Assembly (NCBI GenBank): GCA_046710005.1
Contig: JBKEGM010000001.1
Coordinates: 1-55,856 of the forward strand
Source: Natrialbaceae archaeon
GTDB taxonomy: Archaea > Halobacteriota > Halobacteria > Halobacteriales > Natrialbaceae
Direction: 5' to 3'
Length of the DNA: 55,856 bases
The notes under the pieces are model-generated. The model searched no databases. It had not been told where the DNA came from and saw only the letters and a list, made by a program, of their open reading frames with translations. Made by a program: the position numbers and the translations under genes. Shown here in pieces: positions 1 through 55,856 of the stretch (position 1 is the first letter of the stretch; every line of letters starts with the position of its first letter).

Positions 1-196
1 TAAGAGGCCTTTCGAATGGCTACGGCGTTGGCTGTCCCAGAGCACAGTGGTCGTGGGGAATAATCACTCCGCTAGGGACTGCGTCGGTAACACTGCGAAA
101 AGGACCAACCCGTGTGAAGTACCCCCCGCACTGTGGCGCGGGGCTTCGCCGTTTGGGCTCTCCCCGGAACCGGGGAGCGTAACGGCGGCAGGCGAA

Positions 197-1024
197 TTAG
201 ATTTCGCTCTCGAAGTCCTCGAGGGCGTAGGCGGGTTCGGCGCCACGCCGGTCGAGCGTCTCGTTGGCCAGCAGCCAATAGACGACCGACAGCGCCTTGC
301 GACCCTTGTTGTTCGTGGGAACCACGAGGTCGACGTTGCTCGTCGAGTTGTTCGAGTCACACATCGCGATAACCGGGATACCGACCGTGATGGCCTCCTT
401 GACCGCCTGGGAGTCGCCAATCGGGTCGGTCACCACGACCACATCCGGCTCGATGTAGCCCTCGTACTTGGGGTTCGTGAGCGTGCCCGGAATGAACCGG
501 CCGGTCCGGGCTCTGGCCCCGACGGCCTCTGCGAACTTCTCGGCGGGGAACCGCCCATACTGGCGGCTCGAGGTTACGAGGATCTGCTCTGGGGAATAAT
601 TCGAGAGGAAGTCCGCCGCAGTCCGGATGCGCTGGTCCGTCCTGGAAACGTCCAGGACGTACAGACCGTCGGTCCGGACGCGGTGGATAAACCGGTCCAT
701 ATCCTTCGTTTTCTGCTGGGTCCCGATGTGGACCCCTGCGCCCAGGTAGTCCTCGACAGGGATGAGGAGGTCAGCCTCCTCCTCGGACATGACGTCCTCG
801 TCGAGATTGGGACCGGTTTCTTCGACGTCCTCCGGTTCCGTCTCTGTTGCCGTTTCCGCTTCGTCCTCGGCGGCCTCGGCGGCCGCTTCGGCGTCCGATT
901 CCGCCGCGGGCTCGTCGGCCTTTGGTTCCGACTCCGTGGCCGGTTCCGGCTCCTCGGCCGGTTCCGACTCGACGTCGGCCTCATCAGCGTCGAGCCCTTC
1001 TTGTTCGGCGTCGTTGTCTGTCAT
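197..1024 (-). CDS. rps2: 30S ribosomal protein S2 (uS2) with acidic N-terminal extension
   Basis: 275-aa ORF. The core '[13 protein letters not shown]...[11 protein letters not shown]...VVVVTDP...VIAMCDSN' is typical uS2. Its ATG overlaps the eno stop (ATGA at 1021-1024). Confidence 0.95.
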
Positions 1025-2220
1025 AGTGCGTCGTCCGCGATTCGAATGAGTTCGTTCAGTTTGGCGGTTCGCTCGCCGCCGACGGCGCCCGTCTTGATGA
1101 ACGGAGCGTCCGCCGCCACTGCGAGGTGTGCAATCGTCGCGTCTTCGGTCTCGCCACTCCGATGGGAGACGACCGGCGTCATACCGTTTCCGGACGCCAG
1201 TTCGATGGCGTCGAACGCGTCCGAGAGCGTCCCGATCTGGTTGGGCTTGATCAGGACGCTGTTGGCCGCACGAGCCTCGATTCCGCGTTCGATCCGGTCG
1301 GTGTTAGTGACGAACAGGTCGTCGCCACAGACTATCGTTTCGTCGCCCACCCGGTCCGTCAAACGGGCGAAGGCGTCGAAGTCGTTCTCGTGGAGGGGAT
1401 CCTCGAGAAAGACCAGGTCGTACTCGTCGACCAGTTTGGTGAGGTAGTCGATCTGTTCGTCGGTGTCCCGCGTCCGATCTCCGTAGTGGTACTCGCCGGC
1501 TTCGTAAAGTTCGGAGGCGGCTACATCGAGGCCGAAACCGACCGCAAACCCGAACTCCGAGCCGACGGTGTCGACGGCCTCGGCCACCAGTTCGAAGGCC
1601 TCGGCGTCGTCGATCGACGGCGCCCAGGCACCTTCGTCGCCTTTCCCGGCCGGAATCTCTCTGTCGGCGAGTTCCTCGCCGATTCGACCCTGGACGGCTG
1701 CGTTCGCGAAAACCGCGTCGGTGACGTTCGGTGCACCGATTGGGGCGGCCAGGAACTCCTGAATATGGGTGGCGTCGCGGGCGTGTTCGCCGCCCCCGAT
1801 CACGTTGCCCAGTGGGACCGGGAAATTGTCGCCCCGGAAGGCCCCACCAAGGTGCTGGTACAGCGGGGCACCGAGCACATCGGCGCCAGCCTTTCCTGCC
1901 GCCATCGAGATGGCGACCGCGCTATTGGCACCGATTTCCGAGAAATCGTCCGTGCCATCGGCTGCATGCAACGCGGCGTCGACTTCCCGCTGATTACCGG
2001 CGTAGACCGTTCCTACCAAACGGGGCACGGCGAGTTCCCGAGCCTTCGCGATGGCCTCGTTTGGCGGCAGTTCGATGGCCTCGTGCTCGCCGGTGCTCGC
2101 CCCAGACGGGGCCGCTGCTCGCCCGAAGCCGCCGCTCTCGGTGAGTACGTCGGCTTCGACGGTTCGATTGCCCCGCGAGTCGAGCACACGACGGAGTCTA
2201 ACGTCTGCGATCAGCGTCAT
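1021..2220 (-). CDS. eno: enolase (phosphopyruvate hydratase)
   Basis: 399-aa ORF with enolase hallmarks '[10 protein letters not shown]', '[10 protein letters not shown]', '[13 protein letters not shown]'. It sits in the conserved archaeal rpoK-eno-rps2 order. Confidence 0.95.
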
Positions 2221-2399
2221 TCTCCCTCCCGCCTCACCGTAAACGGCAACACGCCAGCATCGTATTCCTCGGCGGCGATCAGAATCGGCTCCACCTGATC
2301 AGTATCGACGAGCACGGGTGCCCCGTAGGACACTTGGAGCGCTCGCGCGCCAAGGATCCGGGCTTTCTCATACCGGTTGTATCGCTCTTTCCGTTCCAT
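2217..2399 (-). CDS. rpoK: DNA-directed RNA polymerase subunit K (Rpo6)
   Basis: 60-aa ORF '[22 protein letters not shown]' matches the Rpo6/omega-like family. Operon context. Confidence 0.9.
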
Positions 2400-2593
2400 T
2401 ACTGGTAGGGTGCGACGATATCAACGAGATCCTTGTGCGAGACGAGCATCCGCCGACAGCAATGTCGCTCGACTCCCAACTCGTCCAACACCTCGGCTGG
2501 GTCCTCGTCGCCCTCGACGCTGCGGGCCTTGAATTCTTCCCAGTGTTCACCCACGACGTTGCCGCACGTGAAGCACCGGACTGGTACCATCAT
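2399..2593 (-). CDS. rpoN: DNA-directed RNA polymerase subunit N (Rpo10)
   Basis: 64-aa ORF '[15 protein letters not shown]...[11 protein letters not shown]', the zinc-binding Rpo10 signature. Confidence 0.93.
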
Positions 2594-2602
2594 GGTTGGA
2601 TC

Positions 2603-2998
2603 TTAACGGTAGGATTTTTGGTAACGGGCCCGAGCGCCGGGGCCGCCCCACTTCTTTGGTTCGGATTGGCGAACGTCGTTCACGAGGAGCGACCGGTCGA
2701 ACTCCATGTAGGCGTCGCGCAACTGTGCATCGCCCGTGAACTCCACGAGACCGCGTGCGATGGCAGTCCGGACTGCGTCGGCCTGACCCATTACGCCGCC
2801 GCCTTCGACGTCCACATGAACGTCGATGTCGTCACGCTGCTCGCCTGCGATGCGGAACGGTTCCAGCATCTTCAGGCGGGCGGTGTCCGGTTCGACCAGC
2901 TCGACCGGCCGGGAGTTGATACGTACCCGACCTTCGCCCTCACGCACGGTGGCGCGGGCAACGGCCGTCTTTTTCTTGCCTGAGGTATTGGTTACCAT
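2603..2998 (-). CDS. rps9: 30S ribosomal protein S9 (uS9)
   Basis: 131-aa ORF ending '...[14 protein letters not shown]', the characteristic uS9 C-terminus. Confidence 0.93.
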
Positions 2999-3429
2999 GT
3001 GACGTTAGCACCTAGTTTCTTGGAAACGTCGCCCAGTTGGACGAAACGGATGGTCGAGAGTCGATCCAGGGATGTTTCCTCAAGAATTTCGCCGTCCTCG
3101 TCGTACGGATTGCCGACGTAGACGCGGACGTTCTCGAACGCCTCCCTTCCCTGCGATTTCTTGTGCGGAAGCATCCCCCTGATCGACCGTCGCATGATCG
3201 TGTCAGGCCGTTTGACTGAAGCCGGACCCCGGTCGGAGCCGACTGTCAGACGCTTCCTGTACGTCTCGAGCACATCCTCCTCGCTGCCAGTGATGACCGC
3301 GTCCTCGGCATTGACGACGGCGATCCGCTCGCCATCGAGTGCACGTTCGGCCACGGTGCTCGCGACGCGACCCAGAATGCAATCCCGGGCATCAACGATC
3401 GTATCGGCGTCGAATTCAGCGAAACTCAT
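2992..3429 (-). CDS. rpl13: 50S ribosomal protein L13 (uL13)
   Basis: 145-aa ORF '[12 protein letters not shown]...[12 protein letters not shown]' is uL13-like. Operon position between L18e and S9. Confidence 0.92.
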
Positions 3430-3785
3430 CGAATCACCCGCACGTTCGAGCCGCTCGGATTGTCGTCCAGTGCCTGTTCCAGTCGGATCGCTTCGCCGGC
3501 CTGCTCGATCTTGGTCTCGGCGGTCGACGAGAAGTCGACCGCTGCAACCGTGACGTTCTTCCGGAGGACGCCGCTGCCCAGTACTTTCCCGGGCACGACG
3601 ACCGTCTCGTCCTCCTTAGCATACCGCTCGATCCGCCCCAGGTTGACCTCCGCGTGCGTGCTGCGAGGCTTTTCGAGGCGAGCCGCGACGTCCTTCCAGA
3701 CGTCGCCGCCGCCGTCCCTGGCAACGGACTTCAACTCGGCGATGAGATCCGTAAGTCTCGGGTTCGTCTTGCTGCTCATATCCAC
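3426..3785 (-). CDS. rpl18e: 50S ribosomal protein L18e
   Basis: 119-aa ORF '[14 protein letters not shown]...[11 protein letters not shown]' is the eL18 (L18e) family. It directly follows tRNA-Leu, as in other haloarchaea. Confidence 0.9.
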
Positions 3786-3803
3786 GAATTCGGGGAAAAG
3801 TCA

Positions 3804-3888
3804 TGCAGGGAGCAGGATTTGAACCTGCGGACCCCTACGGGACAGCGCCCTGAACGCTGCGCCGTTGGCCTAACTTGGCTATCCCTGC
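3804..3888 (-). tRNA. tRNA-Leu (anticodon CAG), class II with long variable arm
   Basis: The reverse complement reads GCAGGGATAGCCAAGTTAGGCCAACGGCGCAGCGTTCAGGGCGCTGTCCCGTAGGGGTCCGCAGGTTCAAATCCTGCTCCCTGCA. It has a 7-bp acceptor stem, anticodon loop TTCAGGG, a long variable arm and T-loop GTTCAAATC. Confidence 0.88.
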
Positions 3889-4043
3889 ACGCCGATGCGC
3901 TCTCGGCATCGGAAGTTGCACTTCGACCCTTCAAACCATTTTCGGTTGTCGGTTGCCCGTGGACGGGGAGTGTCGCGTCGCTCCCGGCCTGGCGATCGTC
4001 CGTCAGGGGGTGGTTCGGTGGGTGCATCTGTACTGGTGAGTTC

Positions 4044-4787
4044 CTATAGCTTGACGGCTTCTTCGAGTTCCTCCGCGCGTTTGGCAAGCGTCTCCGCAGC
4101 CCGCGTGACGAGTTCCTCGACGGAGAGCGATCCATCGGTCTCGACGTCGAACACGAAGGCGTTCTCGACATCGTGAACCTCGACCTCCTTGGCGTCATAG
4201 CGGTTCGTGAGATCGTGGTCGAACTCGTCGGTCGGAATCAACTCGCCATCCTCCTCGATGACTCCCCGGAGGATCTGTGGGTCTTCGTCGGCGAACTCGT
4301 CGAGGTCGTCGACGACCTCCACGCGCTGGAGGTGTCGGTACCCAACTGCAACGCCGCCCTGGTGCTTGGCGTGTTCGCGTCCCACGTCAAGCACGGCATC
4401 GGCTTCGACTTCCAGTCGCTGATCTTCCTTGAGGTCGATGATCGGGATGTTCTCGTCCGCCGGCTGCACGAGGTCGTCATTAGAGACGAGGTCTCCGGAA
4501 TACGCGGACCTCGGTCCGGAGACGTCGAGGCTCAGCGTCACTTCGTCGCCGATCTCGAAGTCGTCGAGCGGCGTCGTCAACGGAACGAGTCCCAGACGGA
4601 GACCGATCTGCTCGTCGAACATCACCGAGGAGTTCTCGACCACCCGAACGGTGTCGATCGAGAACGTCGGTACGTCGGCCAGGATCGCCCGGCGAACGCC
4701 GTTCGCGAACGCCGGCGTGACTCCTCTGACGAGGAACCGGGCGCTTCGGTCGTCGCGATCGATGAACTGGACCTCGTACTCGGTCAT
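4044..4787 (-). CDS. rpoD: DNA-directed RNA polymerase subunit D (Rpo3)
   Basis: The internal Met '[36 protein letters not shown]' lies right after the rps11 stop (4789). The Arg-rich upstream part of the 326-aa ORF overlaps rps11 and is not credible coding. Confidence 0.9.
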
Positions 4788-4788
4788 T

Positions 4789-5181
4789 TCAGTAGCCGCC
4801 TTTGCCCTTTGGTGCTCGCGATCCGTCGTGTGGGATCGGGGTGACGTCCTCGATACGACCGATATCGAAGCCAGCGCGGGCGAGCGCTCGGATGGTCGCC
4901 TGTGCGCCCGGGCCCGGGTTCTTTTGCAAGTTGCCCCCGGGGCCACGAACGCGGACGTGGAGGCCTTCGATGCCAGCAGCTCTGATCTCGTCGGCGATCG
5001 ACTCGGCCATCTGCATTGCGGCATACGGCGAGGCCTCGTCGCGGTTCTGTTTGACTGCAGTCCCGCCGGACGACTTGGCGATCGTCTCCGCCCCCGTCAG
5101 GTCCGTCACGGTAATGATGGTATTGTTAAACGATGCGTGCACGTGGGCGATGCCCCACTTGTCTTCAGTATCCTCGGCCAT
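4789..5181 (-). CDS. rps11: 30S ribosomal protein S11 (uS11)
   Basis: 130-aa ORF '[18 protein letters not shown]...[15 protein letters not shown]' is typical uS11. Confidence 0.95.
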
Positions 5182-5184
5182 GGT

Positions 5185-5712
5185 TTACTGTCCCTCCGCT
5201 CGTTCTGGGTGGAGTTCGTCGGCCAGCGGGCTTGCGTCGTCGAACTCGATGAGGGGCTCCTCGTCGACGTCGACTTTGTAAGAGGGGACGCGGACTCGTG
5301 CGCCATCGACGGTCACGTGGCCATGGGTGATGAACTGGCGGGCCTGCTTGGGCGTGTTCGCCAGACCTTTTCGATAGGCCACGGTCTGGAGTCGACGCTC
5401 GAGTACGTCCTCGACCTCGAGCGACAGGACGTCGTCGAGGCCCTCCTCTTCGTCGAGAATGCCAAGGCGGCGCAGGCGGGAGAGGAACGCTGCGCCCTCC
5501 TCTTCGGCAGCCGTCACGTCGCCCTGGGCTTCGAGGCCCAACAGGTCTCGGGCCTCTCGCCGGAACGATCGGAGTTCCGACTGGGCGCGCCAGAGTTCTT
5601 CCTTGTTCTTGAGGCCGAACCGCCCGATAAGATCGTGTTCGGAAGCGATCCGCTCCCCCTGGAACGGGTGGTTTGGCGTCTCGTAGGCTTTGGTGTTGCG
5701 TCCGAGCGCCAT
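5185..5712 (-). CDS. rps4: 30S ribosomal protein S4 (uS4)
   Basis: 175-aa ORF '[31 protein letters not shown]' contains the S4 RNA-binding domain. Confidence 0.95.
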
Positions 5713-6239
5713 TATAGCTCACCACCTTCATCAGCTTCTTCATCTTCTTCCATTTCGGCCTGAATCTGCTCGACGTTGACGCCGATCGTCCCTTCGGTGC
5801 GGCCGGTCGACTTGGTCCGCTGCCCGCGGACCTTCTGTCCGCGGTTGTGGCGGATCCCTTTGTAGGAGTCGATCATCCGCATCCGGTTGACGTCCTGCTG
5901 GCGCGTCATCTCGAGATCGTTCCCGACCTCGTGCGTCGTCTCGCCGGTGAAGAAGTCGTTCTGCCGGTTCGTCATCCAGTCGGGAACCTCCTCGCCGTAC
6001 TCCTGGACGAGATCTACGATATCGTCGATCGTGTCGTCCTCGAGTCGGCCAAGCGTGTCCCGACGGTCGACGTCCGCCTTCTGGGCGATAACCCGGGCGG
6101 TCCGGCGACCTATGCCGTTCATCTCGGTGAGTGACCGTTCGACCGACTTCGTCCCATCGAGGTCCGTCTGCCCGATGCGGACGAAGTAGCGAAGGTCCTC
6201 GTCATCTTCGGGTTCGTCCTGTGGTTCTTCTGCACTCAT
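5712..6239 (-). CDS. rps13: 30S ribosomal protein S13 (uS13) with acidic tail
   Basis: The start was taken at 'MSAEEPQDE...'. '[15 protein letters not shown]...[22 protein letters not shown]' is uS13. The upstream part of the 220-aa ORF runs into tRNA-Ser. Confidence 0.92.
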
Positions 6240-6324
6240 GTATGGATTCGATCTGGTGGGAATCGTGAATTCCCGCGTCCGAACTGGAACGATTCCAGTA
6301 GTTGGTGCGAACCTCGCGGTTCGA

Positions 6325-6408
6325 CGTCGTGGCGGGGATTCGAACCCCGGAGGCTTGCGCCACTGAGTTAGCAACCCAGCGCCTTGGGCCAGGCTAGGCT
6401 ACCACGAC
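6325..6408 (-). tRNA. tRNA-Ser (anticodon GCU), class II
   Basis: The reverse complement reads GTCGTGGTAGCCTAGCCTGGCCCAAGGCGCTGGGTTGCTAACTCAGTGGCGCAAGCCTCCGGGGTTCGAATCCCCGCCACGACG. It has acceptor pairing GTCGTGG/CCACGAC, anticodon loop TTGCTAA, a long variable arm and T-loop GTTCGAATC. Confidence 0.88.
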
Positions 6409-6528
6409 GCGCGGACACACTTTCGCCCTCTCGGACTCGGGGGCATTCCCCCTACAGTGGTATTGCAACTGAACGTATCCGGGTCTTGTACTTAAGGGCA
6501 ACGAATCCCAGGGAGGGGTTCTGAATCC

Positions 6529-7005
6529 TTACTGGGCCACGTCGGGCGGTTCATCCGAGTCGGGCGATTGACGCTCATCGCGCAAGGAACTGAACGCCTC
6601 CCGGGCGTTCTCGACGGCTGCTGGGTGCGTCGCTGGATATGCTTCGACTTTGCCTCTGAGCGTAATGCCGGTTCCCAGTTCGACATCCTCCATGTATGCA
6701 GCCTGTTTATCGAGGCGGAGAAACAACGAGGTTTTGTCATCGATTCGTTCCTCGAGTTCGTCGATCACCCGATCGATCTTTCCAAGTTCGGTCAGGCGAC
6801 CGAGTGCATATCGGACGTCGTCAGCGTTCTCGACCCTGGCCGAGAGGACGACGATCCGGTCGCCATGGTGCCCTTCATTTTCGGCGCGGTCGATCGAATA
6901 GTCCTCCGGTAGAAACGTCCGGAGCGCTTTCTCGACTCGCTTTTCATCCTCCGTCGCATAGCAGAACGTCCGCAGGTCGACGTAGTGAAACGGGACGTTC
7001 GCCAT
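6529..7005 (-). CDS. conserved archaeal protein, probably the COG1931-type RNA-binding protein
   Basis: 158-aa acidic ORF with good coding appearance. The N-terminus 'VPFHYVDLRTFCYATEDEEK-like' resembles the small RNA-binding proteins found beside archaeal ribosomal operons. The function call is tentative. Confidence 0.6.
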   Translation of the reverse strand: MANVPFHYVDLRTFCYATEDEKRVEKALRTFLPEDYSIDRAENEGHHGDRIVVLSARVENADDVRYALGRLTELGKIDRVIDELEERIDDKTSLFLRLDKQAAYMEDVELGTGITLRGKVEAYPATHPAAVENAREAFSSLRDERQSPDSDEPPDVAQ

Positions 7006-7014
7006 TGCTCTGGA

Positions 7015-7242
7015 TTATTCCTCGTCCGCTTCGTCGTCCGATTCTTCCTCGCCAATCTCGTCTTCCGGGACGGCTTCGAGTTGGTCCTCAGGGACACCGG
7101 TTTCCTGGCCCTCCTCGAAGCTAATGGTATATGTCTCGTCGCCGAACATGGTCTCCATAACCTGCGTGATCGTCCCTTCCTCGCCCTCGTACTCGCTATG
7201 TTCGTCGTGCAGGATAACGTGATCGTCCTCTTCGAAGCTCAT
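7015..7242 (-). CDS. small very acidic hypothetical protein
   Basis: A 75-aa product from the internal Met 'MSFEEDDHVILHDEHSEYEGEEGTITQV...', with haloarchaeal acidic composition. The upstream portion of the ORF looks non-coding. Confidence 0.5.
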   Translation of the reverse strand: MSFEEDDHVILHDEHSEYEGEEGTITQVMETMFGDETYTISFEEGQETGVPEDQLEAVPEDEIGEEESDDEADEE

Positions 7243-7382
7243 GTCCCGCGATATCCGGGGACCAAATAAAAAGGGACTGATTCCGGTTTGACGCGTCCCC
7301 GAATCCTCGAAATATTGGCTGTAACTTTGCCTGGGAACGGTTTGACCGACAAGTACAGACAAAGTGCGCGAGGGTGCAGGGC

Positions 7383-7643
7383 TCAGCGTGAATGTTCGCT
7401 ATCGAGACCCTCTGGGGCGTCAGTGACCCACCAGATCGTCTCCCAGCCCGGGACCCGTTCACGATCCAAGATCCCTTTACCCGTCAATTCCAGCAGCTTC
7501 GTGTAGACCGTGTCCCGATCGAACTGAAGGGCACTGACGACCTCACCTGTGGACAGGCCCCGTTTCGAGTGGCCTTCGAACACTTCGACGATCCTCCCGG
7601 CGTGAGGTTCGGGGCCAGTTTGCGGGGCGGCATTGGCGCTCAT
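7383..7643 (-). CDS. small winged-helix DNA-binding protein
   Basis: An 86-aa product from Met at 7643. 'LSTGEVVSALQFDRDTVYTKLLELTGKGILDRERVPG...WW' has an HTH-plus-wing pattern. It begins 10 nt after the stop of the upstream amphi-Trp gene. Confidence 0.65.
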   Translation of the reverse strand: MSANAAPQTGPEPHAGRIVEVFEGHSKRGLSTGEVVSALQFDRDTVYTKLLELTGKGILDRERVPGWETIWWVTDAPEGLDSEHSR

Positions 7644-7653
7644 GGTGGCCACC

Positions 7654-7968
7654 TTACTCGACATCAGGCCCGGATTCGTCCGGTGCGCCGTGCAGTTCGA
7701 CCTCAATTTCGAGTTCGGACTCTTCCTCGCCTTCGAATTCGACTTCCAGTTCCACCTCGTCGCTGGCCTCGAACGGGAGTTCCCAGTCTTCACCCGTAAT
7801 CGTTACCGCCGAATCATCGCGGAGTTGCTCGCCGAGTTTGACCAGGAACTCGCCGGCGGTCTCGGCGTCGACGTAGAAGCCTTCCTCGAAGTAGCCGTCG
7901 GTGATCGTTCGTCGGTCCAGTTCATCGGTTTCCGTCTCGGGTGCGTCGACCATCATTCGTTCCTCCAT
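7654..7968 (-). CDS. amphi-Trp domain-like acidic protein
   Basis: A 104-aa product from 'MEERMMVDAPE...'. 'TITGEDWELPFEASDEVELEVEFEGEEESELEIEVELHG' resembles the amphi-Trp domain, a central Trp flanked by alternating acidic beta-strand repeats. Confidence 0.6.
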   Translation of the reverse strand: MEERMMVDAPETETDELDRRTITDGYFEEGFYVDAETAGEFLVKLGEQLRDDSAVTITGEDWELPFEASDEVELEVEFEGEEESELEIEVELHGAPDESGPDVE

Positions 7969-8023
7969 TTGACGATATCGGGGGTGAGAAAGATAAAAGT
8001 TTGTTGGAATCTTATACTCGGAT

Positions 8024-8296
8024 ATGCCCGCGATCGATCTCATCGCCTCGAAGGCCCGAATCCAAATCCTTCGGGAACTCTCTCGGCAGGACCGGTACGT
8101 CCGGGAACTTATGGACCTCGTCGGGATGGACGGGACAACCGCAAAGCACCACCTCGACACCCTGGAATCAGCCGAGGTGATATCCGCGTACGAGGATGGG
8201 CGGCGTCGGTATTTCACGCTCGAGAAGGAGATCGTCTTCCAGGTAACTCCGCCGCCGAACCGACGGTTCGTGTTACAGGTCAGAGATCCCTCGTGA
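8024..8296 (+). CDS. ArsR-family winged-helix transcription regulator
   Basis: 90-aa ORF 'SKARIQILRELSRQDRYVRELMDLVGMDGTTAKHHLDTLESAEVI' is a classic ArsR/SmtB HTH. It is divergent from the amphi-Trp gene across a 55-bp AT-rich spacer. Confidence 0.8.
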   Translation: MPAIDLIASKARIQILRELSRQDRYVRELMDLVGMDGTTAKHHLDTLESAEVISAYEDGRRRYFTLEKEIVFQVTPPPNRRFVLQVRDPS

Positions 8297-8464
8297 CTGG
8301 AAATTCCCCAGGGTGGATCGTAGTAAGGTGACGGGTGTACTCAGTTATTCATTCTCGGGATTCCAGCTTTGATGTACTGGTATTTGCTACCGCCAGGAGT
8401 TGGGCTCCGGACCCCGAACGTATTCGGCAACAAGGTTCTGCACGCTGGTCGCGTTCAACCGTGT

Positions 8465-8860
8465 ATGACCAATGTCCAGGGGACTTCGGAAAATCGTCCC
8501 GCCACGACCGTCACTGTGCGCGCCACAGGGAACGTTCGAGAGCGGTTAGGGAATCACCAGCTCGAATTCACCTTCGAGGGGCGGACGTTGGGGGCCTTTC
8601 TCAACGCATTTTTCAATCAATACGACGTCAGTGACCTCCTGATTGCCGAATCCGAAACGGAGGCGGTAGCGCCTGGATGGGCCCCGACCCCCGACCGTTT
8701 GGATGACGCTTGGTACAAGAACGACGAGGGGGAGCAAACTAAAACGTATGCTCGCGTGTGCGTAAACGGTCGATTTAATGAAATTCTCGACGGGTTCGAA
8801 ACGGTCATTCAGGAGGGCGACCGGATCACATTGGCTCATCCGTTCATATTTTGCTGTTGA
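8465..8860 (+). CDS. MoaD/ThiS-like beta-grasp protein lacking the C-terminal Gly-Gly (ends ...HPFIFCC)
   Basis: The start was taken at 'MTNVQGTS'. The layout 'VTVRATGNVRERLG...VCVNGRF...IQEGDRITLAHPFIFCC' follows the MoaD/ThiS/SAMP pattern, but the usual PPxSGG end is replaced by Cys-Cys. Confidence 0.55.
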   Translation: MTNVQGTSENRPATTVTVRATGNVRERLGNHQLEFTFEGRTLGAFLNAFFNQYDVSDLLIAESETEAVAPGWAPTPDRLDDAWYKNDEGEQTKTYARVCVNGRFNEILDGFETVIQEGDRITLAHPFIFCC

Positions 8861-9305
8861 TCCAACCTTCGAGCGAATGAATTCCGGGAACCCTACCGCT
8901 TTCCTTGGTAGTATATTTTTATTTGATATAACCTCCGAGCACCCATTGTCCCTCGCGTGGAGACAAAACGGTCAATTAATGCTATTGAGTTGAGTGGTGG
9001 GGGCCGGTCAGGAGCGGATTAATCGGTCGTAGATACTGAAACTTCCATCCCTGACCCCGATTTGGAGAGTATGTAAAACAATTCTTTGTGTTATCCGGGA
9101 CTTCTTGTTTCTCGGTATGGTATTCAGACACGTCGGCAGTCCGAACGCACCACAGACCCCCCACAGGGTGCCTCCACTAATCGCTGCCGACACGACGGCG
9201 GATGAGAAATCGTTCCACGGTTCCCGGATCCAACACGACGGCGCTCCCGGACCTGTTCTCGGTCCTTTTCAAAACGTTATAAGACTGGGAGTCAATACGT
9301 TTGGT

Positions 9306-9602
9306 ATGGCCCCAACGGCGTTCGTTTCCCGCTTTCGTCTTCTCCATCTGTTCAACGGATGGGCACTCTCGATCGTCGGGGGGTTCCTTACCTGTCTCCT
9401 GTACGCTGTCTGGGACGGTTCGATCGCAGCCATTCCGATCTGGGCCTGGATCGTTGTCATTGGGAACGGCGCGGCGTTCGCCCTCTATTTTCTCCTATCC
9501 GGCCCAGTCGCTGAATGGCTGGACCGAACGGGTCGAATGCCCTCAGTGTTGGAACGAGTCGGCGAACAGTTGGCGGCCTGGGATGAGACCGGTCGGGAGT
9601 AG
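9306..9602 (+). CDS. small integral membrane protein
   Basis: A 98-aa product from the internal Met, with two or three hydrophobic helices ('WALSIVGGFLTCLLYAV', 'IWAWIVVIGNGAAFALYFLL'). The upstream part of the ORF lies in low-GC non-coding DNA. Confidence 0.5.
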   Translation: MAPTAFVSRFRLLHLFNGWALSIVGGFLTCLLYAVWDGSIAAIPIWAWIVVIGNGAAFALYFLLSGPVAEWLDRTGRMPSVLERVGEQLAAWDETGRE

Positions 9603-9604
9603 GC

Positions 9605-9910
9605 TCAGGTAACGATCGAATAGGTGAAAAGCAACCCAAAGTACAGGACGACGAGCACGCCCAGTGCCTTCAACCGGAATCGTCGGAGGTCACCGCGTTC
9701 GACCTCGACTGCCCGGCTGGCAGCTGTGTGCTCTGCGTCGCTCGCGAGGTCCCAATGGCGGAGTCCGACGTGGAGATCACGCTGACGTTCATCAACGAAC
9801 GGACGACTGCAATGGGGGCAACGGAGCGGGGAGACGTCGGCTGGGAACTCGTATTGACGTTTGGGTTCCGGTCCGGCCCGCGAATCGGCTGGTGTTTCAG
9901 TTGGTGTCAT
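9605..9910 (-). CDS. membrane-anchored C2H2 zinc-finger protein, last gene of the coxB-coxC operon
   Basis: 101-aa ORF. 'CPHCSRPFVDERQRDLHVGLRH' has C-x2-C-x12-H-x5-H spacing, and the C-terminal helix 'ALGVLVVLYFGLLFTYSIV' is a TM anchor. ATGA overlap with the upstream gene (9907-9910). Confidence 0.7.
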   Translation of the reverse strand: MTPTETPADSRAGPEPKRQYEFPADVSPLRCPHCSRPFVDERQRDLHVGLRHWDLASDAEHTAASRAVEVERGDLRRFRLKALGVLVVLYFGLLFTYSIVT

Positions 9911-11289
9911 AGGTATGGTGGTGAGAGCGTCGGTTCAGCAACGATCCAGAGACTGAGGGTCGTATACGCGATCATGACGGCGATGAACGGGTACTGACTC
10001 CTGATGGCTTGCAAGCGGTCCGGGAAGAGATCGAACGAGATTGCATGAGCAACCCAGATGGCCAGCACGTGCCCGACCAGCACGAACGCCAATTCGAGAC
10101 CGCCGAACCAGCCCGGGAGAACCAGCCCCACCGGGGCCGCCGGGCCTGCAATAGGATGTCGGATTGCGGCGACCAGTGCCGGTGACAAGGTCAAGAAGTA
10201 TCCGAGGAAGTGCGCCAGGTGATATCCGGCTGCAATGGCCAACAAGGGAGACGCAAACCCCTTGGCGAGCGTCCCGGCGGAAAGGTACGTTGGCGCCGTG
10301 TGTCGCGCGAGTCGGGCGGCAATCCGATAGACGCCGAGGAAGATGGCATACCCCGTAACCAAGGCTCCACCGTAAACGGCGAGCGGCGGGATCCCTGCGT
10401 CGACGATTCGACCGGCGACGTCGCTCCAGGCCGGCGTGGTCACCAACCCGTCGTACGTCGTCACCCAAACGAGCGCAAGGACGAAGGCTACTTCGTCAGC
10501 GCCGTCGACGTCCGTTTGTCTGGTCAGGGCCATCCCAGGGAACCTGAGTTCAAAGCCTGAACTGCCCCAACCGATCGGGGCAACGCGACCGTAGTATCGA
10601 AACACGCGAGCCACGGGGTCGACGGTGGCGAACCAGCGTGGGGAACCGACGGCAACGGAACCTGCGAGGGTGATCACCGCGTAGGTCGCGACCGTCGTTG
10701 CCAACAATCGAGGGTCGTCCGCGAGCGGGGTGACGACTTCGACAAAGACGAGTACCAGAAGGCCGACGACGCTCGGCCAGACCCCGAATCGCTCGGGGTA
10801 TTCGATACCGACGGAGGGCAACCGTGAGGCGATTGCTCGGAGGGGGTCGACCGCCGGCCAGGCATTCGAGATCAGGTACGCGGACATCGCGAACCCGGCC
10901 CACCAGCCGACCCAGATCACCAGCACCGCTGGATTTCGGGTTGCTGTCTCCGGGCCAACGAATCCCACGACGATTACTCCGACCAGTGCCACGACGGCGA
11001 GTGTCGAGCCAATCGACCTGGCCGTGTCGAGTCCCCGCTGGGGAAGCACCGTCCGCCACTCATGAATCGACGTGACGAACGACCGATCCGTCGCAAAGGT
11101 AACCAGCAGAAACGACGCTCCGACCACGGCGCCCCCAGTCAGGAGAACGAGCCACTGTGGCACCGAAAGCGAGTCACTTGCTGACCGAAGCGAGGCACTA
11201 TGGGCGAGCACGGTTTGGGTGCTCGCCAGGAACAGAAGCATCGCGGCGACGGTCGAAACCACAATTCGCGCGCGACGCGAGGAAACCAT
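9907..11289 (-). CDS. polytopic membrane protein of unknown function in the oxidase operon (RR signal peptide; possible copper handling)
   Basis: 460-aa ORF with about 12 hydrophobic segments. The N-terminus 'SSRRARIVVSTVAAMLLFLASTQTVLA/HSAS' looks like a twin-arginine signal with an Ala-x-Ala-type site that would expose His. It lies 25 nt downstream of coxC. Confidence 0.8.
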   Translation of the reverse strand: MVSSRRARIVVSTVAAMLLFLASTQTVLAHSASLRSASDSLSVPQWLVLLTGGAVVGASFLLVTFATDRSFVTSIHEWRTVLPQRGLDTARSIGSTLAVVALVGVIVVGFVGPETATRNPAVLVIWVGWWAGFAMSAYLISNAWPAVDPLRAIASRLPSVGIEYPERFGVWPSVVGLLVLVFVEVVTPLADDPRLLATTVATYAVITLAGSVAVGSPRWFATVDPVARVFRYYGRVAPIGWGSSGFELRFPGMALTRQTDVDGADEVAFVLALVWVTTYDGLVTTPAWSDVAGRIVDAGIPPLAVYGGALVTGYAIFLGVYRIAARLARHTAPTYLSAGTLAKGFASPLLAIAAGYHLAHFLGYFLTLSPALVAAIRHPIAGPAAPVGLVLPGWFGGLELAFVLVGHVLAIWVAHAISFDLFPDRLQAIRSQYPFIAVMIAYTTLSLWIVAEPTLSPPYL

Positions 11290-11314
11290 GAGTCCGTGTG
11301 CGGCCCCCGGTGTC

Positions 11315-12187
11315 TTATAAGGTGGCGCCGACGTACAGGGTTATGACCAGGAACAGCCAGACAGCGTCGACGAAATGCCAATACATCGTGACGGTACTGA
11401 CGGAAACGTGACGGTCGGCTGAATACTGCCCCCGAAATGCCCGCACAAACACGATTCCAAGCAACACCGCGCCCATGGTGACGTGGAGGCCGTGAAGGCC
11501 GGTCAGGCCATAGAACGCGCTCGCGAAGATTTGTTCGAGGCCCTCTGTCGCCCAGATATTGAAGTTTTCAGCGACGATGAACTCGTAGTACTCGTAGGCC
11601 TGGCCGGCGATAAAGACCGCCCCGAGGAGTATCGTGGTCCCGAGCAGCCGGATGAAGCGCGTGCGGTTGTCTCGACGAAGGGCGACGTGCGAATAGTGAA
11701 GCGTGACACTGCTAGTTACCAGTAGGAGGGTGTTCAAGAAGACCAGACTGCCCAGAAGGTTTGGAGGAAGTGCGCCCGGATCCCACGGTCGAACCCGGAT
11801 AAAGAAGTAGTAGACGAACCCCGCCCCGAACGTGGCAATTTCGGTCCCCAGAAAGAGGAGCATCCCCCAACGGAATTTCGACGCCGCGGTGGGGCCGGTA
11901 TCCCTGGACCAGAAGCCGACGACGAACGCATGATACACCCAACCATATAAACCGACGAGAAAGAGGGTGGTGGCACCGATCAGACTCACTGGCCCTGCCA
12001 ATTCGGGAACCACGCCCTCTAAACGGGCGCCTAACAACCACAGCGCGGCGGCGACGTAGAAACCTGCCGCCCCGACCGAGGTGATAAACGGCCACCAGCT
12101 CGCTTCGCCGAATCCTTGCGGCCAATCTTCCACGGCTGGAAGGTGGTGGCCCCCATGATCATCCGCCGTGTCTTCAGTCACCGTCAT
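11315..12187 (-). CDS. coxC: heme-copper (cytochrome c/aa3-type) oxidase subunit III
   Basis: 290-aa, 7-TM ORF. 'FYGLTGLHGLHVTMG...TMYWHFVDAVWLFL' are subunit III hallmarks. Confidence 0.9.
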   Translation of the reverse strand: MTVTEDTADDHGGHHLPAVEDWPQGFGEASWWPFITSVGAAGFYVAAALWLLGARLEGVVPELAGPVSLIGATTLFLVGLYGWVYHAFVVGFWSRDTGPTAASKFRWGMLLFLGTEIATFGAGFVYYFFIRVRPWDPGALPPNLLGSLVFLNTLLLVTSSVTLHYSHVALRRDNRTRFIRLLGTTILLGAVFIAGQAYEYYEFIVAENFNIWATEGLEQIFASAFYGLTGLHGLHVTMGAVLLGIVFVRAFRGQYSADRHVSVSTVTMYWHFVDAVWLFLVITLYVGATL

Positions 12188-12268
12188 CGTTGTTCCTTGC
12201 GTACGGTTGTGTCGAAATGGTTCTGGCTTTTCGAAACGGTACTGGATCGTTCCTCCCCTCGTTCCGGT

Positions 12269-13012
12269 TCATCCTTGACAGGTTGCGTTCGTGGCGTCCC
12301 ACGTGCCGCCCGCGCTCTCACAGGCGTCGCCAAGTTCCTCCTCATATTCGTCTTGGGGCACCACTTCCACGGTGAACATCATGCCAGAATGGCCCACACC
12401 ACAGTATTCGGCACAGTATCCCTGATACGTGCCCGGTTTTTCGGGGACTGTCCTGATCGTGTTGACCTGCCCCGGCATGGCGTCTTGCTTCAGCGACATA
12501 TCCGGCACGTGGAACGAATGGATCCACCGTTCGCTCGTGATACTGAAGTACACCGTCTCGTTAGCGGGAACAATTACCTCGTTGGTCGTGCTGAAATTCC
12601 CATGATCGGGGTAGTAAAAATTCCAGGCCCAGGTTTCGGCGACCACATCGATTTCAGTTTCGTCTGCTGATATCTCGTCGTCACCAGGCATCGTGACGTC
12701 AGGTTCGGCCATGACGGTGAACGCCGAGACCCCAACGAATAGGAGGACGAGTGCTGTCGCGATTGTCCACGTGATTTCTAACCGGCGATTCTCCAGCGTG
12801 GGCTTCGGGTCGTCGTTGTTGCGGTACCGAAGCACCGTGTAGAGGAGGATCGCCTCGACGAGTATCGAGATGGTGATCGCCACAACCAGGAGCTTGCTGT
12901 TCAATCCCCAGATCAGGCGGTCCGTCGAACTCGACGCCGCCGCCACTGGCCCGGTGGCCACCGCCAGCCCCGCCAGGATGGACAGGCCCCCGACCATCCA
13001 CTTACGGTTCAT
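12269..13012 (-). CDS. coxB: heme-copper oxidase subunit II (CuA subunit)
   Basis: CuA motif 'HSFHVP...CAEYCGVGHSGM'. Met at 13012 ('MNRKWMVGGLSILAG') is preferred because a TATA-like block sits about 29 nt upstream; Met at 13033 is the alternative. Confidence 0.9.
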   Translation of the reverse strand: MNRKWMVGGLSILAGLAVATGPVAAASSSTDRLIWGLNSKLLVVAITISILVEAILLYTVLRYRNNDDPKPTLENRRLEITWTIATALVLLFVGVSAFTVMAEPDVTMPGDDEISADETEIDVVAETWAWNFYYPDHGNFSTTNEVIVPANETVYFSITSERWIHSFHVPDMSLKQDAMPGQVNTIRTVPEKPGTYQGYCAEYCGVGHSGMMFTVEVVPQDEYEEELGDACESAGGTWDATNATCQG

Positions 13013-13036
13013 ATAGGTCACGCTAAGTTTCATGGG

Positions 13037-13046
13037 TTTATATATG
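13037..13046. promoter_or_regulatory. candidate shared TATA element for divergent coxB and ctaA/ctaB
   Basis: 'TTTATATATG' is the only AT-rich block in the 66-bp divergent spacer. Its centre is about 29 nt from the ATG at 13012 (minus strand) and about 38 nt from the ATG at 13079 (plus strand). Confidence 0.35.
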
Positions 13047-13078
13047 TACGGGGTGCCGAAAATGGGGGTCCAAGCGGG

Positions 13079-14557
13079 ATGCCTAAGTATGCGGAGACTA
13101 ACCATTCACCACAGATCGTGACGACCAACCGTTTTCCCGCGCCGGTACGGACCCATCCCCGGTTCGTGGCGCTCCTCGGAACTGCTGCGATGGGGACGTA
13201 CTTGCTCATCATCGTGGGGGCGACAACCGCTGTCACCGACGCGTCGAGCGCTTGCTCCACCTGGCCGGCGTGTGGTGGGCAGTGGCTAGTCCCCCTCAAG
13301 CCGTCGGAACTGTTTATAGCATGGGGACACCGCGTCGTCGCACTAATCGTCGGACTGTTGCTTCTGGCTACCGGATTCGTCGCGTGGCGTGGGGGGACCA
13401 GTCAGCGCGTTCTGAACGCCATAGTGGTCCCAATTACACTCTTCCCGGTTCAGGTCGGGATCGGCGCCATCGCTGCTACAGCAGGCGTTGGGCCGTATAT
13501 CAGTGGTGCCCACCTCGCGATCGGCATCGCTATCTTCGGTTCGACGGTTTTCGCGCTCGCGTGGACTCTCGAACAGGAAACGGGAACTGATGAGGACGAT
13601 GATAGCGCCGATGGAGGACCCCATCTCGATCCGGATCCGCTCCCGGACGCGAACGCGCCGACGGCACCCGAGATTCCGGACGAACCGACGCCAAAACTAC
13701 GTCTCAAGGCGTCCGCGTATCTTGAATTGATGAAGCCTCGGCTGATGTGGTTGTTGAGCCTGGTGGCGGCCGCGAGCATGGCCCTGGCGGCGGGACCGGA
13801 CCTGGCCCCCGGAGTGATCCTGAAAACTCTCGGTGGGGGCGTTCTCGCCATCGGTGCGAGCGGAACGTTCAATCATGTGTTGGAACGCGACGTGGACCGG
13901 AAGATGGCCAGGACAGCGGATCGGGCCCTTGCCGTCGACCTCGTCTCCGTGAGGAACGCGGTCGCGTTCGGTGTGATCCTGTCCGTCGCATCGCTTGCAC
14001 TGTTCGCTTCGATCAACCTGCTTGCTGCCGGGCTTGGACTCACCGCTATCGTCTTTTATAGCGTGATCTACACGCTCGTCCTCAAGCCCAACACGGTTCA
14101 GAACACCGTTATTGGTGGGGCTGCGGGTGCCCTTCCGGCCCTGATCGGCTGGGCTGCAGTAGAAGGGTCGCTCGGCGTGCCAGGCTTGGCGCTGGGTGGG
14201 CTGATCTTCCTCTGGACCCCCGCACACTTCTACAACCTTGCGCTGGCTTACAAGGAGGACTACGCTCGTGGTGGCTTCCCGATGATGCCCGTCGTCCGCG
14301 GCGACGCGATCACTCGCAAGCACATCACACTGTACTTCGCGGCGACGCTGTCGGCCGCGACGGTTCTCACGGCCGTCGGCGGGCTCGGGCCGCTGTACGC
14401 GCTCGCAAGCGTCGGCCTCGGAAGTGTCTTCCTGTGGGCAATCGTTCGCCTGCACTGGGAGCGCACCGAGTCAGCCGCACTGCGGGCTTTTCACGCGTCC
14501 AATGCGTACCTCGGCATCGTCCTCGTGACAATCGTCGTCGATGCCATTGCGGTATGA
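13079..14557 (+). CDS. ctaB: fused compact heme A synthase-like domain (CtaA/COX15) and protoheme IX farnesyltransferase (CtaB/COX10, heme O synthase)
   Basis: 492 aa. The N-terminal 4-TM part carries 'CSTWPACGG', 'WGHRVVAL' and 'SGAHLAIG' (CtaA-type Cys pair and His ligands). An acidic/Pro linker follows. The C-terminal part is a UbiA-family prenyltransferase ('GTFNHVLERDVDRKMARTADR', 'WTPAHFYNLALAYKEDY'). Confidence 0.9.
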   Translation: MPKYAETNHSPQIVTTNRFPAPVRTHPRFVALLGTAAMGTYLLIIVGATTAVTDASSACSTWPACGGQWLVPLKPSELFIAWGHRVVALIVGLLLLATGFVAWRGGTSQRVLNAIVVPITLFPVQVGIGAIAATAGVGPYISGAHLAIGIAIFGSTVFALAWTLEQETGTDEDDDSADGGPHLDPDPLPDANAPTAPEIPDEPTPKLRLKASAYLELMKPRLMWLLSLVAAASMALAAGPDLAPGVILKTLGGGVLAIGASGTFNHVLERDVDRKMARTADRALAVDLVSVRNAVAFGVILSVASLALFASINLLAAGLGLTAIVFYSVIYTLVLKPNTVQNTVIGGAAGALPALIGWAAVEGSLGVPGLALGGLIFLWTPAHFYNLALAYKEDYARGGFPMMPVVRGDAITRKHITLYFAATLSAATVLTAVGGLGPLYALASVGLGSVFLWAIVRLHWERTESAALRAFHASNAYLGIVLVTIVVDAIAV

Positions 14558-15231
14558 ACGTAACCGATGTCGCCGGTCGACTCCGTCGGCGCGGTCCCGC
14601 CAAAAGGACACTCCTGTACGGTGCTGTGATCGTGAACGCCGAGATTCTCTGGTTGTTGGGGTATACCCTCGTGACCGGCGTCGTGCCCGATGAACCATTG
14701 TACTATTACCCGTTCGTTTGGCTCAACGTCGGCCTCTGGGCCGTTTGGCGGACAAGCCCGACTCCGACGACGACCCGCAACCGGCGGATCGCATTGGGCG
14801 CCGCGACGGGATATTTCATCGTTCTGGCCTACTTCGGTGGGCTGTTCGGGACCGCCGGCGTTCCCTCTGGCACGACTCCGGCCGGGATTCGCGTTGCGCT
14901 CGAATCACTGCCCCCAGGGTGGAATCCGGCACTCCTCTACGAAGGAGAGTTCCTCCGCGCGGCGATCATTCCCTACAAATTCGTCGGCTACCTGGCCCTG
15001 GCGTACCTGGTGTATGCAACCGCGATCGACGCGGCTGGCGCGGCCCTGTCTGGCGTCATTGGCTTACTCTCCTGTGTAAGCTGTACCTGGCCCGTCCTCG
15101 CGACCATCGTCAGCGGGATCGCCGGGAGTTCGACAGCACTCGTAAGTAGCGTCTACAGCCAGTCCTACGGCCTCTCGACGGTGGTGTTTGTCGTGACCGT
15201 CGGGTTGCTGTACTGGCGACCGACGCAGTGA
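14554..15231 (+). CDS. polytopic membrane protein with intramembrane CxxC, translationally coupled to ctaB
   Basis: Start 'MNVTDVAGRL' overlaps the ctaB stop (ATGA at 14554-14557). Five or six TM helices, with a 'LLSCVSCTWPVL' motif near the C-terminus. Confidence 0.75.
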   Translation: MNVTDVAGRLRRRGPAKRTLLYGAVIVNAEILWLLGYTLVTGVVPDEPLYYYPFVWLNVGLWAVWRTSPTPTTTRNRRIALGAATGYFIVLAYFGGLFGTAGVPSGTTPAGIRVALESLPPGWNPALLYEGEFLRAAIIPYKFVGYLALAYLVYATAIDAAGAALSGVIGLLSCVSCTWPVLATIVSGIAGSSTALVSSVYSQSYGLSTVVFVVTVGLLYWRPTQ

Positions 15232-15237
15232 TTCCAC

Positions 15238-15657
15238 CTGCAACCGATCGAACACGCGTTCGTTGGGTCGCTCGTCTCGGCATTCGGCGTCGCGGCGCTA
15301 TGGGGTGTGACCCGTCTCTCCGTCCCCTTCTTGGCGCTTCTGTTCGCCTACGGCCTGGCCCTGAGCATCTTCATCGACCTCGACCATTTCCCCCTGGCTC
15401 GCGCCGAGGTCGGGCATTGGGGGCACTTCTGGCAGGCGGCCCGAAACCTTCCGGACGTTCTGTTGGGCCGAGTGACGCTGTTCGAAGCGTCGATCGCGGA
15501 TCGGCTTCGTCGTCACCGCATCGCGAGTCACGCCGTAATCGGCGTGATACTCGTCGGGGTTGGGTGGGGTATCCGACCATCAGTGGGGGCCTTTACACTC
15601 CTCGTGTTCGGAGCGCACGTTGGGTGTGACCTCCTCAGGGACCGGGAGATCCTGTGA
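15238..15657 (+). CDS. membrane-bound metal-dependent hydrolase (YdjM/DUF457-like); start codon uncertain
   Basis: The ORF track starts at GTG 15307. However, the in-frame upstream peptide 'QPIEHAFVGSLVSAFGVAALWG' supplies the family's N-terminal His and TM1, followed by 'FIDLDHFP', 'IASHAVIG' and 'GAHVGCDLL'. The only start-like codon upstream is CTG 15238. Confidence 0.6.
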   Translation: MQPIEHAFVGSLVSAFGVAALWGVTRLSVPFLALLFAYGLALSIFIDLDHFPLARAEVGHWGHFWQAARNLPDVLLGRVTLFEASIADRLRRHRIASHAVIGVILVGVGWGIRPSVGAFTLLVFGAHVGCDLLRDREIL

Positions 15658-15731
15658 CGGATCCGCTCACCTGCTCGGCAAGGTGGACCGATACCGACGC
15701 CCCTTAAGCCGATCCACGTGTATGGGAGCCC

Positions 15732-16694
15732 ATGTCAGCGACCGTGGTCGCCGACGAGGTTCGGAGGGTCTACGGCGACGTCATCGCCCTCGACGGGGTT
15801 TCGCTGTCAGTCGAGGCCGGCGAGGTGTTCGTCCTGATTGGCCCGAACGGGGCCGGCAAGACCACGCTAGTCAGGGCACTCACGGGGACGACCGAGCCGA
15901 GCGACGGAACCGCGGCACTCTTCGGATCGTCACCGGCGTCGGTCGACCGCTCTCGCCTGGGCGTATTGCCCCAGGCATTCCGTCCGTATAGCCGACTGAC
16001 CCCTCAAGAACTCCTCGATTACTACGCCGGGTTGTACGACGAGGTTCGGTCGGTCGAGGACGTATTGTCGGACGTCGGCCTGGTCGACGCAGCCGACGTC
16101 CGGTACGAGAATCTCTCGGGCGGCCAGCAGCGACGGACATGCTTAGGGGTCGCGCTGGTCAACGATCCTGACCTCCTGTTTCTCGACGAGCCGACCACCG
16201 GGATCGACCCGGCCGGGCGGCGCACGGTGCAACACCGGATCGCCGACCTCGCTGCCGGCGGGACGACGGTGTTCTTGACCACTCACGATATGGCCGAAGC
16301 CGAACGCTTGGCAGACCGGGTCGGGCTCCTCGCGAAGGGCAAACTGGTCGCACGTGGGTCCCCGGCCGAATTGATCGACGACCATGGTGGCGACCGGCGA
16401 CTGGTGATCAACGTTGAGGGATCGACGTCGGAGGGGGTGGATGCCCTCGCAGACGATAAATTCGAAACCGAAATTACGGACGGCGAACTCCGAGTATACG
16501 GCGTCGAAGCGACGGCCATCGGGAACGTCGTGGCCGCGCTGGAGGCTGCAGGTATCGAGTACACCGAAGTGTCGTGGTCGCAACCGAGTCTGGAGGACGT
16601 TTACCTTTCGTTAACGGGGGAAACCTTCGACCCGCACGACAAGACCGTGCCAGCCACCGCGACCGGAGCCATCGAGGAGGGTGAACCGACGTGA
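15732..16694 (+). CDS. ABC transporter ATP-binding protein (ABC-2/DrrA-like exporter)
   Basis: Walker A 'GPNGAGKTT', ABC signature 'LSGGQQRR', Walker B 'LLFLDEPTTGID'. Confidence 0.93.
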   Translation: MSATVVADEVRRVYGDVIALDGVSLSVEAGEVFVLIGPNGAGKTTLVRALTGTTEPSDGTAALFGSSPASVDRSRLGVLPQAFRPYSRLTPQELLDYYAGLYDEVRSVEDVLSDVGLVDAADVRYENLSGGQQRRTCLGVALVNDPDLLFLDEPTTGIDPAGRRTVQHRIADLAAGGTTVFLTTHDMAEAERLADRVGLLAKGKLVARGSPAELIDDHGGDRRLVINVEGSTSEGVDALADDKFETEITDGELRVYGVEATAIGNVVAALEAAGIEYTEVSWSQPSLEDVYLSLTGETFDPHDKTVPATATGAIEEGEPT

Positions 16695-17443
16695 GTCGCA
16701 CCAGTCGGATCCGATCCGAAGCGACGGCCGCCTGGCATGCATTCCTCCGGCGCCGGACGGCGGTCTTTTTTACGTTTTTCTTCCCGGTCATTCTGATCGT
16801 CATTTTCGGGGCGCTCGTGCGGACGGACCCTGGTGGCGGTGGCCTGTTCACCGAACCCGCGGGGTACTACGTCCCAGGTTACCTTGCAGTCGTGGTCCTG
16901 TTCACCCCGCTCTCGCGTCTCGGGAGTACCGTGGCTCGAAACCGAGAGGGCAACCGCTTCGAGAAACTGGCGACGACGCCGCTCACCCGGACGGAGTGGC
17001 TCGCCGCCCACACGGCCGTCAACGGGGCCATCATCGGCCTCGCGAGCCTGCTCATCCTGGGGCTCGTGGTCGTGCTGACGGGCGCCGAGGTTGGGTTCTC
17101 GCCGCTGCTTCTCCCGTTCGTCGCGTTCGGCGTCGTCCTCTTCTGTGGGGTCGGCGCGCTCCTCGGGCGACTCGCCGATTCCCAGGACGGCGCCGTGACC
17201 GCTTCGAACGCGATCGGACTGCCGTTGCTCTTCCTTTCCGAAACCTTCGTCACTCCCGACCTGTTGCCCGGCTGGTTCGAACCGCTCGTGAACCTTTCGC
17301 CGCTCACCTACTTTGCCCGTGGAACGCGGGCGGCGACCTATCGGGCGAGCGGGGCGTCGCCGTATCCGAGCCTGGCAGTTCTCGTCGTATTGGCGATCGT
17401 CGCGTTCGCGCTCGGAGCGTACGCCATTCCACGGACCGACTGA
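16691..17443 (+). CDS. ABC-2 type transporter permease
   Basis: 250-aa, 6-TM ORF whose start overlaps the ATPase stop by 4 nt. Typical ABC-2 permease layout. Confidence 0.87.
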   Translation: MSRTSRIRSEATAAWHAFLRRRTAVFFTFFFPVILIVIFGALVRTDPGGGGLFTEPAGYYVPGYLAVVVLFTPLSRLGSTVARNREGNRFEKLATTPLTRTEWLAAHTAVNGAIIGLASLLILGLVVVLTGAEVGFSPLLLPFVAFGVVLFCGVGALLGRLADSQDGAVTASNAIGLPLLFLSETFVTPDLLPGWFEPLVNLSPLTYFARGTRAATYRASGASPYPSLAVLVVLAIVAFALGAYAIPRTD

Positions 17444-17465
17444 TCTGCTGGCGATACGTTCCGGC

Positions 17466-17528
17466 TGAGCTGGCTCACATTGTACACACGACAAGCGCTA
17501 AGTGAGTTGGCTCACAATGTACACACGA
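17466..17528 (+). repeat. two 26-nt direct repeats (24/26 identical, 37-bp period) immediately upstream of the RHH gene; candidate operator
   Basis: TGAGCTGGCTCACATTGTACACACGA (17466-17491) and TGAGTTGGCTCACAATGTACACACGA (17503-17528). Each contains an ACAnTGT mini-palindrome. The second copy ends at the A of the RHH start codon. Confidence 0.75.
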
Positions 17529-17830
17529 TGAGTTCCGACAAGAAGCGAGTACAGTTTCGCGCACCGCACCGTCTCATCGACCGGGCGGACGCGCTCGCGG
17601 CGGTCCTGGGGGAGGATCGGACGGATCTCCTCGTGACCGCGCTCCGAGAATTTCTCCGGGACGCCGCCCAGGACGACGCGCTCACCCAGGAAATCGCTGC
17701 GGCCTATTACGACGACGAAATCTCCTACGAAGAACTCAGGGCCCTGGTCGGTGCCGAGGAGGCGGCGAATTTCCGCGTCCTGAAACAGCAACTGGACGAG
17801 GACTACGTGGAGGATCTGACGGAGCGATAG
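17528..17830 (+). CDS. ribbon-helix-helix (CopG/VapB-like) protein
   Basis: The N-terminus 'MSSDKKRVQFRAPHRLIDRADALAAVLGEDRTDLLVTALREFL' has the RHH beta-alpha-alpha pattern. It abuts the PIN gene (stop 17828-17830, next ATG 17831). Confidence 0.75.
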   Translation: MSSDKKRVQFRAPHRLIDRADALAAVLGEDRTDLLVTALREFLRDAAQDDALTQEIAAAYYDDEISYEELRALVGAEEAANFRVLKQQLDEDYVEDLTER

Positions 17831-18352
17831 ATGACGGATTTCGTTGCCGACACGTCCGGATTCGTGAGCCTCGGCATCGCCGCCGGTCGGGACCCGGACC
17901 CGCTCCGGACCTGTTTCGACGAATACCGAGTACTGGTTCCTGAAACCGTCGTGGAGAAACTGCACGAAATCGCATCGTACGACGACCAGCACGGCCAGGC
18001 AGCGACGGCGGTTCTGGACCGTTGCGACGACGTCTCCGTTCGTTCGGTTTCGCTGGACGACGAGTTCCCGCTTGACGACGGGGAAAACGCCGCAGTAACG
18101 CTCACGAACGAGATCGACGCGGGGCTGTTTTGCTGTGACGAGTTCAATCACCTCGGGTTGATCCACGCGTCGCTCGCCAACACGCGACTCGTGACGACGC
18201 CGACGGTGTTGTCGGTACTCGTCCGAGCGGGACAGTTGTCATCCGAGGAGGCGCTTGGCGTTCTCGAGACGATCAGCCAGGCACGGAGTTGGGAATCGAA
18301 CAGTTACGTTCAGCGCGCCCGGTCCCTGCTGGAGAACGAGGAGACACCGTGA
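17831..18352 (+). CDS. PIN-domain protein (VapC-like/COG2405-like nuclease)
   Basis: 173 aa with acidic residues at the expected PIN positions: 'FVADTSGF', 'DDGENAAV', 'CCDEFN'. Confidence 0.72.
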   Translation: MTDFVADTSGFVSLGIAAGRDPDPLRTCFDEYRVLVPETVVEKLHEIASYDDQHGQAATAVLDRCDDVSVRSVSLDDEFPLDDGENAAVTLTNEIDAGLFCCDEFNHLGLIHASLANTRLVTTPTVLSVLVRAGQLSSEEALGVLETISQARSWESNSYVQRARSLLENEETP

Positions 18353-19569
18353 CGGGGGATCTGGATTCGGACGTCGCGACCCTCGAGGCGACGCTCCGCG
18401 ATCGATTCGGCGACGGGCCCGGCGAGAAGGCTAACCCAGTGACCGTCGCGTCCGCCCCCGGTCGCGTGAATCTCGTCGGTGGCCACACGGACTACAACGA
18501 GGGGTTCGTCCTCCCCGTCGCCGTCAACCGGCGGGTGACGGTCGCCGTCCGGCCCCGAGCGGATCGGCGGATCCGGGTCTACTCGCGTGACGTCGAGGAC
18601 ACCGACGCGTTCAACCTCGATCGGATCGACCGCCGTGAGGGCTCGCACTGGTCGAATCACGTCCGGGGAGTGGCGCAGGAACTACAGGCGGTGAGTGAGT
18701 TCGACGACGCCGTCGCTGGCGCCGACCTCGTCGTCGAGGGGACGGTCCCGATGGGGGCTGGCCTCGGCTCCTCCGCGGCGTTCGAACTCGCGGTCGCTGC
18801 CGGACTGGCCGAGGTGAATGATCTGGACGTGGATCGACAAACGCTCGTCCGAGTCTGTCACGCGGCCGAGAACGACTTCGTCGGCGTCAACTGCGGGATT
18901 ATGGACCAGTTCGCGGCGGCGTTCGGCGAGGCCGACGCAGCGCTCTTTCTCGATTGTCGGGAGGAGACGTTCGAGGCGATTCCCATCGGACGTGACGTCC
19001 GGATCATTGTCACTGACACCAACGTGCGCCACGACCTCGACGATTCGGCGTACAATGAGCGCCGGCGCGAGTGCGAACGCGGCGCCGCCGCCCTCGACGA
19101 CTGCCTCGAGGACGTCGGAGTGGCGGCACTCCGGGACGTCTCCTCGGGAGATCTCGAACGATGCGGCGACGCGCTCGATAAGACGGTCCAGCGGCGCGTC
19201 GAGCACGTCCTGACCGAAAACGAGCGCGTGAAGGCGGCCGCGGCGGCGCTAGAGCATGGCGATCTGGCAAAAGTTGGGACACAGATGGCCGAGTCACATG
19301 CAAGCCTCCGGGACCTGTACGAGGTCAGTTGCGACGAATTGGATGCCGTGGTCGAGATTGCTGCAGGTATCGACGGCGTCTACGGTTCCCGGATGACGGG
19401 CGCGGGGTTCGGCGGGTCGGTGGTGAGCCTCGTTGCGCCGGAGGCCGTCGATCGCTTCGAACGGACCATCACGGCCGCGTACGGGAATCGCTTTGGCACC
19501 GAGGCCGACGTGTATGTTTGCGAGAGTGACGATGGGGTTTGGACCCGTCGGATGGACGGTGGGGCGTAG
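18349..19569 (+). CDS. galK: galactokinase (GHMP kinase family)
   Basis: Galactokinase signature 'GRVNLVGGHTDYNEGFVLP' and GHMP ATP motif 'PMGAGLGSSAA'. The GTG start at 18349 overlaps the PIN stop (GTGA). Confidence 0.9.
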   Translation: MTGDLDSDVATLEATLRDRFGDGPGEKANPVTVASAPGRVNLVGGHTDYNEGFVLPVAVNRRVTVAVRPRADRRIRVYSRDVEDTDAFNLDRIDRREGSHWSNHVRGVAQELQAVSEFDDAVAGADLVVEGTVPMGAGLGSSAAFELAVAAGLAEVNDLDVDRQTLVRVCHAAENDFVGVNCGIMDQFAAAFGEADAALFLDCREETFEAIPIGRDVRIIVTDTNVRHDLDDSAYNERRRECERGAAALDDCLEDVGVAALRDVSSGDLERCGDALDKTVQRRVEHVLTENERVKAAAAALEHGDLAKVGTQMAESHASLRDLYEVSCDELDAVVEIAAGIDGVYGSRMTGAGFGGSVVSLVAPEAVDRFERTITAAYGNRFGTEADVYVCESDDGVWTRRMDGGA

Positions 19570-19589
19570 GAGGCGGATCCCCCGAGACG

Positions 19590-20183
19590 TCAGGCGGCGG
19601 CGAAATCGTACCCGTAGATGTGGTTTAGCATCGCGTACGTAAGGACACCGAGCACCAGGCTCACTATCCAGGATCCGGCGGCAATGCGGCCGATACGTTT
19701 GTGTGGCGTCTCGGTCCGGAGTTCGGCGGGCGTGTGAGTCGATCCAAGAATTAGCGCGTAGAGAACCACCGGGACCGCGAGGATCGATAGCAGGACGTGA
19801 ATCGCAAGCATTCCGAGGTAGGCGATCTTTATGGGACCCATCGCGAGGTCGATCGCTTTGGTGCCGCCGCCCCCGGTTTTGAGAAGGTACAGGACAAGAA
19901 AGACGAGGATGAGCCCGAACGCAGCGCCCATGGCTGCGCGGTGTTTGTCGACCTCGTCCATTCGGATCCACCGCCAGCCTAGCACGAGCAGGACCACCGC
20001 GGTCGTATTGATGCCCGCGATTGCGTGCGAGAGCAGGTTGACCGTTCCAGTGGAGAGGTCCGGGTAGATCGGCAAGCCGACGACGAGGGTTCCGAGAACG
20101 AGCGCATAGCCGACGACCGTCAGGACGGCCGTTAGAGCACGTGTTCGTTTCTTCGCCCACCGTTTCGCGTTTGCCAGTGCCAT
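19590..20183 (-). CDS. DUF420-like (CtaM-type) membrane protein
   Basis: About 197 aa from 'MALANAKRW' with 4-5 TM helices and conserved-looking His residues ('LLSHAIAGIN', 'MLAIHVLLS'). This family is usually linked to heme-copper oxidase genes. The family assignment is from memory. Confidence 0.7.
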   Translation of the reverse strand: MALANAKRWAKKRTRALTAVLTVVGYALVLGTLVVGLPIYPDLSTGTVNLLSHAIAGINTTAVVLLVLGWRWIRMDEVDKHRAAMGAAFGLILVFLVLYLLKTGGGGTKAIDLAMGPIKIAYLGMLAIHVLLSILAVPVVLYALILGSTHTPAELRTETPHKRIGRIAAGSWIVSLVLGVLTYAMLNHIYGYDFAAA

Positions 20184-20314
20184 TGAAAATGAGTACGGGG
20201 CCATAGGTATGGACTTACCGTTTCCCGGCAAAACGAACCCCATCTAACGGGTGACCAGGTGTCCCTGCTCGTGCAGGAAAGTCGATAAAGTGAAATCGGC
20301 GGCGACGGAACCCT

Positions 20315-20737
20315 TTGGGTATGAGCGCGGACCAGAAACAGGAAACGATTCGGTGTCTCGTAGCCAAGGTCGGCCTCGACGGCCACGATCGCGGAGCCCA
20401 CGTCATCGCGCGGGCGTTTCGCGACGCCGGCTTCGAGGTCATTTACTCGGGGCTGCACAAGTCCCCCGAGGAGATCGTCCAGGCGACCGTCCAAGAGGAC
20501 GTCGATGTGCTGGGTATTTCAATCCTCTCGGGCGCGCACAACGCCCTCATCCCCAAGATCATCGACGGGCTGAAAGACTACGGCGCCTACGAGGACACGC
20601 TCGTCATTGCAGGTGGAATTATCCCGGACGAAGACAAGGACCAACTCAAGGGGGAGGGGGTTTCGGAGGTCTTCGGTCCCGGTACCGAGATGGAGGAGAC
20701 CATCGAATTCGTTAGGGAGAACGTCCAGGAGCGATGA
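20315..20737 (+). CDS. methylmalonyl-CoA mutase, cobalamin-binding (small) subunit
   Basis: 'KVGLDGHDRGAHVIARAFRDAGFEVIYSG...VLGISILSGAH' contains the DxHxxG B12-binding motif. Confidence 0.92.
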   Translation: MGMSADQKQETIRCLVAKVGLDGHDRGAHVIARAFRDAGFEVIYSGLHKSPEEIVQATVQEDVDVLGISILSGAHNALIPKIIDGLKDYGAYEDTLVIAGGIIPDEDKDQLKGEGVSEVFGPGTEMEETIEFVRENVQER

Positions 20738-21792
20738 ACGCGACCGCGTCGTCGCTGGTCGAGGACCTCCTCGATGGCGACCACCGCGCGCTGGCTCGCG
20801 TTATTACGAAAATCGAGAACCGGGAACCGGGCTACCGCGAGATCATCTCGGCGCTGTACGATCACACCGGCCACGCCGATATCATCGGCCTCACCGGGAG
20901 CCCCGGCGCCGGCAAGTCGACGCTGGTCGACAAACTGGCGAGTTACTACCGCGACCAGGGGCTTACGGTGGGGATTATCGCCGTTGATCCAACCTCACCG
21001 TATTCCGGAGGCGCGGTCCTTGGCGATCGTATTCGTATGACCTCGAACTCCGGGGACATGGACGTCTTTTTCCGGTCGATGGGCGCGCGGGGGAACCTTG
21101 GCGGCCTTTCGACCGCAACGGGTGACGCGGTGAAGGCTCTCGACGCGTTCGGCAAGGACAAGATTCTCATCGAAACCGTGGGTGCCGGTCAGAACGAGGT
21201 CGATGTCGTCAAGACGGCCGACACGGTCGCCGTGCTCGTTCCGCCCGCCAGCGGCGATGCAATCCAGACCTTGAAGGCCGGTATCCTCGAGATTGGCGAC
21301 CTGTTCGTCGTCAACAAAGCTGACCTCGAAGGCGCCGACCGAACCGTCCAGGAGTTGCGCGAGATGATCCAGATGAGTGGGGATTACAGCGCGCCGGCTG
21401 GCGGTGGTCACCATAGCATCGACCAGTCTGCACTCGGGTCGGACGATACTGGGGAAGAAGCTGCCGACGCGCCGGAGGAGTGGACGCCCCAAATCGTCGA
21501 AACGGTCGCCACAGAAAGCGAGGGCATCGACCAACTGGTCGAAACCCTTCAGGCTCATCGCGACTTTCTTCAGGAGACCGGCGAACTCGCGGGGAAAGTC
21601 AAGGATCGAAACGCGTCGGAGATTCGGAATCTCCTTCGAAACGACGTCAGCAGTCTCCTCGAAGATGAAATCGACCGCCAGGGAGGAATGGACGGACTCG
21701 TCGACGCAGTCATGGCCGGCGAGACGAACCCCTACAAGATAGCCGAGGACATCATCGACCCCATCGAGGACTGCCTGGAGAACGATGGGTAA
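20734..21792 (+). CDS. meaB: methylmalonyl-CoA mutase accessory GTPase MeaB/ArgK
   Basis: P-loop 'GLTGSPGAGKSTL', 'IETVGAGQNE', 'VVNKADL'. ATGA overlap with the B12-subunit gene. Confidence 0.92.
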   Translation: MNATASSLVEDLLDGDHRALARVITKIENREPGYREIISALYDHTGHADIIGLTGSPGAGKSTLVDKLASYYRDQGLTVGIIAVDPTSPYSGGAVLGDRIRMTSNSGDMDVFFRSMGARGNLGGLSTATGDAVKALDAFGKDKILIETVGAGQNEVDVVKTADTVAVLVPPASGDAIQTLKAGILEIGDLFVVNKADLEGADRTVQELREMIQMSGDYSAPAGGGHHSIDQSALGSDDTGEEAADAPEEWTPQIVETVATESEGIDQLVETLQAHRDFLQETGELAGKVKDRNASEIRNLLRNDVSSLLEDEIDRQGGMDGLVDAVMAGETNPYKIAEDIIDPIEDCLENDG

Positions 21793-21813
21793 GCCGACAG
21801 TAGCGATAAGTCG

Positions 21814-22773
21814 ATGGGGCGCCATCTTCCGTCTATGAAACGCACCAGGTCCATCGCAGCCGTCGCTGGCGGGATCGGGTTAACCGCACTCGCCAACGCT
21901 CGTCTACAGGACGCGGGTCCGCTGGAACAGCCACTTTCAGGCCGGGACCGACGATACGACTGGCGGGGCACGGACATCGCGTTCGCCGAACACGGTGATC
22001 CGGACGATCCAGATCTTCTGCTCCTTCATGGTCCCAACGCGGCAGGGACCAGCAAGGAGTTCGAGGCAGTCTGGAGCAGTCTCGCGGAGGACCTTCACGT
22101 GATTGCCCCGGATTTCCCGGGGTACGGTCGTTCAGAACGCCCGCCACTCTATTATTCCGCCGAGTTATACACGTCCTTCGTCCGTGATTTCATTGCGGAT
22201 CGGACCGAGACCCCAATCGTCCTGGCATCCTCCCTTTCAGGTGCATATGCGGTGGGCGCTGCACGAGACGATCCTGGCTCCGTTTCGAGGCTGGTCCTGG
22301 TTTGCCCGACCGACGAAACTTTTCCTGGGCGCAAGGAGTGGGCCCGAACGGTGCTTCGCTCCTCATTCTTCGGGGAGGCACTGTTCAATCTTCTCACGAG
22401 TCGCGTTTCGATTCGGTACTCGAACGCGGACCACGCGTATTACGATCCGTCGCTCCAACCAGACGGTCTCGCTGAATACCAGTGGCGCGCGGCGCATCAA
22501 CCGAACGCCCGGTATGCCCCTGCTTCGTTCGTCAGCGGGTACCTCGACCCAGCCTTCGATCTGGGCGACGAATTGGCCGAACTCGACGTTTCCACGACAC
22601 TGATTTGGGGCCGCGAGGCGGAGACGTCGCCATTGGCTGACGGACGCGAACTTGCCCAGAGGGCCGGTGCGCGCCTGGCTGTCGTCGATTACGCGAAACT
22701 GCTCCCCCACGTCGAACATCCCGAAGCGTTCCTCGAAGCGATGGACCTGGAGGGTCTCCTGGCCACGAATTGA
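21814..22773 (+). CDS. alpha/beta-fold hydrolase
   Basis: 319 aa: 'LLLLHGPNAAGTS', nucleophile elbow 'ASSLSGAYA', C-terminal 'LLPHVEHPE'. The start could instead be Met at 21835. Confidence 0.8.
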   Translation: MGRHLPSMKRTRSIAAVAGGIGLTALANARLQDAGPLEQPLSGRDRRYDWRGTDIAFAEHGDPDDPDLLLLHGPNAAGTSKEFEAVWSSLAEDLHVIAPDFPGYGRSERPPLYYSAELYTSFVRDFIADRTETPIVLASSLSGAYAVGAARDDPGSVSRLVLVCPTDETFPGRKEWARTVLRSSFFGEALFNLLTSRVSIRYSNADHAYYDPSLQPDGLAEYQWRAAHQPNARYAPASFVSGYLDPAFDLGDELAELDVSTTLIWGREAETSPLADGRELAQRAGARLAVVDYAKLLPHVEHPEAFLEAMDLEGLLATN

Positions 22774-23006
22774 TCCCACTGGGCCTGAAGCCAAATCGTT
22801 CCTGGAAGCACCTCCAATACGTCGGATGAGGGACTGAAAATCTTGCAAAGGTGCCCGCGAGGGCGATCATCGTTTCCCAGCCTCCAAAGAATGCTCGACA
22901 GTGTTGCACGATGACGAGCCGATGATACCGTTCCAGTGTCCGGCGTGGTTCCGAGATCGTGTCCCATTCCCGGTTGTATTTTATCGGGGCCGTCCGAAAC
23001 TCCGAT

Positions 23007-24071
23007 ATGGTTGGTGCGAGGGTGGGCAGCGCTGGTGAAATCATTCGGCGTCACTGGAAACGAGGACTTCTGGTGCTGTTCGTGATGGGACTTCTCATTC
23101 TCGGTTTTGGGCTCGAACTGGCGATGACTTACTTCGATACGTCCCATCATGGAACCCAGAGTTCGATCGAACGTGTCGAAGCGGACCCGACCGTAGAACT
23201 GGAGCGGCTTGGGGCGGGGTACGTGGTTCGACCTGCTGACGGGGACTCATCTGTCGGTCTCGTCTTTTACCCAGGTGGCCGCGTCCATCCAGACGCGTAT
23301 CTCGATTCCCTTTCACCGCTTGCCAGTCGGGCCAACGTGACGGTGTTTGTCCCCAAAATGCCCATGAACCTCGCGGTTTTTGGCCAGGGGACTGCTGGAC
23401 CAGTCGTTCGTGATCATCCCGACATCGACAGGTGGTACGTCGGGGGCCACTCGCTGGGTGGGGCGATGGCCTGTCGATATGCGAACGGGCAAGCCGACCG
23501 GATTGATGGAGTGGTGCTCCTGGCGTCCTACTGTGACCGAAACCTTAGCGACGCGTCATTGCGGGTCCTGAGTGTAACCGGGACGGCCGATCGCGTGTTG
23601 AACCGCGACCAATATCAAGCCAGTCGCTCGAACCTTCCCCGAGACACCACGGACGTCAGGATTCGCGGAATGAATCATTCGGAGTTCGGTTCCTACACCG
23701 GTCAACGTGGAGGTGCAAAGGCGGATATCGGCTTTTCGACGGCACACGATCGTTTGGGTGAGGTCCTCGTCCGATGGGTCCAAAACGGCACCAAAATGCG
23801 AGACATCCGCGACGATCCCCAAAGGCTGTCCTCAATTGTCGCCGCCGTTAACCTTTCCCCCACCCGGCACTCAACACCGGGTGATGGGAGACACGTCGGA
23901 ATTGGACGGCGGATTATCGAAGTCCAGCCCGTGGCCGGTGTTCGTGGCCATCGGGCTCGCACTCTCGGAAGTCGGGGTGGTCTTAGCTATATTACCACTG
24001 GCAGTCGGCGGGCTTCTCCTGTTCGTTGGCAGCATCGCCGGTATCCTCGCCGAATCGGGCCACGTTGGTAG
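23007..24071 (+). CDS. membrane-anchored alpha/beta hydrolase with a suspicious Arg-rich C-terminal extension
   Basis: N-terminal TM helix, 'VGGHSLGGAMA' nucleophile elbow, 'GTADRV' and 'GMNHSEFG' for the catalytic Asp/His. After about 'VLVRWVQNG' the frame continues for about 95 Arg/Gly-rich codons and overlaps the next gene by 188 nt. Confidence 0.7.
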   Translation: MVGARVGSAGEIIRRHWKRGLLVLFVMGLLILGFGLELAMTYFDTSHHGTQSSIERVEADPTVELERLGAGYVVRPADGDSSVGLVFYPGGRVHPDAYLDSLSPLASRANVTVFVPKMPMNLAVFGQGTAGPVVRDHPDIDRWYVGGHSLGGAMACRYANGQADRIDGVVLLASYCDRNLSDASLRVLSVTGTADRVLNRDQYQASRSNLPRDTTDVRIRGMNHSEFGSYTGQRGGAKADIGFSTAHDRLGEVLVRWVQNGTKMRDIRDDPQRLSSIVAAVNLSPTRHSTPGDGRHVGIGRRIIEVQPVAGVRGHRARTLGSRGGLSYITTGSRRASPVRWQHRRYPRRIGPRW

Positions 24072-24297
24072 TCCCTGGCCCCTTCTGGCTGGGTTGGGCG
24101 GTGTCCTCTTCGTGCTGGGAACTGGCGTGTACCTGTACACAAGCGCGCCACTCTCGGTGGCTGTGGTCATCGAAACACTCGAAGTGGGTCGGACGATCGC
24201 CTACCGCGGGGTCTCGATCGTGACCGCTGCTCTGCTCACGGTTGCAGTGGCGATCGGCGGCTGGCTTGCAAGTGGATCCACTGGCCTCGAAATCTGA
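23884..24297 (+). CDS. small 4-TM membrane protein (oxidase-neighbourhood)
   Basis: 137 aa from 'MGDTSELDGGLSKSSPWPVFVAIGLAL...' with four clear hydrophobic helices. It lies upstream of coxA. Confidence 0.7.
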   Translation: MGDTSELDGGLSKSSPWPVFVAIGLALSEVGVVLAILPLAVGGLLLFVGSIAGILAESGHVGSPWPLLAGLGGVLFVLGTGVYLYTSAPLSVAVVIETLEVGRTIAYRGVSIVTAALLTVAVAIGGWLASGSTGLEI

Positions 24298-24371
24298 CGG
24301 TAGTCGGAGTCGGGGCGACTGTTGTGATGACCGACACGTTATTAGCCCTCCGGGTTTCATTATAGCTACAG

Positions 24372-24617
24372 ATGAGTACGCGCGTGTTCGACCGCGAAAC
24401 GATGCTCGACCTCCTCGTCAACGTGGTTCCGCTCGCCATACTCCTGTTTTTCATTGGGCTATTTCTGGTGTACGATCCATTCGGTTACGAGACCTCCATC
24501 TACTCGTATCTTCAGATCGGAATCGTCGGGGTGACGTTCATTGCCCTGGCTTACTTGACGTATGCGTCCGGGAAAGCCATCGCGAGCGACGAGAAACGGC
24601 GCGAGGGCGAAGAATAG
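24372..24617 (+). CDS. small 2-TM membrane protein (oxidase-neighbourhood)
   Basis: 81-aa ORF with 'LLVNVVPLAILLFFIGLFLVY' and 'IGIVGVTFIALAYLTYA' helices and an acidic tail. Confidence 0.62.
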   Translation: MSTRVFDRETMLDLLVNVVPLAILLFFIGLFLVYDPFGYETSIYSYLQIGIVGVTFIALAYLTYASGKAIASDEKRREGEE

Positions 24618-24829
24618 GCACGATTTCGGTCTCGGTTTCGGGTCACTCCAACCAGTGCCCTGCATATCCGGGGTTAATGTTCGATTCGAACGGTAATTTT
24701 CCCACTTCAGAATCAATAAAATCCAGTTATATGGGCTATAAACGGGTTTCTGGGGGCTGTTTCGGAACGCCGCTACCCTTAATTTGACCCGGGACTTTCA
24801 TTAGTCTGGAATCCGGAGACATACCAGAA

Positions 24830-26677
24830 ATGGCTATTGGGAACCAACTCCTGCTGACACTGCTCATGGGTGGCTTTCTCCTCTTCGTCGCGCTGTGGCT
24901 TTCACGCGTGGCGGAGTGGCGGACCTATACCCCACTCGTGACTGGTGCCAGTGGGGCTATGGGCGAGGAAACGGTGGACGAAAACGTCGAGAAACCGGGC
25001 GGACTCGTTCGCTGGCTGACCACCGTCGATCATAAGGACATTGGCATACTGTACGCGGTGTTTGCGGTTTTTGCGTTCGCCTGGGGCGGTATATCGGTCG
25101 TTCTCATGCGTCTCGAACTCACCGCACCAGCAACCGACTTCCTGAACGCAGGGACGTATAATGCGCTCCTCACGACACACGGCATTACCATGCTGTTTCT
25201 CTTCGGGACGCCAATCATTGCAGCCTTCGGGAACTACTTTATTCCGCTGTTGATCGGCGCCGACGATATGGCGTTCCCGCGAATCAATGCTATCGCGTTC
25301 TGGCTCCTCCCACCTGGCGCCACCCTCATCTGGGCCGGGTTCTTCCTTGATCCATTCATGGGGAATATCGCACCGGCAATGACCAGTTGGACGATGTACC
25401 CCCCGATTGCGGCCGAACAGGTTGCCAGCGGTGCCGGCCCGTCCGCAACGGGGCCCCCAAATCCGGGTGCAGATTTGATGCTGTTGGGCTTGCACCTCAC
25501 CGGGGTTTCGGCGACGATGGGGGCGATCAACTTTATCGTGACCATCTTTACGGAACGGGCCGACGAGGTGGGCTGGAGTCGACTGGACATTTTCTCGTGG
25601 ACGATGCTCACCCAGTCCGGACTGATACTGTTCGCGTTCCCATTGCTGGGCAGTGCGCTCGTCATGCTACTGCTCGATCGGAACTTTGCAACGACCTTCT
25701 TCACGGTTGAGGGCGGCAGCCCGTTACTTTGGCAACACCTGTTCTGGTTCTTCGGACACCCCGAAGTGTACATCCTTGTGTTGCCACCAATGGGGCTCAT
25801 TAGTTTCATAATCCCCCGATTTTCGGGACGGAAACTCTTCGGGTTCAAATTCGTCGTCTATTCGACACTCGCGATCGGAGTGCTCTCGTTCGGCGTGTGG
25901 GCCCACCACATGTTCACGACGGGCATCGACCCGCGCATCCGCGCCTCATTCATGGCCGTTTCGTTAGCAATCGCCGTCCCATCGGCCGTCAAGACGTTTA
26001 ACTGGATAACGACGATGTGGAACGGCCGCCTCCGGTTGACGACGCCAATGCTGTTCTCGATCGGGTTCGTCGCGAACTTCGTCATTGGCGGGGTGACTGG
26101 CGTGTTTCTCGCAGCCATCCCGATCGACCTGATTCTTCACGACACCTACTATGTCGTCGGCCACTTCCACTATGTTATCATGGGGGGCATCGCGTTCGCC
26201 GTCTTCGCGGGGATCTACTACTGGTTCCCTATCGTCACCGGTAAGATGTACGGCCGGACGCTCGGCAAGTGGCACTTCTGGCTGACGATGGTCGGAACGA
26301 ACCTCACGTTCTTCGCGATGCTCTTGCTGGGGTACGGCGGTATGCCACGGCGGTACGCGACCTACGATGCAATCTCAGTGGGCCCGCTGTCGTACTTCAC
26401 GGACCTCCACCAAATCGCGACGGCCGGGGCCCTTATCCTGCTGATCGGCCAGATAATTTGGCTATTGAACATGGTCCAGTCCTACCTCGAAAGTCCACTG
26501 CTCGAGGACGACGACCCGTGGAACTTGGAGCGCGACAATTTGCGGACGCGGGAGTGGAACTGGCTCGGTTCGAAACAGGACGACCGACTGCTCGCGACCG
26601 ACGGGGGCACGGAAGAGAACGACGTTATCCCCGACGGGGGGGAGAAGAATGCAGACACCCCTGAGGCTGAGGACTGA
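24830..26677 (+). CDS. coxA: heme-copper oxidase subunit I
   Basis: 615-aa, 12+ TM ORF. 'WFFGHPEVYILVLP', 'VWAHHMFTTG' and 'HDTYYVVGHFHYV' are the canonical subunit I His-ligand motifs. Confidence 0.96.
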   Translation: MAIGNQLLLTLLMGGFLLFVALWLSRVAEWRTYTPLVTGASGAMGEETVDENVEKPGGLVRWLTTVDHKDIGILYAVFAVFAFAWGGISVVLMRLELTAPATDFLNAGTYNALLTTHGITMLFLFGTPIIAAFGNYFIPLLIGADDMAFPRINAIAFWLLPPGATLIWAGFFLDPFMGNIAPAMTSWTMYPPIAAEQVASGAGPSATGPPNPGADLMLLGLHLTGVSATMGAINFIVTIFTERADEVGWSRLDIFSWTMLTQSGLILFAFPLLGSALVMLLLDRNFATTFFTVEGGSPLLWQHLFWFFGHPEVYILVLPPMGLISFIIPRFSGRKLFGFKFVVYSTLAIGVLSFGVWAHHMFTTGIDPRIRASFMAVSLAIAVPSAVKTFNWITTMWNGRLRLTTPMLFSIGFVANFVIGGVTGVFLAAIPIDLILHDTYYVVGHFHYVIMGGIAFAVFAGIYYWFPIVTGKMYGRTLGKWHFWLTMVGTNLTFFAMLLLGYGGMPRRYATYDAISVGPLSYFTDLHQIATAGALILLIGQIIWLLNMVQSYLESPLLEDDDPWNLERDNLRTREWNWLGSKQDDRLLATDGGTEENDVIPDGGEKNADTPEAED

Positions 26678-26767
26678 GGCCAAGTGAGGCAACGAGACAA
26701 CAGCGGACCATCCTTACGGTTTCTTCGACCATCCAGTTTGAAGGACGACGCTTCGTAGTGATCGCTC

Positions 26768-27352
26768 ATGGACGACCTGGCCGAAACGATCGGGACGTAC
26801 GATCGCGTGGCTGAGGAGTATCGGGAGCGCCACGACGACCGAGAGCCACTTGCAGCCCAGGTGGACCGGTTCTGCGATGCTGTCGATGGATCGATCGTCC
26901 TGGACGTGGGGTGTGGCCCCGGCTGGGAGTCAGTGACGATTTCGAAACGGGGCTACGACGTCATCGGTATCGACCCGACGCCCAAACTCCTCGACATCGC
27001 GAATGCGAAGGCGCCAACTGTGGCCTTCGCCAGGATGGATATGCGAAAACTTGGGCTCGCTGACAATACCATAGATGGGATCTGGGCTTGCGCATCCTTC
27101 CTGCACGTTCCGCGGTCGGCCGCGACCCAAACACTGCGCGAGTTTCGGCGGGTTCTGAGTGGGGACGGAGTCCTCTGGCTGTCAGTCAAACGCGGGAGCG
27201 GGACTCGTCTGGGTGATACGTACGTGGACGACCGGCGAAAGTTCACGTTGTATCGAGCAGCAGAACTTTGTGATATCGTTACCAGGGCGGGCCTGGCTGT
27301 GGAGTTCGTCTCCGATGGTGAGTGGATCCAGTTGCTCGCCACAACGAGCTAG
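26768..27352 (+). CDS. class I SAM-dependent methyltransferase
   Basis: Motif I 'VLDVGCGPGWES' and motif post-I 'DVIGIDP'. 194 aa. Confidence 0.87.
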   Translation: MDDLAETIGTYDRVAEEYRERHDDREPLAAQVDRFCDAVDGSIVLDVGCGPGWESVTISKRGYDVIGIDPTPKLLDIANAKAPTVAFARMDMRKLGLADNTIDGIWACASFLHVPRSAATQTLREFRRVLSGDGVLWLSVKRGSGTRLGDTYVDDRRKFTLYRAAELCDIVTRAGLAVEFVSDGEWIQLLATTS

Positions 27353-27447
27353 CCCAGGACCAGGATGAACCCCGTCGCGAACATCAGCACGGCGATCGCC
27401 CCAAGGACGAGCAACCACAGTTCCTTCTCGGACATTGCCCCTTGTAC

Positions 27448-27771
27448 GTGATCGAACCCAAAAACCTCATCGTTCCGACGACCGAAGACGGGGTCGTGAT
27501 CGACACCAACACGACCAGTGGTCGGAGGGTGGTCCTCATCGTCTATGCGGCCGTCATCGGTATTGCGGGAGTTATGGGCGCTATCCTCGGCATAATTCTG
27601 CCGGAACAGAAGGGGGTCGCTGTCGCAACGCTGGGCCCTGTCACGTTTCCGATCACGCCGGCGACATTCGCACTTTATGGGATGCTTATGATGGGCGTCA
27701 TGCTGGGCGTCCTGCTTGTTCTCGTGCAGTATGTTTCCCGTTTCGACGAAGCGAGTCGGTCGGGCGAATAG
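27448..27771 (+). CDS. small membrane protein (hypothetical)
   Basis: GTG 27448 (or TTG 27442) gives 'VIEPKNLIVPTTEDG...VVLIVYAAVIGIAGVMGAILGIIL...FALYGMLMMGVMLGVLLVLV', two TM helices. The longer ATG-initiated ORF from 27322 overlaps the methyltransferase and has an implausible charged leader. Confidence 0.5.
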   Translation: MIEPKNLIVPTTEDGVVIDTNTTSGRRVVLIVYAAVIGIAGVMGAILGIILPEQKGVAVATLGPVTFPITPATFALYGMLMMGVMLGVLLVLVQYVSRFDEASRSGE

Positions 27772-28171
27772 TGATATATCGGTGCCCTCCGCCAGTGAAG
27801 GATTCAGCGTCATTGGCAGTCCCTCGAATGAACCAATGCTCGTGAATGACAGGGACCGTAGGGAGGTCACAGCTTCTGGCCAAACAATATAGACGACATT
27901 CACAGGGTATTCTTCGGAGAATTGATTAAAAGGGGTCAAGGGGTGCTTTCGAGGAATTTCGGGCCGTGTATCACGTAACGATTGGCGAACAAAAACCGTC
28001 ACAGGTTTCGGGATTTTTATTGCGAACCAAATTCTAACTGAACCGCATATTTCCTGAACGGTACGGAATGTAAATCTCAAGGGCCGGTTGATCGCTTTTA
28101 CTGGACAGTAGGTTTGGCGCAATCAGACAAAAGGTGACCTGCTTATATATCGCTTGTCTGCATAGTATTAT

Positions 28172-28681
28172 TTGAACGGCACAATGCCGGAGGCCAGTTC
28201 TGAACCGAGCCTTGAACTTGTCCGCCCAGTCCTGGACTGGGAGTGGAACCTCGGGATCGACGCTGCCCTCCTCCACGATGAGTTCTATACGGGCGCTCGA
28301 CTCGCGATACCGGTAAGTCCATCAGAACTAGACGCACATCGGGGAGCACTCCGCCACTTCGTTGAGACCGAGGATGTTGCAACGGATGGGCTCACAGTTC
28401 TGACTGCCGTTCAGTTAAAACTCGAACGAGCCTTCGACGACGAATCCGCCCAGGAACAGGCCGTCGAACTCGACGTGACGGAAGTGCTCGTCCTCGCTAT
28501 TGCCCAATTACGCTTCGCTAAGTACCACCTCCTTCGGCGCAATCACAGTAAGTCAACGCTACATCGCCTTCTCGGGGGCCGGTTACTCGATCGGGTCGAC
28601 GAATCGCAACGCTTCCCGGACATTTTCGGTGACCGTCGAAAAGCAGAACTGGTCCCGGGCGGCAGTCCATTTGCAATGTGA
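28172..28681 (+). CDS. hypothetical acidic protein (no recognisable domain)
   Basis: 169-aa ORF with haloarchaeal acidic composition. It follows a 400-bp low-GC gap. I recognise no motif. Confidence 0.5.
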   Translation: MNGTMPEASSEPSLELVRPVLDWEWNLGIDAALLHDEFYTGARLAIPVSPSELDAHRGALRHFVETEDVATDGLTVLTAVQLKLERAFDDESAQEQAVELDVTEVLVLAIAQLRFAKYHLLRRNHSKSTLHRLLGGRLLDRVDESQRFPDIFGDRRKAELVPGGSPFAM

Positions 28682-28854
28682 TCCAAGACACTGGTTGTTC
28701 TGGGGATCACTTTCATGCGACCCCAGAATGATTCTGGTCATCGCACAATGACCCCCGAAGTGGCTCATAAACTCGCCCAATGTGTGCAGTTCGCTCAGCA
28801 CTTATACGCACGCATCAGGGCGGAAACAACCACCGGTGATATGGGTTCAGTCGA

Positions 28855-30834
28855 TCACTCGCCCTGGACTTTCCGTTGGATGTCCTCGACAATTTCGGGA
28901 TTTCGAAGCGTGCTCGTGTTACCGAGCTCGTCGTCGTTAGCGATGTCCTCGAGCAATCGACGCATGATCTTCCCGGACCTGGTTTTCGGCAGTTCCGGGG
29001 TGAAAATCACCGATTCGGGGCGGGCGATCGGGCCGATTTCCGTTTCCACGCTATCGATTATTCGCTCCCGGAGGTGTTCCTCGTCGTCGCCCTCCTCCGT
29101 GATGACGTACGCATACATCGCCTCGCCCGTCACCTCGTGACTGCCCCCAACAACGGCCGACTCGGCAACTCCCTCAACGCCGACGATAGCCGATTCAATC
29201 TCCATTGTTCCGAGTCGGTGGCCCGAGACGTTGAGCACGTCGTCGACACGCCCGAGGATGGTGATATAGCCGTCGTCGTCGATTTTAGCCCCATCCTCGG
29301 GGAAGTACACCCAGGCATCGCGTTCCGGGAGCGAGTACTCGCGCCAGTACTCATCGACGAAGCGGTCGTCGTTTTCGTAGAGCGTCCGGAGCATCCCTGG
29401 CCATGGTTTGTTGACGACGAGGTAACCGCCATCCCCTGCGGCCACGGGATCGCCACTAACATCCACCACATCTGCGCTGATTCCTGGCAGCGGTGGTCCT
29501 GCTGAGCCAGGTTTCATCTCCCCCACCCCAGGAAGGGTCGTGATCATCATTCCGCCCGTTTCCGTCTGCCACCAGGTGTCAACAATTGGGCACTCTTCGT
29601 TCCCGATGTGTTGGTAGTACCACTTCCAGGCGCGGGGATTGATCGGTTCGCCGACGGTTCCGAGGAGTCGGAGGCTGGAGAGATCGTTTTTGTCGGGATG
29701 GGAGGACCCCCATTTCATGAACGACCTGATTGCCGTCGGTGCCGTATAGAAGATGTCAACACCGTACTCTTCGACGATTTGCCACAACCGATTCTTCGCG
29801 GGATAGTCCGGTGCCCCCTCGTACATCACCGTCGTGGTTCCCAGCGCAAGTGGTCCGTAGACGATGTATGAGTGTCCGGTGATCCAGCCGATGTCGGCCG
29901 CACACCAGTAGGTGTCCGTCGGTTCGATGTCCAGTACGGCGTGGGATGTCCAGGCGACATACGAGAGGAACCCACCCGTCGTGTGCTTGACGCCCTTCGG
30001 TTGTCCCGTCGTTCCGGAGGTATACATGAGAAAGAGCATGTCCTCGGCGTCTCGCGATACCGGCTCAACCTCTTCACCCTCGTGCTCGTCGACGAGTGTG
30101 CCGTAATCGTACTCGTCCGCATCGAGATCGTGGTCGAGTTTTTCACCGAGACGGTCGACGACGACCGTAGAAACCCCTTCGCCAAACGTTTCGAGGCCGT
30201 CGTCGGCTTTGGATTTGTGATCGAGCGGATCGCCCCGTCGGTAGTACCCGTCGCACGTAATCAAATACTCGGAATCCGCGCTTTCCATCCGGGTGGCGAG
30301 CGCTTTCGCCGAAAACCCTGCGAATACCACGCTGTGGGGCGCTCCGATCCTCGCAGTGGCGAGCATTGCTATTGGCAACGCCGGAATCATCGGTAGATAC
30401 AGCGTTACCACGTCGTCTTCTTCGACGCCCAGATCACGGAGGGCAGCGGCGAAGGCGTTCACCTCGTCCTGGAGCTCCCGATAGGAGTACGTTTGCGTTT
30501 GCCCCTCCTCTCCGATCCATTCGATCGCGATCTTGTCGCCGTCTCCCTCCTCGACGTGGCGATCGACGCAATTGTAACAGGCATTGAGTTTCCCGCCAGT
30601 GAACCACTCGTAGAAGGGTGCGTCGGAATTCTTGAGGACCGTGTCGTATGCTTCGTCCCAGTCAATCATTGTAGCAGCACGCTCCCAGGATTCCGGCCAA
30701 TTTTCCTCGAACTCCTCGTAGATTGCCTCATCAGTCACGTTGGCTTGTTCGACGAACGATTCTGGCGGGTCGAAGGTTTCCTGCTGTGCAAGTCGGGCCT
30801 CGAGCTCGACATCTGGCGTGCTATTATCTGTCAT
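28855..30834 (-). CDS. acs: acetyl-CoA synthetase (AMP-forming)
   Basis: 659 aa. AMP-binding motif 'YTSGTTGQPKG', 'WWQTETGG', C-terminal 'LPKTRSGKIMRR'. Confidence 0.95.
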   Translation of the reverse strand: MTDNSTPDVELEARLAQQETFDPPESFVEQANVTDEAIYEEFEENWPESWERAATMIDWDEAYDTVLKNSDAPFYEWFTGGKLNACYNCVDRHVEEGDGDKIAIEWIGEEGQTQTYSYRELQDEVNAFAAALRDLGVEEDDVVTLYLPMIPALPIAMLATARIGAPHSVVFAGFSAKALATRMESADSEYLITCDGYYRRGDPLDHKSKADDGLETFGEGVSTVVVDRLGEKLDHDLDADEYDYGTLVDEHEGEEVEPVSRDAEDMLFLMYTSGTTGQPKGVKHTTGGFLSYVAWTSHAVLDIEPTDTYWCAADIGWITGHSYIVYGPLALGTTTVMYEGAPDYPAKNRLWQIVEEYGVDIFYTAPTAIRSFMKWGSSHPDKNDLSSLRLLGTVGEPINPRAWKWYYQHIGNEECPIVDTWWQTETGGMMITTLPGVGEMKPGSAGPPLPGISADVVDVSGDPVAAGDGGYLVVNKPWPGMLRTLYENDDRFVDEYWREYSLPERDAWVYFPEDGAKIDDDGYITILGRVDDVLNVSGHRLGTMEIESAIVGVEGVAESAVVGGSHEVTGEAMYAYVITEEGDDEEHLRERIIDSVETEIGPIARPESVIFTPELPKTRSGKIMRRLLEDIANDDELGNTSTLRNPEIVEDIQRKVQGE

Positions 30835-31049
30835 AGTTGTAGAGTCAATTCACTGAGAATGGCATAAATGTTCCCCTCATACAATGGGGCCGTACTGGAC
30901 GGACACACTCACGGTTCCCGTCCGATAATTCTCCTCGAATCGAGATCCTCTCCGAACCGAGGAGCGGTGCGTCACTGCCTCTCGTTAGGACCGAAAACGG
31001 CTGCCTGGCAGCGGCCCCCGAAACCGACACATTCGATCCTTCCCCCAAT

Positions 31050-32753
31050 TCAAGCGACGCCAAGCGCTTCCTGATAACTGCCGTGGTGGTCCTCGAAAAC
31101 GCCCATGATCTCGCCCATCGTGGCGTAGGCTTTGACCGCGTCGATGATGTATGGCATCGTATTATCCTCAGTCTCGATGGCCGAAGCGAGTGCCTCGAGG
31201 GTAGCATCAACTGCTTCCTCGTCGCGCTCCATCTTCACCTTCTCGAGCCTGTCCAATTGCCGGTCGCGAGTTTCCTGTTCGTCCACCTGAAGGATATCCG
31301 GCCGGGTATCCTCCTTGATCGTGTACGTATTGACACCGACGACGACTTCCTCACCCTCGTCTACGCGCTCCTGATACTCGTAAGCGGACTCCTGTATTTC
31401 CCGGTGGAAGTACCCCTGTTCGATTCCATCCAGGGCGCCTTCGAGGATCGACCCGCCACCTTTCGCTTTGATCTCTTCAATATACTCGAGAGCCCGCTCC
31501 TCGATTTCATCGGTGAGGGCCTCGACGGCGAAACTCCCGGCCATGGGGTCCACGATGTCGGCCGCGCCCGACTCATCCGCAATGACCTGCTGGGTGCGGA
31601 GTGCGACCCGAACCGCCTTTTCGCTGGGGAGGGCCAGCGCCTCGTCGAAACTGTTCGTATGCAGGCTCTGTGTCCCGCCGAGCACCCCGGCCAGCGCCTG
31701 GATCGTCACCCGTGCGACGTTGTTCAAGGGCTGCTGAGCGGTAAGTGACTGGCCGGCGGTCTGGGTGTGGAACTTCAGCCGTCGGGCAGCGTCCGTTTCG
31801 GCGTCGTACCACTCCTCCAACTTCCGCGACCAGATTCGCCTGGCAGCGCGGAACTTTGCCACCTCCTCGAAGATCGAGTTGTGCGAGTTAAAGAAAAAGG
31901 AGAGTGTCGGTGCGAACTCCTCGACGTCCATGCCGCGGTCGAGACAACTCTCGACGTACGCGAACCCGTCGGCCAGGGTGAATGCGAGTTCCTGGACTGC
32001 GGTCGATCCGGCCTCGCGGATGTGATAGCCGGAGATCGAAATCGGGTTGAACTTGGGCGTCTCCTCGACGGAGAACTCGATCACGTCGGTCACAATGTCG
32101 ACAGACGCCGCCGGTGGGACGACCCACTCTTTCTGGGCGATGAATTCCTTGAGCATGTCGTTCTGGAGGGTCCCCCGGATCTCCTTTCGGGACACGCCCT
32201 GCTGATCGGCGATGGCGACATACATCGCATAGATGACCGGCGCGCTCGGGTTGATCGTGAATGAGGTCGAGACCTCGCTCAGGTCGATCCCGTCGAAGAG
32301 AATCTCCATGTCCCTGAGCGTGTCAACTGCCACACCTTCCTTGCCGACTTCCCCGAGGGACATCGAATGGTCGGAATCGATCCCCATCAATGACGGCATA
32401 TCAAACGCCGTCGAGAGTCCCGTCTGCCCTTCCTCGGTGAGGTAGTGAAAGCGCTCGTTGGTCTCCTCGGCCGTCCCGAACCCGGCGAATTGGCGCATCG
32501 TCCACGGCCGGCCCCTATACATCGTCGGGTAGACCCCCCGCGTGAACGGTGGGTCACCGGGAAAGCCCAGGTCTTCCGTGTAGTCGAGGTCCTCGACGTC
32601 GTCGGGGGTATAGATTCGGTCGACCTCCAGGTTCGAAACGGTCGCGAACCGGTCCTTGCGCTCTCCGTGGCGTTCGAGGAAGGGTTCGAGGGTTTCCTCG
32701 GCCCATTCCTCTCGGTTCTGTTGGATCTCCGCGAGATCGTCCTCATCGTACAT
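31050..32753 (-). CDS. methylmalonyl-CoA mutase, catalytic (large) subunit
   Basis: 'PFTRGVYPTMYRGRPWTMRQFAGFGTAEETNERFHYL' and 'SISGYHIREAG' are MCM TIM-barrel hallmarks. The start was taken at 'MYDEDDLAEIQ' (32753). Confidence 0.95.
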   Translation of the reverse strand: MYDEDDLAEIQQNREEWAEETLEPFLERHGERKDRFATVSNLEVDRIYTPDDVEDLDYTEDLGFPGDPPFTRGVYPTMYRGRPWTMRQFAGFGTAEETNERFHYLTEEGQTGLSTAFDMPSLMGIDSDHSMSLGEVGKEGVAVDTLRDMEILFDGIDLSEVSTSFTINPSAPVIYAMYVAIADQQGVSRKEIRGTLQNDMLKEFIAQKEWVVPPAASVDIVTDVIEFSVEETPKFNPISISGYHIREAGSTAVQELAFTLADGFAYVESCLDRGMDVEEFAPTLSFFFNSHNSIFEEVAKFRAARRIWSRKLEEWYDAETDAARRLKFHTQTAGQSLTAQQPLNNVARVTIQALAGVLGGTQSLHTNSFDEALALPSEKAVRVALRTQQVIADESGAADIVDPMAGSFAVEALTDEIEERALEYIEEIKAKGGGSILEGALDGIEQGYFHREIQESAYEYQERVDEGEEVVVGVNTYTIKEDTRPDILQVDEQETRDRQLDRLEKVKMERDEEAVDATLEALASAIETEDNTMPYIIDAVKAYATMGEIMGVFEDHHGSYQEALGVA

Positions 32754-33097
32754 ACCCTGACAACCCGGGTGTGCGCGCATTAAGCGTTCCCCCGGAATTC
32801 CCATAGTATTCTGGGCCAGGTTGATAGCATCGTTTGTATGGTGACTTCAGGTCCGATGAGCAGGTTTTCCCAGTATTCTCACCGCTCCTTCCATCAGATA
32901 ATCGCACAATACGGGGCCCCCAACGACTCGGTCAATCAGGACAGGTTACGGCTCTCGTCGCTTGTTCCGGTCAGGAGGCCGAATACGAGGCCGTCAAACC
33001 ACCGGGCCGCCGTGGTAGGTGTACCACTATCTTCGTCATGGTGTCGACCCACCCTGGGGGTTCTTCAAAATTTCCGGGGGGACTCACCCCTGTCTGA

Positions 33098-33910
33098 TCA
33101 CCCCTGTTGCAGGCGTTTCGTCGTCTCGACGAGCGGGTGCCGAGCATAATCGACCACCTCAACGTCATCGAGCGAATCGAGGCCCTCATTTTCGGCCGTT
33201 TTCTGCATGCCCAGGTCGATCGCCGAGTCGATGACGATTACATAGGCGTCCATTTCTTCGACACCGATCCGATCTGCGGCGAGGACCCGGTGGTGGCCGT
33301 CCGCTAGCAGTAGCGACTCGCCCCCGTTGTCGATGACGACAAGCGGTTCGGCCAGCCCCCGTTCGAGTTCGTACTTGCGCCCCTCGAGTTCGTCTGCATA
33401 CACCTTCTTTTGGGTTGGGATTAAGTTCTCGAGTTGCACCGTCCGGCGCTCCTGTTCGAGTTCGACGTCGTGGATGTTCTCGAGTGTCCGTTTGAGTTTC
33501 CCCACCTTTTCCGGCGTGGCCCGTTCGATCTGACTGCGGATGACGTCAGCGTTGCTGATCAATCCGACCAGGTTACCGGCGTCGTCGACGACTGGGAGCT
33601 TCTGAATGCCGGACCGCAGAATGACTCTGGCCGCGTCAGTCACCTTCATTTCGGGGTGGGCAACGATGAGGTCCGTCGTCATGACCGTGAAAATGGGGGC
33701 GTCTTCATTCTTAAGCAACAGGTCTCGCGCACTGACGAACCCCTCGACTCGGCGGCGATCAGTCACGGGAAATCCGCTGTGCTCGTTGCTTGTGGCGATG
33801 CGTTCGGCGACATTCCCGACCGTGTCGTCCGGCGAGACGGTTTCGACGTCGGTCGTCATGTAATCCTTGACCAGCGGTTTCCCGTCCTCGACGGGCGATT
33901 CCATGTTCAT
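33098..33910 (-). CDS. CBS-pair domain fused to ParB/Srx-like (ParBc) domain
   Basis: The N-terminus has two CBS motifs ('VKDYMTTDVETVSPDDTV...', 'FTVMTTDLIVAHPEMKV...KLPVVDDAGNLVGLIS'). The C-terminus 'LIPTQKKVYADELEG...PLVVIDNGGESLLLADGHHRVLAA' is the ParB-like nuclease/Srx fold motif. Confidence 0.85.
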   Translation of the reverse strand: MNMESPVEDGKPLVKDYMTTDVETVSPDDTVGNVAERIATSNEHSGFPVTDRRRVEGFVSARDLLLKNEDAPIFTVMTTDLIVAHPEMKVTDAARVILRSGIQKLPVVDDAGNLVGLISNADVIRSQIERATPEKVGKLKRTLENIHDVELEQERRTVQLENLIPTQKKVYADELEGRKYELERGLAEPLVVIDNGGESLLLADGHHRVLAADRIGVEEMDAYVIVIDSAIDLGMQKTAENEGLDSLDDVEVVDYARHPLVETTKRLQQG

Positions 33911-33946
33911 CTTTAGCCAACGGGGCAGCGAGGAAAAACCTCTCGG

Positions 33947-35431
33947 CTACAGTTCCGTATCGTCGCCCGACGAGGCCACGATCTCCCCCGGCCGTGTCAT
34001 GAGTTCGTCCGAATCGATCGGATCCTGTTCGAGAGCGTCCAGTAACCGTCCTGTCACCAGGTTCCAGACGATCTTTTCGGTGTCCACCGATTCGTCATTC
34101 ATCGCGTGCTCGATGACGCCGAGTGGAATCTGCGCCCCGGCCATGTCGGCGTGCCCGCCCGCACTCCCGATCGGGTCAAAGGCCAATCGAAGCGTCTTTC
34201 CAAGATCGAAGGTGGATGTTCGTGACCGTGCCGAAGCGAACACGGTCCCGTCCATGATGCCATAGACGAATACCATCCGTATGTCCTCCATTTTGACGAG
34301 TCGATCTGCTGCCTGCGCAAGCGCGTCCCGGTCGCTGATCTGCCCGGCGGTCGTAATCAGCACGTTCCCATGGCGCTCTCGGTTCCTGATCGCCCGGGAT
34401 ATTACGTTCAAGGTCTTACCACTGACGCTGGGTTCTTCGACACGTTCGAGGACCCCAGTATCGGCATGCGGAAGTAACCTGGCGGCAGCCTCAAAATCCA
34501 TCGTCGCCACTTCGCGGGTATAGTTTGCGGTATCGACCCTGATGCCGTACAGCAACGCGGTCGCGATCGTCCCGTCGAGTTCGATATCAAACCGATCCAG
34601 ATGATCCGTCAACACCGTGCTGGTTGCCCCGGCGTCGCTCCGAAGGTCGGCGAACGTCGCCTCGACTGGGCCTCTTGGTGGGTGATGGTCGATTACGACA
34701 TCGACTGACAGATCCTTTGGAAGTCCATCGTTAATGCCGGGCCGAGAGTGATCGACGAGCGCGAAACCACCGTATTTTGACAGGTCGGCGTCCTGATCGT
34801 GATTCACGAGGTCGATCGACAGCAAATTGACCATGGCCTGGTTCTCCTGGTGTGAGATCGTCCCGTAATAGCAGGGTTCGGCTTCGAGACCGATGGCGTC
34901 CGCGATCCGGACAAGGGCCAGGGCGCTAGCGATCGCGTCCGGGTCGGGATTGTCGTGCATGACAACTGCCAGGGTCCCGTCGATTCCAGCGAGAGCACCA
35001 CGTAACGAACGCGATAATTCCGCCGATCGGTCTCGACTCCGTCCCACGACTGTGTCGACAACCGCCTCGACGGGATCAAGCGTCCGATCGACAAGGGAAC
35101 GAAGCGGTTCTCGGACCGACGCATGGCCCTCTTTGCCTTCGTAGGCGATGACGAAGGCCCTCGGAAAGACTTCGCGAACAATTTCTGCTATCGCTTTGTT
35201 TCGAGTTGCACCGTCCGTCCCGATGAACACCGTATCGGGATCCATGTCGAGTTCCTGAATGACGCCTGGGTCCGTCGGATCCGCTTCTCGTGCGTCGACG
35301 TTTCGGTCACGGAGGTCGTTTACCGTGGATCGGTCCTGGCAAACCACGATCAGATCGCCATTCCTGCTGATCCAATCTTCGACCACCCGGAGCCCGAGGG
35401 ACCCACATCCCAGCGCCAACCGGGAATTCAT
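33947..35431 (-). CDS. TrkA_N (Rossmann)-DHH/DHHA1 family phosphoesterase
   Basis: N-terminal 'LGCGSLGLRVVE' Rossmann motif, DHH motifs 'VVMHDNPDPDAIAS' and 'VVIDHHPP', and DHHA1 'GSAGGHADMAG'. Confidence 0.85.
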   Translation of the reverse strand: MNSRLALGCGSLGLRVVEDWISRNGDLIVVCQDRSTVNDLRDRNVDAREADPTDPGVIQELDMDPDTVFIGTDGATRNKAIAEIVREVFPRAFVIAYEGKEGHASVREPLRSLVDRTLDPVEAVVDTVVGRSRDRSAELSRSLRGALAGIDGTLAVVMHDNPDPDAIASALALVRIADAIGLEAEPCYYGTISHQENQAMVNLLSIDLVNHDQDADLSKYGGFALVDHSRPGINDGLPKDLSVDVVIDHHPPRGPVEATFADLRSDAGATSTVLTDHLDRFDIELDGTIATALLYGIRVDTANYTREVATMDFEAAARLLPHADTGVLERVEEPSVSGKTLNVISRAIRNRERHGNVLITTAGQISDRDALAQAADRLVKMEDIRMVFVYGIMDGTVFASARSRTSTFDLGKTLRLAFDPIGSAGGHADMAGAQIPLGVIEHAMNDESVDTEKIVWNLVTGRLLDALEQDPIDSDELMTRPGEIVASSGDDTEL

Positions 35432-35529
35432 ACCGACGGATCGTCCTTCCTGGGGTTAAAACCTACCGTCTGGCACTCGACGCGGGTTCAATGAAAATAT
35501 CGACAAATATGCGGCTAATACGGCCGAAA

Positions 35530-37035
35530 TTAGGGCAGGACGGCCGCTGCCGCGTCGAACCCGACGCCCGAGAGCACGCCGAAGGCAGGGAGCAACGCCA
35601 CGGTCGCGATCGCGGCTACGACGATTGCGGTGTAGATCCCGACCGGTTGTGAGGTGATCTCGAATCCACCATCGGACTCTTCGAACCACATGGCCTTGAC
35701 CACTCGAGAATAGTAGAACAGTGAGAGCGCGCTATTGATGGCACCGACGGCCGCCAGCCACCAGAAGCCAGCGTTAACCGCGCCGGCAAACAGAGCGTAC
35801 TTCGTGAGGAAGCCGCCCCCCACGGGCAGGCCGGCAAGGCTGAATAGGAAAATGGTCATCGCGACCGAGGCGATCGGCGCCCGGGAGGCCAGGCCGTTGA
35901 AGTCCTCAAACGTCCGGCCGACGTCCCAGTACTCGGTCAGCGAGATGAACAAGAACGCCCCGGTGTTCATGAACCCGTAGACGAACAGGTGCAGGAGGCT
36001 CGCGCCGACCAGCAACTGGTTGTTCCCGCCGGCCGAAAGCGCGGCGATCCCGATGAACACGTAGCCAGCGTGACCGATGGATGAATATGCCAGCATGCGC
36101 TTGACGCGTGTCTGGGTCGCAGCCGCGAAGTTCCCGAGAGTCATCGTGAGAACGGCGACAATCTGGGCAACCAGTACCCAGTCGACAAGACCGGGTTCGA
36201 CGACTGTTTCGAGTGGGAAGGCGACGGTTAGCACGCGGATGACCAGTGCAAACCCGGCTGCCTTCGAAGCGGAGGAGAGGAACGCGCTGATCGGGGCGGG
36301 TGCGCCCTCGTAGGCCTCCGGCGCCCAGAAGTGGAAGGGGACGCTGGCGGTCTTGTAGAGGAACCCGCCGATGATCATCACGATCCCCAAGCCGAGCACG
36401 CCCACCTGGTCACCGACGCCAGCGTCGATAGCGCCGGCGATGTCCGTCAGCAGGAGCGACCCCGTGACGGCGTAGACCAGACTGACGCCGTAGATCAGAA
36501 TGGCCGTCGAAAGCGCGCCGATTAGGAAGTACTTCAGCCCGGCCTCGACGCTGCCCCGGTTGCGTTTGAGGAACGCGACGAGCACGTACGACGGGAGACT
36601 CGCCAGTTCGAGGCTGATGGCGACCGTCGACAAACTGTTGGCGCTGGCCATGAGGGCCATTCCGGTGGCGGCCAACAATACGAGCGCGTTAAACTCGCAC
36701 TGGTAACTGTGGCCGGCGAGGTAGTCGTAACTCGCCAGGAGGACCAGGAACGTCACGCTGGCGACCAGCACGCCGAAGAACAGGCTCATCTGGTCGACGA
36801 TCAGCTGGTTCTCGAAGAGGGTGAAGATTCCCTCACCCGCGGGATCGCCGACACCATTCGCAAAGAGCCAGACTCCAGCCACGACCGCGAGGAGCGTTCC
36901 GATCCCAGACATCCCCAGGAGTTCCTTCCGGTTGCACGATCTGGGCAGGATGGCATCGACCGTTAGCAACAACAGGGCCGTTACACCCAGGATCAGCGGG
37001 ACCGCAAGCGTCGCGATCTGTGGCAGTTGTACCAT
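35530..37035 (-). CDS. nuoN: NADH-quinone oxidoreductase (complex I-like) subunit N
   Basis: 501-aa, about 14-TM antiporter-like subunit. Last gene of the nuo operon. Confidence 0.92.
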   Translation of the reverse strand: MVQLPQIATLAVPLILGVTALLLLTVDAILPRSCNRKELLGMSGIGTLLAVVAGVWLFANGVGDPAGEGIFTLFENQLIVDQMSLFFGVLVASVTFLVLLASYDYLAGHSYQCEFNALVLLAATGMALMASANSLSTVAISLELASLPSYVLVAFLKRNRGSVEAGLKYFLIGALSTAILIYGVSLVYAVTGSLLLTDIAGAIDAGVGDQVGVLGLGIVMIIGGFLYKTASVPFHFWAPEAYEGAPAPISAFLSSASKAAGFALVIRVLTVAFPLETVVEPGLVDWVLVAQIVAVLTMTLGNFAAATQTRVKRMLAYSSIGHAGYVFIGIAALSAGGNNQLLVGASLLHLFVYGFMNTGAFLFISLTEYWDVGRTFEDFNGLASRAPIASVAMTIFLFSLAGLPVGGGFLTKYALFAGAVNAGFWWLAAVGAINSALSLFYYSRVVKAMWFEESDGGFEITSQPVGIYTAIVVAAIATVALLPAFGVLSGVGFDAAAAVLP

Positions 37036-38597
37036 CAGGCACCACCTCCCAGTGCGAGTGCGGTCGAGTCGAACAGCGGCTGGACCGAGTCACGGATCAT
37101 CCCGAAGAACGCCTCCGGTGCAACGCCAAGGATCACGATCAGCGCGAGCAGTGCGAACAGAGGCAGGACGTCCTGCATCGGCGCCCGCCCGATTTCGTAG
37201 TCGGTTTGGAGATCGAACGGCCCGAACAGCGTCCGCTGCATCGCGAACAGGAGGTAGCCGGCGACCACGACGATGCCGAACATCGCAACCGCGGTGAACA
37301 GTTCGGATGCCGGGAGCGCCTCTGCGCCGAAGGATCCGACGAACACGAAGAACTCGCCGGCGAACCCGGACATCAGTGGAAGTCCCATGTACCCGAAGGC
37401 GCCAGCGACGAACACCCCAGCCGTGACTGGCATCCTGTCTGCCACGCCCGACATATCGCCGACCATCCGAGTGTGGGTCTCGTTGTAGATGACGCCGACG
37501 ACCATGAACATCAGCCCCGAGATGAGACCGTGACTGACCATCTGGAAGGTCGCGCCACCCATCCCGTAGGTCGTGAATGCAACCAGGCCGAGGATCACGT
37601 AGCCCATCGATGAGATTGACGAGTACGCGACGATCCGTTTCAGGTCCTGTTGGGCCAGCGCGAGGACCGCCCCGTAAAGGACACTGAAGACCGCGACGAC
37701 CGCGATCGGGACCGCGAGATCACGTGCGACGTCCGGGAGCATCGTGAAGTTGAACCGAAGCAGAGCGTAGGTCCCCATCTTCAGGAGGACGCCTGCTAGG
37801 AGCACCGAGGCGGGGGTCGGGGCCTCGACGTGTGCGTCGGGAAGCCAGGTGTGGACAGGAACGGCCGGCACCTTGACCGCGAACCCGATGAACATGGCGA
37901 GGAACGATAGCAGTTTGAGCGTCTCCGCGCCGATGACGCCGGCGTAGGCGTCCGGCGCAACCCCATCCACGGCGAGGGCCTGTGCGATGGCTGGCAAGTC
38001 GAAACTCGTCACCGCATCGCCCAGGCCGAACACCAGCGCGACGAACCCGATGAACATCACCAGGCTGGCCACGTTGGTGTAGACGAAGAACTTGATCGCG
38101 GCGTACTTCCGGCGCGGGCCGCCCCAAACGCCGATCAGGAAGTACATCGGAACGAGGACGGCCTCCCAAAAGACGAACCAGACGATGAAGTCCAGCGCGG
38201 TGAACACGCCCAGCAGGGCCGTCTCCATGAACAGGACGAGCCCGTAAAACTGCGACTGGCGCTCGTCGATGGGCGTCCAGGCGCTGACGATGGCCAACGT
38301 GGTAAGCACCGTCGTCAGAATCAGCAATGGGAGGCTGATCCCATCGACGCCGACGTGCCAGTGGATCGAGTACGGTTCCAGGACGGCCCAGGCGAACTCC
38401 TCTTCGAAGGCCAGTGAGCCCCCGAGTAGGGCGTTGCCCGCACCGTCGAATTGACTATACATCCAACCGCTGCCGAGAAGCGGCACCAGGCTGGCGAGAA
38501 ACGCCAGGCGGCCGGCGTACTCGTCGGGTGCGAGGAAGACGCCGAACGAACCGATCAACGTGAGCGCGAGCAGTATTTCGATAATCATGCGAACCAC
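37035..38597 (-). CDS. nuoM: NADH-quinone oxidoreductase subunit M
   Basis: 520-aa antiporter-like subunit. 'VPVHTWLPDAHVEAPTPASVLLAGVLLKMG' is the NuoM/ND4 signature. Confidence 0.93.
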   Translation of the reverse strand: MVRMIIEILLALTLIGSFGVFLAPDEYAGRLAFLASLVPLLGSGWMYSQFDGAGNALLGGSLAFEEEFAWAVLEPYSIHWHVGVDGISLPLLILTTVLTTLAIVSAWTPIDERQSQFYGLVLFMETALLGVFTALDFIVWFVFWEAVLVPMYFLIGVWGGPRRKYAAIKFFVYTNVASLVMFIGFVALVFGLGDAVTSFDLPAIAQALAVDGVAPDAYAGVIGAETLKLLSFLAMFIGFAVKVPAVPVHTWLPDAHVEAPTPASVLLAGVLLKMGTYALLRFNFTMLPDVARDLAVPIAVVAVFSVLYGAVLALAQQDLKRIVAYSSISSMGYVILGLVAFTTYGMGGATFQMVSHGLISGLMFMVVGVIYNETHTRMVGDMSGVADRMPVTAGVFVAGAFGYMGLPLMSGFAGEFFVFVGSFGAEALPASELFTAVAMFGIVVVAGYLLFAMQRTLFGPFDLQTDYEIGRAPMQDVLPLFALLALIVILGVAPEAFFGMIRDSVQPLFDSTALALGGGA

Positions 38598-40600
38598 CCT
38601 CCGGTAACGCTCAGGATGAGCAGCAATCCGATCAGCCCGAGCGCAAGCAATGCGGCGTAGTTGGTCACGATACCTGTCTGGATCTGTTTGATCCGCCGTC
38701 CGCTAAAGAGACTGACCGACGAGACGCCATCGACGACCCCGTCGATGACCCCCTGATCGAAGGTGTCGGCCGCCTTGGCGAACGGATAGGTCACGCCCTC
38801 AGCCAGCCAGACCTGGTACTCGTCCTGATAGTAGTTGTTGAACCAAAGCGTCTTGAGCCAGCCGAGTTTGTCGGTGTGCTGGATGGGTTCCGGCACGGCG
38901 TAGAGCCGGTAAGCAAGCAGGACGCCTGCCAGGGCGATTCCCAGCGAGACGAGAGCCGGGAGCAGGGGGCTCAGATCGGCTGCTGAATAGCTCGCGTAAT
39001 CGTGCAGGAGGCCACTGTAGTGGTGGGCCGTCAGCATTTCCATTTCTTCAGGCCCGTTCAGCCACTGGTGAAGGTAATCGATCTCGGGACCGAGCAGTTT
39101 CTTCACCGGCGCCATGTTGATGAGGCCGGCGACGGTCGCCAGCGTCCCCAGCACGACCAGCGGGAACTTCACGTTCCAGCGAACGCCGTCGGGATCCTCC
39201 GCCCTCTCGGTTCGGGGCTCGCCGTGGAAGGTCAGGAACACCATCCGGAAGGTGTAAAACCCGGTGAGGAACACGGCGATGAGGCCCATAGCGTAGGCCC
39301 CGAGCAGGAGCGGCGTGTTCAGCCCGTGGATGAGGGCTTCATAGAGCACCTCGTCCTTCGACCAGAAGCCCGCAAACGGGAAGATGCCTGCCAGCGCGAG
39401 CGATCCGGCAAGGAACGTCCAGTAGGTCACGGGCATTCGATCCTTCAGGCCACCCATGTCCCACATGTTCTCGTTGTGGTGCATGGCGATGATGACCGAC
39501 CCGGCACCAAGGAACAACAGCGCCTTGAAGAAGGCGTGGGTCATCAGGTGGAAGGTCGCCGCGACGTACCCGCCCGCCCCAAGCGCGAGCATCATGTACC
39601 CATACTGGGAGATGGTCGAGTACGCCAGCACCTGCTTGAGTTCCTGTTTCACCGTCGCCATGGTCGCGGCCAGCAGCGCGGTGAAGCCGCCGACGAACGC
39701 TATGATGGCGAGCGCGGTCGGTGACAGCGCGTAAAGCCCGTACATCCGGGCGACCAGGTAGACGCCGGCCGCGACCATCGTCGCCGCGTGGATGAGCGCC
39801 GAGACCGGCGTCGGGCCCTCCATCGCGTCCGGCAGCCAGGTGTGTAAGGGGAACTGCGCCGATTTGCCGATGACGCCGCCGAGAACGAGCAGCGAGAGAA
39901 TCGTGATGCCCGTTTTGGGCGCGAAGCCGAGAACCTGTTCGCTATTTTTGATGGCTTCCTCGGCCAGCACTGGGAAGGCCTCTTCGCCCACGAACAAGCC
40001 GGAACCGAATGCGGTGAAAATCCCGACCACGCCAACGAGGAAGAAGTAGTCCCCGAACCGGGTGACCAGGAACGCCTTCTTGGCCGCGCTCGGCGGGCCA
40101 GGTTCGCGGAACCAGAAGCCGATCAGGAGCCACGAGCACAGCCCCACCAGTTCGAAGAACATGAATGCCATCAAGATATTGTCAGCCATCACGAACGCGA
40201 GCATCGAGAACGAGAACAGCCCCATCGAAGCGTAGTACCGGGGCAGGCCCGTCTCGCCCTCGTCGTTCATGTACCCCAGGCTGAACACCTGCACAAGGAA
40301 GGTGATCAACGAGACGATCACGAGCATGTAAGCCGATAGCGGGTCGATGAGCGCGCCGAAGTGAAGTTCGAGCGCGTCCGCTGGCGACCAGACGTATAGG
40401 GTCTCGTGATAGAGGTTTCCACCTGCGACCGCGATTGCAGCCCAGATCGAGAGTAACAGCGAGCCTCCGGTTGCCAGTATCGTGGCAAAGGCGCCACCCT
40501 TTGGCATGTAACGCCCGAAGGCCAGGGCCACGACGAATGCGACGAGTGGGAGCGCGGCGATGGCCGGTGCGAACGTGAACGCGATGTGTTCTCCTGCCAT
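38585..40600 (-). CDS. nuoL: NADH-quinone oxidoreductase subunit L
   Basis: 671 aa. 'FPLHTWLPDAMEGPTPVSALIHAATMV' is the NuoL/ND5 signature, with a long C-terminal lateral-helix region. Confidence 0.93.
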   Translation of the reverse strand: MAGEHIAFTFAPAIAALPLVAFVVALAFGRYMPKGGAFATILATGGSLLLSIWAAIAVAGGNLYHETLYVWSPADALELHFGALIDPLSAYMLVIVSLITFLVQVFSLGYMNDEGETGLPRYYASMGLFSFSMLAFVMADNILMAFMFFELVGLCSWLLIGFWFREPGPPSAAKKAFLVTRFGDYFFLVGVVGIFTAFGSGLFVGEEAFPVLAEEAIKNSEQVLGFAPKTGITILSLLVLGGVIGKSAQFPLHTWLPDAMEGPTPVSALIHAATMVAAGVYLVARMYGLYALSPTALAIIAFVGGFTALLAATMATVKQELKQVLAYSTISQYGYMMLALGAGGYVAATFHLMTHAFFKALLFLGAGSVIIAMHHNENMWDMGGLKDRMPVTYWTFLAGSLALAGIFPFAGFWSKDEVLYEALIHGLNTPLLLGAYAMGLIAVFLTGFYTFRMVFLTFHGEPRTERAEDPDGVRWNVKFPLVVLGTLATVAGLINMAPVKKLLGPEIDYLHQWLNGPEEMEMLTAHHYSGLLHDYASYSAADLSPLLPALVSLGIALAGVLLAYRLYAVPEPIQHTDKLGWLKTLWFNNYYQDEYQVWLAEGVTYPFAKAADTFDQGVIDGVVDGVSSVSLFSGRRIKQIQTGIVTNYAALLALGLIGLLLILSVTGGWFA

Positions 40601-40601
40601 T

Positions 40602-40907
40602 TTACCACCTCATCGTCGTCGGGACAGTTACGTCGACGTCACCGAAGTTGCGGTGCAGCACCAGGATGATGCCAATGCCAACGGCAACCTCGGCGGCGGC
40701 CAGTGCCATGACGAACAGCGCGAAGACTTGGCCGGTGAGGTTCCCGTGATAGATGGAGAAGGCCACGAAATTCACGTTTGCAGCGTTGAGCATCAACTCG
40801 ACTGACATCAGAAAGACCAGCGCGTTGTTCCGAGTAAGGACGCCGAACAGCCCGATAGCAAACAACGCTGCCGAAAGCAGCATGTAATACTGGAGTGATG
40901 CCGTCAT
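40602..40907 (-). CDS. nuoK: NADH-quinone oxidoreductase subunit K
   Basis: 101-aa, 3-TM ORF '[18 protein letters not shown]' (ND4L family). Confidence 0.93.
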
Positions 40908-41296
40908 CGATTATCCTCCTCTTCGTCGGCTGGGCGCCCGGCATCCGTTTCTTCGGAACCCCAGCGATGATCAACCTCGGATCGGAGTGCAGTCACGACC
41001 TCGCCATCGACCTCACGACGAGCGAGCGTAACGCCCCCGACGAGTGCGGCCACGAGGACGAAGGCTATCATCTCGAACTGCGCAAGGAATCCCTCCGTCT
41101 CTGTCGAGACCGTCGCGACGTCGATATTTATCAGGGAGAAACCGATCGCCCCTGTGACGCTATCGATACCCTCGAACCCGGCCGGATCCCCGAACGATGC
41201 CGTCGAGATGATCGCGGCCATGAGGGCGAACAGTCCCAGGGCAACGATCCCCGGTAGCAAGTGTCGCCCCAGGTTCAGTTCCGGTTTCGTCGTCAC
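40904..41296 (-). CDS. nuoJ2: NADH-quinone oxidoreductase subunit J, C-terminal part (J2)
   Basis: 130 aa. '...[22 protein letters not shown]' corresponds to the C-terminal NuoJ helix. Split nuoJ is usual in haloarchaea. Confidence 0.8.
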
Positions 41297-41565
41297 GCGC
41301 CTTCGACCTCCGGTTCCATTGTCTCAGTACGCGTTAGCATCACGGCGAACGTGATCAGGATCAAAACGCCGCCCACGTACACGAGTATCTGTATCGCAGC
41401 GACGAACTCGGCTTCCACCATCACGTAATGCACCGCGACGCTGAGGAGCGCTCCCCCGAGGAACAGTGCGGAGTGCCACACGTCTCGGACGAGCACCACG
41501 CCCAGACTGCTCGCCAGGGTCACAGCGGCGAACAGCGCAAACGCGAGTGTCTCGTACGCAACCAT
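41293..41565 (-). CDS. nuoJ1: NADH-quinone oxidoreductase subunit J, N-terminal part (J1)
   Basis: 90 aa. 'FLGGALLSVAVHYVMVEAEFVAAIQILVYVGGVLILITFAVML' is the ND6/NuoJ core. Confidence 0.85.
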   Translation of the reverse strand: MVAYETLAFALFAAVTLASSLGVVLVRDVWHSALFLGGALLSVAVHYVMVEAEFVAAIQILVYVGGVLILITFAVMLTRTETMEPEVEGA

Positions 41566-41625
41566 AATTATCCCTACCGAAGGGACACCCTTTGAAGAAT
41601 TCGGTTTCGGCAGAGAAAGCCCTCA

Positions 41626-41637
41626 TTTAAATTATAT
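41626..41637 (-). promoter_or_regulatory. TATA-like element inside the nuoI-nuoJ1 gap (candidate internal promoter)
   Basis: 'TTTAAATTATAT' (ATATAATTTAAA on the coding strand) lies 60-70 nt upstream of the nuoJ1 ATG. It sits in the only sizeable (121-bp) gap of an otherwise overlapping operon. Confidence 0.3.
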
Positions 41638-41686
41638 CTTTTGACGCCTCTGGAAAGGCCGCATGGACGATGAAACGGATGCCCCT

Positions 41687-42148
41687 CTACATATAATCGA
41701 CGTCACCATCGCCTTCGCCGACCCAGGCATTCCGTTCCGACTCCCGGGCCTGGACCGGGTCGACGTCTTTGTACCATGGGACGTTCTTGAGTTCCTCCTT
41801 GTTGAACACCGTGTCGTCTTTGGTGTCGCCCGTGAATTCGAAATTCTGTGTGAGGACGATGGCTTCGACCGGGCACACCTCCTCACAGAGTCGACAGTAG
41901 ATACACTGCCCGACATGAAGATCGTACTCCTCCCCATTCCGATCTTCGTCCATCTCGATGTGAATGGTGTCGTTCGGGCAGACCTCCTCACACTGGCGAC
42001 ACCAAATACACCGATCCTCGCTCCACTTGTGAACCCCACGGAATCTGGGACTGACCTCCGGCTCGTCTTCCGGGTACTTGACCGTGAAGGTCTCTCCGTC
42101 GAGGGCGTGGCTCATCGTCGCTGCCAGGGACTTCAGCATCCCGATCAT
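41687..42148 (-). CDS. nuoI: NADH-quinone oxidoreductase subunit I (2x[4Fe-4S] ferredoxin-like)
   Basis: Start 'MIGMLKSL' overlaps the nuoH stop. Cluster motifs 'CIWCRQCEEVCP' and 'CIYCRLCEEVCP'. Confidence 0.93.
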   Translation of the reverse strand: MIGMLKSLAATMSHALDGETFTVKYPEDEPEVSPRFRGVHKWSEDRCIWCRQCEEVCPNDTIHIEMDEDRNGEEYDLHVGQCIYCRLCEEVCPVEAIVLTQNFEFTGDTKDDTVFNKEELKNVPWYKDVDPVQARESERNAWVGEGDGDVDYM

Positions 42149-43212
42149 GCGATCACCCCCACGATGATTGCCGTGAGAACCAGGTTCGCGAACGACAGCT
42201 CCAGCAGCCCTTTCCAACCGATTTGGATGAGTTGGTCGATCCGAACCCGGGGGACTGCCGACCGAGCCCACTGGGTCAGGAGGAACACGGCCCAAATTTT
42301 CAACGTGAACCAGACGATGCCCGGGAGGACGGGACCGTGCCAGCCGCCAAGGAACAACGTCGCGATGATCGCGGCCCCGAGGAAGATGTGAAGGAATTCA
42401 CCCAGGTAATACAGGACGAAATACACGGATCCGTACTCGGTCTGGTACCCGCCCACGATTTCGGTGGGCGCTTCCGGCGTGTCGAACGGGTTACGTCCGA
42501 TCTCGGCCATGTTCGCCGCGATGAACAGGACGAACGCGAAGGGGTTGACGAACGCGAACCACTGTGGGATCTGGATGCCGCCAATCTCGACGAGTGTCTG
42601 GTGCTGGACGGCGATGATCTCGGTGATCTGGAGACTTCCGACGAAGATAACCACCGAGGCACCAGTAATGACTAGCGGAATCTCGTAGGCGATGTTCTGT
42701 GCGATCGCCCGCAACCCGCCAAGCAGCGAGTACTTGTTGCTCGACGCATACCCGCCCATGACCAGTCCCAGCGATGCGAGCGACGAGACGGCGAACACGT
42801 ACACCAGTCCGATCTCCGGATCGGCAACCTGAATGCCAGGATGGATCGGGATGACTGCGAACCCAAGCAGTGCCGATAACGGGACGAGGATTGGTGCGAG
42901 GTCGAACGCCGGCCGATCCACGTTCTCCGGAATGATGAGTTCCTTCGAGAGCAACCGAAGTGAGTCGACGACGATCGTCCCGATGCCTGCAGGACCGACG
43001 CGATTAACGGAGATGCGGTCCGTGAAGGCGGCCGTGATCTTCCGCTTTGCCCACGGTCCCGCGACTGCTGCGTTCAATAGGACGAACGAGCCGATGAGCG
43101 TGGCCCCTATCAAGCTAGCAAGGGTTTCACCCGGAACGCCGAATTCCCCGAGGCCGAGCAGATCCGAAATCATCTCGGGAAGCAAAATCCCGGGAAACGC
43201 CATCGGCGTCAT
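42145..43212 (-). CDS. nuoH: NADH-quinone oxidoreductase subunit H
   Basis: Start 'MTPMAFPG' overlaps the nuoCD stop (ATGA). 'AEIGRNPFDTPEAPTEIVGGYQTEYG' is the ND1 signature. Confidence 0.93.
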   Translation of the reverse strand: MTPMAFPGILLPEMISDLLGLGEFGVPGETLASLIGATLIGSFVLLNAAVAGPWAKRKITAAFTDRISVNRVGPAGIGTIVVDSLRLLSKELIIPENVDRPAFDLAPILVPLSALLGFAVIPIHPGIQVADPEIGLVYVFAVSSLASLGLVMGGYASSNKYSLLGGLRAIAQNIAYEIPLVITGASVVIFVGSLQITEIIAVQHQTLVEIGGIQIPQWFAFVNPFAFVLFIAANMAEIGRNPFDTPEAPTEIVGGYQTEYGSVYFVLYYLGEFLHIFLGAAIIATLFLGGWHGPVLPGIVWFTLKIWAVFLLTQWARSAVPRVRIDQLIQIGWKGLLELSFANLVLTAIIVGVIA

Positions 43213-44882
43213 CGATCCACCTCCCCGAGGACGATGTCGAGACTGCCTAACGACGCCACGAGGTCGGCGATGTATTCGCCTTCGGACATCTCCGGAAGCG
43301 TCTGGAGGTTGCTGAAACACGGACTCCGGATCTTGAACCGTGCCGGCTTGTCAGTGCCGTCCGAACGCATGTAGATGCCCAGTTCGCCTTTGGCGCCCTC
43401 GACAGCCCGATACACTTCCTTGCCAGCCTCCGGCTTCAGCGTCCGGGGAACGTTGGCCTGGATGTTTCGTTCGTCCGCCGGCCAGTCCTCGAGCAGATCC
43501 ACGCACTGCTGGATAATTTTGGCGGATTCCTCGACTTCTCGAAGGCGGACGAGCACGCGACTAAAGTTGTCCCGGCCGTCCTCCGTGGCGACGTCCCAAT
43601 CGAGTTGGTCATAGTACCCGTATGGATCGTCGCGACGGATGTCGTAGTCGACGCCAGACCCCCGGGCGACCGGGCCGGTCGCACCGAGTTGTTTGGCGGC
43701 CTCGGGGTCCAGGATCCCCGTGTCCACGGTTCGCATCTGGAAGATTTCGTTTCGCGTGAGCAGGTCGTGATAATCCTGGAGTGATTGTGGGAGTTCGTCC
43801 AGGAAGTCGCGGATCTTCTCGAAGAATTCCTGGCGGGGTTCGGGGAGATCCCATGCAAGCCCGCCAACGCGAAGGTAATTGAACATCAGACGCTGACCGG
43901 TTAGGTCTTCCAGGATGTTCTGGACGACCTCCCGATCCTTGATCGCGTACATGAACGTGGCAGTGAAGTCACCGACCACGTCCAGTCCGTAGGTCGCGAC
44001 TGCGATCGTGTGGGAGGCGATCCGCGATAGTTCGGCCCCCATCGTTCGGATAACCTGGGCGTAATTGGGGACCTCGATGTCGGCCATGTCCTCGATGGCC
44101 CTGGCATAGGCCCATTCGTTGAGCAGTCCCGACGAGATGTAGTCCCAACGATCGGGATAGGGCATGATCTGGTGGCGGTAGGTGCTTTCCTGGCACATCT
44201 GCTCCTCGCAGCGATGCAGATAGCCGATATCAGGGTCGACGTCAATCACTGACTCACCATCGAGGGTGGTTTTGAGGTGAAGCACACCGTGGGTCGCCGG
44301 GTGGTGCGGACCGATGTTGAGGAACATCGTATCCGAATCGGTGTCCTTGTGATCGTCGGCGATCGGGTTCTTGTGCGCCTCGAGCGTGACGATCTGGGGC
44401 TTATCCTGATCGTAATCCTTCGACAGGGGATGGCCCTGCCAGGTCCGGGGCAGGAGGATCCGGCGCAGGTCCGGATGGTCCTCGTACTGGACCCCGACTA
44501 AATCGTAGGCTTCCCGTTCGTGCCAATCCCCCGTCCGGTAAACCGGGGCGCTGGATTGGCTAACTGGTTCGTCCCGTGCAGTGGGGACGACCAGGCTCAG
44601 TTCCTGCGTGGGATCGTCGTACTTTTTGAGGTGGTAAATGCTCTCGTAGCGGTCCTCGTACTCCTGGGCGGTGACCAGCGACAAATGATCGAATCCAGCA
44701 TCGTCTCTGAGGGTGTAGAGAACGTCCTGGACGTCGTCAGGGCTGATCACGAACCCTTCCGCGTTGACGTGCGTTTCACGGTCTCGCACTTTTCCGTTTA
44801 GGAGGTCCTCGAGAGCATCGTAATCGAGACCATCCTCGGTGACGCCTACCGCTGGTTCGGATTCCGGTTCCTCGAGGCTCAT
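43209..44882 (-). CDS. nuoCD: NADH-quinone oxidoreductase fused subunits C and D
   Basis: 557 aa. The N-terminal 30-kDa (NuoC) part has 'ERE..D..G' ('HEREAYDLVGVQYEDHPD'). The C-terminal 49-kDa (NuoD) part has 'GPHHPATHGVL' and 'RIRSPCFSNLQ'. Confidence 0.95.
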   Translation of the reverse strand: MSLEEPESEPAVGVTEDGLDYDALEDLLNGKVRDRETHVNAEGFVISPDDVQDVLYTLRDDAGFDHLSLVTAQEYEDRYESIYHLKKYDDPTQELSLVVPTARDEPVSQSSAPVYRTGDWHEREAYDLVGVQYEDHPDLRRILLPRTWQGHPLSKDYDQDKPQIVTLEAHKNPIADDHKDTDSDTMFLNIGPHHPATHGVLHLKTTLDGESVIDVDPDIGYLHRCEEQMCQESTYRHQIMPYPDRWDYISSGLLNEWAYARAIEDMADIEVPNYAQVIRTMGAELSRIASHTIAVATYGLDVVGDFTATFMYAIKDREVVQNILEDLTGQRLMFNYLRVGGLAWDLPEPRQEFFEKIRDFLDELPQSLQDYHDLLTRNEIFQMRTVDTGILDPEAAKQLGATGPVARGSGVDYDIRRDDPYGYYDQLDWDVATEDGRDNFSRVLVRLREVEESAKIIQQCVDLLEDWPADERNIQANVPRTLKPEAGKEVYRAVEGAKGELGIYMRSDGTDKPARFKIRSPCFSNLQTLPEMSEGEYIADLVASLGSLDIVLGEVDR

Positions 44883-45583
44883 GGTGAATCAGCCCAATTG
44901 TAACGCATGACGAGCGTGTCTTTCTCGATGTCCTCCGCGAGTTGTTCGACGAGTTCGTCCCGTTCCAGTTCGTCGAACTGTTCGAGTTCGTACGGTTTAA
45001 CCGTCACGGGGCTGGATTCCCCGTTGGCGATGCGCTCCTGCAACTTGGCGACACCGTAGACCAGTGCTTCTGGTCGCGGCGGGCACCCCGGAACGTGGAT
45101 GTCGACCGGGATGACCTCTTCGGCCCCCTTAATGACGTTGTAGCCCCGCTGGAAGGGGCCCCCCGAGATGGTGCACGATCCCATCGAAACGACGAACTTC
45201 GGCTCGGCCATCTGGTCGTAGACCCGCTTCATCCGGGGGGCGAACTTCGAAACGATGGTCCCCGGGACGATGATCACGTCGGCCTGCCGCGGGGAGGCCC
45301 GTGGGACGCCGGCGTGGAACCGGTCCAGGTCGTGTTTGACCGAGTACGTGTGCATCATCTCGATGCTACAGCAGGCGATACCGAACTGTAGCATGAACAT
45401 CGAGGACCCCCGGGCCCAGTTCATGAACTTATCGAACTTCGTGAGGATGAACGGCGAGACGCCCAGGGCCTCCCGAAGCTTCGAATTAAACCGGTCATCG
45501 AGGCCCGATCCAGTCCGCGCTTCCCGGGTCTTTGTTCGTGGTTCGCTGCTGGCCAACCCGTCGGTGGTTGTGTCCTGACTCAT
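44879..45583 (-). CDS. nuoB: NADH-quinone oxidoreductase subunit B
   Basis: 'GIACCSIEMM', 'MGSCTISGGPF' and 'VPGCPPRPE' are the N2 cluster Cys motifs. Confidence 0.95.
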   Translation of the reverse strand: MSQDTTTDGLASSEPRTKTREARTGSGLDDRFNSKLREALGVSPFILTKFDKFMNWARGSSMFMLQFGIACCSIEMMHTYSVKHDLDRFHAGVPRASPRQADVIIVPGTIVSKFAPRMKRVYDQMAEPKFVVSMGSCTISGGPFQRGYNVIKGAEEVIPVDIHVPGCPPRPEALVYGVAKLQERIANGESSPVTVKPYELEQFDELERDELVEQLAEDIEKDTLVMRYNWADSP

Positions 45584-45586
45584 TTG

Positions 45587-45994
45587 TTAATCTGCTCGTT
45601 GAGTGTTATGTTCCGGGCGGGGACTCGCTGCCCACTCGACCGCCCCATTGCGCCATGCCCAGGCGAGTGGGACGACGAGAATGGCGATGAACACCAGCAT
45701 CGGTACCAGTGCGGTGGCCAGATCGGTCGCTGCGATCGCGTCCTCGTAAATGACCGCCCACGGGAAGATGAGGACGGACTCGATGTCGAAGACGACGAAC
45801 AGCAACGCCACCATATAGTACTGGATGTTGAACCGGATGCGCGTCCCGCCAGTCGGGACCTCGCCGCTCTCGTATGTGGCGCGTTTGTCTCGTTCAGGGA
45901 CGCTGGGCCGTAAGAGGGCCGAAACCACGATCATCAGGACTGGGATGCCCACTCCGACGACCGCGAACGCCCCGATGGCGATCCATTGGTTCAT
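45587..45994 (-). CDS. nuoA: NADH-quinone oxidoreductase subunit A
   Basis: 135-aa, 3-TM ORF. 'YESGEVPTG...FNIQYYMVALLFVVFDIESVLIFPWA' is the ND3 signature. Confidence 0.92.
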   Translation of the reverse strand: MNQWIAIGAFAVVGVGIPVLMIVVSALLRPSVPERDKRATYESGEVPTGGTRIRFNIQYYMVALLFVVFDIESVLIFPWAVIYEDAIAATDLATALVPMLVFIAILVVPLAWAWRNGAVEWAASPRPEHNTQRAD

Positions 45995-46340
45995 AATATG
46001 GAAGTCTCCGTAACGTTCGCCCGGTTAGGAGGGGTTCCACATAAGGCTTGACTTTAGCGAATGACGGGGATTCGCCAACGGAAAATAGGCATGGCGACGG
46101 CTCTCGGTCTCATGCCACCAACAAAATTACAACAGAGCGAAATGGTCCGATCGAACATAGCAGTTCACGTCGATTGTTTCAATTCCCGGGTCGGGCTGCA
46201 ATCCCAGCGCGGTCTCCGCCGAAATGACAGCGTCGCACTACTATCCTCGCCTCGAAGTGAAGTATTTCGACTCAGAAACTAACTCCGAGTCTTCGGCCAG
46301 TTTGGACGGAGATAGGAGTACCGGCTGGTTGGCACAGCCA

Positions 46341-46447
46341 GCAGTCCACCTGTATGATCTCTCCTGCGGATTCCAACCGCAGACAGAGGTGGAGGACTGC
46401 AAACCGTAATATCCCAACCTCGGGATTCCTCCGCCCTCAGGCGGAGG
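46341..46447. other. cluster of consecutive stem-loops in a non-coding gap (candidate structured RNA or 3'-UTR element)
   Basis: GCAGTCCACC (46341-50) pairs with GGTGG-AGG-ACTGC (46389-400) and encloses hairpin CTGCGG/attccaa/CCGCAG (46364-82). Hairpin ATCCC/aacctc/GGGAT (46411-26) follows. Then comes a perfect 8-bp hairpin CCTCCGCC/ctca/GGCGGAGG (46428-47), 7 nt from the stop of the 46454 gene. Confidence 0.3.
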
Positions 46448-46453
46448 AGGATG

Positions 46454-47284
46454 TCAATCGATGGCTTCCCCAAGAAGGGCGTCATAGGCGACTTCGTAGG
46501 CATCGGCCACGGCGCCAGGCTTCGCGCGCTCGTCGCTCCCGAGGGCCGGTAACGAAACCGTCGCCGACGGTTCGAGGTGGGCCGTCACGTCCGCCACCCG
46601 TTCCTCGTGGGCCCCAACCTGCCCACCGACCGTAGCCCCTGTCCCTCGACCGGCCCCCCCAACCACCTCGCAAGCCGTGAAGTATCGATCGCCGTCGAAA
46701 ATCCTCACACGCCCCGGTTCGACGATCGCCACGGCGTCGACGGTCACGTTAGCGATGGGAAGTGCGACGTCACCATAGGACTCGATGAGGACGCGGTCGT
46801 GGCCGCGAATTTCTTCGGCCAGGCGTTTCAGGCGGGGAAGATAGCGCTCTGTTGTTTGTCGGTTGAGTTCCTCGACCGTCCTCACCGTTACCGACGAATC
46901 GATCGGCAATCCATCCTGGGCGGAGCCTGGAACGTCCGCGGTCGCGTTAACGACGAAGGATTCGCCGGCCCGATCCAGAACGAATTGACGGTCGGCCCCA
47001 CCGATGAGGCCGCGACCGGTGCCTGGCGAGGGGCGCCACAATCGGTGGATCGGGTTGATCGCTTCCGGTGTGACGTCGGCGTCGCTTGTCGTCGCGAGGC
47101 GCTTTGCGTCCTTGCCGAACAGTCGACCCTGCTCGATGGCTCGTCGGTAGTCATCGTGATCGAACCAGTAGTCGTTCCCCGCACGGGGTTTGAATCCGAT
47201 TCCCCCGATTCGATCGAGCAATCCCGTGGAGAACGTCGTCTTTCCGGCGTCCACCCGGTCGCCACCGGCCACCAGGAGGTTCAT
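46454..47284 (-). CDS. DTBS/CobQ-like P-loop ATPase of unknown function (COG4028-like)
   Basis: 276 aa. Deviant Walker A 'VAGGDRVDAGKTTFSTGLL' and 'VLIESYGDVALP' resemble dethiobiotin-synthetase-fold NTPases. Confidence 0.78.
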   Translation of the reverse strand: MNLLVAGGDRVDAGKTTFSTGLLDRIGGIGFKPRAGNDYWFDHDDYRRAIEQGRLFGKDAKRLATTSDADVTPEAINPIHRLWRPSPGTGRGLIGGADRQFVLDRAGESFVVNATADVPGSAQDGLPIDSSVTVRTVEELNRQTTERYLPRLKRLAEEIRGHDRVLIESYGDVALPIANVTVDAVAIVEPGRVRIFDGDRYFTACEVVGGAGRGTGATVGGQVGAHEERVADVTAHLEPSATVSLPALGSDERAKPGAVADAYEVAYDALLGEAID

Positions 47285-47550
47285 TCCTCTTTCAAACCGT
47301 AGTACCCCGGTTCCGACTCATCGCTCGGTTCGGCGACGACCAGGTCATCCCCGTTGAAAATTATCCAGGGGATCGCCCAGTCGAGCAGGATTTCTTCCGT
47401 CCCGGCGTCCAGTTCGGCGTCGGGATCGAGGTCCTGGAGCAACCTGGCGATTTCGTACACGGTGTACATTCGCTCGGCTTCGAGCAACTCCGCCGGTTCG
47501 TAGAAGTCGCATGGAAACAGTTCGTCGAACTCGGTTTTCGGAATCGGCAT
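47281..47550 (-). CDS. small acidic hypothetical protein, translationally coupled to the P-loop ATPase
   Basis: 89 aa from 'MPIPKTEFDELFPCDFYEPAELLEAERMYTVYEIARLL...'. Its stop overlaps the ATPase ATG (ATGA at 47281-47284). The upstream portion of the 161-aa ORF is not acidic or coding-like. Confidence 0.62.
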   Translation of the reverse strand: MPIPKTEFDELFPCDFYEPAELLEAERMYTVYEIARLLQDLDPDAELDAGTEEILLDWAIPWIIFNGDDLVVAEPSDESEPGYYGLKEE

Positions 47551-47888
47551 GGATCGACGTACTCGACGTGACGGGTAAAATGGAGCGATTTGGCCAATCA
47601 TCCGTCCACACGGCAATCCCTTCGAATCGTGACTCGCGAATCGGGATCTGGCTTCGGGCTCGGCAACGGTCCCCTGATGGCCCAGGCTCACGGAGGGGGT
47701 CAGGGTGATAGTGGGATCGGACGCCGTCGATCGATTCAAACTCGTCGTGGTCACCATGCCGGCCACGAGGGTTGAACGTGCCTGAATTGTGACGGGCCCT
47801 CGCCGATTGCGCCTGCTGAGGCAAGACTGGGTATCGCCGACACCCTGTCGAATCCGGCGTCAAAAAATACCGATCGCGGTTTCGAGCC

Positions 47889-48500
47889 TTACTCGAAGTG
47901 GCCGATGCTCGTCTGGTACTCCTCGGCGGCCGTGTCCCAGTTGACGACCTCGAAGAAGGCGTCGATGAAGCTCCCCCGATCGGGACCGTAATCGTAGTAG
48001 TAGGAGTGTTCCCAGACGTCGAGTGCGAGAATCGGATGCGCCCCCCAAAGGGCCCCCTGGTCGTGCTTGTCGACTTTCACGTTCCGAAGCTGTTTCGCCA
48101 CTGGATCGTAGACCAGTAGAGCCCAGCCCCCGGCAGCGCCGGCCGCAGCCTCGAATTCGCCCTTCCAGCCTTCATAAGAGCCGAAATCTTCCTCGATTCG
48201 ATCTCGAAGGTCGCCGTGGGGTTCGCCGCCGCCGTTCGGCGACATGCAGTCCCAAAACAGATGGTGTAGGTAGTGCCCACTACCGTTATGGGTCACGTTG
48301 CCGAGGGCGCCCGGCGTGGAGGCATAATCGCCTGCGGCCCGGTTTTCCTCCAGCGTTTCCTCGGCGGCGTTGAGACCGTTGACGTAGCCCTGATGGTGCG
48401 TATCGTGGTGCCAGGTGAGGACCTGTTCGCTGATGTGCGGTTCGAGTGCGTCATAGTCGTACGGGAGCGGTGGTAGCTCCGCGTGTGATTTCTCGGACAT
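47889..48500 (-). CDS. sod: Mn/Fe superoxide dismutase
   Basis: 'LPPLPYDYDALEPHISEQVLTWHHDTHHQGYV' and the signature 'DVWEHSYYYDY'. The start was taken at 'MSEKSHAEL'. Confidence 0.95.
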   Translation of the reverse strand: MSEKSHAELPPLPYDYDALEPHISEQVLTWHHDTHHQGYVNGLNAAEETLEENRAAGDYASTPGALGNVTHNGSGHYLHHLFWDCMSPNGGGEPHGDLRDRIEEDFGSYEGWKGEFEAAAGAAGGWALLVYDPVAKQLRNVKVDKHDQGALWGAHPILALDVWEHSYYYDYGPDRGSFIDAFFEVVNWDTAAEEYQTSIGHFE

Positions 48501-48623
48501 GACCTGATGCCTCATTCCGTCACGTAGGCGTGATGAATGTTAAATGTTGAGGAGCCGATTGATACCAAATATCATGGTCGAAACCACCGTACTGGCGTCA
48601 CCACGGCGGTCTCCCGGTGGCGG

Positions 48624-50033
48624 TCATTCGGACTCCCCTCTGGCCGCTCGGTACATTTCGAGGGCCCGTTCGCGGGCCTCGGCGTGATCGACGATTGGTG
48701 CCGGATACTCCGGAGCGAGCGCGTCGCGTTCCGCCTCCTCGAGTTCGTGCCACCCGTGGATTTGCGCGGGCGTCACGTCGCGAAGTTCAGGGACGTACGT
48801 TGTGATATAGTCCGCTTCCGGATCGTACCGTTCGCCCTGGGTCATCGGGTTGAAAATCCGGAAAAACGGCTGCGCGTCGGTTCCGGTCGAGGCCGCCCAC
48901 TGCCAGCCCCCATTGTCGTTTGCCGTGTCGTGATCGGCCAGTCGCTCTCGGAACCAGTCATACCCCTCCCGCCAGTCGATCCGGAGGTCTTTCGTCAAAA
49001 ACGAGGCGACGATCATCCGGACGCGATTGTGCATCCACGCCTCCTGGCGGAGCTGTCGCATGCCGGCGTCGACGATCGGGTAGCCTGTCTCCCCGGCCTT
49101 CCAGGCTGCCACTGCGTCGGGGGCCTCGCGCCACTCGATCGGGTGCTCGTAGTCCTTGTAGTTCTCTCGAACGACCGCCGGGTTTGCCGCGAGGACGTGG
49201 GCATAAAACTCCCGCCAGGCGAGTTGTGATTGAAATTCCCGGACCGATTCGCGTTCGGCATCGTCCTCGGCGGCGGCGAACGCGTCGACAGTAGCGGCGT
49301 AGACGGTCCGGATCCCAATCGTTCCCCAGGCGAGGTGGACGGACAGTCGAGAGGTAGCCTCGTCGCCGGGATAGTCCCGCCGATCCGCGTATCGATAGAT
49401 GGGATTCGAGCAGAACGATTCGAGTCTTTCGTGGGCTGCTCGGGGCTCAATCGGCGGAACCGTGGCCTCGGAGGAGTCCACGCTCAGTTCCTCCAGGGTC
49501 GGTATTGGTTCCCCATCGACGTCGGCCAGATCGTTAGCGTCGGGTGCCTCGGCCGGGGCTTCCATGTCCCGATCCCGCCACTTCTTCCAGAAGTAAGAAT
49601 ACACCGCGTAATGGGTCCCATCGTTCGTCGTGATGGTCCCTGGTTCCTGCAGGAGGGCGTCTTCGTGTGTTTCGACGTCGGTGCTGCCGTCCTCCAGTGC
49701 CGTGCGAACCGCTTCGTCTCTCCGTCTTGCCAGCCCAGAGTAATCCCGATTCCAGTGGACGCGCTCCACGTCAAATTCGTCGACGAGTCGGGGTACTTCC
49801 TCGGTCGGATTCCCACGAACCACGACGAGTTCGCCATCCCGGTCGTGATACTGTTCCCTGAGCGCCTGGAGCCCCTTGCGGAGTGCCACGATCCGGGGTG
49901 CCCCGGACTGGCTGAGCAGTCGATCATCGAGAACGAACACTGGAACGACCGTGTCGTCCGAGTCCCGTGCGGCAGCCAAGAGTCCCACGTTGTCCCGAAT
50001 TCGGAGGTCGCGCCGATGCCAGTGGAGATGCAC
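48624..50033 (-). CDS. phr: deoxyribodipyrimidine photolyase (class I CPD photolyase/cryptochrome family)
   Basis: 'HLHWHRRDLRIRDN', 'TGYPIVDAGMRQLRQEAWMHNRVRMIVASFLTKDLRIDWREG', 'GGWQWAASTGTDAQPFFRIFNP'. The GTG start at 50033 gives the usual N-terminus; the ATG-extended ORF to 50129 overlaps the next gene. Confidence 0.9.
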   Translation of the reverse strand: MHLHWHRRDLRIRDNVGLLAAARDSDDTVVPVFVLDDRLLSQSGAPRIVALRKGLQALREQYHDRDGELVVVRGNPTEEVPRLVDEFDVERVHWNRDYSGLARRRDEAVRTALEDGSTDVETHEDALLQEPGTITTNDGTHYAVYSYFWKKWRDRDMEAPAEAPDANDLADVDGEPIPTLEELSVDSSEATVPPIEPRAAHERLESFCSNPIYRYADRRDYPGDEATSRLSVHLAWGTIGIRTVYAATVDAFAAAEDDAERESVREFQSQLAWREFYAHVLAANPAVVRENYKDYEHPIEWREAPDAVAAWKAGETGYPIVDAGMRQLRQEAWMHNRVRMIVASFLTKDLRIDWREGYDWFRERLADHDTANDNGGWQWAASTGTDAQPFFRIFNPMTQGERYDPEADYITTYVPELRDVTPAQIHGWHELEEAERDALAPEYPAPIVDHAEARERALEMYRAARGESE

Positions 50034-50106
50034 GGTATCGGTATCGTGCGCAAGAACTGTGAAAGTTTGTCCCAAAAACGGACGATGGACTCGACGAGCG
50101 CGGCGA

Positions 50107-50946
50107 TCAGTTGAGGATCGATTGGGCAACCGTGGCCAGTTGGGCGTCGTCAGCCTGCGTGAGGCGGGGATCGCCCAGTTTGAGGCGAAGACGCGGTCGT
50201 CCCACGTCGACCGGTACCTTTTCGGTGTCGATCAGGCCCATTTCCTCGAGTTTGGTCTTGGTGCGCGAGAACGTCGCTTTCGACGCCAGGCCGATGTCTT
50301 CGCCCCACTTGCTCACGTCATACAGCAGTTCCTCGTTTTTGGCTGCGATGAGGAGGCTGATCGTCACCTCGTCGAGGCCGTCACCGTCACCCCGAGCCGT
50401 CTCGAGCGAGGAGAGAACGCCGTTGAAATCCTCATGGGCATCCTCGCCCAGGTCCGTGGAGAGTGTCTCCTTGATCTCTGTGATCGGCGGCGTCCGGAGG
50501 CGGTGCTCGTCCGCCGTTTCCCAGAGTTCCTCGTATCCGGACCGTACCTCGGTCACGAACGAACGGTCGTCGGTGACGATCCCGCCCTCGCGATCACCGA
50601 CGGTGACGAGCGAGACGGCCTCTCCCTTCGTGGCGATGACCGGATTGGTCGGTGGGTCTTCGAGCGTTTTGAGTTCGAGTTCGTCGCGGGTCAAGAGGTC
50701 AGCCGCGCTACTCGCGACGATGAAGTCTTCCAGTACGTCCTTGAGTGTTCGGTAGTCCGCGAGCAACCGAACGGTGACGTCGTACTTGTTGGCGTTGCCC
50801 TTGTCGACGTAGGCTTCGATCGCGTCGGGGGACGGGTTGACCAGATATACCGTTCCGGTGGCGGTCGAAAGGGTCTCGTCGACGATTTCGCCGAGCCGCT
50901 TGTCGAGTAAATTCGATACCATGCCTTCAGAACCGTTAACAACCAT
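50107..50946 (-). CDS. haloarchaeal transcription regulator with C-terminal TrmB-like winged helix
   Basis: 279-aa acidic ORF. The C-terminus 'LYDVSKWGEDIGLASKATFSRTKTKLEEMGLIDTEKVPVDVGRPRLRL' is an HTH-plus-wing pattern. I do not recognise the N-terminal domain. Confidence 0.68.
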   Translation of the reverse strand: MVVNGSEGMVSNLLDKRLGEIVDETLSTATGTVYLVNPSPDAIEAYVDKGNANKYDVTVRLLADYRTLKDVLEDFIVASSAADLLTRDELELKTLEDPPTNPVIATKGEAVSLVTVGDREGGIVTDDRSFVTEVRSGYEELWETADEHRLRTPPITEIKETLSTDLGEDAHEDFNGVLSSLETARGDGDGLDEVTISLLIAAKNEELLYDVSKWGEDIGLASKATFSRTKTKLEEMGLIDTEKVPVDVGRPRLRLKLGDPRLTQADDAQLATVAQSILN

Positions 50947-51102
50947 CAGATACTTAATTTTACGGGTATTTGATTTCCTTTCCGCCCAATATGTGATAAT
51001 TCTCTAACCAATTTCGACGAATCGTCCGGCTAAACGGTCGGAAACAGAAAAACGTAGATTTCACAAATCCGCCTGAACCCGGACTCACATCGGGGAAACC
51101 GG

Positions 51103-51507
51103 CTAGTCGGAGTCTTCCTCTTCCTCGTTTTCTTCTCCGCGGGCCATCGCCTGTGCTTGCTGGGCCGGTTCAGCGTCGGCCGGACTCGGTGCGTCAGGTT
51201 GATCGAGGAGGGCCTCGAAGTCGTCCACCTCGCCGTACTGGTCGCGGTACATGAGCGCCACGCGGCCTTTCCGCGTGATTTCATACAAGCCGGAGTGTTC
51301 GGCCGGACCGATCTTGCGAACCAGTTTGTAGTCGTCCAGGACCGGCAGACGGGTATTGATATTCTTTCGACTCTTGTCGGTGTGGTGCGCGAGATTCGTG
51401 GCAACGTTGCGGCCATTTTCCTCGAGCGCCTCCAGGATCAGGAAATCGGTTGGTCGTCGAAGTTTCACGAGTTGATCCACCTGTTTGTTTCCAATAGTGA
51501 CTTCCAT
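51103..51507 (-). CDS. winged-helix DNA-binding protein (PhiH1-repressor-like/MarR-like)
   Basis: 'DFLILEALEENGRNVATNLAHHTDKSRKNINTRLPVLDDYKLVRKIGPAEHSGLYEITRKG' followed by an acidic tail. Confidence 0.78.
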   Translation of the reverse strand: MEVTIGNKQVDQLVKLRRPTDFLILEALEENGRNVATNLAHHTDKSRKNINTRLPVLDDYKLVRKIGPAEHSGLYEITRKGRVALMYRDQYGEVDDFEALLDQPDAPSPADAEPAQQAQAMARGEENEEEEDSD

Positions 51508-51813
51508 TTTAAAGTGTTGGCCGTTTTCCCCGATTTATATTGGTAATCGGCCATTGAATTACCTGATTGCTTTGTAATATACCACCAAACGATCCGATGG
51601 CGGCCTGTGATTACACTATGGTTGCACCACTTTCTCTCGGCCGGAACCCTGGATGCCTGCAAATCGGCAACATTCGGAACCATGTATCCCTTGTTTTTAA
51701 ATATAAAGAATACCGGCGACGAAATGACCCGCCTCAAATGGTTCGTGGAGGTGCCCGGTTGATCTCCTTGGTTGCGTCCGTTCCACGTTCGCCTGGCGGT
51801 TCGAAGCGGGTGA

Positions 51814-52122
51814 TTAATCGCTCGCCCGCCCGTTGACCGTTTCGTGGATGCCGAGGACGAATGCAGGGACGACCACGATGAACAGGTGTTCCTCGATCGG
51901 TATGCCGAGGAGATCAACCCCGGTTCGGAGTTCGATCGAAAAGACCCCGACTTTGAGGGTGTACCAGTCCCACACGTAGGCAATCGGATAGAGGGCCAGG
52001 ATCGTCCGTCCGGCGCTTCGAAATGCCTGTGCCCGAAAGAGAAGGATCCATGCGACGGTACCGAACAGTGCCTCAGTAACGAGGTACGTGTACGAGCCAA
52101 AGACGCCGATGTCCGGTAGCAT
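51814..52122 (-). CDS. lycopene cyclase domain protein (single CrtYc/CrtYd-type half)
   Basis: 102-aa, 3-TM ORF. 'YLVTEALFGTVAWILLF...YVWDWYTLKVGVF...GIPIEEHLFIVVVP' matches the heterodimeric lycopene cyclase repeat ('PxEE' motif). Confidence 0.78.
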   Translation of the reverse strand: MLPDIGVFGSYTYLVTEALFGTVAWILLFRAQAFRSAGRTILALYPIAYVWDWYTLKVGVFSIELRTGVDLLGIPIEEHLFIVVVPAFVLGIHETVNGRASD

Positions 52123-52269
52123 GGCCGTCTCTTAGCTTCCGAGAACTAAACCTCGTCGCCCGTTTGCTGTCGGATGGGCTGCGGTGCTGACGACGGTTAT
52201 TATCACAATTCTTTCATCGCCTCCGGTCGGTACGTTCATTATCGTTCGTAGTCAACGCTCGAAGGAACA

Positions 52270-53427
52270 ATGGACATTGCTGATATCGCGACAACGGAGT
52301 ATCTCGAAGTTGGCGTCGATACCCGCCTCGGAAAGGTTCGGTCCATTTTCGAGGAAGAAAACCCGAAGGGAATCGTCGTCACGCGCGACGGCGAGTACGA
52401 GACCGTCCTGGGAGAGCGCGAACTCATTCAGTCCCACGTCGAGGACAACGCCAAGGTCGAATCGTTGATCAAACCGAGTCGAACGGATCCGGTTCCGAAG
52501 ATCGACCGCAACGAGGGCATTCGGGAGGCCGCACGAATGCTCATCGAGGGCAATACCAAGGTTGCACCGGTATTCGAGGGGGACCAACTCTACGGCATCA
52601 TTAACCAGGACCTTATCCTGAAGATGGTGCTGGACAACCTTGACGCGCTGTCGGTTGGGGACATCTACACGGACGAGGTCATCACGCTCCAGGATGGCGA
52701 CGGCGTCGGCAAGGCGATCAACCGTCTTCGAGAGCACGGCATCTCGCGCGTGCCGGTACTGGACGAAAAAGAGTACCTCACGGGCATGGTCACTGTCCAC
52801 GACATTGCGGACGTCGTCGTTCGGGACATGACCAAGGCGACGACGGGCGACCGGTCGGGGGACATCGATAGGATCCTCGACATTCCTGTGGCGGACATCA
52901 TGAGTTCACCCGTCGAGACGACCACGGCGGGCGAGTCAGTGAGACACGCTGTCGAGCGAATGCTCGAACAGGATTACGCCGGACTCGTCGTCACCCCGGA
53001 CGATGACGATCGGGTCGTGGCTGGAGTCCTGACGAAGACGGACGTCCTCCGGGCGTTGACCTACACCGAACAGGACTACATGGACGTTCAAATTACGAAC
53101 ATCTCGCTGTTGGACACGATCTCGCGTGAGGACATTCGCAAGGAAATCGGGTCCGTCGCGGAAAAATACCAGGACATGCAGGTGCAACACGCCCACGTCC
53201 GCTTCCACGAGCACAAGGAGAAACTCCGGGGCACGCCACTCATTCGCGCCCAGATCCGCCTCCGGACGAACCGGGGGCAGATGGCCGGGTCGGGCGAGGG
53301 CTATGGTTCCGAGAACGCGTTCTACGTTGCGCTGGACAAACTCGAACGAAACGTCATCGAAACGAAGGGCATGATCAGCGACGAGGAGTATCGCGGCCAA
53401 CTCCTGCGGAAACTCGACGAACTCTAG
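52270..53427 (+). CDS. four CBS domains fused to an HPF/RaiA (S30AE)-like ribosome-hibernation domain
   Basis: Residues 1-270 form four CBS motifs. Residues 271-385, 'MDVQITNISLLDTISREDIRKEIGSVAEKYQD.QVQHAHVRF...IRAQIRLRTNRGQMAGSGEGYGSENAFYVALDKLERNVIETKG', follow the HPF/YfiA pattern. Confidence 0.85.
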   Translation: MDIADIATTEYLEVGVDTRLGKVRSIFEEENPKGIVVTRDGEYETVLGERELIQSHVEDNAKVESLIKPSRTDPVPKIDRNEGIREAARMLIEGNTKVAPVFEGDQLYGIINQDLILKMVLDNLDALSVGDIYTDEVITLQDGDGVGKAINRLREHGISRVPVLDEKEYLTGMVTVHDIADVVVRDMTKATTGDRSGDIDRILDIPVADIMSSPVETTTAGESVRHAVERMLEQDYAGLVVTPDDDDRVVAGVLTKTDVLRALTYTEQDYMDVQITNISLLDTISREDIRKEIGSVAEKYQDMQVQHAHVRFHEHKEKLRGTPLIRAQIRLRTNRGQMAGSGEGYGSENAFYVALDKLERNVIETKGMISDEEYRGQLLRKLDEL

Positions 53428-53685
53428 CCCGGACCGAAACCGACCGCGAATGTGCTGCCCGGATCCCAGAGTAGGTATCGACGGGCCCAGGAACGTTTTG
53501 TCACTGTCGATCTGCAGACCTGGTTTGGCTGGATATCGCTGCGGCCGGCGGGAATTGGTTCGTTCTGGACCGTCAGTGGCGGCACCCCTCGAAATGATTT
53601 GTCGGTTCGGCGGTGCGGCCCTGTCCGTCGCTGGCTGGGGCCCCTAATGCCAACCCTCTAGTAATTCCCTTTCCTTTGTTAATAT

Positions 53686-54105
53686 ATGGCCGTCGTCAGC
53701 GTCTCAATGCCGGAACAGCTTATCGATCGAATCGACGGAATCGCCGACGAACACGGCTACACGGGCCGTAGCGAGGTCCTTCGGGAGGCCGCACGAAATC
53801 TGCTTGGCGAGTTTGAGGACAAGGAACTCGAGGATCACGAGTTGATGGCGGTTGTCACCGTGTTGTTCGATTACGGGGCCGAACCCGTCGAACGGCGGAT
53901 GATGCAACTTCGCCACGAGTACGATTCGCTCGTCCAGTCCAACGTCCACAATCACGTCGGCGACCGGTACTGTACCGAACTGTTCGTCCTGGACGGGTCG
54001 CTGGAAGACATCTCGACGTTCGTCGGCAAAATACGCGCAACCAAGGACACCCTATCGGTCGATTACTCGGTAATGCCTGTCGACGAGGTGGGAACCGTCA
54101 CGTGA
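53686..54105 (+). CDS. nikR: nickel-responsive regulator NikR (RHH + ACT-like metal domain)
   Basis: N-terminal RHH '[38 protein letters not shown]'. C-terminal metal-site residues '[12 protein letters not shown]' and 'AVVTVLFDY'. Confidence 0.88.
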
Positions 54106-54670
54106 GGAAAGGAGATATTGGGCATGGCAAGCCGACAGGAACGGGGTGGATCCGAACGGGCAGTTTGAATCCGAAGGACACCGGGCATGGGGAGCGGCTC
54201 GGTAGATAGTTCCTGTCGACACTTTCTGTTTGGGGCTATTCAACTATAAACCTCTTGAATAGTAAAAAGGATTTTTACCTTATCGAAATCCGGTTTGTGG
54301 CTGACGGTTGGAGGCGAAATTCATTCTGTCTCCCTTGGAAATCGTCCGGGCGCTAACGTTGCAATTTCTCTCCATGTGATGGCCCAACATGGGTCGATGA
54401 CGATGGTATTCAATTGAAAGGTTCCGGGGGGCACCGGAACGACGACCAAACCCCCGTTACCCTTCGGACGCCCTGTCAGAATCGCCCGTTTTGTGAGGAT
54501 CGATATCCCGGGACTCAGCGTCGATATTGTCGTTCGAACGGGATACGCATTGGTGGTGTGTTGTCACGTGGGTACCAGGGCGGCAACTCGTCGAAAGAGC
54601 TATCGACTGTGGCATGGTATAACGAAACAAGGAATCCGCGGGCGAGACACGCTTCCGGTTCGCTAACGCC

Positions 54671-54934
54671 GTGCTTAACGGTGCCGAGGGAATCGTTGAT
54701 AGGGTCTATGTGGTCCCCGAGTACCGACGGCGTGGTATCGGAACTGACCTTTTCGAGTTCACGATCGAGGAACTGACGGACCGAGGCGTCGAACGATTCG
54801 TCGCCCTGGCCCTCGCGGGAAACGACGTGGCCGCCGATTTCTTTGACGTAGCGGGTTTCGAACGGATGGGGACGGATAGCACGACAATCGCCGGCGAAGA
54901 GTACGACGAAATTGTTTTCGAACGAAGAATCTGA
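54671..54934 (+). pseudogene. GNAT-family acetyltransferase, C-terminal fragment only (probable remnant)
   Basis: The 87-aa ORF holds the acetyl-CoA motif A 'VYVVPEYRRRGIGTDLF' and motif B. An in-frame TAA at 54620-22 leaves at most about 100 aa, and no GNAT N-terminal half appears in any upstream frame. Confidence 0.5.
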
Positions 54935-55090
54935 GCAGTGGACTGGACCGATTCTTATCGGTTGGGTTGACTTCCCGGATCGCGACTGAACCCGACGATC
55001 GCTCTGGACCACGAACGGATCGGACCGGGGACCGTCGCTATCGCTTCGGGGGCCAAGTCATATGGTGTCGTTCCACATATTTGTCCCCAC

Positions 55091-55856
55091 ATGACTACGA
55101 CGCTCGAACTCGCGGAATTCGTCCAGTCGGTGGGCTATGAGGGGTTCACCGAGGAAACCCGAGAAGAACTCAAGAAGCGATTGCTCGATTCCATCGGTAT
55201 TGGCATCGGTGCGCTGGGACACGCTCCCGTCGATGCCGTGTACGAAACCGTGTTGGAAACGAACCGGGGCAACGACTGTCTGCTGTGGGGTCGGGGCGAG
55301 ACCGCCTCCATAGAGGGCGCGGCGATGCACAACACCGCCCTCACCCGATATCTGGACTTCATGGACTCATTTCTTGCCCCCGGGGAGACGCCCCACCCCA
55401 GCGACAACATCGGGGCGATCATGGCCGCCGGCGAGGCCGTCGATGCGACGGGGCGAGAACTCCTGGAAGGCATTGGTGTGGCCTACGAGGTTCAGGGGGA
55501 GTTAGCGTGGAATGCGCCGGTTCGTGACAGGGGCTGGGACCACGTCACGCACACCGTGATATCCGCGACCGCCGGCGTCGCGACGGTTTTGGGGTTGGAC
55601 GTAGAGACAACCCGAGACGCGATCGGGATCGCCGGGACCGCCCACAATGCCCTGCGAGTGACCCGGACCGGCGACATCAACGAGTGGAAGGGCATTGCCT
55701 CGGCCAACGCCGCCCGAAACGCCGTCTATGCCGCGGTGCTCGCCCGCAATGGCATGGAAGGCCCGAAAAACCTCTTCGAGGGCCAGAAAGGCTGGAAAGC
55801 CATCGTCTCCGGAGACTTTGGGGTCGACCTGGATCCAGGGTGTTCCCGGGTTCACG
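55091..55856 (+). CDS. MmgE/PrpD family protein (2-methylcitrate dehydratase-like), 3'-truncated by the window end
   Basis: Not in the ORF track because it has no stop in the window. My translation from ATG 55091 is 'MTTTLELAEFVQSVGYEGFTEETREELKKRLLDSIGIGIGAL...MHNTALTRYLDFMDSF...HPSDNIGAIMAAGE...RGWDHVTH...', typical PrpD/MmgE motifs, open to base 55856. Confidence 0.87.
   Translation, partial: MTTTLELAEFVQSVGYEGFTEETREELKKRLLDSIGIGIGALGHAPVDAVYETVLETNRGNDCLLWGRGETASIEGAAMHNTALTRYLDFMDSFLAPGETPHPSDNIGAIMAAGEAVDATGRELLEGIGVAYEVQGELAWNAPVRDRGWDHVTHTVISATAGVATVLGLDVETTRDAIGIAGTAHNALRVTRTGDINEWKGIASANAARNAVYAAVLARNGMEGPKNLFEGQKGWKAIVSGDFGVDLDPGCSRVH

Follow-up and report, generated by a model that had tools for sequence, protein, structure and literature searches.

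A haloarchaeal CBS-tetrad/HPF fusion protein is very probably an AHA orthologue in the HibA/AHA family of archaeal ribosome hibernation factors

What is the function of an archaeal protein in which four CBS motifs are followed by a domain resembling a bacterial ribosome hibernation factor? The question is raised by an open reading frame on the forward strand of a contig from a Natrialbaceae archaeon (GCA_046710005.1, JBKEGM010000001.1), within the 55,856-nucleotide stretch of DNA analysed here as a whole and referred to as the window. An initial annotation, made from the DNA alone, had read this frame as a fusion of four CBS motifs to an HPF/RaiA-like domain, had proposed that it may be a ligand-gated translational shut-off factor, and had named no known experimental work on such an architecture. 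The reading frame is real: it opens with an ATG, closes with a stop codon and encodes 385 amino acids, and its translation agrees with the quoted text. The claim about the literature is outdated, as at least three papers published in 2025-2026 concern this exact architecture, and experimental work on the family has come from three groups. We conclude that the protein is very probably the Natrialbaceae orthologue of AHA, and thus belongs to the HibA/AHA family of archaeal ribosome hibernation factors. The gene and the main parts of its product are as follows.

52270..53427, + strand: complete coding sequence of the probable AHA/HibA-family hibernation factor (385 aa plus stop; ORF confirmed)
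52270..53079, + strand: N-terminal CBS tetrad, residues 1-270, forming two Bateman modules (Pfam, AlphaFold, Foldseek)
53080..53367, + strand: HPF/RaiA-like domain, residues 271-366 (PF02482 below cutoff, profile, Foldseek)
53368..53424, + strand: C-terminal helical tail, residues 367-385, ...SDEEYRGQLLRKLDEL (helix in models)

The relationship to known hibernation factors extends over the whole protein. Using phmmer, residues 3-383 could be aligned with Pyrococcus abyssi HibA as solved on the ribosome (9sr9_H; E=1e-40, 29% identity), and a full-length match was found to a paralogue from Haloferax mediterranei (9l96_a; E=1e-63); the Foldseek PDB matches contained neither 9L96 nor 9SR9, the likeness to both being at the level of sequence. 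In addition, 119 haloarchaeal homologues share 68-91% identity with the Natrialbaceae protein, and homologues already carry the JGI label ‘CBS domain-containing protein/ribosome-associated translation inhibitor RaiA’. A scan of a genome collection gave a best 80 loci from Natrialbaceae, Haloarculaceae and Halobacteriaceae, the nearest genome listed among them having 90% protein identity with the uncultured Natrialbaceae archaeon studied here, with no Haloferax among the matches listed. The connection to H. volcanii AHA (HVO_2384) was made through seven of its tryptic peptides, taken from the supplement of an acetylome study (PMC10294847). These are co-linear with the Natrialbaceae protein and share 75/109 residues with it (69%), as against 48/109 for the long paralogue described below. 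The register is offset by exactly +5 in the C-terminal half, and orthologues of 380 aa possess K311/K313 and have masses of 41.9-42.8 kDa, in agreement with published HVO_2384. Judged by these 109 peptide residues, together with mass and site numbering, the Natrialbaceae protein is the orthologue of H. volcanii AHA.

Haloarchaea possess two types of this protein, of ~385 aa and ~405 aa, which are only 33-37% identical to one another and which co-occur, for example on one contig in Natronorubrum aibiense. Two such deep paralogues would leave room for a functionally diverged family member, such as a sequestered or regulatory variant that is not a working hibernation factor, the more so as the H. 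mediterranei protein of the 9L96 entries is of the other type. We consider this improbable for the Natrialbaceae protein, which matches the paralogue type of H. volcanii AHA, the source of both a knockout phenotype and a ribosome structure, and which has kept the loop and AMP motifs described below. Moreover, the gene is under strong purifying selection, with a dN/dS of 0.08 over its whole length relative to the closest relative and of 0.04 for residues 271-385 (HPF domain and tail).

The initial annotation had also drawn attention to an internal ATG at the start of the HPF-like region. Residue 271 (nt 53080) is indeed a methionine, but it carries no special meaning, since the position is M, L or I across lineages. 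If residues 271-385 were also made separately from this ATG, the product would be a stand-alone HPF-like protein of a kind that is known in archaea; Met271 is at least 90% conserved within Natrialbaceae, and a 115-aa database protein (P0122) begins exactly at this position. P0122 may, however, have been truncated by the edge of a contig, the occurrence of L or I in other lineages marks position 271 as the hydrophobic residue that opens strand beta1 and not as a conserved start, and a single, unbroken fused frame was found in 81/81 related loci. Internal initiation at Met271 thus has no support, and we regard a second, stand-alone product as very improbable.

Upstream of the gene, a possible promoter was identified:

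52235..52243, + strand: TATA-like promoter element TTCATTATC, putative, centred ~31 nt 5' of the ATG

When 30 orthologous intergenic regions were aligned, they showed, at an equal distance from the ATG, a conserved block of the TT-A--ACC type, which reads TTAAATAC or TTGATAAC in relatives, suggesting that positions 52235..52243 may act as the promoter; a TATA-like element so close to the ATG would imply a leaderless or near-leaderless transcript. An Rfam search detected no RNA element in the vicinity of the gene, and there was no operon context: the only conserved neighbour is a divergent gene with a lycopene-cyclase domain, while the synteny of TbsP, a wHTH gene and NikR with the AHA/HibA gene does not reach beyond the closest relative. 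Two other genes were considered and set aside. A downstream GNAT gene, a candidate link to the interaction between Pat2 and HVO_2384, proved to be the remnant of a C-terminal part, with stop codons in front of it, and it lies past a synteny break and is missing from 81/81 related loci. A second CBS gene in the window (33098-33910, minus strand) was examined as a stand-alone tetrad resembling the Sri proteins, and was rejected because it contains one CBS pair only.

Within the protein, the four CBS motifs proposed for residues 1-270 were recovered by Pfam with high significance (CBS x4, E=1e-32; score 112.6 bits, cutoff 24), and four CBS units are visible in the AlphaFold model. The best Foldseek matches of the full-length model were SriA/B, AMPK-gamma, MJ1225 and Dri (E=1e-15 to 1e-21); as this model returned CBS-tetrad matches only, the HPF fold was examined using a model of the domain by itself. 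Two of the CBS motifs contain a ribose-phosphate motif.

52783..52803, + strand: CBS3 ribose-phosphate motif G172-M-V-T-V-H-D178 (G-h-h-T-x-x-D)
53023..53043, + strand: CBS4 ribose-phosphate motif G252-V-L-T-K-T-D258

Among 54/54 homologues, G172, T175, H177 and D178 of the first and G252, T255, T257 and D258 of the second are unchanged. Only CBS3 and CBS4, among the four, have the canonical G-h-h-T-x-x-D pattern, and the two motifs fit the location of the AMP sites in AHA, where two AMP molecules are bound at the CBS3/CBS4 junction (PMC12934967). They are the predicted AMP sites of the Natrialbaceae protein.

CBS tetrads can have other functions. Those of CM-3/HhpR are genuine transcription factors, several homologues have been named ‘predicted transcriptional regulator/...RaiA’ by JGI, and the NCBIfam model HhpR (NF053603) gives a partial match to the Natrialbaceae protein (E=3e-11). 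This match nevertheless covers a single CBS stretch and reaches 43 bits where the cutoff is 520, a Pfam search detected no DNA-binding domain, and the protein has an HPF domain, which is absent from HhpR, alongside its full-length alignment with ribosome-bound HibA and its orthology to AHA; a transcription regulator like Pyrococcus yayanosii HhpR is thus a highly unlikely identity.

The C-terminal domain is more remote from its bacterial counterparts. Of the two Pfam searches that the initial annotation had proposed, PF00571 (CBS) thus gave a clear result, whereas PF02482 matched this single sequence with 20.1 bits (E=1.1e-3), below the gathering score of 23.7; TIGR00741 (yfiA) likewise fell short (E=0.048, 14.1 bits against a cutoff of 40.9). 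The resemblance of residues 271-385 to HPF/YfiA, first noted by eye, is therefore weak for one sequence, but it is real and goes beyond chance: 52/54 homologues matched PF02482 independently at E<=0.01, and a profile built from 41 diverse C-terminal domains and searched against the PDB retrieved the two archaeal proteins at the top, followed by 21 further hits, 18 of them bacterial HPF/RaiA/YfiA chains. The proposed structural comparison was likewise borne out. For the domain-only model (pLDDT 92), Foldseek ranks 1-33 were all HPF/RaiA/YfiA/pY/RafH entries, with a target-normalised TM of up to 0.78, confirming an HPF fold for the domain as modelled. On the strength of these sequence comparisons, the domain is a remote homologue of bacterial HPF that lies outside the curated PF02482/TIGR00741 family. 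Given the sub-threshold PF02482 score, an NCBI paralogue name that refers to ‘two CBS domains (some fused to C-terminal double-stranded RNA-binding domain’ and the appearance of dsRBDs from Foldseek rank 34 onward (E=4e-3 to 5e-2), one might see here a generic dsRBD-like fold, in which case the protein would sense nucleotides and bind RNA but have no part in hibernation. This reading is highly unlikely: all 33 better-ranked matches belong to the HPF group, the domain has an N-terminal beta1 strand that dsRBDs lack, its profile retrieved HPF-family chains and zero dsRBDs, and on the 30S subunit it is the HPF site that is taken up by the homologous domains of HibA and AHA. The HPF domain has a pI of 8.1, compared with 4.4 for the CBS part. 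The tail (residues 367-385) is the most conserved segment of the protein, with a mean column identity of 0.91. It forms an archaeal extension past the bacterial HPF core.

The identification as an AHA orthologue allows the published data on this family to be brought to bear. H. volcanii AHA, a factor already studied by cryo-EM, knockout and proteomics, has been visualised on the 70S ribosome with its two bound AMP molecules, and its knockout delays regrowth and leads to the loss of ribosomal proteins (PMC12934967). HibA inhibits translation in vitro in a manner that requires the C-terminal domain, binds AMP with a Kd of 12 uM, and when deleted leaves a strain with ~60% fewer 70S ribosomes (PMC13324472). 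The co-linearity with HibA, the orthology to AHA and these cryo-EM and knockout data on orthologues together uphold the proposal that the fusion of a CBS tetrad to an HPF/RaiA-like domain is a hibernation factor. By analogy with its orthologues, the Natrialbaceae protein may be expected to bind the ribosome, its HPF/RaiA-like domain (271-366) sitting in the decoding region of the 30S subunit and its CBS tetrad (1-270), as in AHA and HibA, docking on the 50S subunit so as to cover the A and P sites. A further contact would be made by a loop of the tetrad:

52822..52887, + strand: predicted PTC-entering loop, residues 185-206 (gapless alignment to the P. abyssi HibA loop)

This loop has the same length as that of P. 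abyssi HibA, with no gaps, and eight of its residues are invariant (R185, G193, R195, G197, D198, R201, D204 and P206). Its low pLDDT in the AlphaFold model (55-58) fits a loop that is ordered only on the ribosome, and, as in the orthologues, it may insert into the peptidyl transferase centre. Acting jointly, the two modules would silence the 70S ribosome and guard it against degradation in stationary phase or under energy stress, and such protection would in turn shorten the lag on regrowth.

The CBS3/CBS4 pair would be expected to bind AMP, again as in orthologues. Of the proposed ligand-gated shut-off, ligand binding and inhibition of translation are thus both borne out by orthologues, whereas gating is a hypothesis. 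That the AMP/ATP ratio tunes ribosome binding is currently suggested in the literature for the HibA/AHA family; yet in reconstitutions with HibA neither AMP nor ATP had a clear effect on binding (PMC13324472), and the ARC factors, a separate group of CBS-tetrad proteins, are the only ones for which ATP-triggered release has been demonstrated. The stoichiometry also differs between studies, with one adenine nucleotide per module measured by ITC for HibA and two AMP seen in the AHA map.

Comparison with these and more distant systems helps to place the protein. It shares with H. volcanii AHA the N-terminal CBS tetrad, the C-terminal HPF domain and its long terminal helix, the paralogue type, the conserved loop 3 and a chromosomal location. 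HVO_2384 comes from the Haloferacaceae, is probably 380 aa long, to judge from the +5 offset and the 380-aa orthologues, as opposed to 385 aa, and has K50 where the Natrialbaceae protein has R50. HibA (P. abyssi, PDB 9SR9-9SRF, and Thermococcus barophilus; PMC13324472) resembles it in its co-linearity and PTC loop length and has near-identical domain boundaries (CBS module 1-269, C-terminal domain 270-392), but it belongs to hyperthermophilic Thermococcales, its CBS module was observed in three conformations, and sequence identity is low. The 406-aa H. mediterranei protein (PDB 9L96, 9L98, 9L9C and 9L9V) is alike in family and architecture; it is, however, a deep paralogue (35% identity) encoded on a megaplasmid, in which ~25 more residues separate the CBS3 motif from CBS4, CBS2 has an additional canonical G-h-h-T-x-x-D and the tail is different (...KKPRDAEYWEKRFG...). 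A literature search found no paper on these 9L96 entries.

Bacterial HPF/RaiA proteins (YfiA, protein Y; PF02482) share the same fold and a detectable remote sequence homology, and, going by the archaeal orthologues, the likeness probably extends to the 30S site and to a steric block of mRNA and of A- and P-site tRNAs. A CBS module is absent from the bacterial proteins, which are either stand-alone (~95-115 aa) or long HPFs that carry a dimerisation domain at the C-terminus, and which are induced transcriptionally via the stringent response; the Natrialbaceae domain, in contrast, is fused after a 270-residue CBS tetrad, contains archaeal insertions and ends in a longer helix. Conversely, related CBS tetrads, which bind both ribosomes and adenine nucleotides, are found in SriA-D and ARC-A/P (Methanosarcina, Methanolobus) and in Dri (Pyrobaculum), none of which has an HPF domain. 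The Sri/ARC proteins are stand-alone tetrads (~260-340 aa) that function as pairs and mainly target the small subunit, and the matches to Sri chains are confined to the CBS regions (E=4e-11 to 4e-5), while Dri has two tetrads instead of one and was matched by structure only. Finally, the four-CBS fold recurs in eukaryotic AMPK gamma (Foldseek E ~1e-17 to 1e-18), whose nucleotide sites 3/4 correspond to CBS3/CBS4; this protein, however, serves as the regulatory subunit in a heterotrimeric kinase, lacks a ribosome-binding domain and is ~17% identical.

One further feature of the HPF domain is shared with HVO_2384:

53212..53223, + strand: H315-K316-E317-K318 in strand beta2 (K316/K318 equivalent to HVO_2384 K311/K313)

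The peptide FHEHKEKLR, which includes this motif, is identical in HVO_2384 and the Natrialbaceae protein. In H. volcanii, K311 and K313 are acetylated (PMC10294847, acetylome supplement), and co-purification of HVO_2384 with Pat2 has been observed for an inactive variant of this acetyltransferase. It could be, though we think it rather unlikely, that the two paralogues are specialised by stress or ligand and that acetylation of the conserved HKEK lysines (K316/K318) serves as a switch controlling ribosome release; our literature search found no test of either idea. If true, HKEK acetylation would constitute a second layer of control in addition to AMP sensing.

The fusion of a CBS tetrad to an HPF domain is already known, and its structure, genetics and phylogeny have been described, in reports on HibA (Nat Commun 2026) and AHA (bioRxiv 2026) and in a note on HVO_2384 (mBio 2025); surveys have found it in ~47% of archaeal genomes and counted 3,160 homologues. 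As a discovery, the locus therefore matters little, but it is useful for annotation: in this Natrialbaceae genome, the usual label ‘CBS domain-containing protein’ would, very probably, be better given as AHA/HibA hibernation factor, AHA-type paralogue. The wider interest lies with the family and not with this locus, in the possible gating by AMP/ATP, the retention of two paralogues by many haloarchaea and the acetylation of lysines in the HPF domain.

An open reading frame of 385 codons, which begins at ATG and is closed by a stop codon, occupies 52270-53427 (+), encodes an AHA/HibA-type protein and matches the sequence quoted in the initial annotation. The four CBS motifs proposed there for the N-terminal part were recovered with Pfam (E=1e-32; the 112.6-bit score exceeds the cutoff of 24), and the internal methionine was found at residue 271 (nt 53080), as described. 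The accompanying claim that residues 271-385 resemble HPF/YfiA fared less simply on this single sequence, which matched PF02482 at E=1.1e-3 but, at 20.1 bits, fell below the gathering score of 23.7, while TIGR00741 (yfiA) gave E=0.048. For one sequence, the likeness is real but weak.

Four independent lines support the HPF assignment. First, when homologs were scanned singly, 52 of 54 matched PF02482 at E<=0.01 (best 1.7e-4), so that the signal characterises the family rather than arising by coincidence in a single member. Second, exhaustive phmmer searching of 1.84 billion representatives yielded 79 relatives of the 115-residue domain, and when 41 diverse domains, with a mean column identity of 37%, were built into a profile for searching the sequences of the whole PDB, two archaeal proteins were recovered; 18 of the 21 remaining matches were bacterial HPF/RaiA/YfiA/protein Y chains, several of them aligned over the entire domain. 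Third, AlphaFold2 (pLDDT 92.0 for the domain-only model, 79.7 for the full model) predicted strands at 272-276, 305-319, 322-333 and 336-345 and helices at 286-298 and 347-365, with an additional helical tail after the last of these. Fourth, in a Foldseek comparison of the domain model with the PDB, ranks 1-33 were filled solely by HPF/RaiA/YfiA/pY/RafH entries (probability 1.00, target-normalised TM up to 0.78), with dsRBDs starting at rank 34. The likeness first seen by eye is thus borne out. The full-length model matched the CBS tetrads of SriA/B, AMPK-gamma, MJ1225 and Dri.

Among PDB chains, the protein aligned end to end with 9sr9_H (E=1e-40, residues 3-383; 29% identity by BLASTP) and with 9l96_a (E=1e-63, 35% identity). 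Since the 9sr9 entry is cited by the HibA paper, the former is Pyrococcus abyssi HibA, which consists of a CBS module (1-269) and an HPF/RaiA-like domain (270-392) (PMC13324472). The latter is, by exact sequence match, a megaplasmid-encoded 406-aa protein of Haloferax mediterranei ATCC 33500 (P0331), and the same chain is present in 9L98, 9L9C and 9L9V; a literature search found no paper describing these four entries. HibA has been studied by cryo-EM in P. abyssi; it inhibits translation in a manner that depends on the C-terminal domain, and it binds AMP with a Kd of 12 uM. Its deletion in Thermococcus barophilus lengthens the lag and leaves ~60% fewer 70S ribosomes (PMC13324472). In Haloferax volcanii, AHA (HVO_2384) binds 70S ribosomes with its HPF domain in the 30S mRNA channel and A/P sites, its CBS tetrad on the 50S with loop 3 inside the peptidyl transferase centre (PTC), and two AMP at CBS3/CBS4; stationary-phase knockout cells lose viability, competitiveness and 32 ribosomal proteins (PMC12934967). 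The CBS-tetrad/HPF architecture was therefore already known, published in 2025-2026 and surveyed across thousands of genomes, and the earlier statement that it lacked experimental work is out of date. Some homologs carry the JGI label 'CBS domain-containing protein/ribosome-associated translation inhibitor RaiA'.

In every testable feature of sequence and structure, the protein agrees with HibA/AHA. Bacterial HPF/RaiA is a remote homolog, with the below-threshold score and the CBS-tetrad fusion placing the window protein outside that curated family; it is not a Sri/ARC factor, as these have no HPF domain, and not Dri, which has two tetrads. Membership of HhpR was rejected as well, the score being 43 bits where the cutoff is 520. 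Separately, a 115-aa protein in the representative library (P0122; 74% identity) starts exactly at the Met271 equivalent and comprises the HPF-like domain alone; either a stand-alone HPF-like gene or a fragment at a contig edge could account for it.

The canonical G-h-h-T-x-x-D ribose-phosphate motif is found only in CBS3 (G172-D178) and CBS4 (G252-D258), where all 54 of 54 homologs retain its G, T and D; the equivalent positions of CBS1 and CBS2 are degenerate. This sequence pattern agrees with the pair of AMP sites in AHA (PMC12934967). Loop 185-206 equals the P. abyssi PTC loop in length and contains invariant R185, G193, R195, G197, D198, R201, D204 and P206; AlphaFold2 confidence is low across it, as would be expected of a loop ordered only on the ribosome. 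The pI is 8.1 for the HPF domain and 4.4 for the CBS part. Compared with the closest relative, a Natrialbaceae MAG (90% protein identity), dN/dS is 0.08 overall and 0.04 in the HPF part; the gene is under strong purifying selection.

The hibernation-factor gene stands alone, and an Rfam search found no RNA elements near it. Its surroundings are as follows.

Genes around the hibernation-factor gene
47889-48515 (-), Fe/Mn superoxide dismutase
50107-50946 (-), TbsP-like transcription regulator with both Pfam TbsP domains (E=1e-44 and 9e-54)
51103-51507 (-), small winged-helix protein
51814-52122 (-), lycopene-cyclase-domain (PF18916) gene, 102 aa, divergent and upstream of the hibernation-factor gene
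53686-54105 (+), NikR-type regulator
54671-54934 (+), 87-aa remnant from the C-terminal end of a GNAT acetyltransferase, retaining motif A, in region 54200-54940

The divergent lycopene-cyclase-domain gene accompanies the factor in 62 of 81 related haloarchaeal loci, usually across a gap of 50-150 bp, and a bidirectional promoter region may serve both genes. A TATA-like block is conserved ~31 nt 5' of the ATG, inside the intergenic region common to both, a position that suggests a leaderless transcript. Among the 81 related loci, the TbsP-like, winged-helix and NikR neighbours are common only to the closest relative, and these genes and that for the dismutase show no synteny with the factor beyond it. 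The spacer between the factor and nikR is 210 bp here (53436-53646), with ~1.3 kb extra in the closest relative (L002, 5167-6509). Stop codons in all frames and a patch of 44% GC (54200-54420), in a window of 60% GC, lie 5' of the GNAT remnant, and synteny with the closest relative stops at 54286; the remnant probably derives from a gene that decayed at the scar of a rearrangement or insertion.

With its terminal-oxidase, enolase, methylmalonyl-CoA mutase and acetyl-CoA synthetase genes, this is an ordinary haloarchaeal chromosomal region.

Other features of the window
1021-2220, enolase
3803-3889 (-), tRNA-Leu(CAG), found by ARAGORN
11315-12187 (-), cytochrome oxidase subunit III, terminal-oxidase gene
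13079-14557 (+), CtaA-like (COX15) and UbiA/CtaB prenyltransferase fused ORF, 492 aa, terminal-oxidase gene
20734-21792 and 31050-32804, MeaB and methylmalonyl-CoA mutase genes
24830-26677 (+), cytochrome oxidase subunit I, terminal-oxidase gene
28855-30834, acetyl-CoA synthetase
33098-33910 (-), second CBS protein, 270 aa, one CBS pair at ~residues 12-130, C-terminal half unassigned, adjoining the next
33947-35431 (-), TrkA_N-DHH-DHHA1 protein
35530-45994 (-), respiratory complex I (nuo-type) gene cluster
35530-37035 and 38585-40600 (-), two antiporter-like subunits of complex I
42145-43320 (-), complex I NADHdh/NuoH
43209-44882 (-), complex I fused 30-kDa/49-kDa subunit
44879-45583 (-), complex I 20-kDa subunit
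45587-45994 (-), complex I chain 3

At its gathering threshold, the Rfam tRNA model reported solely a tRNA-Ser (6325-6408), and not the tRNA-Leu(CAG). The second CBS protein was rejected as a Sri/ARC-like factor, having a single pair and no CBS tetrad.

A database search with the H. mediterranei sequence revealed two deep haloarchaeal types, of ~385 aa (380 aa in Haloarculaceae and Halobacteriaceae; tail ...SDEEYRGQLLRKLxEL) and ~405 aa, to which the window protein is 68-91% and 33-37% identical, respectively. The paralogs often co-occur in one haloarchaeal genome; both are found in Natronorubrum aibiense (P0101/P0293, one 3.35-Mb contig) and N. thiooxidans (P0067/P0264). The long paralog, to which the H. 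mediterranei chain belongs, differs in having ~25 more residues in a loop region, GVVTADD in CBS2 as a third canonical motif, and a distinct basic tail. HVO_2384 was compared through seven tryptic peptides and site numbers from an acetylome supplement (PMC10294847). These peptides are co-linear on the window protein and match it at 75 of 109 positions (69%), compared with 48 of 109 in the long paralog; 'FHEHKEKLR' is the same in both HVO_2384 and the window protein. Residue numbering agrees at the N-terminus (offset 0) and is shifted by exactly +5 over the C-terminal half, so that K311, K313 and K361 correspond to window K316, K318 and K366. The 380-aa orthologs possess K311/K313 and have masses of 41.9-42.8 kDa, in agreement with the published 42,521 Da of HVO_2384. 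Together, these 109 peptide residues, sites and masses argue that the window protein is orthologous to H. volcanii AHA, which has been characterised by experiment.

This orthology makes it most likely that the protein silences 70S ribosomes and protects them; its HPF domain would block the decoding site and its CBS tetrad would cap the 50S A/P sites and PTC. The initial proposal of a ligand-gated shut-off factor is supported as to hibernation function, and AMP binding is demonstrated in HibA (PMC13324472) and AHA (PMC12934967), but gating is not: AMP or ATP had no clear effect on ribosome binding in HibA reconstitutions (PMC13324472), gating is offered as a hypothesis by the AHA authors (PMC12934967), and ATP-triggered release is demonstrated only for ARC CBS-tetrad factors, which are separate from HibA/AHA. 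A 'nucleotide-gated' mode is accordingly not established for this family.

The HKEK lysines in HPF strand beta2 (53212-53223 (+), H315-K318) match the HVO_2384 acetylation sites K311/K313, and K366 is the counterpart of acetyl-K361; HVO_2384 was also found to co-purify with the GNAT acetyltransferase Pat2 in an inactive variant form (PMC12607858). Acetylation at the HKEK lysines could regulate the ribosome-binding domain, possibly as a switch. Both this possible switch and the haloarchaeal paralog pair are matters of the family as a whole, and neither is specific to this window.
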